NCBI GenBank assembly: GCA_000002435.2
Contig: CM018789.1
DNA: 64,000 nt
Reading direction: 5' to 3' (one strand)
Source of the DNA: Giardia intestinalis
Lineage: Eukaryota
Made by a program: the position numbers and the translations under genes. Below, one piece after another: positions 1 to 64,000 of this stretch. How positions within the stretch are numbered: the first letter of the stretch is position 1; each line of letters begins with the position of its first letter. Under the pieces are notes generated by a model. It was not told the DNA's origin and ran no database searches. It saw only the letters and a program-made list of their open reading frames with translations.

Positions 1-756
1 ATGATTGCAGGGGCGATTCCTCTTACGTCTGGGTCCATTAAGCTCAATGGGTATTTGTGTTTTGCGCCTCAATACGATGTGCTACCGAACGATACCAGGG
101 TCGATCATGTGATGACCATGTTTGGACGAATGAGGGGGCTGAGCAAAAAAGAGTGTGAGAAGGAGATGGACGAGCTGCTCACCACTCTTAATTTGAGACA
201 AGTCAAACACAAGACCATAAAGCAATGTTCGGGTGGATCGCAGAGACGGATATCCTTTGCGTGTGCATGCATTGGCACTAAGCCTCTTGATGTTGTCCTT
301 TGCGATGAGGTGACCACTGGTCTGAGTCGCACAGATGCCATGGGTGTCTGGAACGTGCTTCTTGGGCTCCAGAAAAGAAATATCAGCGTTATCCTTATTT
401 CCCACGATCTTGACGAGGCAGAGATGCTCTCCACCAATGTCTTATTCATGTCTGGTGGTCGCGGCATCAAGCAGGGGAATCCTACGGAGCTATGCATGAG
501 CACAGAGTACCAAATATGCAAGATCAAGTCTTCTCACCCAATTTCAGAGCTGGAGCCACTTGTAGCAGATGGACGCATCACGTGTGTGCACGAGGCCAAC
601 GACCTCATCTACCAAATAAAACTTGACATCATGACACCCGAGGAGGTGCTTGATGTAGCCCTCAAGTACGAAGACTGTTTTGTTGATAATGTGGGTCTTG
701 AGGATGTCTTCTTTTCTATTGAGTCATATTTACACAAAGAGCAAAGCGAAAGATAA
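1..756 (+). CDS. ABC transporter ATP-binding domain, 5'-partial (C-terminal NBD portion)
   Basis: ABC signature-like 'CSGGSQRR', Walker B 'LDVVLCDEVTTGLS', H-loop 'ILISHDL'. The ORF begins at the window edge, so it is truncated. Confidence 0.7.
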   Translation: MIAGAIPLTSGSIKLNGYLCFAPQYDVLPNDTRVDHVMTMFGRMRGLSKKECEKEMDELLTTLNLRQVKHKTIKQCSGGSQRRISFACACIGTKPLDVVLCDEVTTGLSRTDAMGVWNVLLGLQKRNISVILISHDLDEAEMLSTNVLFMSGGRGIKQGNPTELCMSTEYQICKIKSSHPISELEPLVADGRITCVHEANDLIYQIKLDIMTPEEVLDVALKYEDCFVDNVGLEDVFFSIESYLHKEQSER

Positions 757-818
757 GATAACGCGTTCTCTAGGTAAATTTGATCTTAATTTATTTCTAG
801 AGTGGCGCGCGGTCTTTC

Positions 819-3734
819 ATGTCAAGGAGGTATCCAGCGCGCAAGTATCCTACTCAGGCCGGCGCAGGTGGGACCACTATGGCTACTTCCGCACCTGCTC
901 CCGTGATGGCTGTGCCAATGATTCCAGCGGTTCAGAGCCAGGCTCCTCCGCAGCCTGTCTACTCCGGCCAACTGCACCCTCCCGTGGGTGCTCCGTCACA
1001 GCAGGTGTCTGCAGTTCCACTTATAGGTGTTCCAACGTCTCAGCAGCAGACATTTACACAGCCAAGTATTTCTGCTACTCTACCGCAACCCCCTGCAGGC
1101 ATAGCTTTACCGCAGGCTGCACCTCCGCAACAGGCCATCAATTACTCTGAAATAGCAGGCTCGTCTATTGCCTATCCGAGCGTGAATCCGGCTGCTCTGT
1201 TCGCCCCCACAGATCACTCTCAACCTTTCGCCAGCAGCCACATAGTTACCACTCCCCACTATGTAAAGCTAACACACACTGCACTGCCCCCGAGTAGCCA
1301 GGACCTCTCCAATTATGCCCTTCCCGTTGGAATGGTGATTGAACCGCTAGGGCCTGCAGATTCGCCCCCTCCCCTCATTGACTTTGCGGCAGAGTTCAAC
1401 ATCCAGCCTCCCCGATGCCAAAACTGCCAGGCATTCATCAATTGCTACAATACCTTTACCCCAGATAGGGTTTCGAGCATTTGCTGTCTCTGTGGACATT
1501 CAACACACCTTGACCATGCCTATCGATCATCCATTGACTTTTCTAACCCAAACTCAATAGGATCCAATCGCGTTGAACTGACCCATGAGGCTTATGAAGT
1601 CAAGGCCACTAAAAACTACGCAGCCAGGGCCAACCAGACACTGACATTTCGAACGTATGTGTTTCTCATTGATGTCAGCCCCCAGGCCATATCTTCTGGT
1701 CTTACTTCTGTGGCTTGTGAGGCCTGCGCTGAATTTATAAAGCTGGCTATAACAGACAGCACCGAAAATGACAGGCGAATCATGCTTGGGATTATTCTCT
1801 TCAACACCCACCTGCACTACATCATCGTCAAGGACGCTGCACGATACGAGCTTTACACTGTCCCAATGATAGACGAAAGGTTCATTCCGGCGCCACGGGA
1901 TATCATCGTATCTGCAAAGGCACGAGGAAATGCTCTCCTTAATGCTCTGCAGCAAGTCGTTTCTGTGTTCTCCCAGGCAAATACAGTCTGCCCGCCGACA
2001 TCGAATCAGAAGGAGACGGGGACGACTCGCGACGTCTGCTTTGGTGCGGCTTTGGATGCAGCTTACATTTGCATCTCCACTATTGGTGGGAAGATCCTAT
2101 ACTTCTTATCATCTCTTCCTTCTTGCGGGATGGGCTCGCTGCACGCCAGCGTCCACAAGCGTAACGGCAACCTCCTGTTTTCGTCGACAGGATCGCACTC
2201 TAAGGCATTTGAATCGGGCGATATAATAAAACAGCTTCTGACCCCTGATGCAAAAGATAGCGAGTTTTACATAGATTTGGCCGTCAGATCGACCATAAAC
2301 TTTGTCTCGATTGATGCCTTTCTGTGCCCACCCGCTTATGTTAATTTAGGTACGTGCTCGAGCACGACATCTTCGGTGGCAATGGGAGGCTTTCTAGATC
2401 CTGCCACGCTAGCAGAGTTGTCCAGATGCACTTCTGGGAGATATAACTACTATCCTGATTTTAATGGTAGTAGAGACCGAGTGCGACTGTATTCTGATAT
2501 CCTGGATGTGTATCAGCGCTACTCTGCTTTAGAAGCGTGTAGTCGCATTCGTTCCAGCAAGGAAATTGATGTTGCCTACACATATGGAAACATCTACCAA
2601 AGGCAGGAGGGGATCACACAGCTGGCGCAGTACGATGAGCAGAGTGGCTATGGGTGCGAGATTGTCTATCGAGTGAAAGAGATCCATGCAAAGACCCTGT
2701 ACATCCAGATGTCGTTTCTCTACACTGACGAGGCAGGACTACGGCACATTCGCTGCGTTACCAAACCCTTGCCAATCGCGTCCAATGCCGGTAGCGTCTC
2801 TACTGCCAGGGGCAGCTCTGTTGTTCTCTATAATTCGGTGGACATCAATGCTCAGGTAGCACTACTAGCCAAGAAGCTGGCGTGTGTTATGCGTACTAAC
2901 TCAGAAGTGACGTCTAGTAGCAACAGCACAGTTATGTCCGTCGGAACAGAAAGCACTAAGTACGAGAACGTTTCTGGAAGCTTGTCTAGCAACCAGCCGT
3001 ACCATGGGATCATTGCTGGTCTGTTTGCAGACCTTGTAGTCTGTCTTCACAACTACCGGTCACTCCTAAATCTACAACTAGACCCTCTGCTGAAGTTCAT
3101 TCCAGAGAAGCTGTCCCTATTGCCGCTTTTTGTCTACGCTATGTTACGAACTCATATGATGCGTCCCGTTAACTCGAAGAGCGCCCGTCTGGAGGAGCGG
3201 GTCTTGTCGATGATGCGCATAGAGCGCGGTAACGTGGCGGCGACTCTGAACGTGCTATACCCCAACATGTATTACATCCACCTTGATGAAGCGACAGGGC
3301 AGTGGGTGGCCTCAAAGACGCGCTTGTCTGCAGAGTATATGGTTCCTGGAGGAATCTATTTCATCGAGGACGTGCACGCCTTGTATATATTTTTCCACCA
3401 TTCCATCTCGCCCAGTACAGTCAGCCTGTTCTGCAAACCTAACAGCCAGGGGGCTATCAACATGGCCGAGCCCCTAGAGCTTCTCCCATTGATAGACCAG
3501 GAGGACATAGACTCAAATCTGTCTTCCCAGAACCCACTTGACCTCGTGTCCAAATTGGCAGCACTTCTGCGCGAGCAGCGAAACAGCTATCTCCCCATAT
3601 TCCCAATTACCGCGGAGACCAGGTTGGTCTCTGCCGTCATGAATTGCCTGATTGAAACGCGACAGGGGAGCCAGGGCTATGCAGACTTTGTCCGGATGCT
3701 TGGAAATGCCCTAGGCGCCAAGGCGGTTCGCTGA
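819..3734 (+). CDS. SEC24: Sec24-like COPII coat subunit
   Basis: Pro/Gln-rich N-terminus. Zinc-finger 'RCQNCQAFINCYNTF...CCLCGHS' resembles Sec23/24 Zn finger. 'TYVFLIDVSPQAISSGL' matches the Sec24 trunk-domain start 'PPVYxFLIDVS'. ATG start confirmed. AGTGAAT polyA motif at 3743-3749. Confidence 0.65.
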   Translation: MSRRYPARKYPTQAGAGGTTMATSAPAPVMAVPMIPAVQSQAPPQPVYSGQLHPPVGAPSQQVSAVPLIGVPTSQQQTFTQPSISATLPQPPAGIALPQAAPPQQAINYSEIAGSSIAYPSVNPAALFAPTDHSQPFASSHIVTTPHYVKLTHTALPPSSQDLSNYALPVGMVIEPLGPADSPPPLIDFAAEFNIQPPRCQNCQAFINCYNTFTPDRVSSICCLCGHSTHLDHAYRSSIDFSNPNSIGSNRVELTHEAYEVKATKNYAARANQTLTFRTYVFLIDVSPQAISSGLTSVACEACAEFIKLAITDSTENDRRIMLGIILFNTHLHYIIVKDAARYELYTVPMIDERFIPAPRDIIVSAKARGNALLNALQQVVSVFSQANTVCPPTSNQKETGTTRDVCFGAALDAAYICISTIGGKILYFLSSLPSCGMGSLHASVHKRNGNLLFSSTGSHSKAFESGDIIKQLLTPDAKDSEFYIDLAVRSTINFVSIDAFLCPPAYVNLGTCSSTTSSVAMGGFLDPATLAELSRCTSGRYNYYPDFNGSRDRVRLYSDILDVYQRYSALEACSRIRSSKEIDVAYTYGNIYQRQEGITQLAQYDEQSGYGCEIVYRVKEIHAKTLYIQMSFLYTDEAGLRHIRCVTKPLPIASNAGSVSTARGSSVVLYNSVDINAQVALLAKKLACVMRTNSEVTSSSNSTVMSVGTESTKYENVSGSLSSNQPYHGIIAGLFADLVVCLHNYRSLLNLQLDPLLKFIPEKLSLLPLFVYAMLRTHMMRPVNSKSARLEERVLSMMRIERGNVAATLNVLYPNMYYIHLDEATGQWVASKTRLSAEYMVPGGIYFIEDVHALYIFFHHSISPSTVSLFCKPNSQGAINMAEPLELLPLIDQEDIDSNLSSQNPLDLVSKLAALLREQRNSYLPIFPITAETRLVSAVMNCLIETRQGSQGYADFVRMLGNALGAKAVR

Positions 3735-3815
3735 TGGCACGGAGTGAATAGCAGCCTGTAGGTCATTGCAGACAACTTTAAATTGAATTCTTGTTGGAAA
3801 ACAGAAGGAGCGCTG

Positions 3816-4322
3816 ATGAACTCTCCAGTTTCTGACAAGGTCTTCTTTGACATCACCATCGGCGGCAAGCCTCTCGGCAGGATTACCATGGGGCTCTTCG
3901 GCTCAATCGTCCCGAAGACCGCGGAGAACTTCAAGAAGCTCTGCACCGGCGAGATGGGTTTCGGCTACAAGGGCTCTACGTTCCACCGCGTCATCCCCAA
4001 GTTCATGATCCAGGGTGGGGACTTCACGAACCATAACGGCACTGGCGGCAAGTCCATCTATGGCGCCAAGTTTCCTGACGAGAACTTCGAGATCAAGCAC
4101 TTCGTCGGGTGCCTCTCCATGGCGAATGCTGGGCCGAACACCAACGGCTCTCAGTTCTTCCTCACCGTGGCCGACACTGCTTGGCTCGACGGCAAGCACG
4201 TTGTCTTCGGGCGTGTCCTTGACGGGATGGACGTCGTCAAGGCAATCGAGACTACGAAGACCGGGGCCAACGACAAGCCGGTTGAGAAGGTTGTCATCGC
4301 CGACTGTGGCGTGCTCCAGTAA
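3816..4322 (+). CDS. Cyclophilin-type peptidyl-prolyl cis-trans isomerase
   Basis: '[28 protein letters not shown]', '[23 protein letters not shown]', '[16 protein letters not shown]' are canonical cyclophilin A motifs. The track ORF starts at TTG (3783); the first ATG is 3816 ([13 protein letters not shown]...). AGTAAAT at 4328-4334. Confidence 0.92.
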
Positions 4323-4379
4323 GCCAAAGTAAATGCGCTAAAAAAGCCACCGAGACTCCAGCTCCTGCCTCCAGGCGCA

Positions 4380-7300
4380 ATGGAGCTCCGGTACATAAAC
4401 TCCCTATTTTTTCGCCGGTTCGGGTCCCACGCTGTGACGATCACGTCTGTGAGCCCTGCTAACGAGCTTGGGATTCTCTTCGCTGGCATGTCCAACGGGT
4501 GCCTTGTTGCGTGGGATATGCGCTACGAGCCATCGCCCCTTGCACGTGTCGTGGTCTACAATGCCCACAAGGGAGCCATCAAGGCCCTTTGCTGGCAGCC
4601 ATATTATCGCCTGCTCTTTAGTGGAGGCGTCGACGGGCTGGTAAAGGTCTGGGATCCCAGCTTCACAGACTTCCTTGACGTCAGTGGAATGATGGCAGAT
4701 CATTCTGCACTCGCACAGATCTTCTCCAGCGAAAAGTCAAACCCCATTATAGAGCGCTACAAATATACCGTTCAGCCGCTGATCACAGAAGAGGAAACAG
4801 TCTCACCGAGCACTGGTTCCATAAAACTGACCCGTCTAGTTCAGTCGCTCGGTGACTTCACTCGACCAATTATCAAGATTTCATACATCGCCCACCACAT
4901 CGCGGTCCTATCGATGGACGGCTATATAGTAGTCTATTACCCCGATCCTCGACGCGATCTTACTATATTGAGGTATCCTTTGTTCATCAAAGTAGCAAGC
5001 ATATTTCTCGGACATCAGCAGCTCGATCGCGTGAAGAACTTTTCCACCTTGCAACTAGGATATAGTCTTCAGGAGCCGATTCACAAAGACAGCGTGCTAG
5101 AGCGCTATAATTTTCCTGTTAGTGACTACGCATACAAGCGAGCCATGTCTATTAAGTTGCAGCCTGCCAGCTCCTCTGCCCCTTTGACGTCAGGCGCACC
5201 ACCACAGGCCTCGCTGCCTCAGAAGGAACCCGCTCGGTTATTATCTGCATCTTTTGAGACACATGACACACTGAATCTTCGGGACATAGTTGAGTGTGGT
5301 CAGTTGGACAATGGACGTTCGCTTTCAGTGACGAAAAGGGGCACGAACATAGACGTTAACGCACCCCTTGACTACAGTGTTAACCCTCTGCTGACTGAGC
5401 CAGTAATTCCGCTTTCTTTGGCAGTGGACACTGATAACACCACGTTTTACGTGGGCGATTCTAACGGCACTGTTCACAGTCTCTCGGTACTTGATGGCAA
5501 GGTGTTCTACAAAAGCCAAATTAAGTACGTTTCTAATAATTCCATACTGGATTGCTGCTTTGTCCCCCACGAATCATCCCTCATTGCGACAGGAGCAGAT
5601 GGAACAGTACGGGGACTCATTGCAATGACTGGAAAGAATTATTTCGGGCGTGCCGGCCCCAAGGGAGTGGTCTTTACCAGGGTTCTGCATTGTCCTAAGC
5701 GAAAGCTCGTTGAATACGAGGACCTAATGTCATCACGGCCGGAATCGGCGCAGTTTGTCAAGCAGATTCGAGCTAGGATGCGACAGTCAGGACCGTCCTT
5801 GAGTACGATTCATGAAACAGACGAGCTCCTGATAGATGTGATGACGCAGACCTTGGAGGAGCAACAGCTTAGAACTATGCTGCAGAAGAATCGAAATCAA
5901 GAGATGCGCGAGCAACCAATCGCAGAAACAGACTTAACGGCGCTGTTCACAGGGAGTTCTTCCAAGAAGGAGATAACAGCTAAAGAAGCCTATCACTATG
6001 AATCGCATGCAGCCAGATCTATGAAGATAGATGAGGGTGCCAACTCAGATCTAAAAAAGAAAGATGACAACATTATACTGATGGACGCCAGCGGTCTTCT
6101 TCTTATTGTGGAGTCAACAACCAATATAACTCTCTTTGAAGCGATGTACCCCGAAATAGGCCCTGTCCCAGCAGCCTTAATGGCTAAGGCTACAGAACTA
6201 GGAGTATTTCTTACCACACCAGTGGTTACTCAACCACGACGGTCCTTGAACTACCAATTCTATGCTATTGCTAAGATGAATCTCAGTCTCCAAGAAGAGT
6301 ATTGGATTCTTAGAGGCCGGTTTGCCAAAACAATGGCGAAGATGGACCAAAGGCATAAGTTAGAAAGCTTTATGACCGAATCGGCCATCAAGAAAGGCCC
6401 AGCTAGAGCATCCTCAGAAAGCAGACCCACCAATTCTCTACCAAGAGCTCAGCGGCGAGCAAAAAGCAAGAGCTCCATCGAATCCATGGATGAGAAGGTC
6501 AGCGCAACGAAGGTGAGCATTCTTAACTGTTACGAAGACATGCAGCTTATAGATATGTTCCTATTAAAGTTGCCACCGGACTTGAATCCCCGGGGAGAGG
6601 TCGTTATTGGAATTGTGAGGCCCGTGTGCATAGACTTCTTTAAGCCAGTTTATAAGCATGCGGGACAGTCGCGCGGTATGGGTCATTCCAAGCCAATCCA
6701 GCTACTGTCGCTTCTGCCAGCTCCACCCCTACCCTTCCTCGATCCTACAGATGAAACTAAAAACAGCGCAGAAATGCCTATTACCGACAAAAAGATTAAC
6801 TCTTTGCTCGAGGGTCGAAGCCAAGAATTTTTATCCACCACGGATGGTAATCCAATCTTGCAGCGATCGGGCGCTGCTTGCGCAGACAGTAAGTCCGCAC
6901 AAGGTATGCGCCTCTCCAATGAAAGGACGACAATGGAGGATATAGCTAACACACAAACAGAGTCAGTAAGCATTACAGCACAGAGCTACTACAAGAATCA
7001 TGCCATTCAAGAGTTGAGCAACGTGAGCGAATCTAAAAATGTAGACGTCCTATCAAGCATCGACGAGCCCGTTTCAGAAGACTATGCACAGGCTCAGCTC
7101 CAGCAGAACCGTTTAAGATACCGCAATAACAGCATCAGATCCAGAAAGATCAGCAACACAGAAACAGATTTTGTGAGTGCTATTATTAATGGTGACATCA
7201 GTGTTTCCCACAGTGGAGCTGAGACCATCAGAGGCGCATACAGCGTTCAAGACATTGTCAAGACCCAGTTGGATAGTATTGCCAGCATCTCGACAAAGCG

Positions 7301-10300
7301 CGCATTATCTCCTAACGACCCTCATAGCCGAATGACAGCATTTGCAGAGATGAGACATAGCATCCTAAAGAGCTTGACCGCAAGTAGAACACAGAGCCCA
7401 GGGCAGACTATTTCCTCAACAGTAGTCGCGTCGAATAAGCCTGCTCAAAAGAATCAAGAGAGAGATGATCTGACGCTGCAAGAACTGCAGGTAAGTAGTG
7501 CTACAGGCGCAGAGTCAGGTGGATCGCAACTGAATACTTGTCAGTTGACCCTGGGATCATCCCGTTTAAGCAACCTCATCCTCAGCAAGCGCATTACTGA
7601 CTCTCAGTTTAATAGGATCAATCAGCCAGAGGCTCAAGCAAAGCAGTTTGCACCGTACCTGCCGCCAGAGGTCGATATTGTCCATCATATTGTAAGCCAT
7701 CATACAGACGCTAGTGGCCGTCTGCCGCTGATTTCTCGCTCTGGGGCACGAAACGCTGCAAAGAAGAAGCTTATGCCTCCGTTTTACGTTCTATCGTGCT
7801 CATGCGATAATGACGTCTATACTTGGGACGCGCGCATCATGAGCCGCCCGTACCATCACTACACCTTTTCCTTCGATGTGCTGAAGTACGCAAGGATCCT
7901 CAACCTATCTCAAATCACAGGGATTGTGTTGGACGCTGCCTCCATCCTTTTCCATAAGTACCTTGTAGACGGAGCCACCATGGCGACAAAGTCTGCATCC
8001 GTTGGTATATGCAGTGACCCTATACTTAACAGATCTGGCGATAAGCAGATTAGAAAGCTCCTTCTTTCAAGCAGTCGATTGTACAATGTAGAGGGTAGCG
8101 ATTCAGATGAGCGAATGATCGAGTTAAAAGAATCAAATAGGTTCTGCCAGCGTGCTCTTGAAATAGGAGCCAGTGATCAGGAAGGTCATGGAGCAGGGCT
8201 GTCTTCCAAATTAAAGGATATCTCAGACCGTGTAAAGCAAGAAAAACTCAAAAAGGAAGCCGAAACACGCCAAGAAGAACTATTTACGCGGCTTTCTAAT
8301 GGCCTTTCGGCAAATGGAAAGGGGTTCCAACTGTCCACCGCACAAAAAGGAGCCAACGGGGTTCGCTCGAGCAATTACACAAACTACCATGTGGATGATG
8401 CAGATATTAGGGTTCGTCTACTGAAGTTGGGAAAGTCAGGATTACTCGACAAAGAAGCAGTGAAGTCACTTATTAATCAAGTACCCACAGAGACGAAGAT
8501 CTACACGCAGAAGACCAAAGACATGTCATTTTTAAATTTTGATCGCTTCTACGTTCTCCACCCGGATGTACTAAACATGATATCTGGAGCTCCCGAAGAC
8601 AATGCAGCCGCAGAAGATAGCCACTTGGGCATATCTCCATATTATGTTGGAAAATTCAGCAAGGACAGTATCTATAACATCATTAGTCAAAGCGATGTGA
8701 TGCCCACAGAGCTCCTCTGTGATATCAGTAACAGCATCACAGTCGACAAACACGCTGACTCGCAATTGGCGGAAGCAGTTAACAAATCCGGCCTCAGCCT
8801 TGACACGATCCTCTCTGAAGACCGTACTCAGAGTCAGACCCAATTTAACAGGCAGGTGTACTTTGAAGTAAAGAAGCTTTCAGAGCTCCCTTCGGCCTTT
8901 CGCTTCTTGGCTGTTGAGCCGTGCAATTTCCTGATGATTGGACATGAAGACGGATCGCTCACTGCTATGGTCACGACTATAAAGCAATCCTTTCAGGGTA
9001 CACCCAGAAAAAACCAGCTAGCCAAGGAGGCAGCATCTGATAGCACCATTTTGAAGAGGGGTAATATACCTGCTACCAATAAAGCAGTTTCCCGGCAGAC
9101 GACCTTCTTTAGAGTATTAGCAGGTCACAGCGAGTGCGTCTCTTGCATGTGCTATATATTGACAGATCAGTGCTGTTATGTGTGTAGTGCAAGCATTGAT
9201 GGGTCTATTTTGTGTCTGATACACCCTCTCGTGGGAGATTTCAGGCTCCAGTACAGCGTCTGGTCTAAGTTTGTTTCGGATCTAGACAACGAAGCATTAC
9301 AAGGGTCGAAGGATGGCGCTGAGGAGGCCCAGGACCTTCTATCTGAAGCTCGAAGAAGCCCTGAGATCATCGAGTTTTTACAAGGGTCGGGCTCGTTTCT
9401 TATTGCTGGAACTAGTTTCGGAAATGTATATTTCATTACGTTTCCCCTGCAGTCACCGTTACGCACGGCTCTATTCTTCCAGACAAAACCTTTCATGCAG
9501 GCATATATTAACAGCGAAGGCGTTACCACGCCAGCGTCTACCCCTTCGGCTAGTATTAAGTTTCTGGATTATTGTTGTGATACGCTGACGATTGTACTTG
9601 AAAGCGGCCACATTTTACAGTTCGATCAAGTGTCTCTCTACTACAAACACTGGCTCTATTTCTCTAACACTGGAAAGCTGGCTATGGATCCATCCACTAC
9701 TTCTCACTACCTCTCACGGCTCACATATGATAGGTCTTCTCATGCGCTTGTTCTATCGACGGGCTCATCTCCACTCTGCAATCCCCGGGATGCGATAAAG
9801 GCGCCCCCTAACAGTCCCTACTTTTCAAGCTGCTTCGCCGCATTTCTCCAGCATTTTCCCTTCAAGATAATGCCTCAGAGAGTTTTCTCTGCGTATACTC
9901 AGACAACCAGAAAACCGGTGTCCGCGGACGAGGTACGTGAACTACGCCGTCGAGAGGTTGTAGACGAGTCTGAGGATAATAAGATTGTTGCCACATACGT
10001 CGTTTTCCCAATTGTGCTAGATACACTGGGAATAGGTGGGGGCTGCACTTTAAGCGCCTGTGACTCCCTGACTGACGTCGCGACAGAATCGACGGCTACC
10101 AACTCTAAGACCTACACATCAGTAAGAGAGGTAATACATGCATATGATCCATCCCACGACTTAACATACAAAAATCAGTCATCCGTTGGAAAGGTATTTT
10201 ATAGTAACGGGAAGATACTGGAGCGGCCGGTTAACAAGGCTCTGGACCAGGGGCAGAAGTACTATGACGAAAAGCTAAGGAAGTGGAGGTATATCCTTCC

Positions 10301-10931
10301 CGAAGATCGGAGCCCTGAGGAGCAGCCTCGTAGAAAGCCACCCTCTGTTTTATCAAGGCAATCAGAAGAGCGTGCTGTCAGCAGGAGTAAGTCGACTACG
10401 CCCATGCGTTATATTAATGCCTCCACTGCCGCCGTCAAAGTGAGCACCATTGTGCAACGCAGTGTGTCTCTCGGGACGTCTTCCAGGAACAAATCGTGCA
10501 ACAGAACGTCACAGATTACCTTGGGTACGAAGCCTTCAGAACTCAGTGCACCACAAAACCAGAAGACTAAGGATACAGGGAGCCAGTCACGTGGTAACAT
10601 CGTGTCGGAAGCGCTTGAGCCATCCGCCAGAAGGGTGGAGAAGCCAGATGGGGTGAGCGAGTCTGTTAGCAGAAGCATAATTTGCATCGGTTATGCTTCA
10701 GGACTTGTCCGGGTTTACGGCAGTACAGGCCGGATTCTAGACGAGTTTTCATATGATAATCCTGTGTCTTCTCTCAGAGCTATTCGAGATGATGATGTCG
10801 GAAGGCAACTACTTCTTTCGATGGAAGCTGAGATGCGTATAGCCGCAGCCTCCACGATCTGGATGGGATTTTCAGACGGGCGCCTTACGATGGAAAAGTG
10901 CAGTGCTCTACTGGACTATTCCATTCCCTAG
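4380..10931 (+). CDS. Large (2183 aa) hypothetical protein with N-terminal WD40-like repeats
   Basis: Uninterrupted 6.5 kb ORF with ATG start. N-terminal 'GCLVAWDMRY...GGVDGLVKVWDP' WD-repeat signatures. AGTGAAC polyA motif at 10958-10964. Confidence 0.7.
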   Translation: MELRYINSLFFRRFGSHAVTITSVSPANELGILFAGMSNGCLVAWDMRYEPSPLARVVVYNAHKGAIKALCWQPYYRLLFSGGVDGLVKVWDPSFTDFLDVSGMMADHSALAQIFSSEKSNPIIERYKYTVQPLITEEETVSPSTGSIKLTRLVQSLGDFTRPIIKISYIAHHIAVLSMDGYIVVYYPDPRRDLTILRYPLFIKVASIFLGHQQLDRVKNFSTLQLGYSLQEPIHKDSVLERYNFPVSDYAYKRAMSIKLQPASSSAPLTSGAPPQASLPQKEPARLLSASFETHDTLNLRDIVECGQLDNGRSLSVTKRGTNIDVNAPLDYSVNPLLTEPVIPLSLAVDTDNTTFYVGDSNGTVHSLSVLDGKVFYKSQIKYVSNNSILDCCFVPHESSLIATGADGTVRGLIAMTGKNYFGRAGPKGVVFTRVLHCPKRKLVEYEDLMSSRPESAQFVKQIRARMRQSGPSLSTIHETDELLIDVMTQTLEEQQLRTMLQKNRNQEMREQPIAETDLTALFTGSSSKKEITAKEAYHYESHAARSMKIDEGANSDLKKKDDNIILMDASGLLLIVESTTNITLFEAMYPEIGPVPAALMAKATELGVFLTTPVVTQPRRSLNYQFYAIAKMNLSLQEEYWILRGRFAKTMAKMDQRHKLESFMTESAIKKGPARASSESRPTNSLPRAQRRAKSKSSIESMDEKVSATKVSILNCYEDMQLIDMFLLKLPPDLNPRGEVVIGIVRPVCIDFFKPVYKHAGQSRGMGHSKPIQLLSLLPAPPLPFLDPTDETKNSAEMPITDKKINSLLEGRSQEFLSTTDGNPILQRSGAACADSKSAQGMRLSNERTTMEDIANTQTESVSITAQSYYKNHAIQELSNVSESKNVDVLSSIDEPVSEDYAQAQLQQNRLRYRNNSIRSRKISNTETDFVSAIINGDISVSHSGAETIRGAYSVQDIVKTQLDSIASISTKRALSPNDPHSRMTAFAEMRHSILKSLTASRTQSPGQTISSTVVASNKPAQKNQERDDLTLQELQVSSATGAESGGSQLNTCQLTLGSSRLSNLILSKRITDSQFNRINQPEAQAKQFAPYLPPEVDIVHHIVSHHTDASGRLPLISRSGARNAAKKKLMPPFYVLSCSCDNDVYTWDARIMSRPYHHYTFSFDVLKYARILNLSQITGIVLDAASILFHKYLVDGATMATKSASVGICSDPILNRSGDKQIRKLLLSSSRLYNVEGSDSDERMIELKESNRFCQRALEIGASDQEGHGAGLSSKLKDISDRVKQEKLKKEAETRQEELFTRLSNGLSANGKGFQLSTAQKGANGVRSSNYTNYHVDDADIRVRLLKLGKSGLLDKEAVKSLINQVPTETKIYTQKTKDMSFLNFDRFYVLHPDVLNMISGAPEDNAAAEDSHLGISPYYVGKFSKDSIYNIISQSDVMPTELLCDISNSITVDKHADSQLAEAVNKSGLSLDTILSEDRTQSQTQFNRQVYFEVKKLSELPSAFRFLAVEPCNFLMIGHEDGSLTAMVTTIKQSFQGTPRKNQLAKEAASDSTILKRGNIPATNKAVSRQTTFFRVLAGHSECVSCMCYILTDQCCYVCSASIDGSILCLIHPLVGDFRLQYSVWSKFVSDLDNEALQGSKDGAEEAQDLLSEARRSPEIIEFLQGSGSFLIAGTSFGNVYFITFPLQSPLRTALFFQTKPFMQAYINSEGVTTPASTPSASIKFLDYCCDTLTIVLESGHILQFDQVSLYYKHWLYFSNTGKLAMDPSTTSHYLSRLTYDRSSHALVLSTGSSPLCNPRDAIKAPPNSPYFSSCFAAFLQHFPFKIMPQRVFSAYTQTTRKPVSADEVRELRRREVVDESEDNKIVATYVVFPIVLDTLGIGGGCTLSACDSLTDVATESTATNSKTYTSVREVIHAYDPSHDLTYKNQSSVGKVFYSNGKILERPVNKALDQGQKYYDEKLRKWRYILPEDRSPEEQPRRKPPSVLSRQSEERAVSRSKSTTPMRYINASTAAVKVSTIVQRSVSLGTSSRNKSCNRTSQITLGTKPSELSAPQNQKTKDTGSQSRGNIVSEALEPSARRVEKPDGVSESVSRSIICIGYASGLVRVYGSTGRILDEFSYDNPVSSLRAIRDDDVGRQLLLSMEAEMRIAAASTIWMGFSDGRLTMEKCSALLDYSIP

Positions 10932-11002
10932 CGTTCACAGATTATACTGGGATCTAAAGTGAACGTAAGACATACATTGTGGTCAAGAGCCTCAGTGAAA
11001 AA

Positions 11003-12070
11003 ATGCCCTTTCCTGGTCTATTCCGTAATAGCAATTATCCCGGAGAATACGCCCATCTAGCGCAGGATGCGGAGGCTGTTCTCAACGACAAAGCATATGA
11101 TTCCTTCAACCTCGTCTCGCAGCACAATTTAACCCCTCACACTTCTTTGACTACTATGCTCACGACTTCCCACAGAGGCCCGCCGAAAATCACTGAATCT
11201 CTCAGCATCGCTAGGCCACGTGGCTCTTTCCGAGGGTCTGTTGATTCTCAGGGAACATTAAGTGGGTCCTACACGACGTCCATTTTGCCTGGGCCCCGGT
11301 ACCGTAACGCCGCGCGTCTACGCCTATTAGGTGATGTGCACTCCTTCAGTGCAGAGAAGTCAAAGAAGGTCATGGCAACCGGCCGTGCCGAGCTCCACGT
11401 CGAAGGAGGAGACTACTCGCTCTCCGGTCTCTATAGCCTCCCAGGACACATCATAGCGGGCTCATACTTACAGGGATTTGGAGACAGGATAGCTGTGGGG
11501 TGTGAGATTGTGCGGCCTCCGCAAACGGATCCCTCTGTCAAGCCGGGTACCTCACCTATTGCCATGGCGGCAGGGGGAATCCGTTACACTAATATCAGCC
11601 GTGAGCGTAGTTCCGATCCAGGGATAATAGCCACGGCCCAGGTGAACACGGAGAAGACCGCGAATGCTTCCCTGCTTGCCCAGCTCTCTGGAGAGCTTGC
11701 TGTCGCAGCTTCTGTCAACGCGGACTTCTGTGGCTTCAGGTCTCCAGAACAAAAAGATGTCACAAAAGATCGCTCGGCCCTGTCAGGCCTTCTCAATGGC
11801 TTGAAGAAGACGCGTCTATCTGCATCATGTGGATTTACTAAACTGTTAAAAAGCTCGCAGGTTACGGTGAACTGCAACACGTACGGAGAGGTGTGCTGCG
11901 ACGTGCGGCATGCAATGCAGGATGGCACGGTTGCGGAGGTCATCGGGAGTCTCGACATTTTCTCAGGCCGCACGACCGTTGGGGTGGGCCTTGTGTTGTC
12001 AGAGCAGGCGCTCCCTCGCTTTATTCACAAGGCGGTTCGGAAGGCCAACTCTTCGAGCAATCACAAGTAA
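11003..12070 (+). CDS. Hypothetical protein; possible beta-barrel (Tom40/porin-like) pattern
   Basis: The track ORF starts at GTG 10979; the first ATG is 11003. The C-terminal two-thirds show alternating hydrophobic/polar beta-strand-like segments (e.g. 'AELHVEGGDYSLSGLYSL', 'IAVGCEIV', 'TVGVGLVLS'). Confidence 0.5.
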   Translation: MPFPGLFRNSNYPGEYAHLAQDAEAVLNDKAYDSFNLVSQHNLTPHTSLTTMLTTSHRGPPKITESLSIARPRGSFRGSVDSQGTLSGSYTTSILPGPRYRNAARLRLLGDVHSFSAEKSKKVMATGRAELHVEGGDYSLSGLYSLPGHIIAGSYLQGFGDRIAVGCEIVRPPQTDPSVKPGTSPIAMAAGGIRYTNISRERSSDPGIIATAQVNTEKTANASLLAQLSGELAVAASVNADFCGFRSPEQKDVTKDRSALSGLLNGLKKTRLSASCGFTKLLKSSQVTVNCNTYGEVCCDVRHAMQDGTVAEVIGSLDIFSGRTTVGVGLVLSEQALPRFIHKAVRKANSSSNHK

Positions 12071-12088
12071 AGCCAAAATTCCAAAAAC

Positions 12089-13285
12089 ATGGCAGAGCTT
12101 TTCGAACGGACCGCCCATTACCGCGACGACAAGAACTACGATCGTACTATCGAAGGGCGTCGCATCTTTGATGAAGAGCGGCGTAAGCGAATCTTCAACC
12201 CTTCACTTCGCACCATGGGGGTGGACGTCGACGCCTTGGACCTGCAAACCGCAGAGCGACGTGCGCGCGAGGCTGCGGAGCTTATGGAGCAAATAGATGC
12301 CGAAGAGCGTCTTCTCGCTGCCAATCGGTTCCTCACCCAGCGGGAGCGTGAGTTTCATCGCATGAGGCTGCTTCGCGACCGTCAAATTGCAGAGTTCAAC
12401 TTTGAGAACATCCGCCCAGAATACAGCAGGGAGTATGACATTCACCGCAAGGACGTTCTCAAAGTGGACAATCCCATACGGCAGGACACAGTAGCACTGG
12501 AGCCCAGCACCATGCTTCTCAACACCGACGGGACTGCTAAGATGGTTACGCGAACTATTCCAGACAGTAAGCTAGGCGTTTCCTCGGGACAAGTGTTCGA
12601 CGGAGAAGATCTCGAAAGAGCAGAGCGTGAACAGCTGATGCGCGACGAGATGCGCGCAGCACTAGAGCAGCAAATCTATCAGGCTAGAGCAAAGCGTGAG
12701 GCTGAAAAGCTGCAGGATCTTGAAGACCAGCTTCGAGAGCTGAAGATTTGTGATTACCTGAGCCAGGTTGAGCGCGACTTCCACGCCACCAGACGCCAAG
12801 AAAGGATCAATCTGAAACATGACCAGATGCGCCAGGCAGAGCTGGATGCCTACAAAAGAGCGGAGGAGAAGCGTCGGGACGATTGCGAGACCTTGCAGCA
12901 CCATGCAAACTTTGGTAGCTCCAAGCTCATGATGGAGATACCTTCTGCTGGTGTTCCCATGGAGTACAAGGGCTGGAGCGACGAGGATCGCGAGGAGCAC
13001 ATGCGACAGCTCGCTCAACAATGTTTGGATGATAAGAAGAAGCGCAGGGCCGAGCTGGAAGAGAAGATTCTTTGGGAGACTAAGCAATTGAACGTCAACA
13101 GAGACCTGACGCTGCGCGATAACGAGCTCAAGAAGGAGAAGAGGCGCATTGCTTACGAGCAAAGGGCACAGCTGGAGTACCTGTCTGAGGAAGAAAAAGC
13201 TCGAGAAATAGCAAGGATCCAGGAGCTGGGTAGAAACGAGATCACTGATGACTTCTTCAAGCACTTTCAAAAAACCTCCAGGTGA
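12089..13285 (+). CDS. Charged (E/R/K-rich) coiled-coil hypothetical protein
   Basis: 398-aa ORF with ATG start, 18 bp after the previous stop. AGTAAAC at 13286-13292 immediately after the stop. Confidence 0.6.
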   Translation: MAELFERTAHYRDDKNYDRTIEGRRIFDEERRKRIFNPSLRTMGVDVDALDLQTAERRAREAAELMEQIDAEERLLAANRFLTQREREFHRMRLLRDRQIAEFNFENIRPEYSREYDIHRKDVLKVDNPIRQDTVALEPSTMLLNTDGTAKMVTRTIPDSKLGVSSGQVFDGEDLERAEREQLMRDEMRAALEQQIYQARAKREAEKLQDLEDQLRELKICDYLSQVERDFHATRRQERINLKHDQMRQAELDAYKRAEEKRRDDCETLQHHANFGSSKLMMEIPSAGVPMEYKGWSDEDREEHMRQLAQQCLDDKKKRRAELEEKILWETKQLNVNRDLTLRDNELKKEKRRIAYEQRAQLEYLSEEEKAREIARIQELGRNEITDDFFKHFQKTSR

Positions 13286-13306
13286 AGTAAACACGTTTGA
13301 CAGCGC

Positions 13307-13777
13307 ATGAAGGAGCCTGCGCTTCTTCTTCATTGTCGGAGGGCAGATCTAGAAGAGAGGTACAAACTGCTCGGGCTCCTGTACATCTGTATTGAGGAGG
13401 ACTATGGGAAGTTCTGGGGAAAGGAGAGAGCGTACAAATTCACGCACAGCACTATTCTCCACGAATGCATGGATAGAAACATTGCAACCACGTATGTCGC
13501 CGAGTCTTACAACGGGCTCCTCGCTTTTGCTGTCACGACCGCGGCGGAGATCCTTTACCTTGTTGTCCTCCCACAGTTCCGAGACAAGGGCATTGGCCGG
13601 CGCCTGTTGAGCTTCGTTGAGGGCACAATGCTCCTGACCACGCATCGCCTAGAGGCCCGGATAAACAAGCTCAACCGAAGCGGGCTGGAGCTATTTTTAT
13701 CAAACGGGTGGAAGATGGTCACTTATAAGGAGACAGATGAAGAAGTCACGCTAGCCCTTGAGCGACGTCACTTCTGA
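13307..13777 (+). CDS. GNAT-family N-acetyltransferase (putative)
   Basis: 'YLVVLPQFRDKGIGRRLLSFVEG' resembles GNAT motif A (Q/R-x-x-G-x-G/A). Size is 156 aa. Confidence 0.5.
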   Translation: MKEPALLLHCRRADLEERYKLLGLLYICIEEDYGKFWGKERAYKFTHSTILHECMDRNIATTYVAESYNGLLAFAVTTAAEILYLVVLPQFRDKGIGRRLLSFVEGTMLLTTHRLEARINKLNRSGLELFLSNGWKMVTYKETDEEVTLALERRHF

Positions 13778-13807
13778 TTCATTTGCTGATTTGGACGGAA
13801 TAAATTT

Positions 13808-15232
13808 ATGATGGGCTCCTTGGGGGCTGCTGAGCACTACGAGAAAGCCTGTACTGCCTACTCGCAGCGCGTTAACGACATTGTCCAGCTACTGAAGCGT
13901 CTGGATACCCTTCATAGTGATGGTTCCGCGGCATTTGATTCTAATAACCGCGATAGATACTTGACCTTCTATCGTGCGCAGGACTCCTTACTAGAAGCTA
14001 TGATTACAGACATATCGCCGATTGAAGGCGTCCCCACCTATCTTAAGCGCTTGCTCAAGAGCCTTGCAGAGTTGGTGGGGGCTCTCCGACTTCTAAACGG
14101 CTGCTGCGTCAGAGATCTAGAAGGCATTTTCGCGTGGATCGATGAACATAGCTTTGAGAAGGCGCAAGAACAGAGGGACTTCTTCAAGATGCAAGCTGAG
14201 GCTGCAGGGAGAAAGCTCGAAGAGGCCACTGCTCTCAACACCTCTCTCACAAAGGAGATGGAACAGCTTGTGTGTCGCTATGAGGCGCAGGCTCGACAGA
14301 AAGAGAATCAGGCGAGCAAGATGCTTGACGAGTACAAGAAGCTGTTCAGAGACATCGCAGGCAAAGCTTCAAGGTACGTAAAATCTGAGGAGCATGCTCT
14401 GCTGGGCCAAGAGGCAGTCTCAGATCATGAACTTCTTTCGACACAGATACAGATAGGCAGTAGAGCAATTGACACTTTGGATCCTGGACTGCCGATAAAT
14501 GATGAACTACTTGAATTCACGAGTCACACCGCTTCCAACTTGGTTGATCTTCTATTACGTTTAGTAGAGGCAGAAGGCAGACGTCACCCCTTGTCGGAGT
14601 CGGCAGAAGCTGAGATGATCAAGTACAGCGGTCCGGAGTCAGTAAGACTTGATGCCCTGGAAGCGCAGCAAGCTGCATTGTACAGACAGATCAATAGGCA
14701 AGATGAACGATTGGAAAGGTTTGATGCACAGAACCATCCCGTTCCCATGTCGATGCTCGACGAGTTGGCTAGGGATGCTTCAGAGCTAAAGGGAAAGTCA
14801 GCTGAGCAGACACAACACATCGCTGAACTATTGGGTATTCAGTATGAGTCGATTATACCAGTTGGTTACAGTCGCGAGCGCCCTCAATCTTCTCACAATA
14901 ATCCCTCAGACTGTCTAAAGGAAATAGTGGACTCTCTTATGTTTTCAACAGCGTGCATATGTAACTTGCATGCAGTGGTTGGCTATGGGATTGATTCATA
15001 TGCGATTATAGACACAGTAAAGGCGGAGTCCGATAGGAAGCGAAGAGTGTCCAGAAAAAGGAAAAGGATGGCAGGGACTGTCAGTGCAAGAGACATGATA
15101 TCTTCTGCGCTTGATGCCTCTGATCTTGGAGCTAAGAGCAATGTTGCAACAACACAAGAGGTTCCGTTGGGCGACTTGACGCCTAGTGGACAGCGAACAT
15201 ATACGGTTCGGGCGCAGCTAATGCAACTGTGA
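13808..15232 (+). CDS. Hypothetical coiled-coil protein (474 aa); 3' 1170 bp lie inside the left palindrome arm
   Basis: ATG start. From codon ~86 onward it is identical to the truncated copy at 29216-30394 (-). Confidence 0.6.
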   Translation: MMGSLGAAEHYEKACTAYSQRVNDIVQLLKRLDTLHSDGSAAFDSNNRDRYLTFYRAQDSLLEAMITDISPIEGVPTYLKRLLKSLAELVGALRLLNGCCVRDLEGIFAWIDEHSFEKAQEQRDFFKMQAEAAGRKLEEATALNTSLTKEMEQLVCRYEAQARQKENQASKMLDEYKKLFRDIAGKASRYVKSEEHALLGQEAVSDHELLSTQIQIGSRAIDTLDPGLPINDELLEFTSHTASNLVDLLLRLVEAEGRRHPLSESAEAEMIKYSGPESVRLDALEAQQAALYRQINRQDERLERFDAQNHPVPMSMLDELARDASELKGKSAEQTQHIAELLGIQYESIIPVGYSRERPQSSHNNPSDCLKEIVDSLMFSTACICNLHAVVGYGIDSYAIIDTVKAESDRKRRVSRKRKRMAGTVSARDMISSALDASDLGAKSNVATTQEVPLGDLTPSGQRTYTVRAQLMQL

Positions 15233-15294
15233 AATTCTTTGATGCATGGATGAGTGGGGACCAGGTATGTAGTTGACTGACGCTTTGCAAGTAG

Positions 15295-16197
15295 TCATAG
15301 AATATGCTCCAGTGCACGCGCAACGTAATATTTAATCAGCGAGATTATCGCATACGCTTGCCTGGCCATAAAGGCGAGCATGTGCTTGTCGGCTCGCCAC
15401 GCAATCAGAAATTCGAGCTTGCCATGCTCTACGTCCACTGTCCATGAGTGTATGGAGTGTAAAGGATGAAGCGCAAGTTTGTTGTGTGTTTCACGATCAT
15501 ATATATGTAGAGCCTTAGAATCTACCGCTAGAAAAACAGAGACAGGGTCGTTGGGAGAGAGATATGTAGCCTCAAAGAATTCCATCCTAGTGAGATCGAC
15601 GCTATCGATGAATTCTACGAAAAGTCTGTGAGTCTGCACTGTGGGATGTCCCCTGGCCTTGGCCCGAGAGAGAACCAGAACATCCCAATCTTTGGCTGTG
15701 CGCTTGCTTCGTATGCACGGATGGATGTAGCGTTCTATATTTTGTGCCACAACTCCCGGTGACAGTGGATCCTTGTCTAGTAAAAGACGCAAAGATGCAA
15801 ATTCAACGACATTATCTTCTGACGGGGGTATAGGCAGACGCATGTAGTCCTCGATACCCTGGGCCACGGCAAGAAAACTATAGGGAGAGTTTTCAGTGAC
15901 ACTTGGGTTTGTCGTGTGCTGGGGTAGCCTCCGAAGTAAGAAGGGAGAAAGCCCGTCTGGGATATTGACTTGTTGAAGGTATAGTTCCAGAGGACGGTCG
16001 CTGGTCTGAAGAATGCGCGCGCCTGTCTCTTCTCGGAGGAATAGAGATAGGTCTTGAGTATGGTCCTCCAGCCCCATTGCTTTGCATAGTGCTTTAATGG
16101 CCTCGATCGTTGTGGCTCCCAGAGTAAGGGAGACCTCTGTTTCTGCTCCTCCCGGAGCTTGTGCTCGTAAAGTGTGGGCAAAGCGTGCAAGATCCAT
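15295..16197 (-). CDS. Hypothetical 300-aa protein with possible FERM-like three-lobe organisation (left-arm copy)
   Basis: The track starts at TTG (16209); the first ATG gives MDLARFAHTL... The C-terminal 'FLAVDSKALHIYDRETHNKLALHPLHSIHSWTVDVEHGKLEFLI' resembles a FERM-C/PTB-like lobe and the N-terminus is ubiquitin-like. Identical to 28251-29153 (+). Confidence 0.5.
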   Translation of the reverse strand: MDLARFAHTLRAQAPGGAETEVSLTLGATTIEAIKALCKAMGLEDHTQDLSLFLREETGARILQTSDRPLELYLQQVNIPDGLSPFLLRRLPQHTTNPSVTENSPYSFLAVAQGIEDYMRLPIPPSEDNVVEFASLRLLLDKDPLSPGVVAQNIERYIHPCIRSKRTAKDWDVLVLSRAKARGHPTVQTHRLFVEFIDSVDLTRMEFFEATYLSPNDPVSVFLAVDSKALHIYDRETHNKLALHPLHSIHSWTVDVEHGKLEFLIAWRADKHMLAFMARQAYAIISLIKYYVARALEHIL

Positions 16198-18817
16198 TGA
16201 ATCAATCAACTCTTTTAAAGTTCATTGCCCCCGCTATGTTAACGACAATCCTCCGGTCATATCTACAGGTGTGTGAGTATCTTTGGGGCTGCAATGTCCG
16301 TCGTACTGCCTGGACGCAATGCTGAACCAGAGAGAGCTGCCATATGAATGTGCGTATATTGAGCTTAACAGAGTTAGGTTCGGCGCTATCGAGTTGTAAC
16401 ACGGTCTAGAACTACTCTATTCATAACTATGAATGCATTTCAGACAGAGCGAGGACCTATAGGTGCTATTCTCTGTGAGGATATCTGACAAATACAACTG
16501 TGATTGCTTTGGAGAAGCTGCTTATGTTAGTACTCTGGCACTTCTTCACGAAGTGCTTTGTTGACCTGCCATTAGGACGATGACTGTTCTTTGAAGCCTC
16601 TAACATGGGCCCTACGAACGTGCGTTCTTGTAGTTTCATCTCTTTATCTGGAGGCTACGTTCTCTAATGTCACGCTCTTATGGTGGCGGTAGGTCTTTGC
16701 AATCTATGGATTGAGTTACGATAAAACTTGTAATCTGTGTTTGAACTCGGAAAGCCACCGACATGTTAGAATAAGTTTAGACCATATTTACTGAATTGCT
16801 CCTTTTGCAATCAGGAGCTGCACTAGCTAAGGCTTTGCTTAACTTCTTTAGCACCTCGTAGTACAGCTGTTCAGCCCATTTGAGTTGGCACACCCTTCTG
16901 CTCAAGGTTGCAGAGGCCTACAGATTAGAATGCAGTGCTAACTGCCCCCTCAGCGTGGGCGTCTGATGGTATTTATGACACTGTATTCTATGACTCTCTA
17001 GAATTATCTGTGACACTTAGGCATATATATTTTGGTAATTCTGGCTTTTTGGCAGAGGGTTACGGAACTTAACCCTCGGGGATACCCTTTTACGGCATAT
17101 TTAAGGGTTCGTTCTATCTTCCACGGACTATTGAAACGTTGATCATAAGATCAGAGGAAAGCCACTATAAGGTGTCCTCGAGCTATCAGTCACAGCATGG
17201 AATAGGTAGCCCTTAAAGGTTACCATGCAATTCAGTGCCCTTTGAAAATCAGCACTAAGGCCTACTATATCAGCGATACTTAGAAGTATAGATAAGGCGC
17301 GCACACCCATGCAGATTGTGTATGTATAGCAGCGTGCATTGTGAGTTCATAGTGAAGCTATGATATGGGGCAGAACCCCGCTTAGACGATAAAGTCATTC
17401 GCGGTGCTTTACTTGGCACATTTACTCCGGTTCTGAGAAGCGTTATGAAAACACGGAGTCAGTGATGTGAACAAAGAGCGTGCAATGAACTGGGAATCAT
17501 CGAGGTTAATAGAATGGCGCGAAGCGAGTGTTATCTACCGCCCTGTTAGGCTACAGGTGTCGGTGTTCCTGGTTGTCAGTAGAGCTGCACAGATCCTACG
17601 ATTCCAAGAGCTGACCCCTCCCGAGAGCATTAGCAAGCGCTTATAGTGACGCGGAGTAGAGGCTGACCAATGCAAGTCGACGCACACTGTGCGACATAGA
17701 GGGGAGCGCCAAGCCGTAGCAGTAGGACTTTTACTGCGTGGTTTGCTGGCTCGCAACGCAGGAGATAACGTGTCTGTATCGACCAGTTTATCTGTTCAAG
17801 ATTGGGGACAGCTTAGACAGAGGTTGCAGACAGGAACTGGTTAGCTTGCTTGTCAGAAACTGGAGGCCTGATTTCTCCGCGTCCTACATGTGGGTTCAAA
17901 GAATGGTGGATCCGGAGACAGACACGCAAATGATAAAAAATGGCAACTCATTACAACCTCCCCGGGCGTCTGCTCCCACCTTTTGCAAGCATTTGTATGC
18001 TAGAGGAGCTTTAGTGCAGAGAATTCTGATGACGCAGGCAGCTTCTCGGTGGTTAGCATCCACGTAGAGAGTCCCGTCTCTTGAGACCTGCAGATTCAGT
18101 ACGCGCTTAGGAGTTACGGGTATGGATACTCTAAGACAGACGTGTCTATGGATGCAGCTGGGTACCAGTACTTGTCCCTGCATTAACCGTTGCCATGATT
18201 GGGTTGTGCAGCGTGTCCTGTCCGCTGACCCGAGATAGCACGTTTGGACAATGCCGCTTTCTATGCGGGCCTGGAAGAATTAAGCTTTTTGAAGTGTTGC
18301 CAGTCAACCCATCGCACAATGAGAGGCTGTACCAATAGCCTAGCGAAGCATCAGAAACAAGCCGTGCACGTTCCAGACCGGAGTGCCCAGCAAGCCAGTC
18401 TGTTGCTAGCATACACCTCCTACAGGCTTCTCGGTTGCCACAATCTCCTTTCGGAATCCTGCAAAGAACCGTTTCTGGGCTTATCCCGGATGCCGGGCTT
18501 TGAGTATGACCCGCGCAGGACCAGCAGCAGGCATAAAGCGTAGAGAATACCCAGGATGCCAGCTAATTCCACAGAGTAAGGGAGGTAGGCACAAAGGACA
18601 GCGCTGTTGTCTATTTCTGAAGTGTCTGTTCCCGCTGCACAGAGGGGTCGCAGAGTCTGTATTCGGCGGAGAAAGGGGCTACGCAAGGGACGCGTCTAAC
18701 GCTTGACGAAGTCATATTTCTCAACCAGAGACACATAAAAGGGTTTCCTTAGACTAGTCATCGTAGATACAACAACCAGATTCTTAGGCTTGGGTGCTTG
18801 AGATTATTAAGAAGATT

Positions 18818-18850
18818 CTTACCCGTATAAGTGAGCTGAGAAGGATTTTA
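18818..18850 (+). promoter_or_regulatory. Conserved VSP 5' proximal element 'cttacccgtataagtgagctgagaaggatttta' abutting the ATG
   Basis: Aligns with 'cttaccctataataagctgagggaaacttca' at 63131-63151 in front of the third VSP. Mirror copy at 25598-25630 (-). Confidence 0.5.
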
Positions 18851-20899
18851 ATGTTGCTTGCAATTTTCTACTTTGTGATAAGCACTCTTACAGCAAAGTG
18901 TACTACGCAGACACAAACTTGTGAAGCTGAGAAGTGCGAAATGGTTGGTGAAACAGAAATCTGTACACGGTGTCAAACAGGAAAAGTTCCAATTGATGGA
19001 AAGTGCGTAGATGCTACTGCTAATGCAAACTGCAAAAACGCTAGCGGTGATGGTGATGCAAACCAAGTCTGCGGAAAATGCATAGGAGCTAACTTTTTCA
19101 TGTATAAGGGCGGATGCTATGATAAAGAGAAGGTACCGGGAAATACTCTGTGCACAACTGTGTCACCAGATGGAGTATGCTCAGTAGCTGCGAATGAATA
19201 CTTTGTTCCACCAAATGCGGATGCTACTCATGATTCAGTCGTATCATGTTCTGAGGAAACCCCAATACATCTTGCTAATAACAAGCAGTACATAGGCGTA
19301 GCGGGATGTGCTACTTGCAGTGCTCCTAAGGCTCCTGGTGAAGACAACACCCCAAAGGCTGCTACGTGTACTAAGTGTGCAGCAGGATTTCTACATACTC
19401 CATCTGAAGGACTGAGTTCATGCGAAGAAACATGCCCAGAGGGATACTTCGGGCACACAGCTACTGCTGAAAGCAAGAAGACTTGCAAATCATGCACAGG
19501 CGGATCTAGCGAAGCACCGAATGTAAAGGGTATTGGAGACTGTCTGAAGTGCATGTACAATGAGGCTAGCGGCAATACCCTTACGTGCGAAAAATGCAGT
19601 GCACAAAAGAAGCCAAGTCTAGATAAAACAAGTTGTAATGATTGTACAGGTCAAAACTGCGCTTTCTGTAGTTCTAGTGGGGGAGACTGTGAGGGATGTG
19701 ACTCTGGTTTCATCTTGGATGGACAAAACTGTGTTAAGAGCGACTGCAAGACTGAGAACTGCAAGGCGTGCACCAATCCGAAGGCAGCAAACGAGGTCTG
19801 CACAGAGTGCATCTCCACTCACCATCTCACGCCGACAAGTCAATGTGTGCAGTACTGTCAAGCACTTGGAAACTACTATGCTGGCACTAATGCTGACAAC
19901 AAAAAGGCATGCAAGGAGTGCACTGTGGCTAACTGCAAAACTTGCAATGATCAGGGGCAGTGTCAAACATGCAACGACGGATTCTATAAAAACGGCGACG
20001 CATGCTCTCCGTGCCACGAAAGCTGCAAGACATGCAGCGCAGGCACTGCCAGCGACTGCACCGAGTGTCCCACTGGAAAAGCACTTAAGTATGGAAACGA
20101 CGGTACTAAGGGCACGTGTGGAGAAGGCTGCACAACAGGCCAAGGCAGCGGTGCCTGCAAAACGTGTGGGCTCACTATCGATGGTGCTAGCTACTGCTCT
20201 GAGTGTGATACACAAAATGAATATCCTCAAAATGGGATCTGTACTTCAACGACCGCTCGTACTGTGGCTACTTGTAAGAATAGCAACGTTGCCAATGGCA
20301 TATGTAGCTCATGTACCAATGGATTTCTTCGTATGAACGGAGGCTGCTATGAGACGACCAAGTTTCCGGGAAAGAGCGTCTGCGAAGGTGCAAACGCAGA
20401 CGCAGACACGTGCAAAGCACCTGTTCCAGGTTACAAAGTAGAGGCAGGAAAGCTTGTGATGTGCTCTAAGGGCTGTGACACGTGCAGCGACGCAACTACT
20501 TGTACAAAATGTGGAGATGGATACACAAAAATTGAAAACAGCCAAACATGCACAAAGTGTGATTCCAGCTGTGAAACATGTACTGGAGCAGCTACAACAT
20601 GTAAGGTGTGTGCTACAGGATACTACAAGACCGCATTGGGAGAAAGTACGTGCACATCCTGCGAAAATGATAGCAACGGAGTCATCGGTGTCAAGGGCTG
20701 CTTAAACTGCGCTCCTCCATCGTCTAGTACTGGCTCCGTTCTCTGCTACCTCATGAAAGGTGAGAATACTGGTGGAAGCGTCAACAAGAGCGGCCTTTCC
20801 ACTGGCGCCATCGCGGGGATCTCCGTCGCAGCCGTCGTCGTCGTGGCCGGCCTTGTGGGCTTCCTCTGCTGGTGGTTCATCTGCCGTGGAAAGGCGTAG
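18851..20899 (+). CDS. Variant-specific surface protein (VSP), left-arm copy
   Basis: Signal peptide [15 protein letters not shown]. Many CXXC and GGCY motifs. C-terminal TM helix followed by CRGKA. The track ORF begins at GTG 18794; the true start is the ATG at 18851, and the paralog at 63152 has a stop codon in the equivalent upstream frame. AGTAAAC at 20908-20914. Confidence 0.93.
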
Positions 20900-20907
20900 A
20901 CTTAGGT

Positions 20908-20914
20908 AGTAAAC
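20908..20914 (+). terminator. Giardia polyadenylation signal AGTAAAC, 9 nt after VSP stop (mirror copy on the minus strand at 23534-23540)
   Basis: Matches the AGTPuAAPy consensus known for Giardia mRNAs. Similar motifs at 3743-3749, 4328-4334, 10958-10964, 13286-13292, 45742-45748 and 53552-53558(-). Confidence 0.7.
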
Positions 20915-21368
20915 GCGTCACTGTATATGGCTTATTACGCTGTGCTGCTGGGGCTATCTGAGAGCGGTCCAGAGATCATGCGAGTGGGCCCGCTCCTTCC
21001 TGGCCAGTCTAAGGACGAGGGTTGAGTATGGATAACATAATGAAAGAGTCCTCTTCAGTGACACATCCAGAATCTGGGCATTCCTCGCCGCTCCATGAGG
21101 ATATGCTCTGTCTGGATGTCCATGCCGATCTGCCTTGGATTCAGGTCTTCTCGCAGACTCTCTGCTCTACCAGTGGCGCCTCTCCTTGGCCTGCCGTCTG
21201 GTGGGTGAAGCTCCAGTCGCCGTCTTTTTTAGATGCTCCCGTCTGACTCGGTGATTGCTGTCGGGCCCTCCGCTGGCTGGGCCCCTCGGTGTCCGGGCAG
21301 CTGTGGCCCGGGTCAGCGCTCCCACAGTCGCGGTCGCTTGGGTCCCAGCGGGTTCGGATGATGGGTGA

Positions 21369-23079
21369 GGCGGGGTATGGGGCGGTGAGGCTGGAGGGGA
21401 CCGGGGGGTGGTTGTATGTGCCCCTGGGTCTGATGGGCCATGTCGGGTGATCGCAGCTGTGGTGACTGGGGGCTGTCTATCTGTGACCCATCCCTCTGTG
21501 GACTCGTGAGTGCCCTCCGCCCAGGCAACCCTCAGGAGCCGTGCACGCTGGGACAGAGAGGGTGACCAAGGGAGTTAAGCAGCCCTGCCATGATGCTGAG
21601 GGTGCACAGCAGCCAGCCTGATCTGCAGGGCCTGCTCGAGCGATGGTAGTGGCAGACGACTCCCTCTGACAGCGACCCTGGTGACTGCACTGGCCTACTC
21701 TCGAAGCTGAGTGACAATGAACCAGACGGACCTGAGTGCAGGAGGACCGTCCACACACGAACAGACTGTGTAGACCCAGAGAGGACCGGAGTCTGCTCGG
21801 GACACGCTGACTGTGCCCCATACGAGAGCCCCAGGCAACCACCCGAGCACCCGAGAGGCAGCAACAGACACGGGCACCAGAGATTCCCAGCCAGACAGCT
21901 GCCATGCTCATCCACAGGGGCATCAGAGGACCAGGTGGAGTCACCCTCACAACCAGGGCCTAATAGGAAGCCAGAGGACTCACGCAGCACAGCAGAGCAG
22001 GCCCAAGGGAGGCACACTCCAGGCAGGTGAGCAGTGGCAGAGCCCTGACAGCTGCCAGCCCCCATGACACCCAGGCAGGCACCAGACTCGCTGGCCTCGA
22101 CTGCATTCACGATGACCTGAGGGGGCAGCAGCCAGAGGAGTGAGGAGACCTTCGGACACCACAAGAGGCCCGGCTGTCCAGCAGGCTATGGAGCACAGGT
22201 GACCTCTGAGCACCACAAAGGCACAGGAGCCGACCATCAGAGTGATGCCCGATCACAGAGACGACCACGAGCACCCTCCACCCACTCTGAGGGGCTGTCG
22301 ATCATTCCACTGCCTCTCATAGCAGACCTCCTTGAGGGCAGTGCAGTGAGTGACTCAGCTCATGCAGGAGGGTGCACGCCTCCCCTGGCATAGGATGCCG
22401 ACTCTCCCCGAGGGGTCATCAGAGCCACGAGGAGGGGTCAAGGTTAGTAGACCACACCGGGAACTCCCGAGGGCACAGCAGGTGATGTTGGGTGATCCTC
22501 AGCGTGCTCCTCTCTGATGGTAGAGCATCCTGAGACCAAGGGGGCTCACCCCTGCCTACGGACGACACACAGCGCTTCACAACGAGGACCCACCAGGAGC
22601 AGCACAGCTGACCACGGGGACAGTGCAGTCACCGATGCCCCACCGTGTTAGTCTTTTGAGTCATCACACTAGAGGCATGAGAGAACCCATCCCATCCACA
22701 GGCTCATCCACACCCCTGCTGGTCCCAGGTGAACTCCCCGTCGAGGCACCGGACAGGGCATGCCAGGGGCTCAGCAGACCCGCACAGAGCAACAGCGAGT
22801 AGCAGGAGGGGCTGCGATGGCCTGCCTCGACACTCACGCACCAGCCAGACAGAGCAGCAGTACTGCCTGAGGCATGCAGGGGCCAAGGGAGGCACTCAGT
22901 CAGGGGGACACGACACGATCGTCGGTGCCTGTGTCTCGGGAGTGCAACGAGGGCTGGAGAGCAGACACAACCACCTTGGCAAACAGAGCGGGGATCACCC
23001 CAATGACCCACCGAACCCAGAGGCACATACGAACACCACCAACCTCAGCCCCCACCAGAGCCCCACCAGCCTCACCGCC
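21369..23079. repeat. Palindrome spacer: strongly strand-asymmetric, T-depleted (+ strand) low-complexity region with degenerate internal repeats
   Basis: From ~21530 to 23200 the + strand is roughly 8-12% T (by eye). By contrast 21250-21530 is A-poor and loosely resembles the reverse complement of the right end. Recurring degenerate units occur: 'cccaggcaacc' at ~21521 and ~21825, 'caagggaggcac' at ~22005 and ~22885, 'gaccaaggg..ccctgcc' at ~21575 and ~22525. Confidence 0.75.
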
Positions 23080-23548
23080 CCACCCATCATCCGAACCCGC
23101 TGGGACCCAAGCGACCGCGACTGTGGGAGCGCTGACCCGGGCCACAGCTGCCCGGACACCGAGGGGCCCAGCCAGCGGAGGGCCCGACAGCAATCACCGA
23201 GTCAGACGGGAGCATCTAAAAAAGACGGCGACTGGAGCTTCACCCACCAGACGGCAGGCCAAGGAGAGGCGCCACTGGTAGAGCAGAGAGTCTGCGAGAA
23301 GACCTGAATCCAAGGCAGATCGGCATGGACATCCAGACAGAGCATATCCTCATGGAGCGGCGAGGAATGCCCAGATTCTGGATGTGTCACTGAAGAGGAC
23401 TCTTTCATTATGTTATCCATACTCAACCCTCGTCCTTAGACTGGCCAGGAAGGAGCGGGCCCACTCGCATGATCTCTGGACCGCTCTCAGATAGCCCCAG
23501 CAGCACAGCGTAATAAGCCATATACAGTGACGCGTTTACTACCTAAGT

Positions 23549-25597
23549 CTACGCCTTTCCACGGCAGATGAACCACCAGCAGAGGAAGCCCACAAGGCCG
23601 GCCACGACGACGACGGCTGCGACGGAGATCCCCGCGATGGCGCCAGTGGAAAGGCCGCTCTTGTTGACGCTTCCACCAGTATTCTCACCTTTCATGAGGT
23701 AGCAGAGAACGGAGCCAGTACTAGACGATGGAGGAGCGCAGTTTAAGCAGCCCTTGACACCGATGACTCCGTTGCTATCATTTTCGCAGGATGTGCACGT
23801 ACTTTCTCCCAATGCGGTCTTGTAGTATCCTGTAGCACACACCTTACATGTTGTAGCTGCTCCAGTACATGTTTCACAGCTGGAATCACACTTTGTGCAT
23901 GTTTGGCTGTTTTCAATTTTTGTGTATCCATCTCCACATTTTGTACAAGTAGTTGCGTCGCTGCACGTGTCACAGCCCTTAGAGCACATCACAAGCTTTC
24001 CTGCCTCTACTTTGTAACCTGGAACAGGTGCTTTGCACGTGTCTGCGTCTGCGTTTGCACCTTCGCAGACGCTCTTTCCCGGAAACTTGGTCGTCTCATA
24101 GCAGCCTCCGTTCATACGAAGAAATCCATTGGTACATGAGCTACATATGCCATTGGCAACGTTGCTATTCTTACAAGTAGCCACAGTACGAGCGGTCGTT
24201 GAAGTACAGATCCCATTTTGAGGATATTCATTTTGTGTATCACACTCAGAGCAGTAGCTAGCACCATCGATAGTGAGCCCACACGTTTTGCAGGCACCGC
24301 TGCCTTGGCCTGTTGTGCAGCCTTCTCCACACGTGCCCTTAGTACCGTCGTTTCCATACTTAAGTGCTTTTCCAGTGGGACACTCGGTGCAGTCGCTGGC
24401 AGTGCCTGCGCTGCATGTCTTGCAGCTTTCGTGGCACGGAGAGCATGCGTCGCCGTTTTTATAGAATCCGTCGTTGCATGTTTGACACTGCCCCTGATCA
24501 TTGCAAGTTTTGCAGTTAGCCACAGTGCACTCCTTGCATGCCTTTTTGTTGTCAGCATTAGTGCCAGCATAGTAGTTTCCAAGTGCTTGACAGTACTGCA
24601 CACATTGACTTGTCGGCGTGAGATGGTGAGTGGAGATGCACTCTGTGCAGACCTCGTTTGCTGCCTTCGGATTGGTGCACGCCTTGCAGTTCTCAGTCTT
24701 GCAGTCGCTCTTAACACAGTTTTGTCCATCCAAGATGAAACCAGAGTCACATCCCTCACAGTCTCCCCCACTAGAACTACAGAAAGCGCAGTTTTGACCT
24801 GTACAATCATTACAACTTGTTTTATCTAGACTTGGCTTCTTTTGTGCACTGCATTTTTCGCACGTAAGGGTATTGCCGCTAGCCTCATTGTACATGCACT
24901 TCAGACAGTCTCCAATACCCTTTACATTCGGTGCTTCGCTAGATCCGCCTGTGCATGATTTGCAAGTCTTCTTGCTTTCAGCAGTAGCTGTGTGCCCGAA
25001 GTATCCCTCTGGGCATGTTTCTTCGCATGAACTCAGTCCTTCAGATGGAGTATGTAGAAATCCTGCTGCACACTTAGTACACGTAGCAGCCTTTGGGGTG
25101 TTGTCTTCACCAGGAGCCTTAGGAGCACTGCAAGTAGCACATCCCGCTACGCCTATGTACTGCTTGTTATTAGCAAGATGTATTGGGGTTTCCTCAGAAC
25201 ATGATACGACTGAATCATGAGTAGCATCCGCATTTGGTGGAACAAAGTATTCATTCGCAGCTACTGAGCATACTCCATCTGGTGACACAGTTGTGCACAG
25301 AGTATTTCCCGGTACCTTCTCTTTATCATAGCATCCGCCCTTATACATGAAAAAGTTAGCTCCTATGCATTTTCCGCAGACTTGGTTTGCATCACCATCA
25401 CCGCTAGCGTTTTTGCAGTTTGCATTAGCAGTAGCATCTACGCACTTTCCATCAATTGGAACTTTTCCTGTTTGACACCGTGTACAGATTTCTGTTTCAC
25501 CAACCATTTCGCACTTCTCAGCTTCACAAGTTTGTGTCTGCGTAGTACACTTTGCTGTAAGAGTGCTTATCACAAAGTAGAAAATTGCAAGCAACAT
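23549..25597 (-). CDS. Variant-specific surface protein (VSP), right-arm copy, identical to 18851-20899
   Basis: Mirror image of the left copy (coordinates sum to 44448) with identical 682/701-aa translation. Tail-to-tail with the left copy. Polyadenylation motif on the minus strand at 23534-23540. Confidence 0.93.
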
Positions 25598-28250
25598 TAA
25601 AATCCTTCTCAGCTCACTTATACGGGTAAGAATCTTCTTAATAATCTCAAGCACCCAAGCCTAAGAATCTGGTTGTTGTATCTACGATGACTAGTCTAAG
25701 GAAACCCTTTTATGTGTCTCTGGTTGAGAAATATGACTTCGTCAAGCGTTAGACGCGTCCCTTGCGTAGCCCCTTTCTCCGCCGAATACAGACTCTGCGA
25801 CCCCTCTGTGCAGCGGGAACAGACACTTCAGAAATAGACAACAGCGCTGTCCTTTGTGCCTACCTCCCTTACTCTGTGGAATTAGCTGGCATCCTGGGTA
25901 TTCTCTACGCTTTATGCCTGCTGCTGGTCCTGCGCGGGTCATACTCAAAGCCCGGCATCCGGGATAAGCCCAGAAACGGTTCTTTGCAGGATTCCGAAAG
26001 GAGATTGTGGCAACCGAGAAGCCTGTAGGAGGTGTATGCTAGCAACAGACTGGCTTGCTGGGCACTCCGGTCTGGAACGTGCACGGCTTGTTTCTGATGC
26101 TTCGCTAGGCTATTGGTACAGCCTCTCATTGTGCGATGGGTTGACTGGCAACACTTCAAAAAGCTTAATTCTTCCAGGCCCGCATAGAAAGCGGCATTGT
26201 CCAAACGTGCTATCTCGGGTCAGCGGACAGGACACGCTGCACAACCCAATCATGGCAACGGTTAATGCAGGGACAAGTACTGGTACCCAGCTGCATCCAT
26301 AGACACGTCTGTCTTAGAGTATCCATACCCGTAACTCCTAAGCGCGTACTGAATCTGCAGGTCTCAAGAGACGGGACTCTCTACGTGGATGCTAACCACC
26401 GAGAAGCTGCCTGCGTCATCAGAATTCTCTGCACTAAAGCTCCTCTAGCATACAAATGCTTGCAAAAGGTGGGAGCAGACGCCCGGGGAGGTTGTAATGA
26501 GTTGCCATTTTTTATCATTTGCGTGTCTGTCTCCGGATCCACCATTCTTTGAACCCACATGTAGGACGCGGAGAAATCAGGCCTCCAGTTTCTGACAAGC
26601 AAGCTAACCAGTTCCTGTCTGCAACCTCTGTCTAAGCTGTCCCCAATCTTGAACAGATAAACTGGTCGATACAGACACGTTATCTCCTGCGTTGCGAGCC
26701 AGCAAACCACGCAGTAAAAGTCCTACTGCTACGGCTTGGCGCTCCCCTCTATGTCGCACAGTGTGCGTCGACTTGCATTGGTCAGCCTCTACTCCGCGTC
26801 ACTATAAGCGCTTGCTAATGCTCTCGGGAGGGGTCAGCTCTTGGAATCGTAGGATCTGTGCAGCTCTACTGACAACCAGGAACACCGACACCTGTAGCCT
26901 AACAGGGCGGTAGATAACACTCGCTTCGCGCCATTCTATTAACCTCGATGATTCCCAGTTCATTGCACGCTCTTTGTTCACATCACTGACTCCGTGTTTT
27001 CATAACGCTTCTCAGAACCGGAGTAAATGTGCCAAGTAAAGCACCGCGAATGACTTTATCGTCTAAGCGGGGTTCTGCCCCATATCATAGCTTCACTATG
27101 AACTCACAATGCACGCTGCTATACATACACAATCTGCATGGGTGTGCGCGCCTTATCTATACTTCTAAGTATCGCTGATATAGTAGGCCTTAGTGCTGAT
27201 TTTCAAAGGGCACTGAATTGCATGGTAACCTTTAAGGGCTACCTATTCCATGCTGTGACTGATAGCTCGAGGACACCTTATAGTGGCTTTCCTCTGATCT
27301 TATGATCAACGTTTCAATAGTCCGTGGAAGATAGAACGAACCCTTAAATATGCCGTAAAAGGGTATCCCCGAGGGTTAAGTTCCGTAACCCTCTGCCAAA
27401 AAGCCAGAATTACCAAAATATATATGCCTAAGTGTCACAGATAATTCTAGAGAGTCATAGAATACAGTGTCATAAATACCATCAGACGCCCACGCTGAGG
27501 GGGCAGTTAGCACTGCATTCTAATCTGTAGGCCTCTGCAACCTTGAGCAGAAGGGTGTGCCAACTCAAATGGGCTGAACAGCTGTACTACGAGGTGCTAA
27601 AGAAGTTAAGCAAAGCCTTAGCTAGTGCAGCTCCTGATTGCAAAAGGAGCAATTCAGTAAATATGGTCTAAACTTATTCTAACATGTCGGTGGCTTTCCG
27701 AGTTCAAACACAGATTACAAGTTTTATCGTAACTCAATCCATAGATTGCAAAGACCTACCGCCACCATAAGAGCGTGACATTAGAGAACGTAGCCTCCAG
27801 ATAAAGAGATGAAACTACAAGAACGCACGTTCGTAGGGCCCATGTTAGAGGCTTCAAAGAACAGTCATCGTCCTAATGGCAGGTCAACAAAGCACTTCGT
27901 GAAGAAGTGCCAGAGTACTAACATAAGCAGCTTCTCCAAAGCAATCACAGTTGTATTTGTCAGATATCCTCACAGAGAATAGCACCTATAGGTCCTCGCT
28001 CTGTCTGAAATGCATTCATAGTTATGAATAGAGTAGTTCTAGACCGTGTTACAACTCGATAGCGCCGAACCTAACTCTGTTAAGCTCAATATACGCACAT
28101 TCATATGGCAGCTCTCTCTGGTTCAGCATTGCGTCCAGGCAGTACGACGGACATTGCAGCCCCAAAGATACTCACACACCTGTAGATATGACCGGAGGAT
28201 TGTCGTTAACATAGCGGGGGCAATGAACTTTAAAAGAGTTGATTGATTCA

Positions 28251-29153
28251 ATGGATCTTGCACGCTTTGCCCACACTTTACGAGCACAAGCTCCGGGAGG
28301 AGCAGAAACAGAGGTCTCCCTTACTCTGGGAGCCACAACGATCGAGGCCATTAAAGCACTATGCAAAGCAATGGGGCTGGAGGACCATACTCAAGACCTA
28401 TCTCTATTCCTCCGAGAAGAGACAGGCGCGCGCATTCTTCAGACCAGCGACCGTCCTCTGGAACTATACCTTCAACAAGTCAATATCCCAGACGGGCTTT
28501 CTCCCTTCTTACTTCGGAGGCTACCCCAGCACACGACAAACCCAAGTGTCACTGAAAACTCTCCCTATAGTTTTCTTGCCGTGGCCCAGGGTATCGAGGA
28601 CTACATGCGTCTGCCTATACCCCCGTCAGAAGATAATGTCGTTGAATTTGCATCTTTGCGTCTTTTACTAGACAAGGATCCACTGTCACCGGGAGTTGTG
28701 GCACAAAATATAGAACGCTACATCCATCCGTGCATACGAAGCAAGCGCACAGCCAAAGATTGGGATGTTCTGGTTCTCTCTCGGGCCAAGGCCAGGGGAC
28801 ATCCCACAGTGCAGACTCACAGACTTTTCGTAGAATTCATCGATAGCGTCGATCTCACTAGGATGGAATTCTTTGAGGCTACATATCTCTCTCCCAACGA
28901 CCCTGTCTCTGTTTTTCTAGCGGTAGATTCTAAGGCTCTACATATATATGATCGTGAAACACACAACAAACTTGCGCTTCATCCTTTACACTCCATACAC
29001 TCATGGACAGTGGACGTAGAGCATGGCAAGCTCGAATTTCTGATTGCGTGGCGAGCCGACAAGCACATGCTCGCCTTTATGGCCAGGCAAGCGTATGCGA
29101 TAATCTCGCTGATTAAATATTACGTTGCGCGTGCACTGGAGCATATTCTATGA
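28251..29153 (+). CDS. Right-arm copy of the 300-aa FERM-like hypothetical protein
   Basis: Identical translation to 15295-16197 (-). Confidence 0.5.
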   Translation: MDLARFAHTLRAQAPGGAETEVSLTLGATTIEAIKALCKAMGLEDHTQDLSLFLREETGARILQTSDRPLELYLQQVNIPDGLSPFLLRRLPQHTTNPSVTENSPYSFLAVAQGIEDYMRLPIPPSEDNVVEFASLRLLLDKDPLSPGVVAQNIERYIHPCIRSKRTAKDWDVLVLSRAKARGHPTVQTHRLFVEFIDSVDLTRMEFFEATYLSPNDPVSVFLAVDSKALHIYDRETHNKLALHPLHSIHSWTVDVEHGKLEFLIAWRADKHMLAFMARQAYAIISLIKYYVARALEHIL

Positions 29154-29215
29154 CTACTTGCAAAGCGTCAGTCAACTACATACCTGGTCCCCACTCATCC
29201 ATGCATCAAAGAATT

Positions 29216-30394
29216 TCACAGTTGCATTAGCTGCGCCCGAACCGTATATGTTCGCTGTCCACTAGGCGTCAAGTCGCCCAACGGAACCTCTTGTGTTGTT
29301 GCAACATTGCTCTTAGCTCCAAGATCAGAGGCATCAAGCGCAGAAGATATCATGTCTCTTGCACTGACAGTCCCTGCCATCCTTTTCCTTTTTCTGGACA
29401 CTCTTCGCTTCCTATCGGACTCCGCCTTTACTGTGTCTATAATCGCATATGAATCAATCCCATAGCCAACCACTGCATGCAAGTTACATATGCACGCTGT
29501 TGAAAACATAAGAGAGTCCACTATTTCCTTTAGACAGTCTGAGGGATTATTGTGAGAAGATTGAGGGCGCTCGCGACTGTAACCAACTGGTATAATCGAC
29601 TCATACTGAATACCCAATAGTTCAGCGATGTGTTGTGTCTGCTCAGCTGACTTTCCCTTTAGCTCTGAAGCATCCCTAGCCAACTCGTCGAGCATCGACA
29701 TGGGAACGGGATGGTTCTGTGCATCAAACCTTTCCAATCGTTCATCTTGCCTATTGATCTGTCTGTACAATGCAGCTTGCTGCGCTTCCAGGGCATCAAG
29801 TCTTACTGACTCCGGACCGCTGTACTTGATCATCTCAGCTTCTGCCGACTCCGACAAGGGGTGACGTCTGCCTTCTGCCTCTACTAAACGTAATAGAAGA
29901 TCAACCAAGTTGGAAGCGGTGTGACTCGTGAATTCAAGTAGTTCATCATTTATCGGCAGTCCAGGATCCAAAGTGTCAATTGCTCTACTGCCTATCTGTA
30001 TCTGTGTCGAAAGAAGTTCATGATCTGAGACTGCCTCTTGGCCCAGCAGAGCATGCTCCTCAGATTTTACGTACCTTGAAGCTTTGCCTGCGATGTCTCT
30101 GAACAGCTTCTTGTACTCGTCAAGCATCTTGCTCGCCTGATTCTCTTTCTGTCGAGCCTGCGCCTCATAGCGACACACAAGCTGTTCCATCTCCTTTGTG
30201 AGAGAGGTGTTGAGAGCAGTGGCCTCTTCGAGCTTTCTCCCTGCAGCCTCAGCTTGCATCTTGAAGAAGTCCCTCTGTTCTTGCGCCTTCTCAAAGCTAT
30301 GTTCATCGATCCACGCGAAAATGCCTTCTAGATCTCTGACGCAGCAGCCGTTTAGAAGTCGGAGAGCCCCCACCAACTCTGCAAATGCCCACAT
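29216..30394 (-). pseudogene. 5'-truncated duplicate of the 474-aa coiled-coil gene (lacks first ~85 codons; fortuitous ATG 'MWAFAEL' at the repeat junction)
   Basis: Translation is identical to residues ~87-474 of 13808-15232. The palindrome boundary (~30383) cuts the gene. The new N-terminus MWAF is encoded by unique flanking sequence. Confidence 0.5.
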
Positions 30395-30448
30395 TTACTC
30401 AGTTGCTTGGAAAACAGACTCTCAGTTTACACGACCACGGACCAAAAA

Positions 30449-30838
30449 ATGGCATCGCATGGCAGAGTCCACCGAGCGACGCAGGAGTTTCTCGACCTGT
30501 ACAGCAGTGCGAAGATACCCACAAAACAAGAGCTCGCCGCGAACCCCATCACGCCCGAAGAAGTGCTTCGGCACAGGGACGTCAATGACTGCTGGGTCAG
30601 CCACAAGGGAATAGTTTATAACCTCACGCCTTACCTTAGATATCACCCAGCCGGTATTGCGCCCATAGAGGATTACTATGGCTATGACATAACGGCAGTC
30701 ACAGCGGCCGTGCACGGATTTGTCCAGGTGGAGCAAATAATTGCCCCTTTGGCCGTAGGGGTTCTGAACGGAGACCCCTGTGTACCCCCTGAGAAGAAGC
30801 TGAAGGTGGAAACGGGTGTTCTACGGAGGCGGTACTAG
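30449..30838 (+). CDS. Cytochrome b5-like heme-binding protein
   Basis: 'HRDVNDCWVSHKGIVYNLTPYLRYHPAG' matches the cyt b5 core (DCW...G.VY[DN][LV]T.[FY]...HPGG). The track ORF starts at TTG 30407; the first ATG is 30449 (MASHGRV...). Confidence 0.75.
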   Translation: MASHGRVHRATQEFLDLYSSAKIPTKQELAANPITPEEVLRHRDVNDCWVSHKGIVYNLTPYLRYHPAGIAPIEDYYGYDITAVTAAVHGFVQVEQIIAPLAVGVLNGDPCVPPEKKLKVETGVLRRRY

Positions 30839-30839
30839 C

Positions 30840-33800
30840 TCATGCAAATGCCCCATTCGGATGGACAGGCCTTTGTCCCTCGTTATGAACCGAAGCATTG
30901 AGGTCTGACTCCTGAAGATCCCTCGTCTGTAGCATCGAGGTATGGATACCCGGTGGGCGGAGTGCCGTGCTTGTTGTAAGGTCGAGTGACCTGTCCAGCT
31001 TTTCGTGAAAGTAATTCATATCGATGTTGAGGGTCCCGACTTGCGCATTCAGCTCGCGCGACCGATCAAGAAGCTCTTGTACCGTCAGACGCTGATTGTC
31101 TGCCCCCACTTTTTCATTCGAAGATGCGCTCTGTGTTGGGATCTCTATTTCTTGCACGCTACTCGGAGTTAATTCAGACTTAAAGGCTATTTGGTCATCA
31201 ATGTTCTTGATTCCGGTCGCAAATGTCTCTGGCGTGGCCAGTCCTGGCCTCTGAGAACGTGCTGATGCGGTAAACTGCGGGCTTATGCTTTTTTCCAACA
31301 CGTCTGCATAGTTACGCCCTCTGTCTGATCGTGTTCTGCTCACAAGGTCTTTCTTGTGGGACTGCTGCTTCAGCTGCTCGATCTGTTGGCGGAGATCTTT
31401 AATGGTACCCTCGTAAACCTCGCGCTCAGACAAAGAATCAGCCCTTTCTGATGTGTCCCTTGCAGTATCTAACTGTCTCTTCAGAGCCTGTATCTCTGCG
31501 TTCTTCGTTAGGATGACTCGGTCTAGGGTCTTTGTCGCTGCATCTAATTCTTGTTGGAGAGAGGCGGTGGTTGCGTTGCCAAATTGCTCCCTCTGTGATA
31601 GAAGCTGCATCCGCCAGTGGTTCTCGCGCTCCTCGAGTTCCTGTCTGTGCTTGTGCGTCAGAAGAGCAATTTCGTCGCGGAGTTTCAATACTTCTGCTGA
31701 TTCAGCCAGATTCTTGTGGGAAAGCTTATGCTCTGCAATTCTGAGCTGGTCCTGAAGAGCAGTGATTTCCTGGTTTGCCTCGTGAAGCCGCTCCTTGATA
31801 GCAGTAGCATGCTCGTGTGTAGCCCTTTCCTCGAGCGCTTTAAGTTGCACTTCCTTGTGTGTCGCAGTCAGAATCCCTACCAAGCTCCTCTTTTCCTCGT
31901 CCATATGCGCCAATTGATCTGAAAGCATGGCAAGCTTAGTTGTCTGTGATTGGTCTGTTGAGCGCCGTTCTTCCAAAAGAGCCTCTAGCTCGCACAATTT
32001 ATGTGCTGACTGGCCAACCTCTTTGGTTTTTTCGTCCAGTAGAACCTGGAGTCTGCTCTTCTCATCTTCGTATGTAGATAACTTGGAAGTTAACTGTGCA
32101 AGAAGCACGGTTTTTTCTTCGATGGCAATCTTCAGCGATTCGATCTCCGCGTTGAGCGCTTTTTCGCTTAGTGCGCGAGCATGTTCCGTGCTACGAAGCT
32201 CTTCTTTGAGAGAGTTCGCAAAGTTTTGTAGCGACGCACATGAGTTTGTCTTTTCTTGAAGCAGTGCATCTAGCTTTGAACGTTCTTGCTTGCATGCAGA
32301 TACTTCTGTTTTGAGCATGTCTGCAGCAGATGAAGCGGTATCGAGCTTGTGCTTAAGGTCCGAGACATATTCAAACGTTGGACGTGCTTTCAGCTCCGTC
32401 TCAAGCGCCCGCAGCTTTATCTCTAAGGCCTCATTTTCCTGAGAAGCTTTCTTTGCTGCTAAAGAATCAGCATTTCTGGCCTCTAGCTGCGCCGAAAGCT
32501 CTGCTTGCTTGGTGGTGGCCTCCTCCAGCTTCTTCTTGAGGGTCCCTATTTCAGATATCTTGTCGGAAAGCTCCGCAGCCATGGTTTCTCTTAGCGTGTG
32601 CAGCTGTTGCCTTAGGTTTTCCTCTGTTAGTGTTGCAGCGTTCAGAGCTGATTCCGTGTGCAGTAAATTGTCTGCATTCCCCGTAGATGATGACAGCTTC
32701 TCCATCGAACCAGAAGTCGTTAGCTGAATGATTCTCTCCTTGCACTTTGCGATCTCGTGGTCCTTCTCTTCTATCTGTTGACTGTGTTGTTGCTTCTGCG
32801 ACCGCAGAGTAGCATTCAGGCTCTCTATGTTTTCTGTGAGAGCATCTTCAGCATTCGCCAATTTGACTTCCAGGTCCTTGCATGCCAACGTCAGCGTTTC
32901 AATGGTTTTTTCGTGAGCAGAGATCGTGGAATTAGCTTTTGCAAGCTCAGCCTCTGTAGCGACAAGTCTAGAGTGAATGTCAGAGGCAGAAGCGGCAGAA
33001 GCTTTTGCTGCTCCAAGCACATGCTCCAAATCAGCTAGCTTTCGTACAAGAATGTCATACTCGGCTCTTGCCACACTGAGCGATGCCTGTAGTTCGCTCT
33101 TTTCCTTCTGAAGTTCTGTCTCTCGACTTAGTGCCTCGTAGATCTTTCCTCGTAGCTCCTCGGTCTTCTTTTCCCCTTCCATATACTTATTCAGAAGTAC
33201 AGTCGGGTCTAGCTTAATATCGTTGAGCACATCATACTTAGCCTGCAGAACAGCAAGCTCGACTGTCTTATCTGTCTGCCGCAGCTCGATAATTGTCTGC
33301 TCAGATCTGGCCAGCTCATGCCGAAGAGCGTCTACTTTCTGGGTAAGGGACGAAATGTCTTTGGCAGCAGACTCAGCGGAGGCTTGCATCCTATCGCGCT
33401 CTTCTAGAAGAGTCGCAATCTGTGCCTCGCGTGTAGCAATGCTCGCCTGAAGCCCTTGGATCTCGTGACGAATTTCTTGTGCTAGGGGTCCATCGGGGAG
33501 GTCGCGAAGAGACGTTGGAATGGATGCTGCACATCCTTGTGGTAAGTTTTCCGAGTTGATGGGGCAAAGAGTGCTGGCGTCCTTGCAAGAGTATTCTGTA
33601 AGCACTTCCTTGTCAACGACAGATGGAGGATTGTAGCTGAGTCTTTCCTGTGGTTCCAAAGGCTCATCGCGTTGCACTGATATGTGAGGCGGGACATTCG
33701 AAGAGGTGCCTACCACACTAGAGCTAGTTGGGTCGGTGCCTCCATACTTAGCCAGATTCTCCTGCAACTCTCTAATTTCTACATCCTTTTTCTCGATGAC

Positions 33801-35186
33801 GGCCTTAACCAATTCGCACAACGCTGGACAGCTCGACTGAACAGAAGCGTCAATACCGGAAGCCAATGGAATAGTTTCTTCCTGTTGTGAGGATAAAATA
33901 GAGGAGACAGAAACCCCTAAGTGTGCAACCAATACTTGCAGCTCAGTGGCCTCTGCCTTATACGAGCCGAGGGCATCTGTGGCCAGACGAAGATCTTGCC
34001 TCACCGATTTCTTCTCTTGCTCGAGCTTCTGCAGCTCATCCTTGAGGCGAGCGATTTCTGCATCACGCTGAGTTATGAACTTCTCTGCGTTAGCCTTTAC
34101 TTTCTTGAGTCTCCTCTCGAGCTCGTCCCGTTCCGTGTGAAGTGCGGCTTCGCTAGCTTGAACTTTTGAGAGTTCTGCCTTAGTGTTCTCAAACTCCTGC
34201 TGCGCAACTGACAAAGTCAGCGACAGCTGCTCGTTGGTGCTGCGAAGGATCTGAAGCTCATTGCTCCGCTCAGCAATTACAGACTCGTTGTGCTTGCTAA
34301 CCGTCGCGCACTCGTCGAGATAGCTCCTAAGCTCTATATTCTTAGCGCTATTGATCCGTTCAGCAGTAGCGAGAAGCTCGGACAGACGATCGACCTCCTT
34401 CTCCTTTGTCTTTGCAAAGTGCGTCAGGTCGGAGATGTGGAGCTCTTTCTGGCTGATGATGTCTTTCAACATTAGGTTTTCTCTGAGTAACTCGCCATTT
34501 TCTGCTAAAGAGGTTTGAAGCTGCTGGGACAAGGCCTCAAGTTCACGCTGAAAATCCGTCTTGATGGCGTCATTGGTGGTCTTGATAGTAGACAAGACGT
34601 CATAGATGTGGGAAATCTGAACGGTGGTCCCAGGTGGGTCTTGAGGGCCTGTGCATCCAGCAGGCTCAGGATATTCAGAAGCACGTGCATCAGAGTTCCG
34701 AATTCCCATGATAATATCGTCATTGATGGTCTGCAGTTGGGAGTGGAGCTGCTCCAGCTGGTGGAACTTTTTCTCTAAAGCTGAATGCGTCGAAAGCAAC
34801 TGCGCTGAGTTGGACCCGGACTGTACGTCCTCGGGTTGTTGTGATGAGGGCTGAAGTGGCTGGGCGGTTGTAGTACTATTAAACGCGCCGGTCAAAAGAT
34901 CGCTCACCTTTAAGTTGATTCCAGCCGACATCGGCCTATGGATGCGAACTGACCCAGTGGTCTGTTTAGGCTCTCCTGAAACGGGCTCCGTAGCTAGCGT
35001 CTGAGACCCTGAATGGCGGTTAAAGCCCGCCGAATGAGAAGTGTCACCAGAACGTCCGACGGTTCCTGATGATGAAAACGACCTAGAGGGTCGCATAACC
35101 GAGCCAGTGCCTCCTTTAAGGACTTTGCTGTGACTTGCTGAGCGGGCGACAGATCCAAACAGTGGATAGGTACCAGAATTTGGCAT
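30840..35186 (-). CDS. Long (1448 aa) coiled-coil protein, hypothetical
   Basis: ATG start. Heptad-rich E/L/K/Q sequence throughout. Its stop is 1 bp from the stop of the convergent cyt b5 gene. Confidence 0.7.
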   Translation of the reverse strand: MPNSGTYPLFGSVARSASHSKVLKGGTGSVMRPSRSFSSSGTVGRSGDTSHSAGFNRHSGSQTLATEPVSGEPKQTTGSVRIHRPMSAGINLKVSDLLTGAFNSTTTAQPLQPSSQQPEDVQSGSNSAQLLSTHSALEKKFHQLEQLHSQLQTINDDIIMGIRNSDARASEYPEPAGCTGPQDPPGTTVQISHIYDVLSTIKTTNDAIKTDFQRELEALSQQLQTSLAENGELLRENLMLKDIISQKELHISDLTHFAKTKEKEVDRLSELLATAERINSAKNIELRSYLDECATVSKHNESVIAERSNELQILRSTNEQLSLTLSVAQQEFENTKAELSKVQASEAALHTERDELERRLKKVKANAEKFITQRDAEIARLKDELQKLEQEKKSVRQDLRLATDALGSYKAEATELQVLVAHLGVSVSSILSSQQEETIPLASGIDASVQSSCPALCELVKAVIEKKDVEIRELQENLAKYGGTDPTSSSVVGTSSNVPPHISVQRDEPLEPQERLSYNPPSVVDKEVLTEYSCKDASTLCPINSENLPQGCAASIPTSLRDLPDGPLAQEIRHEIQGLQASIATREAQIATLLEERDRMQASAESAAKDISSLTQKVDALRHELARSEQTIIELRQTDKTVELAVLQAKYDVLNDIKLDPTVLLNKYMEGEKKTEELRGKIYEALSRETELQKEKSELQASLSVARAEYDILVRKLADLEHVLGAAKASAASASDIHSRLVATEAELAKANSTISAHEKTIETLTLACKDLEVKLANAEDALTENIESLNATLRSQKQQHSQQIEEKDHEIAKCKERIIQLTTSGSMEKLSSSTGNADNLLHTESALNAATLTEENLRQQLHTLRETMAAELSDKISEIGTLKKKLEEATTKQAELSAQLEARNADSLAAKKASQENEALEIKLRALETELKARPTFEYVSDLKHKLDTASSAADMLKTEVSACKQERSKLDALLQEKTNSCASLQNFANSLKEELRSTEHARALSEKALNAEIESLKIAIEEKTVLLAQLTSKLSTYEDEKSRLQVLLDEKTKEVGQSAHKLCELEALLEERRSTDQSQTTKLAMLSDQLAHMDEEKRSLVGILTATHKEVQLKALEERATHEHATAIKERLHEANQEITALQDQLRIAEHKLSHKNLAESAEVLKLRDEIALLTHKHRQELEERENHWRMQLLSQREQFGNATTASLQQELDAATKTLDRVILTKNAEIQALKRQLDTARDTSERADSLSEREVYEGTIKDLRQQIEQLKQQSHKKDLVSRTRSDRGRNYADVLEKSISPQFTASARSQRPGLATPETFATGIKNIDDQIAFKSELTPSSVQEIEIPTQSASSNEKVGADNQRLTVQELLDRSRELNAQVGTLNIDMNYFHEKLDRSLDLTTSTALRPPGIHTSMLQTRDLQESDLNASVHNEGQRPVHPNGAFA

Positions 35187-35291
35187 TGTTTAATATTCAA
35201 AAGGAGCAGGGCCACCAGTACCTACTATTTGCTCTGCTAGTATATTGGAGACTGTCTCGTGTCCAGACAGAGTATAATCTGAAAATCAAAA

Positions 35292-38200
35292 ATGGAGTAC
35301 TTGTTTCGAGTAGCCTCCCAACAATCTGCGCCCCCAGGGAACTGTGAAGACTCGTCTGATGATGACTGTGGCTACAAAGGCATGGACCTCATTATCTCCG
35401 AGGGAAACCTCCTGCGGGTGGTGAGAAACAAGTCGACGCTTGGGCTTTGCATGGTTAAGCACCAGAAACTCTTGGACTACCTTGTTAAGGAGCACATCCT
35501 TATAGAGATCATGCAGCTAATCTTCAACCGCACGGCTACTCCGTTGAACTCTAGTCTGTGCACTGACACTAAGGAGGGATCGATAATGACTGACTCGATC
35601 ATAAACCCCCAGCCTGCATCTCCTATACATGTCACGTCACATGATCTAGCCACTGACACGGCAATCCGGGGCCAGTGTTACCCCGTTACCCTGGACGACG
35701 TCTATAGAGCTATCGACTTAATACGCACAGCTGAGCGAGTCACACCAGTCCTTACCCATATTATGTCGACGCCTTCTATTCTGCGCATCCCCTTCCAAGC
35801 TGTAGCCGTTGTCTATGGTTTTTTTGCCGACCGCGTCCATCCCCTTAAGGACATCGTTGTGAACCCTGCCAGCGATGACGAGTCGAACAGTGATTGCAAG
35901 ATCGAAGTCACAAAAGCCTTTGATGCGCTTTTGAACATTTGCACACTTTCAGTCGATAACCTCCCTATTTTCGTTGATGCGTTAGAGCAGCCTCTCTTTG
36001 ATACTGATGAAACCAAAGATAGTGACTCGTCGCCAGTGCTTCTAATAGACGTATGGGTGCAGCTTTTGTTGTTGAATAGAGCAGGATCTTCGTTTGTGCG
36101 CCTGGTGACAAATCCAAAGGATAAACCAGCACCCCTTCTTGACAAACTCGCAGCTTTTCTTTCCCAGAGGGGTGTTTTCAGTACTTATATCGATCATCTT
36201 TTCGTGTCTACCAACACCAGCTGTGATTCTATAACTAGTATTCTTGTTCAGTCTTTAAACTCCCAAGTTCCTTGGTGCAATACTATCGTTCAAGAGTTTC
36301 CGCGCCTTTTTAGTCTTTTTCTCTTATTAACAGGAAATTCCTTGCCTGCTGACTTGCCAGCAGAGCTTTTATCAAGACTTCCCACTTTATCACCTATAAC
36401 TAATCCATCTTTATGTCTTACATCATCGGTTGCCGACATGCTAGTATATATGTTGCGCACAATTATTCTTGACGCCGTCACGATTTCTCTAAATAACCCC
36501 GAGGACCCGACGCTAGAGGGTAAGACAATCATTACTTTAGAGTTCCTGAAAAATAAAGGATACACTCACGCAGATAGCTGGACTCTCTTCATTACAAGAC
36601 TCTTGCCTGCACTTTGCACTGCAACAGTGAGCAAACTGGAGGAGTCCGCCGAATCGTCAAGCGGTACATTCTCAGTGGTGGCTCTATTGATGCTCAAAAC
36701 AGTTGTTAGATTTATCGAACTAACCGGCTGCATAAATGATCATATCGATAGCGTTCTAATATCGAATACATACGGTTGTTCCTCGGCGACTCTTCTTTCA
36801 GTGATTTCCGCTGCGACTGAAATTAGCTCATGTAGCACTCTGCCTTCGTCTCTACGCTCACTTGGATGGGATGTCGAACCAAGTGAGTTCTTTAACAAGC
36901 TTCGCTACGGAGACGCAGGCCGGTTGTGCAGCGTGTCCATCGAGCTGATTGTACAAACAGTTGCACAGTCAGAATTGTACTCTGTATTGTGCAAGGTTAT
37001 GCGTGTGTTCCCTACGACAACCGTTGTCCTTTTTCTCTGCTCCCGTCTTTTTATCGTTGCTGCCTTCTATTTGTTCAGCTCGGACTCTGAACTTATTGAA
37101 CAGGCGCTTAAGCAATCTGGAATTTTTGAAGAGCTTGAGCTTGTGTCTATTGACGATGCTTCCGATTGTATAACTATAAGGCCTGTGTCTGAGATGGAAA
37201 CGTTTTCAATCGATGAGCCGTTGCCCACGAAGTTTTTGCCCTATAGATTCCGATCGCCATTTATTGTACACCTTCTCGGCATCCTTAGAGCATTTATCAG
37301 GCTGGCTGCGAATGTTACGCAAAGGGAATACGACTCCGAATGGTCACGCTATCTTGAGTTCCGTGAATCGTCTAGTGTACCTCCAACACGTGTTATGACA
37401 TACGCACAGCTTAGGACTCTCGCTGACAATCACACTTCTTTGCGGAGACTTTTGCTGGAACACCAGAAACTGGCTTCTGTTTCCTCTGCCTTCCTTTGGT
37501 TGGATCGCATAGGGGGAAACTGCTACTTCAAGGGTCTACTCCCCTTCTCGCGCCGACTTCTTTCTCTTGGAATCTCTACCTATGCAGGCGTCTCGCTAGA
37601 ATCTCTTATGGAGTACGCTGAAAAGGAGCCTGTCTTTGCAACTTCACAGGATTGGAACGTCAACGCCAACTTTTCTCTTAAGCAAAACATAGTTCTTGGC
37701 GCCCTCAAGCAAATGCTAACTTTGCAGAGGGGATCCCAGTTTAGTTTCACTGAAACAGACCTTAACAGCATTTACAACGGAATAATGTCTACGTCGCTGG
37801 ATGACGAGGAGGATAACAATGTCCATACTGGCGACGACAACCTGGATACTGGGCAGTTTGATGAAAATGTGGATGTGACTTCCTATCTAGCAAACAACGA
37901 AGCAGAGGTTCTAGGGGGACAAACAGACGTGGCACCGAGCTCTGGTGAGAGTGAGACTTTCGAATCTGCTGATGTAATAGCATTTGCGGAGTGTCTGCCA
38001 GAAGAGCTGGAGCCCCCTGTTGAACTATTGCCCCCGCTGGAGTCTGACAGTGAGGCACTGTCGGGAAGGTCTGAAATGTGTGATATCGACGATAGCTGTC
38101 CAGCTAAAGCACAATCTAGTAGCAAAGAACTGACAGATAGAAGCGATTTGGTAACTTCCACAGAGTCGCATGCTCCCTTAGTTTGCACGACAGCGCAGGA

Positions 38201-38855
38201 GCTTGCCCACATCCTTCACAATTCCCTGCCTAATGGCTCTACCGGGCTCATAAAAGACTCTGTATCAACTCATCAGCGTAGCACCGAGGTTAAGACTCCA
38301 GATAGCGCAACGTGCAGAGACCAAACTCCTCGCGGACAATATGAACAGCAGATCAATGTTATACATCTCACCAGTGTCGATAGCAGAGATAGATCATACA
38401 GCCCTCCACCTATTCCCAAATCGTCGTCGCCTCCAGCTGGTATTCACAACCGAGCATCTCGCGGAACATGCTCGCCAAATAAGCCTTTAGCCGCGATTAG
38501 CTCCATTGGCACAAGGCGAATAGACAAATCTCCGACCACAGAAACTGCAATTCTTACAGAGAAATCCCCGCGTGCAAAGCCTGCCACAAGGCCGTTTGCA
38601 CAAAGCAGCCGCCCAGTGCGTGAGGCTATCAAGCCAAGCAATGAATATTGCGACATCCCGCCCAATGAAGGAAGGTTTATGACATTTGAAGAAGCCACTG
38701 CAGTACTTGAAAAGCAGAACAGCATTATTGGACGAAGGGCACGTGTCGATGATAGCAGTAGAGAAAATGAATTTAGGCCTCTTCCGAAAAAGATGATGGC
38801 GGCGTCGTCCTCCTACTACGCAGGACGATTTAGGGACTATCGTGGAAGAACTTAG
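35292..38855 (+). CDS. Hypothetical protein (1187 aa), Ser/Pro-rich C-terminus
   Basis: Long uninterrupted ORF with ATG start. No recognisable domain by eye. Confidence 0.55.
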   Translation: MEYLFRVASQQSAPPGNCEDSSDDDCGYKGMDLIISEGNLLRVVRNKSTLGLCMVKHQKLLDYLVKEHILIEIMQLIFNRTATPLNSSLCTDTKEGSIMTDSIINPQPASPIHVTSHDLATDTAIRGQCYPVTLDDVYRAIDLIRTAERVTPVLTHIMSTPSILRIPFQAVAVVYGFFADRVHPLKDIVVNPASDDESNSDCKIEVTKAFDALLNICTLSVDNLPIFVDALEQPLFDTDETKDSDSSPVLLIDVWVQLLLLNRAGSSFVRLVTNPKDKPAPLLDKLAAFLSQRGVFSTYIDHLFVSTNTSCDSITSILVQSLNSQVPWCNTIVQEFPRLFSLFLLLTGNSLPADLPAELLSRLPTLSPITNPSLCLTSSVADMLVYMLRTIILDAVTISLNNPEDPTLEGKTIITLEFLKNKGYTHADSWTLFITRLLPALCTATVSKLEESAESSSGTFSVVALLMLKTVVRFIELTGCINDHIDSVLISNTYGCSSATLLSVISAATEISSCSTLPSSLRSLGWDVEPSEFFNKLRYGDAGRLCSVSIELIVQTVAQSELYSVLCKVMRVFPTTTVVLFLCSRLFIVAAFYLFSSDSELIEQALKQSGIFEELELVSIDDASDCITIRPVSEMETFSIDEPLPTKFLPYRFRSPFIVHLLGILRAFIRLAANVTQREYDSEWSRYLEFRESSSVPPTRVMTYAQLRTLADNHTSLRRLLLEHQKLASVSSAFLWLDRIGGNCYFKGLLPFSRRLLSLGISTYAGVSLESLMEYAEKEPVFATSQDWNVNANFSLKQNIVLGALKQMLTLQRGSQFSFTETDLNSIYNGIMSTSLDDEEDNNVHTGDDNLDTGQFDENVDVTSYLANNEAEVLGGQTDVAPSSGESETFESADVIAFAECLPEELEPPVELLPPLESDSEALSGRSEMCDIDDSCPAKAQSSSKELTDRSDLVTSTESHAPLVCTTAQELAHILHNSLPNGSTGLIKDSVSTHQRSTEVKTPDSATCRDQTPRGQYEQQINVIHLTSVDSRDRSYSPPPIPKSSSPPAGIHNRASRGTCSPNKPLAAISSIGTRRIDKSPTTETAILTEKSPRAKPATRPFAQSSRPVREAIKPSNEYCDIPPNEGRFMTFEEATAVLEKQNSIIGRRARVDDSSRENEFRPLPKKMMAASSSYYAGRFRDYRGRT

Positions 38856-38915
38856 CCTTTTGTAAATCAATAATCAGCCGCACTTTCCTCTATAACGGTT
38901 CAGCATCACGTGAAT

Positions 38916-40184
38916 CTATTTCTCAGCCAAAGCTTTCTTCAATGCGGCATTTTCAGAAAGCAGATTGTAGATTCGTTGGTTCAGTAAATCGATTGTCTCT
39001 GTTAGGCTAAGATGATCTTCTTCAGTAGCTCGCAGCCTCCGGATCTCTTCCGAAAGCAGATGCTCGTTCAACTTTAACTCAACAAAGGACGCAGATAGCG
39101 CTCTGTCTATGTTATCGGGAGCGGATGATTGCTGCTTCAGATAATTGAACAAATCGTCCTGGAGCAACGAGACTGCCGTTTTGTAGTTGGTAAGTCTAGC
39201 TAGAAGTTGAAGCTCGTACTTATCTCTTTCAAGAAGGGAGCCTTGCAGCGAAGAAACCAACTCTGTAAGATCTTCTGACACAGGGACAGACGGAAGGGTT
39301 GGCGGAAGTGGAGCATCTAGTTCGCTGCTTGGGGTCTCCGTCTCAGTATGAGTCTGCTGAGTCTTAGAAGATGTATGCGCTGTGTCAATTGCTGCCTCCA
39401 GTAAGGAATCTAAACGCTTAAAGATAGATTCTAGAAGTCCAGTCTCTGGACAGTGGACAGTGCGTGTTTCAGCAAGGAGATCCGTAACCAGTTTAGAAGC
39501 TGCCTCACGAGTGGGCAATAATACACTTAACCCATCGTCCACTTTCTGTAGAAACGTAGATAGCTCAGAAGAACGCATCTGCTGTGAGTGTGAATGCTCT
39601 AGGACAGCACACTGAGATGGAATCGTCAGCTCAGATAGGTCTTCGTCCTGCTGGTCCACACTGCGGGCTGCGCCAACCGCCGCCTTGTACTCTTGTTGTG
39701 CTATATTAAGTATGGGGCAATCTTCTGCTGCAAGACTCTCATGCGAAAACCATGTGTTGGCCCCTTGATTGGTTTTTTCTATGTTCATGAGTGTATCTAA
39801 GGCTGACGAGCGCTCCAATGACGCTCGGTGAGCACAAGGCATGTCTTCGGATGCCTTGGGCGTGGGCAGCGGCTCGATAGCCTTATCCACAGAAAATTCT
39901 AGTCGAAAGGGCGGAAGATCAGTCCCGAAACGAAGAGTATCACCAGGGTAAACAGGGACAGAGTCGTTCTTTATCTTGATGTCATTTATGTATGTGCCGT
40001 TCCGAGAATTCAAGTCTATCACAGCGCTATTCCTAGGCCCCTCCAGAAGGATCTTAGCATGATGACCGGAGATGGACTTGGAATCCAAGGATATGTCGCA
40101 GTCAGCGGAACGACCAACCACGATTATCGGCTTGTGCAAGGCAATGTAGCCGGCAGGCCCTCGAAGAAATGCAAGCGCCTCCAT
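38916..40184 (-). CDS. FHA-domain protein with C-terminal coiled coil
   Basis: N-terminal 'IVVGRSADCDISLDSKSISGHHAKILLE...IDLNSRNGTYINDIKI' matches the FHA consensus (GR..CD..L....SR.HA.I......DL.S.NGT.VN). Confidence 0.7.
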   Translation of the reverse strand: MEALAFLRGPAGYIALHKPIIVVGRSADCDISLDSKSISGHHAKILLEGPRNSAVIDLNSRNGTYINDIKIKNDSVPVYPGDTLRFGTDLPPFRLEFSVDKAIEPLPTPKASEDMPCAHRASLERSSALDTLMNIEKTNQGANTWFSHESLAAEDCPILNIAQQEYKAAVGAARSVDQQDEDLSELTIPSQCAVLEHSHSQQMRSSELSTFLQKVDDGLSVLLPTREAASKLVTDLLAETRTVHCPETGLLESIFKRLDSLLEAAIDTAHTSSKTQQTHTETETPSSELDAPLPPTLPSVPVSEDLTELVSSLQGSLLERDKYELQLLARLTNYKTAVSLLQDDLFNYLKQQSSAPDNIDRALSASFVELKLNEHLLSEEIRRLRATEEDHLSLTETIDLLNQRIYNLLSENAALKKALAEK

Positions 40185-40311
40185 GGGAACTGCTCTTCAA
40201 GCGCGCTTGTCAAAAAACAGGCAGCGTACTTTTTCAATTGCCGCCTCCACGTGCCACGTGAAGCAAAGAACTGTGCTTGATGTGGTATTCGATATACTTA
40301 TCTTTGTGATT

Positions 40312-43254
40312 TCACGTCCCATCAATCGCCTTATGGGTTTGCATCAAGGTAACCAGCTGAGACGAATGTTGGCCATGAATGTAGATTGCAGCCCCGTCCA
40401 GCCACGCAAAGCCCTGCACCCCTCGTATTGGGCTTACCTGCCCGTTCACTCGCTCCAAGGTCAAAATGGTTCCTAAGGGCACGCTGTACACACAGATGTG
40501 TTTGTCCAAGATGCAGACCAGGATCCAGTCGCTCATTGTGTTAGCAGTAGAGAGGTTCACAAGGCCTATATACGCCTCTCCTTGAGCTAGAGGAACTGTA
40601 ATTGCATCCAGATAATCATAAATAGAAATATCTCTGTCGAGAGATAGAACGTCTCTTTGAAGACAGGCCAGTATTGGGAACTTGTAAATTCTGGCTACCT
40701 TTTTGGAGCCGTGGCTGAGAAGCATTAACCCAAGAGCCAAAGGAGCCTCGTCGTCTAGTCTGCTCACAAGCTGGTACCACTTGAGTTCTTCCTCTGGAAA
40801 GCGCTTTGCAGCAAGAGATTTGTCGACCGACAGGGATGGTATAGAAAGCCCAAACATCTTTCTTTCTCCAATGAATACGATGCAATAGAAGCGCCGCCCA
40901 TGCATTCCGTTCAAAATTGATATCCGCGGATTGGGGTTTCCCCCTATTGTTAGGTATGGCTGAGTGCTCCCCTTGGACTTGCCGATGTCTTGCTCCACAC
41001 AAGGACTTTGCCCTGCGGGCGTCAAGGTCCGCTCATAGTCCCCACACAATTGACAGACTAGCGCTGCACAAAGCTGCTTGTAGATCACCTTGTGTACTCT
41101 ATGCTGTAGCGGCTTTATTTCTTCGTACGACGCCCCTCCATCTGCCAGGTCATGATACAGTTCTATGACACAACAATCTGGAGTAATAAGCGCATAGCTA
41201 CTATTTGAACCAGCGTGAACCATCCGAAGCTGCAGACCTGGGACACGCCTGACGACCACGTCCGTTAAGTCTGTCACCGATAGCAGAAGGCTATTGAGAC
41301 TGCTAGACACCATTGATGTACGCCCCTCTTTGAAGGTACAGCGGCAGAGCAGGATGGTTTCAGAATGCATCATGAGTGAGCATAGAATCATACTGAGCTC
41401 GGGCACGCGCTTGCCGGCATAATCACTCTCCGTGATGTGCGTAGATGCTATTTCAAATTTCGAACAAGGAAGATGAAACGGTAGGGGAAGCCAATACTGA
41501 TCGCATGTTCTGAGATTCGTTATCAGGAGATAGTAGGCTGCTGCAAACAGTGGGCCAAACTCAGACGATGGATGAGAGTAAAGCCACCGCCGCAACAAAC
41601 AACTGGCAAACTCGTGTGCTTCATTAGAGGTGTGAACGGTCACCAGATAGTCGCCATAGACGTAAGTACTTGTCGAGAGTCTAGCTCTCAGATTTGCATA
41701 AAGGTCTCCGACAGAATCACGACTCTTTTGGGCGGCTTCAGTTACATCAAATGGTAGAACCGGCAAGCGCAGCCTTTTCTCTACCAGATGCTTGCCCTTG
41801 TTGTAGTAATTAACAACAGCAGGGAAAATACTACAGAACGGCCTGTCAGGGCCAGCATCCCAATAGAACTCCAACCTTCTGAAGAGATGGTACCTTGAAA
41901 AAGATATCGCCACAAGCTGATCTGCATTTCGTTCTAGATGCGGGCTGGCTCTCAGTTCATACACTGGCCCGTGATCCTTGTTACTATGTAAAAGAAAACT
42001 TTTGTACATGGGAAGAAAAGAGTGTAGCTGCTGAGGTTCTGCATTGATGGCGGGATCAACGCAATGACACGTGATGCCATCGCCATTGTAGCTAATCAAA
42101 ACAGAAAGAGGAAGGTTGTGAGGATTAAAGTCGATCAAATCTAGACGAAATATAACACTTTCTGAAGTGAGGATTCCGGGCAATGTCAACGGAGCCTCAA
42201 CAAACGCAGGGACATTGTGCAGAGGCTCGTTCTTCAGGGTCACCCTCTTGGCACAGAAGACCTTTTGCTGTCTATGATTCAATAGAAGCAGATTCTCTGC
42301 ACACCGCACACAACCAGTGTACTCTGCGCGTGTAGTAAGATAGGCCTCAAGCAGAGTAACAAAGGATACTCCCATTGCACTCCATGTCATGTACAGCAAC
42401 ACACCGGGGCTCCCAACGATAAGATAGTAGTAGATAGGCCCTTTAGACTTTTGATCTTCTAACTCATGACTGCGAAACCTTTCAACCTTCAAGATGGAAA
42501 GTCGCTTGTATTTAATGAAGGCCTCCCGCCACTTGGCATCTTTGGTGCTGTCATAGTAAAGGGTGATGTTGCCCTCGCTTAGTCGCTGGATATATAGAAA
42601 AGAGCCATAGACTGCCACAAGCACGTCCCCTAATTCCTCCATATGTACGGTCATGTGTAGGCCATTTGGACTTCCTAACTCTGATCTTCGGGTGGCAAGG
42701 GTATCATGTAAGAAGTGCGGATGGATGCTCTGCACAACAAGACGTCGCTTGCCTCCCACTGAAACTGTATTACACTGGATGATGGATTGCATTGTCAAAA
42801 GAAACAGTTGCTCGGCACAGGAGGCCACGGACTGGATGCTCATAAGCTTGTCGACGCACTTGAGCCGAGACTCAAAGCAAACATCTTCCCAGTTATTTCC
42901 ACAGATGAGAAGAACCAGGTCGATAATAATGGCTCCCATGTTTTCCTCTACTATCTGGGGAACAGCAGGGTCTTCTTGTTCTTGCATGGAAGGAAAATCT
43001 TGATGAGCGCGTTGGAGCAACTTGCCGTCTTTCCCATCAACAGCCCGATGTTTTAAAGTGCACAGCACACACAGATAGTTGCTGTATCCGTGGATGATAA
43101 GGGATCCTTCAGTTCGCGACCCCAAGTCTACAAGCTGATATCTTGTCGTACTTCCGTCCCAGGTAGCCCACAGAATCACGATTCGTTGTTCAATGGCCAC
43201 TGCCAACACTATAAACCGACCCACCGCCAGTGCAACGTGCTGAGGCACGCTCAT
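40312..43254 (-). CDS. Hypothetical protein (980 aa)
   Basis: Long ORF with ATG start. No domain recognised. Confidence 0.5.
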   Translation of the reverse strand: MSVPQHVALAVGRFIVLAVAIEQRIVILWATWDGSTTRYQLVDLGSRTEGSLIIHGYSNYLCVLCTLKHRAVDGKDGKLLQRAHQDFPSMQEQEDPAVPQIVEENMGAIIIDLVLLICGNNWEDVCFESRLKCVDKLMSIQSVASCAEQLFLLTMQSIIQCNTVSVGGKRRLVVQSIHPHFLHDTLATRRSELGSPNGLHMTVHMEELGDVLVAVYGSFLYIQRLSEGNITLYYDSTKDAKWREAFIKYKRLSILKVERFRSHELEDQKSKGPIYYYLIVGSPGVLLYMTWSAMGVSFVTLLEAYLTTRAEYTGCVRCAENLLLLNHRQQKVFCAKRVTLKNEPLHNVPAFVEAPLTLPGILTSESVIFRLDLIDFNPHNLPLSVLISYNGDGITCHCVDPAINAEPQQLHSFLPMYKSFLLHSNKDHGPVYELRASPHLERNADQLVAISFSRYHLFRRLEFYWDAGPDRPFCSIFPAVVNYYNKGKHLVEKRLRLPVLPFDVTEAAQKSRDSVGDLYANLRARLSTSTYVYGDYLVTVHTSNEAHEFASCLLRRWLYSHPSSEFGPLFAAAYYLLITNLRTCDQYWLPLPFHLPCSKFEIASTHITESDYAGKRVPELSMILCSLMMHSETILLCRCTFKEGRTSMVSSSLNSLLLSVTDLTDVVVRRVPGLQLRMVHAGSNSSYALITPDCCVIELYHDLADGGASYEEIKPLQHRVHKVIYKQLCAALVCQLCGDYERTLTPAGQSPCVEQDIGKSKGSTQPYLTIGGNPNPRISILNGMHGRRFYCIVFIGERKMFGLSIPSLSVDKSLAAKRFPEEELKWYQLVSRLDDEAPLALGLMLLSHGSKKVARIYKFPILACLQRDVLSLDRDISIYDYLDAITVPLAQGEAYIGLVNLSTANTMSDWILVCILDKHICVYSVPLGTILTLERVNGQVSPIRGVQGFAWLDGAAIYIHGQHSSQLVTLMQTHKAIDGT

Positions 43255-43610
43255 CTAACTTTCTCAAAAACACATAATGGAACCTCTCTGGTGCCTCGAT
43301 GAAAGAACTAGGCACACAATCGGCTCCAAGAACCATAAAAAGGAGACAACTGGAGCGCGTGCGTTCGAGAAAAGAGAGAGCAAAACTATTTACTCCAACG
43401 TAGTAGCACTTTTGCGGCATAAGTTGCTTTTAGAGGCCACCATACAGTACGGCTCGTTCCACAAAGCAGTCTCAAGTTCTTCGGAATAACGTCGACACCA
43501 TCCGATAGTGATCTTGAAGAAGCTTAGCGAGTCTGGGCCCTTCAATCAATGCTAAAGGGTCACTCGCTAACGGGTGTAACCCAGGAATACCCCAGGTGGC
43601 TGAGGACGCC

Positions 43611-44342
43611 CTAAGGCGAACGCTTCGTTGCCATTGAATAGCTCGGCTCAAAGTATGCCGCAGTGCAGAAGCTGGGTAGGGCGCCGGACGGGTCTGCAGC
43701 AGCCTCAGGAAAGATCAAGCTGCTGTCACAATTAGGACCCTTACCTGGGATTGCTTGGTCCTCAGCGACAGAGTGATCAGGTGGTTGTTTTTCCGCCTTA
43801 GAATCTGGAGCGGTACCCTTGCTGAAATCGAAGTCCAGCTTTATGGTTTTGATCTTCGTATAGATCTTCGTTCGGACCTTGAAAGACTCGTACACGTCGC
43901 GCTTCCAGGCGTCCTTATGCTTGTCGATTTCATCCTGATCAAGGGCCCTCTTCCCGGAATTGTTGTCGTTTTTCTTCTGCCTTTGAAGGCTCAGTATCAT
44001 TCTGTACGTCTTCTTTAGCTGGGCGAGCCTCTTCAAATATGCTCCAACCGCATCCTGAATTAGCGAAAAGTCTGTTTCAACAATTCTTGTGTGCTCTTCG
44101 GCAGCGTTCACAGTGCCGAGGATGGACTTGTAGATGTTGTTTTCCGATGCCGCTGTTGTCTCCGTGAGCATCGGGGCTCGATGCATCTTCAGCATGAGGC
44201 TTCGAAGGCTCTTGACATATCTGCGATAGATGAACTTATACGTTTTTAGGTACTTAACGAACCACGAAAGATTTTTACTGTCGACTTTCGAGGTCTTCAA
44301 GAAGGTCGCGTAGATCTCCTCCACGGACTCCACCTGAATCAT
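43611..44342 (-). CDS. Hypothetical protein (243 aa)
   Basis: ATG start, helical/charged sequence. Confidence 0.4.
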   Translation of the reverse strand: MIQVESVEEIYATFLKTSKVDSKNLSWFVKYLKTYKFIYRRYVKSLRSLMLKMHRAPMLTETTAASENNIYKSILGTVNAAEEHTRIVETDFSLIQDAVGAYLKRLAQLKKTYRMILSLQRQKKNDNNSGKRALDQDEIDKHKDAWKRDVYESFKVRTKIYTKIKTIKLDFDFSKGTAPDSKAEKQPPDHSVAEDQAIPGKGPNCDSSLIFPEAAADPSGALPSFCTAAYFEPSYSMATKRSP

Positions 44343-44522
44343 CGTTTTCTATTTATAAACTGCGAACACAACCATCTCATGTGCACAGGCAACGCCTGGC
44401 TAGCACGTAGCAGCGCTCCAGCGTTTCTCTTGGAGAATAGCTTGTCTGCAGTTTACAGGTCAAGGACTTTCAAGAAAACTTATTACACTAAAACAGGTTG
44501 GGGAAATAAACACTCTAATTAG

Positions 44523-45746
44523 ATGTCGGCCCCGAAGCTGGACTTCTATCATCGCAAGGTCCGCATAGGGATCTCCGGCTTCGGTAGGATTGGCCGGTTC
44601 GCCCTTCGCTACGCCCTTACTTGCCCCAACGTGGAGATTGCCGCCATCAACAACAGGAACATGGAGCGTGCCTACTTCCACTACCTGTTTACCCACGATT
44701 CTGTTCACGGCCCTCCCCATGGCTTCACGTGCTCCCTCTCGTGCCCGTGCGGAGAGACAGATTGTAATTGCTCTGGAAACAACAGCGCGGACCACAACCT
44801 TATATGGTTCAATGACAAGCCCGTGTACTTGTTCACTGCCGGCGTGGCCTCGGAGATACCCTGGGAAGTGGCCAAAGTGGATGTGGTCTTGGAGTGCACG
44901 GGGGCGTACCTTACTGTAGAGTCGTGCATGCAGCATATGTCTCGACCGAATACGACCGTGAAGAAGGTCGTGATCTCCGCGCCGTCTAAGGAGAAGACCT
45001 GCCCCACCTTCGTCTACGGGGTCAATCACAAAAAGATCAACGCAGGGAACCACACAAAGTACTCCGTCATCTCTAACGCCTCGTGCACAACAAACTGTCT
45101 TGCTCCTCTAGCAAAGGTTATCCATGAAAACTTCGGAATCAAGCAGGCGCTGATGTCCACCATCCACGCGGTGACTGCGACTCAGCCCGTCACGGACTCC
45201 GTCATGAAGAAGCGCGACTGGAGGAGTGGCCGAGCGTGCTTGAGTAACATCATCCCGGCCTCCACCGGAGCAGCGTCAGCCTTGACGCTTGTTATTCCAG
45301 AGCTTGCAGGCCGCATCACGGGGACGAGCTGGCGGGTTCCTGTCCAGGACGTGTCTGTCGTGGACCTCGTTGTCGAGACGGAGAAGGACACGTCTTATGC
45401 AGAGATATGCGCGGCCGTCAAGCGGGCCTGTGAAACTCCAGACGAGCTCTGCGGCATCATGGCGTACAGAGACGACTTCTGTGTCAGTAGTGACTTTCTG
45501 ACCACCACCACGATATCAAACTTCGACAGCAAGAGCGGCATAGAGCTTCACAGCAGGTTCTTTAAGCTGGTGAGCTGGTATGACAATGAGTGCGGCTATA
45601 GCGCTAAGCTTGTTGACATGGCAGCATACCTTGGGTCTTTCGTTGTGATGGACGAGTGGGCCGCGATAGAGAAGACGAAGGGCCGAGGGCGCACATCTAG
45701 TGTCCTTGGGCGCGATGTCGAGGACGTTGTCGGCTCTTCTAAGTGA
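44523..45746 (+). CDS. Glyceraldehyde-3-phosphate dehydrogenase, divergent paralog
   Basis: NAD-binding 'ISGFGRIGR', catalytic 'SNASCTTNCLAPLAKVIHENFGI', 'WYDNECGYS'. It has a Cys-rich insertion (CSLSCPCGETDCNCSGNNSADHN) and a ~40-aa C-terminal extension relative to canonical GAPDH. AGTGAAT overlaps the stop (45742-45748). Confidence 0.9.
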   Translation: MSAPKLDFYHRKVRIGISGFGRIGRFALRYALTCPNVEIAAINNRNMERAYFHYLFTHDSVHGPPHGFTCSLSCPCGETDCNCSGNNSADHNLIWFNDKPVYLFTAGVASEIPWEVAKVDVVLECTGAYLTVESCMQHMSRPNTTVKKVVISAPSKEKTCPTFVYGVNHKKINAGNHTKYSVISNASCTTNCLAPLAKVIHENFGIKQALMSTIHAVTATQPVTDSVMKKRDWRSGRACLSNIIPASTGAASALTLVIPELAGRITGTSWRVPVQDVSVVDLVVETEKDTSYAEICAAVKRACETPDELCGIMAYRDDFCVSSDFLTTTTISNFDSKSGIELHSRFFKLVSWYDNECGYSAKLVDMAAYLGSFVVMDEWAAIEKTKGRGRTSSVLGRDVEDVVGSSK

Positions 45747-45758
45747 ATTAGTAGAAGG

Positions 45759-46454
45759 CTACTTTTTGAGGGCTGCCTTGATCTCGGCCTTCGAGACAGC
45801 GATGGGAGGCAAGGATTTCTTCATTTCTGCGTAGGTAGCGGCTGGCAGTCCTTCCTCAAGACCAAGCTGCTCTATGAAAGCTGACGGCTTCAGCCCTGCG
45901 CCTTCCGAAAGAGCGTCGATAAACTCTCGGCACGTCGCACGGCGAGAGGCCCACGCAGTCATTGCATCCTTGTAATCCTTCTGCAGAGTCAGCATGTCTG
46001 CGTCACTAACAATCGCATTGCTCTCGTGTATGAGGCGCAGCTTTTCGTCGTTGGCAGAGACCTGCTGGCGCAGCTCCTGAACCTCCTGTCTGAGGAGATC
46101 GGTGACAGGGGCCGCCTCGAGGTTCTTCTGGGTGATCCTGAGTGTTTCACTCTGCTGCCCAAGCTTTCCAACCTGAGCTCTAAGGTCGTTTATCTGGGCA
46201 TTTATTTCCATGAGCTGCGCGTCCGAAAGAACCTCAAGCAGATTCTGGTTCCACAAGTAGAGTTTCCCTGTTTTGCCTATTTCGGTGTAGATGCACAGGT
46301 TCTGGGCCACGAGCTCGTCCAGAGCCTTTTGCACCGTTGCTTTTCCATATCTGCTCCCTGTATTGTTGATGGCAGTCTGAACGTTCTGAGGCTTATTGGA
46401 GCTCTGCATCAGCTCTTTTACAGCCGCAAGGGCCTCCTTGTACGCAGCGGCCAT
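45759..46454 (-). CDS. Hop2/Mnd1-family meiotic homologous-pairing protein (Hop2-like)
   Basis: N-terminal winged helix 'YGKATVQKALDELVAQNLCIYTEIGKTGKLYLWNQ' resembles Hop2 'GKxAVxKxLxxLxxxGKIxEKxYGKQKIY'. Followed by a coiled coil. Size 231 aa. Confidence 0.5.
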   Translation of the reverse strand: MAAAYKEALAAVKELMQSSNKPQNVQTAINNTGSRYGKATVQKALDELVAQNLCIYTEIGKTGKLYLWNQNLLEVLSDAQLMEINAQINDLRAQVGKLGQQSETLRITQKNLEAAPVTDLLRQEVQELRQQVSANDEKLRLIHESNAIVSDADMLTLQKDYKDAMTAWASRRATCREFIDALSEGAGLKPSAFIEQLGLEEGLPAATYAEMKKSLPPIAVSKAEIKAALKK

Positions 46455-46708
46455 AAAAAGCTATTTTAATTGCATAGAGGACTATCTGCTTTTAAACGGT
46501 AAACAGGAAGCGGCTTTCTCAGGCAAGAGTAATATCAAGCCCAGCTTCGGGATCCACGGGGCATCAAGCGCATGTTCACACGGGCATGTCAGATCCCGCG
46601 AAAACTCGTTCCGGCAAAGCTTATGTTCGCGGAGGGTGTGATAACACTTTCTTATGGACACCTTTAAAACGCCAAACACCAAATTCAGATTTTATTCTAG
46701 AAATACCA

Positions 46709-47014
46709 ATGGTCGTGCTTGTTGTTGAGACCGCGCAGGAGAGCAGGAACCCGATAATGAGCAGCGTGACGGTGGAGCTTACTGATGACAAGGAGGTTAA
46801 GGTCACGCCGAAAGACGGAGAGTCAACTTTACTAAAGGACGTGCAGCTGGTGTCTGCAAGCGATACACAGCTCGTCATCACCGGAACGGACCAGAAGAAC
46901 AACACCCTGAGATATTACACGTTTAAGCATCAGGAGCTCTCGAAGCAGCCCGACTACGACAAATTCAACAGTCTACCCAAGACAGACCCCATCAAGGCGT
47001 TAGAGATGATATAA
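46709..47014 (+). CDS. Small hypothetical protein (101 aa)
   Basis: An AT-rich initiator-like stretch ('aaattcagattttattctagaaatacca') sits immediately before the ATG at 46709. The track ORF extends to an upstream ATG (46586), which is less likely. Confidence 0.35.
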   Translation: MVVLVVETAQESRNPIMSSVTVELTDDKEVKVTPKDGESTLLKDVQLVSASDTQLVITGTDQKNNTLRYYTFKHQELSKQPDYDKFNSLPKTDPIKALEMI

Positions 47015-47103
47015 TTAGGCGGCTAAGTAAATCAAGTGCTTAGGACCCTCAGTGCCGTGACTGTATCAAGGAGCTCCGGGGCAGGGTGGGAGATAGGGTC
47101 GAG

Positions 47104-48330
47104 TTATTCCCTCGCATACTTAGATGGATATCCAGTAGACTGGTCTAGCATGGGCCGCAGAACGCGCTGCTGATTGTACAAGCGGTACCGCGACTCGAGT
47201 GAGTTCCGATCAGTAAGCAAAACTCCGCCTGGCTTTGACAGGTCTATGCACTCGTCCATAGAGATATCCTGCCTATGCTCGTTTGCGTATCTTCTATTAG
47301 ACCTTGTACGAACGGGCTTTGACAAGGAACCCCCGTCTTCGGAGATCAGGTTCATGAGTCCCGAAATGGCATTGCGTGCCAAGTGTTCTGTGTCTGTAGA
47401 AGATGAGTCCGAGGTCTCTGCATCTTGCAAAACGACTGTATCACCATTGGGTGCATAGAACACGGGTGTCTCATCCAAAAGAGATTGCAACCTCCGGGCA
47501 CGTCTCTTTAGTAGAGCCTGGGACCCCAGGAACTTGCCGTAAAATTGAAGCGTTGATAGCCGCGGGCGCGCATCGGCGATTTCGCATGAGTCGGAAGATG
47601 TGTCGATATGGTGCCGGCTGTCTGTCGCAACGACCGGGTGGATGGGCTGCTGAGCTACTACGGGTGTGTCGAAGACAACCTTCTTGTCTCGAGATTGCGC
47701 CCGGACAAGCCGTTGAATAGTCTTCTGGGCATCTCGCCTGGTCGCCTTCTGGGTTCTGGCAGGTTCCCACATGTTGTGGTTGTGCTCTGTGAACGAACCC
47801 CTGCGACTACTAGCCCTGCTACTGCTTCTGCTACTAGCGCTTGTAGGTCTGCTGAGGCCACTAACGAGGTCGTACTTATCACTATTTTTAGGAACACGGC
47901 TTGTTTCTTCTCTGATCCGCCGCACAAGCTCGAATCTCCGTATGTCTTCGTCGTTGTACCACGGAGGATAAGCGATGGAGGGTTCTCGGCCAGCATCTTT
48001 GGTAGTGCTGCTTGCTCGGGAACCCCTGGAGCGGTTGCTGGAGGGCCTGCTGGTCTTTTTGCCATTGCTTTGCACTCGCACACTGGAGGGACTGTGGGAT
48101 CGGGACCGCGAGCCGCTTGCTCGTCGACTGTATCGAGGCATGGGGCGATAATATTCATCTATGAGGCCGTTGAGATAGCGGGGGTTTGGCGTACCCAGCC
48201 TGCTTCCGAATGTACACCCGGCCGTGGAGCGACCGTAAGCAGACGCGTTTCCTCTGCTAAGTACATAGTTGCTAAACATACAGAAGGTTTGTGAATTTTT
48301 GAAACTAATATTCATAGAGGAACGCTTCAT
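47104..48330 (-). CDS. Ser/Arg-rich low-complexity hypothetical protein
   Basis: The track starts at TTG 48348; the first ATG is 48330. Long SR/RS-rich tracts. Competing opposite-strand ORFs exist, so coding status is uncertain. Confidence 0.4.
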   Translation of the reverse strand: MKRSSMNISFKNSQTFCMFSNYVLSRGNASAYGRSTAGCTFGSRLGTPNPRYLNGLIDEYYRPMPRYSRRASGSRSRSHSPSSVRVQSNGKKTSRPSSNRSRGSRASSTTKDAGREPSIAYPPWYNDEDIRRFELVRRIREETSRVPKNSDKYDLVSGLSRPTSASSRSSSRASSRRGSFTEHNHNMWEPARTQKATRRDAQKTIQRLVRAQSRDKKVVFDTPVVAQQPIHPVVATDSRHHIDTSSDSCEIADARPRLSTLQFYGKFLGSQALLKRRARRLQSLLDETPVFYAPNGDTVVLQDAETSDSSSTDTEHLARNAISGLMNLISEDGGSLSKPVRTRSNRRYANEHRQDISMDECIDLSKPGGVLLTDRNSLESRYRLYNQQRVLRPMLDQSTGYPSKYARE

Positions 48331-49411
48331 AGCTGGTATCGTGGACAACTATGAACAGAAGGCTGTCCTGAAAGCATCGTCCTGTGTGTGGTGATGTAAG
48401 AAGTTTGTGGGGCATCTTGGCGGCCATTCTAAAGAGAACAGCGAGAGTGGGCGCACGCAACTGTTGAGAAGTCTCAGGTGCCGGTGTAAATTTTAGCGAG
48501 GGTTCTGCAGACCCGTTGATAATGCTCTCTGGTCCACAGGAAGAAAGAAGAGCCAGTATCCAGTTACATGCGTCCTCAGGGGACACTATGCAATCATAAA
48601 CACGCACGGGATAGTTAGTCACCACTTCTGGGAATGCGCTCCCCATGCTGCTCTGCAGTTGCTTGAAGGACTCCTTCCACAAATAGCCGAGGCTGTTGAA
48701 ATGCGTATCAACGCCATTTACAACGATCCTCGATGAAGGAGATAGAACATTCTCCCGCGTGGGAAGCTTCTCCGTCGAGATTAGTACCGTGTTCCGAATA
48801 AGACGCGTGAAAATATCGACGGCGGGAACTATCGGGACTCTGAGACCGCGCAGGCAACTAGGAGAGGCTAACCCAGGAGCGTGGCCCACTTGTAAATCTC
48901 CGTAGATGATTACCCCACGTTCGTCCTTAGGTGCTCGCTGGTGCTTGTTGCGCATGTAACTGAGAGAGATTGCTGTGGCAGATAGGGAGGATGCACCCAA
49001 AATCATCTTCCCGAGGGACGTGATTGTAACACAGTTAGATCCTCCCGCAGGATTCTTGTTGATTATTACGGCTCCCGGGTTCTCTGCGTACTGCCTCCCC
49101 AGCGCAGCTATATCTAGGCTATTAGCAGGATACTCATAGTACGAAAAAGGCGCCGGGGTCTGGCCTGGAGCCTTGTTGAGCAGTGCGCAAGCCCCAGTGA
49201 AAAGAACAAACTTCCCCAGCGTCTTGCGCAGTCGAGCAGGTAGGTCCCCTGCCCCACCGTATCGAATTGAGCGTGCGTGCATCTTCTTCGCGGAATACGC
49301 TAGACTTTTAAAGGGGCATCCGCTTAAAAAATGCTTTCTGAGTATGGTTGGTTTGGGGCTGTGAAGACTCGCAATTACGACAAAGTCATCGAGAATGTCA
49401 AAGAGTATCAT
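48305..49411 (-). CDS. Hypothetical protein (368 aa)
   Basis: ATG start. Overlaps the divergent ankyrin gene by 81 bp. The true start may be the internal ATG at 49282 (MHARSIRY...). Confidence 0.45.
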   Translation of the reverse strand: MILFDILDDFVVIASLHSPKPTILRKHFLSGCPFKSLAYSAKKMHARSIRYGGAGDLPARLRKTLGKFVLFTGACALLNKAPGQTPAPFSYYEYPANSLDIAALGRQYAENPGAVIINKNPAGGSNCVTITSLGKMILGASSLSATAISLSYMRNKHQRAPKDERGVIIYGDLQVGHAPGLASPSCLRGLRVPIVPAVDIFTRLIRNTVLISTEKLPTRENVLSPSSRIVVNGVDTHFNSLGYLWKESFKQLQSSMGSAFPEVVTNYPVRVYDCIVSPEDACNWILALLSSCGPESIINGSAEPSLKFTPAPETSQQLRAPTLAVLFRMAAKMPHKLLTSPHTGRCFQDSLLFIVVHDTSYEAFLYEY

Positions 49412-51373
49412 AGATCTGTCGACGAGGACGGAAACACCGCCCTGATGATCGCGTTACAGAGGAATGACCAGTACATGATGGAAATCCTGGCTCCCCACGA
49501 GTACGGGATCTCAAACCCAGAGGGAATGACCGCACTTGTGCAAGCAATACGCATGCGCAATAATGATGCTGTCCGCATTCTGGCTAGGTACGAGTCGCGT
49601 TTCAAGACTGCCGACGGGATGGCGCCGATTCACTTGGCCGTTCAGATGGAAGACAGTTCGCTGATCTCAATCCTTCTACCTTATAGTGCTGCCGAGCTTA
49701 ATCTGTACAACCAGAATGCTCTTGAGTATGCTGCTGCTAACGGGAGGGCCAACGCAGCTTTTTGTCTGCTGAGCGATCCCAACATCTATGGCCCTGACGA
49801 CGTCAAGTCCGCAGCCTTGACAGCAAATAATAGCGGATACCCCGACATGGCCAGGAAGCTCTATAATTGGTTAAACTCATACAATTGTGCAATGTCCATC
49901 AGTGGAAAGTCTACCACTAATGCCAGCAGTTGTTTGTCAAACTCACTGCAGCCTAGCATGGCCAGCACTGGAAGGACCGGCCTCGAGCAGTCTATACATG
50001 ATGTGCCGCGCAGCCTCACAGCTTCGTCGCGCCATATGTACACGTCAGCGACGAATGCTTCTACGGCACGACCCCTTTCTGGCATGGTTTCATCGTATGG
50101 GAGCTTTTCGGAGAAGGCTGCTCCTCACAACGATAACTTGAAGCTGACCCCCACCTATTCCGTGGGGAACCTCCGTCCGTCGTCCACCTCTCGATCACCT
50201 AGCTCTGCGATGACATCCTCTGCTCGTAATACTAAGTACGCCAAGCCAGCCACTGAAAATGCATTTGAGTACCTGCAGTTTAAAAAGACCTTAGCTGAGG
50301 CAGAAACGCGCCCTGGGTCGCCAACTGGTTCTCGCTCTGCTTCGAGGACGTCGTCTCGTTCCAATTCGCGCACCTTGGGGCGCACGTCTAGCCGGAATCT
50401 GCGTCGCGGTACCGGTACTGTTCCAACCTCGTTTTCGACGGGAGTTATCTCGATGAGCATGGGAGGCACTGGAGTGGGATTGCGAGGGTCTAGCCGTAAT
50501 CGCTCGAATACACCCAGTGGCCACTACTCTGTGAGAGGGCCGAACGCACTTCTGCACGAAAAGGATCCGAACTTCTGCAGTATCTTTGACTCCCGCACTT
50601 TGGTAGACCGCTCTCCGTCCATGACCTTTGGAGCCACTCTTGGTGTCCCTCCCGATCACAATTACAATTACGTTGAGCATCTACCTGATAAGCCGCAGAC
50701 GCATGCTCTGTATGGTCCAATTGTTGGGTACGACCCTGAGACGGTTAACTACACCATAGCTGGAGATGTTGTTCCCAGACAGCTGATTACGGACCCCATT
50801 ATAAATCAGTACTCGAGACAAGATCTGACCGACTTGATGGTGGCAGCAAAGCTGGGAAGAATACAACTAGTTAGGGAACGGGCCGTTGAACAATTCCTCA
50901 AAAGATCCAAGACAGGGCGTACAGCTCTTATTTACGCTGCTCAGCGCAACTTCACAGATATCGTCAGGATACTTATACAGTACGAGGCCGGAGCATCCGA
51001 TAGCTTTGGATACACAGCGTTGATGTATGCTGCCTCCTTTGGACATCTGGAAATGATGGAGATACTTATGTCTGCCGAGGCTGGGCATCGCCGCCAGTCA
51101 GACGGGGCGACCGCCCTGATGGCAGCTGCGGCCAATGGGCATCTACAGTGCGTCCACAAGCTCGTTCCTCTTGAAGGCTGCATTCACTCCCGCAATGGAA
51201 CGACCGCGCTGATGCTGGCCATTAAGTACAACCACAAGGAGTGCGCGTACTTCCTTATGAAGCACGAGCTGAAAGGGTATGATGACAGCATCAGTGCAGT
51301 TGAGCAATTCTGTACAGAGTGTGGCAGAGAAGAGTACATCACCGACCTCCGTGCACACCTGAGGATCCACTAG
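49331..51373 (+). CDS. Ankyrin-repeat protein (Giardia 'protein 21.1'-like)
   Basis: Multiple ANK repeats ('GNTALMIALQRNDQYMMEILA', 'GMTALVQAIRMRNNDAVRILA', 'RTALIYAAQRNFTDIVRILI', 'GYTALMYAASFGHLEMMEILM', 'GATALMAAAANGHLQCVHKLV', 'GTTALMLAIKYNHKECAYFLM') flank a Ser-rich linker. Confidence 0.85.
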   Translation: MLSEYGWFGAVKTRNYDKVIENVKEYHRSVDEDGNTALMIALQRNDQYMMEILAPHEYGISNPEGMTALVQAIRMRNNDAVRILARYESRFKTADGMAPIHLAVQMEDSSLISILLPYSAAELNLYNQNALEYAAANGRANAAFCLLSDPNIYGPDDVKSAALTANNSGYPDMARKLYNWLNSYNCAMSISGKSTTNASSCLSNSLQPSMASTGRTGLEQSIHDVPRSLTASSRHMYTSATNASTARPLSGMVSSYGSFSEKAAPHNDNLKLTPTYSVGNLRPSSTSRSPSSAMTSSARNTKYAKPATENAFEYLQFKKTLAEAETRPGSPTGSRSASRTSSRSNSRTLGRTSSRNLRRGTGTVPTSFSTGVISMSMGGTGVGLRGSSRNRSNTPSGHYSVRGPNALLHEKDPNFCSIFDSRTLVDRSPSMTFGATLGVPPDHNYNYVEHLPDKPQTHALYGPIVGYDPETVNYTIAGDVVPRQLITDPIINQYSRQDLTDLMVAAKLGRIQLVRERAVEQFLKRSKTGRTALIYAAQRNFTDIVRILIQYEAGASDSFGYTALMYAASFGHLEMMEILMSAEAGHRRQSDGATALMAAAANGHLQCVHKLVPLEGCIHSRNGTTALMLAIKYNHKECAYFLMKHELKGYDDSISAVEQFCTECGREEYITDLRAHLRIH

Positions 51374-51440
51374 CCTTTCTACTAGCACATCAGGTTGTAA
51401 ATGTTACTCAGATGCCCAATGGTTTACTCACACAGGGCCA

Positions 51441-53507
51441 CTAACCTGATCCGCCGAATGCGGCAATTCCGTTGTCAGTGTTGATAAGGACGATGTCGTT
51501 GTAGGCCAAACACATTCGTTTCAACTTTACATCTGCAACGTTCTGCGGTAGAGGAATATAGCAAGGAAGGCCTCTGGGAGACCACTTAAACAGCCGGTTC
51601 TCAGCTAACCCTGGAAGATGCTTGTTGCCTGTGGTAGTGGCCACGACGGGCCGCAGATCGCCCTCAAACCTCATCTCTGCGGTCAAGAGGGAAAACTCGT
51701 CCAGCTCATTATGCAGGCTATAGTCCTGATACTCCTCCGCCAGCGCTGACGTCAAAATGTACAGATTGCTCTGGACAAAAACAAAGTCGATAATTACGTC
51801 ATAAAAGACCAGAACGGTGAGGAGTTTCATCTCCAGCGGATCTACAACAATTAAGGTGGTTGGATATTCTACCCCGACGTAGGCTAGAAAGCGACAGCAC
51901 GAGGAAAACTTTGCCTTTGACATGTGTCCACTCCGTGTGTTTCTCTTCAGATATGCCTCTATTCCTAGTAGCTTAGGAAGCTGGAAAGCTACCTTTCGAG
52001 AGGCATACTGGATGGAGAGGTTATTGAGGTTGGTTTTCACTAGGTAAGAGTGGGTATTAACACTCGGGAAGTCGTAAATGTGGCTCTCAAGAAGTCCTGG
52101 CTGTTTGGTGATAGGTATCCGAAGTCCACAAGCAGGGCAAACGCTGTCGTAGTGCATAGGCTTTCCAGGGTGATCCTTCTCTGGAATCTCATGAACACGC
52201 CGCACGGCCTCCTTGTTCATCTGAGCGCTGTACTGTGTGTTCAGCGGCTCTGAATCTTCTGTGATCGAAACAACTTCTTGATATATGAGATAGTCCTCTG
52301 TCTCTCCCTGTGTTGCCTCTCGGTTCTGCACAACACCTGGGTAAGAGTCTGATTGCACCGGGTCTTGTCTCGTATCGCATGTGCAGTAGTTCTGTTTGTC
52401 TTTAAAAGCATCCAGGGTACTTTTTTCCTTGATATCGGACGCTAGCTCCTTACACCTGCACTCAACAAAGATCGACTCACAATGCTCGAGTAAATCTGGA
52501 AGCCCGCTGATGATCATGCGCTCCTGTAGATTCTTAGATAAAAGGGCAGCCCGAGAGTTAACATAGACTACGGCGATGTGCACATCCTGGGCTGCTATTG
52601 CCGAGATAGCTAGGCTCAGAGTCTTAGTAACTGCAGGATTAAACTGATATGGAATGCGTACCTCGTATCGGACAATGCTGGCCTCATTCTTCGTTAAAAG
52701 CTGCACCTTATAAAGAACCGCGTTGTAAAAATCTGCAAGCAGATACGACTTTTGCCCTAAAACGCTCAAATGCATGGTATCAAAGGTCTCGCTTGGAAAG
52801 TCAACAACAGAGTGTACCTGCTCAGTGGTACCGATGATGTGCAGCTTGTCTTGACAGTAGCTACTGCTGACAAAAACGACGTACGACAGCTCTGCAGAGA
52901 AAATGGGCGGGTTCTTGGCGCCCGGAATAGCCCGAAGGAGCACCCCTTCGCTTTGCCCCGAAGATTTGCCATTGGAATCTCTGGATGCACGGGCTGCCGA
53001 GGAGGACCCATGGGTCGAGAAGCGGACAGACTTACTGGAGGCTCTATCAGGCTTTGCCCATGCAGAGAGAAAGCGAATCTCTAGCGTTTCTGACGTGCTA
53101 GCTGTGACGCAGAAGAGAGTTAAGTTGGGAGAAAATGTGGCGTACTTGATTCCAAGCTCATCGACACGTATACAGAGTTGACGGTCTGAGAGCGAGGAGT
53201 AGGGAAGGACGCGCTCAGACTCCACTCTCCCCAAATGAGGAGACACGCTACTCTCCGACCCCAGTCTGAAGAGATTGATCTCTACATCGGTGGGGAGCGC
53301 GTAATAGAGTATGTAATTTCCACAGAAGGAAAACTCAATGCATATGTCATCCTTGGAAGCCGGTATTTGGAAGGCCGCCCGAATCGGCATCTCCCGCGTT
53401 GCTTCGCGGACATATACGATGTTTTGGTGCCGGTATGCGAAAAGCTGGCCATTTGCCGACAGTGCGATGCGCCCCCGGCCATTCAGCAAGGAGAAACCGC
53501 AACTCAT
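51441..53507 (-). CDS. Hypothetical protein (688 aa)
   Basis: The track starts at GTG 53534; the first ATG is 53507. No domain recognised. Confidence 0.5.
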   Translation of the reverse strand: MSCGFSLLNGRGRIALSANGQLFAYRHQNIVYVREATREMPIRAAFQIPASKDDICIEFSFCGNYILYYALPTDVEINLFRLGSESSVSPHLGRVESERVLPYSSLSDRQLCIRVDELGIKYATFSPNLTLFCVTASTSETLEIRFLSAWAKPDRASSKSVRFSTHGSSSAARASRDSNGKSSGQSEGVLLRAIPGAKNPPIFSAELSYVVFVSSSYCQDKLHIIGTTEQVHSVVDFPSETFDTMHLSVLGQKSYLLADFYNAVLYKVQLLTKNEASIVRYEVRIPYQFNPAVTKTLSLAISAIAAQDVHIAVVYVNSRAALLSKNLQERMIISGLPDLLEHCESIFVECRCKELASDIKEKSTLDAFKDKQNYCTCDTRQDPVQSDSYPGVVQNREATQGETEDYLIYQEVVSITEDSEPLNTQYSAQMNKEAVRRVHEIPEKDHPGKPMHYDSVCPACGLRIPITKQPGLLESHIYDFPSVNTHSYLVKTNLNNLSIQYASRKVAFQLPKLLGIEAYLKRNTRSGHMSKAKFSSCCRFLAYVGVEYPTTLIVVDPLEMKLLTVLVFYDVIIDFVFVQSNLYILTSALAEEYQDYSLHNELDEFSLLTAEMRFEGDLRPVVATTTGNKHLPGLAENRLFKWSPRGLPCYIPLPQNVADVKLKRMCLAYNDIVLINTDNGIAAFGGSG

Positions 53508-53568
53508 CCAAATATGATTTTTGAGGACTGACACCGATCTCTCAGAGGGGCGGTTTACTCCTGGGCGT

Positions 53569-54141
53569 TTAGCGGTTGGAAACGGCTATACGCTCGACAG
53601 AGTTGCGCTGGCTGATGGCATACGACTTGTCGGCGCCTGCGGCTGCATTCATGATTTCTTCGGCGAGGCACTCAGCAAACGGCCGGACCTTGCGGAATGC
53701 CGCCTTGCGGGCGCCAGTCGCAATGTTATAGATGCCGATATTGACGCGACGCAGGGGAGAGACGTCGACAGACTGGCGACGGACCTGGCCGCCCTTCCCA
53801 ATGCGGCAGGAATCCTCACGCGGGCCCGAATTCGCGACTGCGTCGACCAAGACCTGGACGGGATTCTTGCCTGTGTAAAGGTTGATGAGCTCAAAGGCCT
53901 CCCCCACGGTCTTCATGGCCATGAGCTTCTTCCCAGAGTTGCGCCCGTGCATCATGAGGGAGTTAGTCAGACGCTCAACCACGGGGCACTTGGCCTTGCG
54001 AAAGCGCTTTGCGGACCAGCGGCCGGCGCTGTGCGGAACGAAGCTGTGGTTATCAATTGAAATATATGCCTCCAGGGACTCGTCCTGGCACTTGACGTCC
54101 GTGAGTGGCCACTTGTTGAAGAGTGCTACCTCGAGAGACAT
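53569..54141 (-). CDS. RPS5: 40S ribosomal protein S5 (uS7)
   Basis: Near-colinear match to eukaryotic RPS5: '[39 protein letters not shown]', '[31 protein letters not shown]', C-terminal '...VERIAVSNR' (human '...ELERVAKSNR'). The track start is TTG 54201; the first ATG is 54141. AGTAAAC (minus strand) at 53552-53558. Confidence 0.93.
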
Positions 54142-54207
54142 CGTGCCTGCTATTAAGATGCCAAGTAAATTCAATTTAAATTGATTGCTTTTTATTTGCA
54201 ACGGGAC

Positions 54208-55164
54208 TCAGCACGGGTCAGCGAGAACGGTCCAGTCGAGCCTCCACTGCTCAACCTCTGTGCGGCAGAGAGGACACTGGTTGTGGAGCCTTCTTTTCTG
54301 CAACTCCTGCGAGCAGGTGTAGCACGTGCACCGGTGCCCGCACGGATGGGAGCGAACTATGCAGAACTCGTCTAAGCAAATGATGCAGACACCAATCTTC
54401 TCTGTGCTGCCTCCGTACTTCCGCGCAACAAGAAACCGAAGCCCGTCATCTGCGACGAGCTTGGCGATCTCGGCGTCGTTTGTTCTTTGTGACAAGGAGG
54501 AGAGCGTGTACGCCGCTCCCAGAATAGCATACTCATAGGGAAGAAGCGACTGGACAAAGCTGAGGGAATTACTGACGATTGCGTATCCTAACGCAGACCA
54601 TTTGGCATTGGACAACTTTCCGTGCTCCATTGGGTCGGCGTGCAGTTTGGAAAATGCATATGAATTTTGGCACAGAACAGCGAGCATGAGAGCGGTGCGT
54701 CCTTGGCGGTCCGCGCATCCGCGCTCATCCTTCCATAACAAATCTATATGCTGCTCTCTACCTAGTACGACAGCATACATGAGTGCAGTCATTCCGCAGC
54801 TGTCTTGCCGCCGGATGTCTTTGTGCATAGTAATGCGGTCAGGGTCGTTCCCGCTTAGCACCGCTAGCATCAGAGCTGTGAGGCCGAATGTGCACCCCTC
54901 TTCTCGCCACAATCTTTTGATTCCATCTGTATTAAGAGCGCGACACGCGTAGCAGAGGGCGCTGTGGCCGTCCTTGTCCAAAATAGATCCTTCAATGGCG
55001 ACCAGGTCGTCTGGTGGAGGGACAGGGTGCAGTGCCAGGTACATGAGAGCCGTCTTGCCATTGCTGTCGAAGCTCCCTGCATACTCCTCCAAGTGCTCTA
55101 GTAGAAAAGACACAGCTCCTCGCCTGGCTGCCTCAAACCAGTGTGAGGCTTCGGCAGCCGGCAT
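54208..55164 (-). CDS. Ankyrin-repeat protein with C-terminal C3HC4 RING finger (putative E3 ligase)
   Basis: ANK repeats ('GKTALMYLA', 'HSALCYACR', 'LTALMLAVLSGN', 'MTALMYAVVLGR', 'RTALMLAVLCQN') followed by 'CIICLDEFCIVRSHPCGHRCTCYTCSQELQKRRLHNQCPLCR'. Confidence 0.75.
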   Translation of the reverse strand: MPAAEASHWFEAARRGAVSFLLEHLEEYAGSFDSNGKTALMYLALHPVPPPDDLVAIEGSILDKDGHSALCYACRALNTDGIKRLWREEGCTFGLTALMLAVLSGNDPDRITMHKDIRRQDSCGMTALMYAVVLGREQHIDLLWKDERGCADRQGRTALMLAVLCQNSYAFSKLHADPMEHGKLSNAKWSALGYAIVSNSLSFVQSLLPYEYAILGAAYTLSSLSQRTNDAEIAKLVADDGLRFLVARKYGGSTEKIGVCIICLDEFCIVRSHPCGHRCTCYTCSQELQKRRLHNQCPLCRTEVEQWRLDWTVLADPC

Positions 55165-55280
55165 TTCTGGAAATAAATTATTGGCGTCATTTTGAGCTCT
55201 GACTGGGCCTACATCCCGGAGATTGTAGTCTAGCAGTGACTGAGCATACTATTCTGGAAGGAATCTTTAGCTAAAGTAAA

Positions 55281-55649
55281 ATGATGAGTTTAGAAGGAGA
55301 AAAAGCCGAGGTGCAGGCTCTCCTGAAGCGGCTAGGGGAGCGCCGTACACACATTGTGAAAGCAGCAGAAAACATAGACCGGCTTCTGGCTCAGGTAAGT
55401 GCTTCAGAAAGTGATCAACGGCTGTTCACAGCACTCCAGGACGCCCATGCGTCCACTCCTGTATCTCTCTCACCCAAGGCGTTACTTCGACTTGAGGCTC
55501 TCAAAAAGAGGCTTTTTCTGGCGCAAACGCGGGAAGCAGATATACGTGAACAACTCGACCTCGTTTTTGGTGATTGCACAGAAACATTGTTGGATCTTCA
55601 ACTAATCATTGATGAGACGAAAGAACTGAGGACGGAGATTGGCAAGTGA
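55281..55649 (+). CDS. Small coiled-coil hypothetical protein (122 aa)
   Basis: ATG start with an AT-rich initiator-like upstream sequence ('ctaaagtaaaATG'). Helical, heptad-like sequence. Confidence 0.4.
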   Translation: MMSLEGEKAEVQALLKRLGERRTHIVKAAENIDRLLAQVSASESDQRLFTALQDAHASTPVSLSPKALLRLEALKKRLFLAQTREADIREQLDLVFGDCTETLLDLQLIIDETKELRTEIGK

Positions 55650-58600
55650 ATGCTCGTCTGGTCTTCCACATAGGACTGTGTCAGAAGCTCACGCATGTCT
55701 TCACAGCTCTTCAGTCCGTCGCCTACTCTCGGTAAGTACATAATAGCGTAATGTGAGTAATATCTGGACGTTTCACAAACTTATACGCAACTGTGTACGT
55801 CTCACTTTTGATACATGAAATCGATATATTAATATACTTTACAACTCAGGGCATTTACCAAGACATTCTGTCCCGTTCCAGATAAAGCAGCATCGCCCGC
55901 TGAGCTAAGTATTCAGATCGCTATTGTAGCGCTCCCTGCATCCTTCCCTTGCAGAATGCCAGTAGCTGAGCGGGAACGTGTCTGCGAGAATAGCGAGCAC
56001 CAAGGAGCAGGTGCATATGGCGTACGTGGCTGAGGCGAGTGTTGCTCTGCTACCCAACGCTCGACATGTACACTTTCGACTCGCTAAGCGATGCAGACAA
56101 AGATGCCAGCTTGGCCCGCAGTAGTTCTCCGATCCTTCTGCCCAGTGGCCTCTCCGATGAGCAACAGCCAACTGGAGAGTCGTCAATCGCTGGGACGCCC
56201 AGACCGCACAGTGGCCGCTCAAGAGGTGCAAGGGCTGCACACACCGCTGTGGATGGTGCGCTCTGTCAACGGCTCTCCACGCTGAGCTGGCCCTTAGCTG
56301 CTACTCTGTGGCCTCCGATGGGACGGGCATTATGAAGAGGTTTACTTGGAGAACCCCTGACATTGCGACGCCTATCCTGAGAAGACAATGCTATCTCACA
56401 TAAGCTACTTCCACTACTCATTCCCACTGATCCAGATAACCCATCTTGCATGCTTCGGATTGCCCTCTCTTGCCAGCAGAGCAGCCACCACCCTGTGTGT
56501 CTCCTTCAGACACAGTTTCGTCTATGACGGCACCTTTTGTCTCTTCTCTGGAGAGGCATAACCGTCCCAATCCAGACACCTTGCTCTCAGCACACACCTC
56601 GTATCCAGCAGAGGCCAGGTGCTCGTCGACCATATCCCATGAGTATCAGCGCTGTGCCACTATGTTGCTTCCTGTCCTTCTTGAGGGGCGTGCTCTGACC
56701 ATCTCAGTGTCTCTATGATAGGAGAGATGTGGATCCGGAGGTGGTTGTTGCTTTCTGGCACCCCTCTGCTGACCAGAAGAGTGCAAGAGCGCCCTTCGGG
56801 AGTCGGTCCCCTAATTTTCTGTTCTCTCGGGGAAGTGGTCCTTGGATAGCGCCACTCGGAGGACTCCCAAAGCGTCACTGTATGGGCGCTGCTTTACAAA
56901 CACTCCTGGCTGAAGCTGGACCCGAATCCTCCTAAAGCAACTTTATAGAGTTACCTGGTGGCCCATTCCTTGACTACTATCAGCAGAGGTCTCAACCTCC
57001 CAAGGACATCTCGGGGATAGTACGTTTGGCCCACGTCAGCGCCACTTCCTGGCAGAGGCATGCGGAGGATCTGCTCCCTCTTGTGGATCCATCATTAGTA
57101 TCGAGAGCACTGCGTCTGTTACCTTCGTTGGAGGTGTCGAGAGATGGTGCCCCGTATCTATCCCATTGAAGAGTTGGAGGTCCGCCAGGACAGCGAAGAT
57201 GATCCCATCAGGGCTGTGATCATATACCCGTCATTATGGCAACCATAGTGTAGATAAGACAACTGTCTGGGCCCCGCAACTCCCGGCGTAGGACGCCAGG
57301 AGGCTTGGCTGGGTCAGGCTAGTGAGGGCTACCCCTGTCATAACAGGCTTAGAAAATAGGGAGCGAGTGACGTACCTGGTGTCCACCAATGCACGCATGC
57401 AGCCTGGAAGCTGTGCTCAAAGCACCGAGGCCTGCAGGGGTGTGGCATCCGAACAGGCCCGACAGTTATGACTGCTTCTGAGAACAGCCAGCATGACTGG
57501 ACGAGGACATGAAAGCTCATGGAGGCCCTCACAGTCTTGATGTCTGGGAGAACACGGGGACTGACCACTCCAAGATTGTCCATCTCATGAGCTGGCTTTC
57601 GATAGCAGGCATAACAAGGAAGTGACCCCCAGTCATACACAATCTCATGCGATTCCATCGCAGCCTAGAGCATCCTTATCTGGCCTGCCAGTCCATCCAT
57701 GACGGTAGCAGATGTGTCAGCATTCCAGATCATCGGCCACCGCAGCTGCACAGTCGGGGTACTGCCTATGGTATTGCTCACTGATACTTTACATGGAGCC
57801 CTGTCCCTGTGGTAGTGACAGGTGAACTTCTCTGCAGATGCAGATCTAATGATATGGTTCCTCTTGGGCATTCTACTCCTACTTCTGTCTGGTCTCTCAC
57901 CTCAATGCGAGTGGCCAGCGGCTGTTACTGGGTCTTGCAGCATAACTATTACACATTTGTGTGCTAATCAAGACTACCATATAGGGTCACACAAGCCGGG
58001 AGCTCTGTCAGGCAATTATCGGACTCGATATCAAGATGGCACGGGGACAACACTCCCAGTGGTCACCGGGGACATGAATCATCATACAAGCCGCATAGTG
58101 CACCAGAAGCAGCACAACGGTGAAGAGCATGCCTGGATGTAGATGGCGCCTACAGCAAGCGGCATGCTGTCGTTGTCGGTACAACGGGCATAGTGGCTAC
58201 TGGACCCACGCTTTGGTAGCCTCGATTGGAGCAATTGTACAGCGAAGGAGCAGGGCGTAGGGACATGGGCACCAACCGGTCGAGCAGCGTGTACATGTAT
58301 GAGCACGGTTATAAGTCTCGCCTACACTGTTGGGTGGTGCTCTGCCTCGATGTGGACTCAGCGGGTTGGCTCTTATATCAGTGGCAGATGGCAGAACACC
58401 ACGCTGGTCATGTGGTGAGAGGTCTTCATGCGGTCTTCCAACTATTCTAAGTCACGCTGGAAAGCAGCTAGCCCTCCCGCACCACGTCTCCTCTCCAAAT
58501 AGGACTGAAGGCGCCCAGGGCGCTCTTCTAGGGCCTTAGTATCATGGAGCCCGTGCCAGGCAGGAGAGTTCTATGTTGCATGGCGTGAGAGTCTCTAGGG

Positions 58601-61600
58601 GGTGTAAACACTTGCGTGGTTGTAGCAACGCATCTCCACCAGCAAGTGTCAGGGCACATCGGTGGACAGGTGCATATTAAGTCAGGCACTCTGTGTGCGG
58701 TTATGCATCACAGCTCTTATAACGGGCCACGGGCAGCCTGAGGATCTCTGCTTTATAGCAGCGTGGATGTGGGGTGGTGCGCCCAGAGCATCGCCAGATC
58801 GATAGCTTCAGCGCGGCATCCAACAAGGTGCAGCAGGGCATCGAGCCAGGTGAGCGTTGGACCAGATCCTGAGTGGGGGCTGGGACTCCTGTGCACGGCT
58901 GGGCTGCTCCCAGATAGAATAGGGTACAGAGTGAATTAGATGAGTGCGACGCTGTAAGGTATCCACAGTCGCATAAATGCATCCGGCGGGCCCACACTGG
59001 ACTCTAAGAGGCACGCTGCCGGACAAGCCGAGGAGACTCGAGGGGTGGTGGCGCCGTCTTGTTATCTCTATGCAGTGCTCCGCAGGTATGTACTCAGGAG
59101 GTATCTCTTGATGGCTGGAGAGAGGACAGAGCTGGGCGATGGTGAGCATGCCCATCATGAGCAGCTCCAGGTGCTATCCGATCACTCCTTGGAAAGGCAT
59201 ATGCCTCAGCTAGGTTGCATCACATCCAGGGCAGAAGAGGAAGCTGTGCACTGTCTGACCCGCCATTCAGGGCCATGTGCGGATAAAAGGCAGACCAGTG
59301 ACTGATGCTCTGTACTGCCTCCTCATCCGCTGCCTAAGCAGCCAGAAGCCAGGATCGATATGCAGATAGAGGCTATGAAAAGTGGACTAATCACGGGGCT
59401 GATTGTCTGATACCAAAAAATCCGGAACGACGATGGCAGCCGCTGTCTCCCTAAGATGATGTATTATGCGCGGTATCGACCTTGGTCTCCCAGGTGAGCA
59501 GGCTGGGGACACTCTGGCTGGCCCTGACTTCTGAGGCATTAAGATCTTAAGCAGCACAGAAGGAGACAACGGTATATACAGACGGTGCGTTGTCTTCATA
59601 AAGGTGCACTCCAACTTCCAAATGCATGCAGCTGCGCTGAGACAGGCGGTTCAGCTGGCTTACATTGGCACCCTGTCAGCCATCGTGCTTGCTGCGATCA
59701 GAGGCTGCGTCTGCTCGGCAGACTGAATAGAGATTACAGCGGCTTCCATGGTTATCCACGTTGCACGATGTCCAATGGTAGAGTAGCCACCGTCTGTCTG
59801 AGGTGTTTGCTATCGATAGGAGACAGCGCTTGGTTGCACCAGAGGTGCTTTTGTTTAAGTATAGAGTCTTTATGGCTGCTTCTCCACTGGCTATAATGAT
59901 AACTGTATACTTAAAAAGGTCCTGCAGAGCAATCCACCGTCTTTCAAGATGAGACATGGGCCTGCATCTAAAGCTAAAAACGGAAACTCGTGCACCAAGT
60001 GCCATAAGCCTAGTGTACTGACTGGCCTGGATCACAGTCCATTTGTCAAGAACCTGTGCACACGTTTGGATGCTCCCTGCTAGTGGCAGACGGACCTACG
60101 AGGAGGCTTGTCTTTGGTAGCATTCGCTTTATAATATTTAGCCCTTGGTGACACACCTCAACGAAGAAGGGTGTTACTTAGGTGCACAGGAAGCTATCCG
60201 TGCACAGCGATTCTCAGAGAGCCGGCTCACACAGAGAAGGTAGAGGCCACCAGCAGACCAGTGAGATAAAACTGATGCTAGAGAGGCCAGCAATTAGCCT
60301 GAATTACAGCAGGGACACCTGTATTGCCTCTTTGACCTCTATGCCTGGAGAGGTCGTAGGGTCTGCAGACAAGCTAGATGCTGCTTTTTGATTTTATGCA
60401 CTTACAGCAACGTAATATTATTAAGAGTTGCTTCGTTTGGAACCGAGGGCATTCACCTTCCCTTCGTATACGGGTGAGGATCGATTGTAGAGGTATACTG
60501 CGCAGGTTGGTATCAGTCGGCATGGTTGCTGTCCACATGTGTCTCACCTACGTCCTCCCACGGCAGACGGACACCAATGACGCTTCTTGGCCACATGACG
60601 TCCTACGATGTATCTCCACCTTCGATACAGGTTGCTACACATACTGCGTAGTTTGGATTGCTCATCAGCCAAGGTGATCTGATCAGCTCTTGTCCTCTGC
60701 CCGTCTATCTCGTGCAACCATTTATTGATGGTCTTTCCAGATCAACAGGTGCTTCCATCGGTCCCACAAAAGAATGTGTTATGCAGGCGGCCACTACAGG
60801 CCAGAGCCTTGTCTACCAAGAAAAAGGGTCAATCAGTTCACTGCGTGGGGGTCCTTTGTACGTCTTATGTAATCCAGCAGGTCTTGTGCTCCCCAACATC
60901 TTCACTCACAATCCGCTGTCTGGAGCCCGCGTGCATATCGTTACTACCAAACACTTAGCAGCTTCGACTGACCACCTAGGACGTCAAATCCCTTGCGCTG
61001 CACAGTGGGTATGCTCAGCGTGAGAGATACATAGTCAGCATCAGCCTTCTCAGCTCATCGTCTGGGTAATACTACTACTGTTTCTCATCCAATCAGCTAG
61101 CGCGAGGACCCAGCTCATGACCAGCAAACCGAGACAGGCTATTCCAGGAGGTCTTCAAGCACAGCAGTACCTTGTTAACGAGTAGTCAGCAGTAACCATG
61201 ACACGTACTTCCACTAAGGCATGACCTCCTTGAGCGGGGGTGTGAAGTGGGTCCCTGTCATTTTGCGATCCTACTAATCTTTTAGCCAAGAGGGATCAGA
61301 ACAGCTCAGATTAGCATTGATCACTTCTGGGTCTCCATCTATCTCCGTCGTCTGGGGTGTGCTTGACCCTGTAGACTGAGAAGGGCGCTATATTGTGCTC
61401 GTGCCTGCACGTCTCCGTCAGACAAGGCTACCCTCTTGGAGACTGCGCTAAGGTAGCCACACGTCCCGAGGAACTTGCAGAGAGCATCCCAGTCCAATAG
61501 AACTCCTTACCTATCGAATGCAAGTTGTAGTTGTGGCCTCATAAGTGCAGGATTTTTTAGAATAACCGGTCAACTACATAGTTTGCCTGCTCACCCAGAC

Positions 61601-64000: not shown

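Follow-up and report, generated by a model that had tools for sequence, protein, structure and literature searches.

Identical VSP genes arranged as inverted pairs are known from Giardia WB (Adam 2010, PMC2996952; Xu 2020, PMC7000408; Rodriguez-Walker preprint, 10.1101/2022.03.07.483299) and have carried the description 'interesting but cryptic' since 2010. The genes of each of the 12 convergent pairs are separated by 2526–2813 bp without an intervening gene (Xu 2020, PMC7000408), and in nine tail-to-tail pairs the published divergence points fall 318–559 nt past the stop codon. What the DNA between such twins is, how it came to lie there and what it does for the pair are the questions considered here for one locus. 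The Rodriguez-Walker preprint describes the VSP1267 pair as having a spacer 'identical' to the one at this locus and six other pairs as having 'very similar' ones, and the recurrence of the spacer in WB is taken here from the literature. Published VSP-pair spacers have been labelled 'non-coding DNA' or 'VSP like region' and left unanalysed; no VSP coding similarity was found in this one. A preliminary description of the DNA, which knew of no described Giardia element matching it, is out of date in this respect: the pair is in Xu 2020, and the preprint reports a spacer like those of other tail-to-tail VSP pairs, a recurrence that recasts it as a family-specific element. New with respect to those papers are the polar depletion of T, the depletion of CpG and the low number of A/T runs, together with old arms that occur without a second VSP gene, breakpoints inside those arms and a higher conservation of the core.

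Structure of the palindrome and its spacer

The window is 64,000 nt of chromosome 1 of Giardia intestinalis WB, and the identical, convergent VSP genes in it form the pair GL50803_00d115797/00115797. The two genes are 2649 bp apart, with no coding signal between them, which is the distance given for the chromosome-1 pair of 682 aa in Table 2 of Xu 2020 (PMC7000408). The left protein is an exact match to the NCBI entry for the WB 'VSP with INR', and the motif GACTTAGGTAGTAAACGCGT is given for the left gene in the supplement of the Rodriguez-Walker preprint (10.1101/2022.03.07.483299), where the spacer fits group '*5' of the S4 table (between identical convergent VSPs, gene-free, similar to other VSP-locus spacers). 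The genes and the palindrome that contains them are laid out as follows.

14064–21367 (no strand): left perfect palindrome arm, source copy, 7304 nt (limits of exact complementarity)
18851–20899 (+): left VSP gene GL50803_00d115797/00115797 (VSP 417-2/TSP11; 682 aa; C-terminus CRGKA*; Pfam VSP, E=1.7e-204)
20908–20913 (+): AGTAAA poly(A) signal of the left VSP gene (motif scan; mirror at 23535–23540 on the - strand)
23081–30384 (no strand): right perfect palindrome arm, derived copy (limits of exact complementarity)
23549–25597 (-): right VSP gene, identical inverted copy of the left (mirror of the left gene within the perfect arms)

The 7304-nt arms are 100% identical, and identity falls abruptly below 80% at 21367/23081; the spacer between them measures 1713 nt (a repeat search tolerating one mismatch put the limits at 21373/23075 instead). 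At its outer end the left arm stops inside the intact 474-aa gene GL50803_00111809 and the right arm in a truncated 392-aa copy, GL50803_0061606, whose new ATG is supplied by the flank. No homology is seen at this outer junction, and on the right arm an independent assembly from Logan (L005) reproduces it at 100% identity. The step from 100% to below 80% at 21367, the gene that is truncated on the right and intact on the left and the non-homologous outer junction together imply a two-step history: the perfect 7.3-kb palindrome starts inside an older pair of inverted arms and was copied from left to right. These older arms and what lies between them divide into the following parts.

21014–21505 (+): left old inverted arm, its outer two thirds overwritten by the perfect arm and its inner part, 21368–21505, diverged (outer limit from homology to a further locus, L002; inner limit from local alignment with the right side)
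21150–21350 (+): conserved arm block (mirror 23098–23298; 84–88% mean pairwise identity, five copies)
21350–21450 (+): G-rich, indel-prone hypervariable segment (mirror 22998–23098, C-rich on the + strand)
21506–22939 (+): unique polar core, best conserved of all parts in the family; non-coding, poor in T and CpG and nearly without A/T runs (composition and copy comparison)
22940–23434 (+): right old inverted arm (repeat search, blastn, alignment with the left side)

As the preliminary description had seen, the two sides remain alignable inside the perfect arms, with many small indels, to about 21505/22940 and are unrelated further in, and the 11-nt AGGCGGGGTAT at 21368–21378 is present on the left side only. 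The inner old-arm parts are 68.5% identical over all columns (78.5% over ungapped columns), against 80–89% for same-side arm segments across different copies, which places the origin of the old arms before the divergence of the copies. The arms as measured here extend from +115 to +606 nt, and all nine published divergence points lie in that span; the window pair diverges at +468.

Within the arms, the hypervariable segment has 49–54% G and just 43–69% pairwise identity among copies, and it contains the perfect-arm end, the 11-nt indel and G4-type motifs (matches at 21340–21382 and 23078–23108); a 9-nt AGCCCCACC stands in an array of three at 23059–23084. Each G-rich tract is on the sense strand of its own VSP gene, 450–550 nt past the stop codon. 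The conserved arm block holds the sole conserved A/T run, a T6 at 21225–21230 with its A6 mirror at 23218–23223. RNA of the arm from the + strand (VSP-sense) at 21040–21340, outside the spacer reported between the perfect arms, is predicted to fold with unusual stability (z = -3.8), and an alignment of four arms has six pairs with compensatory changes in this stably folding block. A search with a 74-aa ORF in the arm yielded just one of the further loci (L009, 94.5%), an allele of this VSP locus, and frame-breaking indels among arms speak against a coding role for the ORF.

Composition and content of the core

The + strand at 21530–23200 had been described as almost devoid of T. That wording is too strong, the longest T-free run being 62 nt, and the depletion itself is real and two-fold: T makes up 12.3% of this interval and 13.7% of 21369–23079, against 24.6% of the window. 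It is the most extreme composition of the window, with a minimum of 11.7% in 1.5-kb windows; elsewhere all bases stay at or above 17.7% on both strands. The left edge at 21250–21530 is A-poor (A = 9.6%, G = 41%), and the composition switches at ~21500–21530, off the geometric axis at 22224, both as first described; the switch is off-axis because core and right old arm together make up a single polar T-poor unit, and the A-poor left piece repeats the right end of that unit in inverted form. Runs of A/T of at least 4 nt number 3 in the core against 18.6 +/- 3.6 expected, the longest being 5 nt, and each of the eight copies in the family has 0–3 of them and is T-poor. Neither feature is seen in the other non-coding DNA of the window. 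Derived changes in the family are mostly S->W, with a T/C ratio far from mutational equilibrium, and these S->W changes make A/T dinucleotides in 66% of cases against 78% expected (p = 0.005). The per-site rates (C>T 0.109 vs T>C 0.139) predict a rise in T, so that T-poorness may be inherited and slowly decaying rather than maintained. On one strand A exceeds T two-fold, a conserved trait of the family that neither of the roles proposed below predicts. Transitions at CpG are just 1.7-fold in excess (p = 0.04), too weak for CpG hypermutability to be taken as a sign of cytosine methylation.

The long ORFs of the spacer are a composition effect, as had been proposed: the longest frame has 217 codons, and shuffles of the same composition give 188 +/- 43 (p = 0.22). 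Only 4 of 77 indels among copies are multiples of 3, 1-nt indels are frequent and substitutions are spread evenly over the three codon positions. A six-frame Pfam search of the core gave nothing at E <= 1 save one chance match under its cut-off, and tblastn of the VSP and all window ORFs against the spacer found no similarity to VSP or other window proteins. The spacer is non-coding, and with these tests all negative a protein-coding gene or pseudogene was rejected.

Degenerate direct repeats with a unit of a few hundred bp, described earlier inside the spacer, could not be recovered by any of four approaches. TRF found two micro-arrays only, of 16 and 26 nt, and the repeat search matches of only 12–24 nt; blastn of the spacer against the window at word size 7 returned only the self-match and the inverted arms, and self-alignments, gapped or not, scored within or slightly above the shuffle range. 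The spacer has a weak autocorrelation at lag 406, from which no alignment came.

An RNA product of the core that regulates VSP expression, whether as a long non-coding RNA or as a precursor of small RNAs, would be in keeping with the high conservation of the core, with the stable fold of the arm block and with the literature, in which small and antisense RNAs take part in VSP control. Against it, an Rfam search of the spacer gave no match at E <= 1, for either strand of the core the folding z-score is about 0, and none of 42 Argonaute-bound small RNAs (the snoRNA-derived and intergenic/unannotated entries of the Saraiya 2014 table) maps to the region within 6 mismatches; the core also lacks the AT-rich patches used for Giardia initiation and tolerates frequent 1-nt indels. 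The non-coding RNA idea of the preliminary description is accordingly unsupported, and we judge such a gene to be very unlikely. The Girep RNAs, being tandem 222–228-nt repeats, are unlike the spacer and were rejected as relatives.

The whole spacer could also be a terminator tract that forms R-loops, in view of its setting between convergent genes, its 62% GC and the G-rich sense-strand tracts past each stop. R-loop-prone DNA is usually G-rich on the non-template strand, yet the skew here is of A over T, not of G over C. 'Purine + C' is a fair label for the tract, but the GC skew of the core is about zero (-0.15 to +0.1), with no sustained positive values, and sense-strand G-richness is limited to 21300–21450 and its mirror. 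The two AGTAAA signals are the only ones between both VSP genes in the motif scan, and with each of them 9 nt past its stop codon most transcripts should end well before the core. As an account of the spacer at large this reading is extremely improbable; of the earlier suggestion of R-loops, what survives is the plausible case of the 100-nt G-rich inner arm ends.

Copies at other loci and the proposed module

Eight further loci (L001–L004 and L006–L009) were obtained from seven ENA metagenome assemblies; the sole grounds for assigning them to Giardia are the VSP genes that flank them and their resemblance to the locus in the window. BLAST matches to window 20703–23689 have 81% to 89% identity, and one sample yields three distinct copies. 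Seven of the eight loci cover the core; L009 is restricted to the VSP gene, its 3' flank and a portion of the arm. Exact-pattern scans of JGI metagenome contigs for two conserved oligomers, a 26-mer of the core and a 23-mer of the arm, gave 0 matches. Perfect palindromes, as inferred from metagenome contig ends, were rejected, the ends of L003 not being mutual inverted repeats. Every copy with a readable flank adjoins the 3' end of a VSP or Cys-rich gene, and the unit is found in both orientations relative to the adjoining VSP gene.

L002 separates the old arms from the palindrome. Its order is VSP gene, arm (513–896), core, arm (2583–2974) and a convergent MEC-17-like gene; the arms 513–896 and 2974–2583 are 86% identical over 392 columns and there is no second VSP gene. 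Old arms without a VSP palindrome imply that the perfect 7.3-kb arms of the window are a later extension from a crossover within the old arms. Judged by these comparisons, the old arms evidently exist independently of VSP palindromes and predate the divergence of the copies, although the distal arm of L002 could be what remains of an earlier VSP palindrome after the loss of one gene, with palindromes first and arms second. The abrupt identity step in the window and a 77-nt block of 100% identity in the otherwise 77–88% identical arms of L002 fit conversion; one recent duplication explains the window equally well.

A bounded unit with inverted ends, present in several copies per genome and in both orientations relative to VSP, might equally be read as a non-autonomous DNA transposon, the 0.45-kb arms being its terminal inverted repeats and the copies having arisen by transposition. 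We know of no DNA transposon established in Giardia. The ends of L002 have no target-site duplication, there is no trace of a reverse transcriptase or transposase in six frames of the core (Pfam), and the readable flanks are never unrelated sites, so that we find transposition very improbable indeed. A relic of a non-LTR retrotransposon (GilM/GilT/GilD type) finds no support, with no RT domain in six frames and no A-rich tail.

Among copies the core has a mean pairwise identity of 81–96%, against 56–73% for the outer parts of the arms and the 3' flank. This difference could come from gene conversion between copies rather than from selection. It also bears on the possibility that the core is a functionless relic, a decayed old gene or mobile element that stood beside an ancestral VSP gene and was carried along, with its inherited composition, as the loci multiplied. 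Such decay would agree with the absence of any ORF, domain or RNA family from the core, with derived changes running mostly S->W and a T/C ratio still far from equilibrium, and with the transposon relics that the Rodriguez-Walker preprint reports around VSP pairs. Its ancestor, however, has left no reverse transcriptase, transposase or VSP trace in six frames, the core is the better conserved part, the extreme avoidance of A/T runs holds in eight of eight copies with new mutations under-creating A/T dinucleotides, and a spacing that stays close to constant over 12 pairs, at 2.5–2.8 kb, points to retention of both length and content. We consider a relic unlikely.

The reading that we favour, and hold with some reserve to be probable, is that the region represents a family of non-coding spacer modules, conserved and ~2.4 kb long, that lie 3' of Giardia VSP genes, seed recombination and stabilise the palindrome. 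The module would consist of two old inverted arms of ~0.45 kb, with G-rich, indel-prone inner ends, and a unique polar core of ~1.45 kb between them. The old arms would provide the inverted homology; template switching, break-induced replication or gene conversion would begin in one arm, and the neighbouring VSP gene and the genes upstream of it would be copied inverted. Copying based on the arms may later hold the VSP twins identical. In the window the crossover would lie at 21367/23081, in the G-rich tract, and the unique core would leave the palindrome interrupted, as large palindromes need for stability. Of the recombination or fold-back scar suggested at first, the link between palindrome and recombination stands; a simple fold-back does not, given that old arms occur without a VSP palindrome in L002 and the perfect arms begin inside them.

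With lower confidence, and going by composition, the core may act as a buffer free of initiation between the convergent VSP genes, limiting antisense transcription into both. Transcription initiation in Giardia is promiscuous and occurs at AT-rich patches (PMC1885649); these are loosely defined, so a 1.45-kb GC-rich core with few A/T runs would offer few places to start. The G-rich arm ends on the VSP sense strand may help to halt read-through. A further-reaching version, quite unlikely in our view, makes the region a selected cis-module that keeps convergent VSP twins identical: the arms would drive inverted duplication and continual conversion, a nucleosome-favourable core free of A/T runs would be an insulator without initiation, and the single conserved A6/T6 patch with the stable hairpin block in each arm would serve to start or process antisense VSP RNA. 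If it were true, palindrome architecture would be tied to the RNA-based, epigenetic control of antigenic variation.

Significance and comparison with known systems

For the origin and lasting identity of VSP pairs, a shared spacer with old inverted arms offers a concrete, testable mechanism. The proposed module accounts for the 2.5–2.8 kb spacing of convergent pairs and for divergence 0.3–0.6 kb past the stop codon. Its conserved 1.45-kb core, nearly without A/T runs, is a plausible transcription-silent buffer and gives an experimental handle on antisense RNA and VSP switching. Spacer modules also mark breaks in short-read assemblies and sites where structural variants are to be expected. The 'inverted duplication' calls in Pollo 2020 have average sizes of 2.3–2.7 kb.

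A structural parallel exists with the primate Y palindromes P1–P8, which combine long, ~100% identical arms with unique spacers and are kept by arm-to-arm gene conversion. The window is like them in its ~100% identical arms, in the sharp boundary to a unique spacer and in the genes of a multigene family within the arms. It is unlike them in size (7 kb, against 10 kb to >1 Mb), and in that many Giardia palindromes share a spacer family with older, diverged arms. Conversion between the arms of the window may be ongoing.

Two replication models resemble the proposed origin: the 'nearby inverted repeats fuse' model, said to have been put forward for yeast by Mizuno in 2009, in which palindromic duplications arise by template switching, and ODIRA, reportedly described by Brewer in 2011 as template switching mediated by inverted repeats. 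The window shares with both the pre-existing inverted repeats around a 1–2 kb spacer, the inverted duplication of flanking DNA, an inner junction within repeat homology and an outer junction without homology. The products of those models are dicentric or acentric chromosomes or inverted triplications, whereas the window holds a stable interstitial duplication.

For transcription, the comparison is with G-rich, pause-type terminators of RNA polymerase II, at which R-loops are reported to form downstream of poly(A) sites (Skourti-Stathaki, 2011). The window is like these in that each VSP poly(A) signal is followed after a few hundred nt by a G-rich tract on the sense strand; it is unlike them in that its G-rich part is limited to ~100 nt per side and encloses a large core without GC skew.

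The spacer and its family

The spacer that separates Giardia's identical VSP twins is an already known entity. The window is from Giardia intestinalis WB clone C6, and three of its proteins are exact matches to NCBI WB entries. On chromosome 1 the convergent pair d115797/115797 (682 aa, 2649 bp) is tabulated in Xu et al. 2020 (PMC7000408), where all 12 convergent pairs of WB are spaced by 2526-2813 bp without an intervening gene, and its VSP is vsp54, alias 417-2 or TSP11 (Adam et al. 2010, PMC2996952). The Rodriguez-Walker preprint (10.1101/2022.03.07.483299) reports this intergenic region as identical to that between the VSP1267 twins and as very similar to those at six further pairs, and places four pairs in a second similarity group. 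Recurrence of the spacer is published; its sequence was left unanalysed in those papers. A repeat search gave an arm length of 7310 nt, and a base-by-base check set the exact limits:

14064-21367, perfect left arm, exactly complementary by base-by-base check
18851-20899, +, VSP gene, left twin, 682 aa (Pfam VSP, E=1.7e-204)
23549-25597, -, VSP gene, right twin, mirror of the left, 2649 bp from it and convergent
23081-30384, perfect right arm, exactly complementary by base-by-base check

Since the exact arms stop at 21367 and 23081, the true spacer is 21368-23080 (1713 nt), in agreement with the coordinates proposed in the preliminary description. It contains a unique core (21506-22939), bounded by two inverted flanks, the old arms (21014-21505 and 22940-23434), which reach outward into the perfect arms and are diverged in their inner parts; core and old arms are together termed the module.

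With translated spacer ORFs used purely as search handles, eight further loci (L001-L004 and L006-L009) were found, drawn from seven ENA metagenome assemblies. Seven of the loci overlap the core; the other, L009, spans no more than the VSP with its 3' flank and a portion of the arm. Identity to window 20703-23689 in BLAST is 81% to 89%, and L009 is 94.5% identical to the VSP and arm. Three distinct copies (L002, L003 and L006) come from a single sample. Mean pairwise identity varies along the module:

20950-21150, VSP-proximal flank, 56-73%
21150-21350, conserved arm block, 84-88%
21350-21450, G-rich hypervariable segment, 43-69%
21450-22984, core, 81-96%

The spacer failed the tests for a gene and for a structured RNA. 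Its long ORFs had been attributed to base composition, and at 217 codons the longest open frame is indeed close to the predicted 188 +/- 43. When the core is aligned with homologous copies, only 4 of 77 indels are multiples of 3, and substitutions favour none of the three codon positions. Six-frame translations of the core match no Pfam family, and no VSP or other ORF in the window resembles the spacer; the label 'VSP like region' (Rodriguez-Walker preprint) is unsupported at the sequence level here. The suggestion of a non-coding RNA found no support: Rfam at E <= 1 returned nothing but two chance below-threshold matches, both in the arms, folding z-scores in the core are ~0 and scattered on both strands, and none of the 42 tested Argonaute-bound small RNA sequences of a published table maps to the region. 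The spacer also failed the tests for a retroelement relic and for a transposon: there was no target-site duplication at the L002 ends and no transposase in six frames, and every copy with a readable flank sits at the 3' end of a VSP or Cys-rich gene. The degenerate direct repeats of a few hundred bp that had been described were not found in the spacer. Base autocorrelation in 21531-22984 peaks at lag 406 (0.323 versus 0.271 expected, ~4 sd); no alignable repeat lies beneath it there, and it may be a weak compositional periodicity.

Elsewhere in the window, 55200-63200 holds 8 kb without an ORF over 130 aa, upstream of another VSP (~63200-64000) that runs off the window end. Within it, 60308-63322 is 72.5% identical to a VSP upstream region in L006 (3449-6457), so long VSP upstream regions likewise make up a conserved family of non-coding sequence; the stretch seen here has no relation to the one upstream of VSP 115797.

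Composition of the core

The + strand had been described as almost devoid of T. The depletion is real (12.3% T at 21530-23200 versus 24.6% in the window), but it is two-fold, not an absence. It greatly exceeds local variation: in 1.5-kb windows, 11.7% T is the minimum for any base across the 64 kb, and the minimum elsewhere is 17.7%. The left edge (21250-21530) is A-poor as reported (A 9.6%), and also G-rich. The composition switch does lie off the geometric axis (22224), with the T-poor tract forming a single polar unit from ~21506 to ~23300, made up of the unique core and the inverted arm on the right. The right end of this unit recurs, inverted, as the A-poor stretch at ~21100-21505, so the strand asymmetry is structural and involves no second kind of sequence.

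T makes up 12.4-14.7% of the core in every copy. A/T runs of at least 4 number 3 in the core, against 18.6 +/- 3.6 in same-composition shuffles, and 0-3 in each of all eight core copies. Their density is 2.1 per kb in the core versus ~25 per kb across the remainder of the window, and 15-32 per kb in its other non-coding DNA, including the VSP upstream region and the 8-kb gene-free tract. Observed/expected dinucleotide ratios in the core are:

AA, 0.30
TA, 0.38
TT, 0.55
CG, 0.40
CA, TG, AG and CT, 1.4-1.6

Per-site rates suggest that T in the core should rise over time, so that T-poorness is either selected or a slowly decaying ancestral state. Among derived S->W changes, 66% create A/T dinucleotides versus 78% expected (p = 0.005, five sequences), a deficit that, at n = 5 sequences, hints at constraint on the core. 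None of the roles proposed below predicts the excess of A over T.

The CpG pattern is odd for Giardia. Observed/expected CpG at 21501-22500 is the window minimum (0.37-0.41; median 0.79), with CA and TG in excess, and CpG transitions among copies are 1.7-fold commoner than at other C/G sites (p = 0.04); these data are too weak to claim cytosine methylation.

Old arms and origin of the palindrome

Inward of the perfect arms the two sides remain alignable, as the preliminary description had it, with many small indels as far as ~21505/22940; the 11-nt AGGCGGGGTAT at 21368-21378 occurs on the left side only. These inner old arms are 68.5% identical, versus 80-89% for same-side segments of different copies, so the arms predate the divergence of the copies. 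In L002 the order is VSP tail, arm (513-896), core and inverted arm (2583-2974, 86% identical), beyond which lie a MEC-17-like gene, which is convergent, and another VSP-like gene, which is in tandem. Inverted arms thus also occur at a locus that lacks a second VSP in inverted orientation.

Arm identity drops from 100% to <80% at 21367, within the G-rich segment, a step that excludes uniform decay of one single duplication. On the left, the perfect arm ends outward within an intact gene, GL50803_00111809 (474 aa; 13808-15232, +); its copy in the right arm, GL50803_0061606 (29216-30394, -), is truncated to 392 aa and takes its ATG from the flank, so copying ran left to right. Although annotated as a separate gene, GL50803_0061606 is a by-product of the duplication and is perhaps no true gene. 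No homology was found at the outer junction, which is reproduced exactly in an independent Logan assembly and so is not an artefact of assembly.

The most economical reading would be a homology-driven event: template switching, break-induced replication or gene conversion. Copying would begin in the old right arm, templated by the old left arm, proceed outward for 7.3 kb and finish by a non-homologous join. Nine tail-to-tail pairs diverge 318-559 nt past the stop codon (Adam 2010, PMC2996952), all within the arm span measured at this locus (+115 to +606 nt); set against this locus's arm span only, these breakpoints indirectly match the prediction of the model.

L009 (1-1567) carries the same VSP as window 19760-21327, at 94.5% identity overall. 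On visual inspection, ~240 nt directly past the stop seem free of change and the differences are concentrated from ~21140 inward, a sequence pattern that suggests a recombination mosaic with its boundary in the outer arm. The L006 module is incomplete, missing ~460 nt from the end of the core together with the inner portion of the distal arm (L006 191-480 versus L002 2737-3029). The distal flanks of L006 and L002 are homologous for ~55 nt past the inverted-repeat end, placing the true module end outside the repeat or reflecting a shared segmental duplication.

Possible roles and relation to other palindromes

From this architecture and conservation we infer several roles. The arms would seed the inverted duplication and keep the twin VSP genes homogeneous, and the unique core would interrupt the palindrome, aiding its stability. 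In other systems, large palindromes require interruption for stability. In Giardia, loosely defined AT-rich patches initiate transcription in both directions (PMC1885649). The core, nearly without such patches, would fire no antisense transcripts into either VSP and may be an initiation-free buffer. Each VSP has on its sense strand, 450-550 nt beyond the stop, a G-rich tract with G4-type motifs. Such tracts could make read-through transcription or replication forks stall, and the crossover position there would fit with this too. An R-loop over the whole spacer, raised by the skewed composition, is not favoured because the core has no GC skew.

The VSP-sense strand of the arm at 21040-21340 (+; mirror 23108-23408, -), 140-440 nt downstream of each VSP stop, folds far more stably than shuffles (z = -3.8; opposite strand ~0). 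The conserved block at 21150-21350 (84-88%) lies inside it, and a structure shared by four homologous arms has 6 compensatory pairs; it may be a cis-RNA element of VSP read-through transcripts. The only A/T run of at least 6 in the 2.25-kb AT-poor module is T6 at 21225-21230 (A6 at 23218-23223), kept in the L002 distal arm, L004 and L009 and shortened to T4 in the L002 proximal arm. Its A-rich strand points back at each VSP, and it could be a start for antisense VSP RNA or a sense-strand stop signal.

The preliminary observation was real except for the internal repeats, and its interpretation partly right. New here, and testable, are the base composition, the layout of the arms and the origin in two steps, from which the functional claims are extrapolated. 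In its working, the system would resemble interrupted palindromes held identical by arm-to-arm exchange and inverted-repeat-mediated palindromic duplications. Unlike both, many Giardia palindromes have one conserved spacer family in common, which has its own, older inverted arms and a core whose composition is conserved, extreme and polar.
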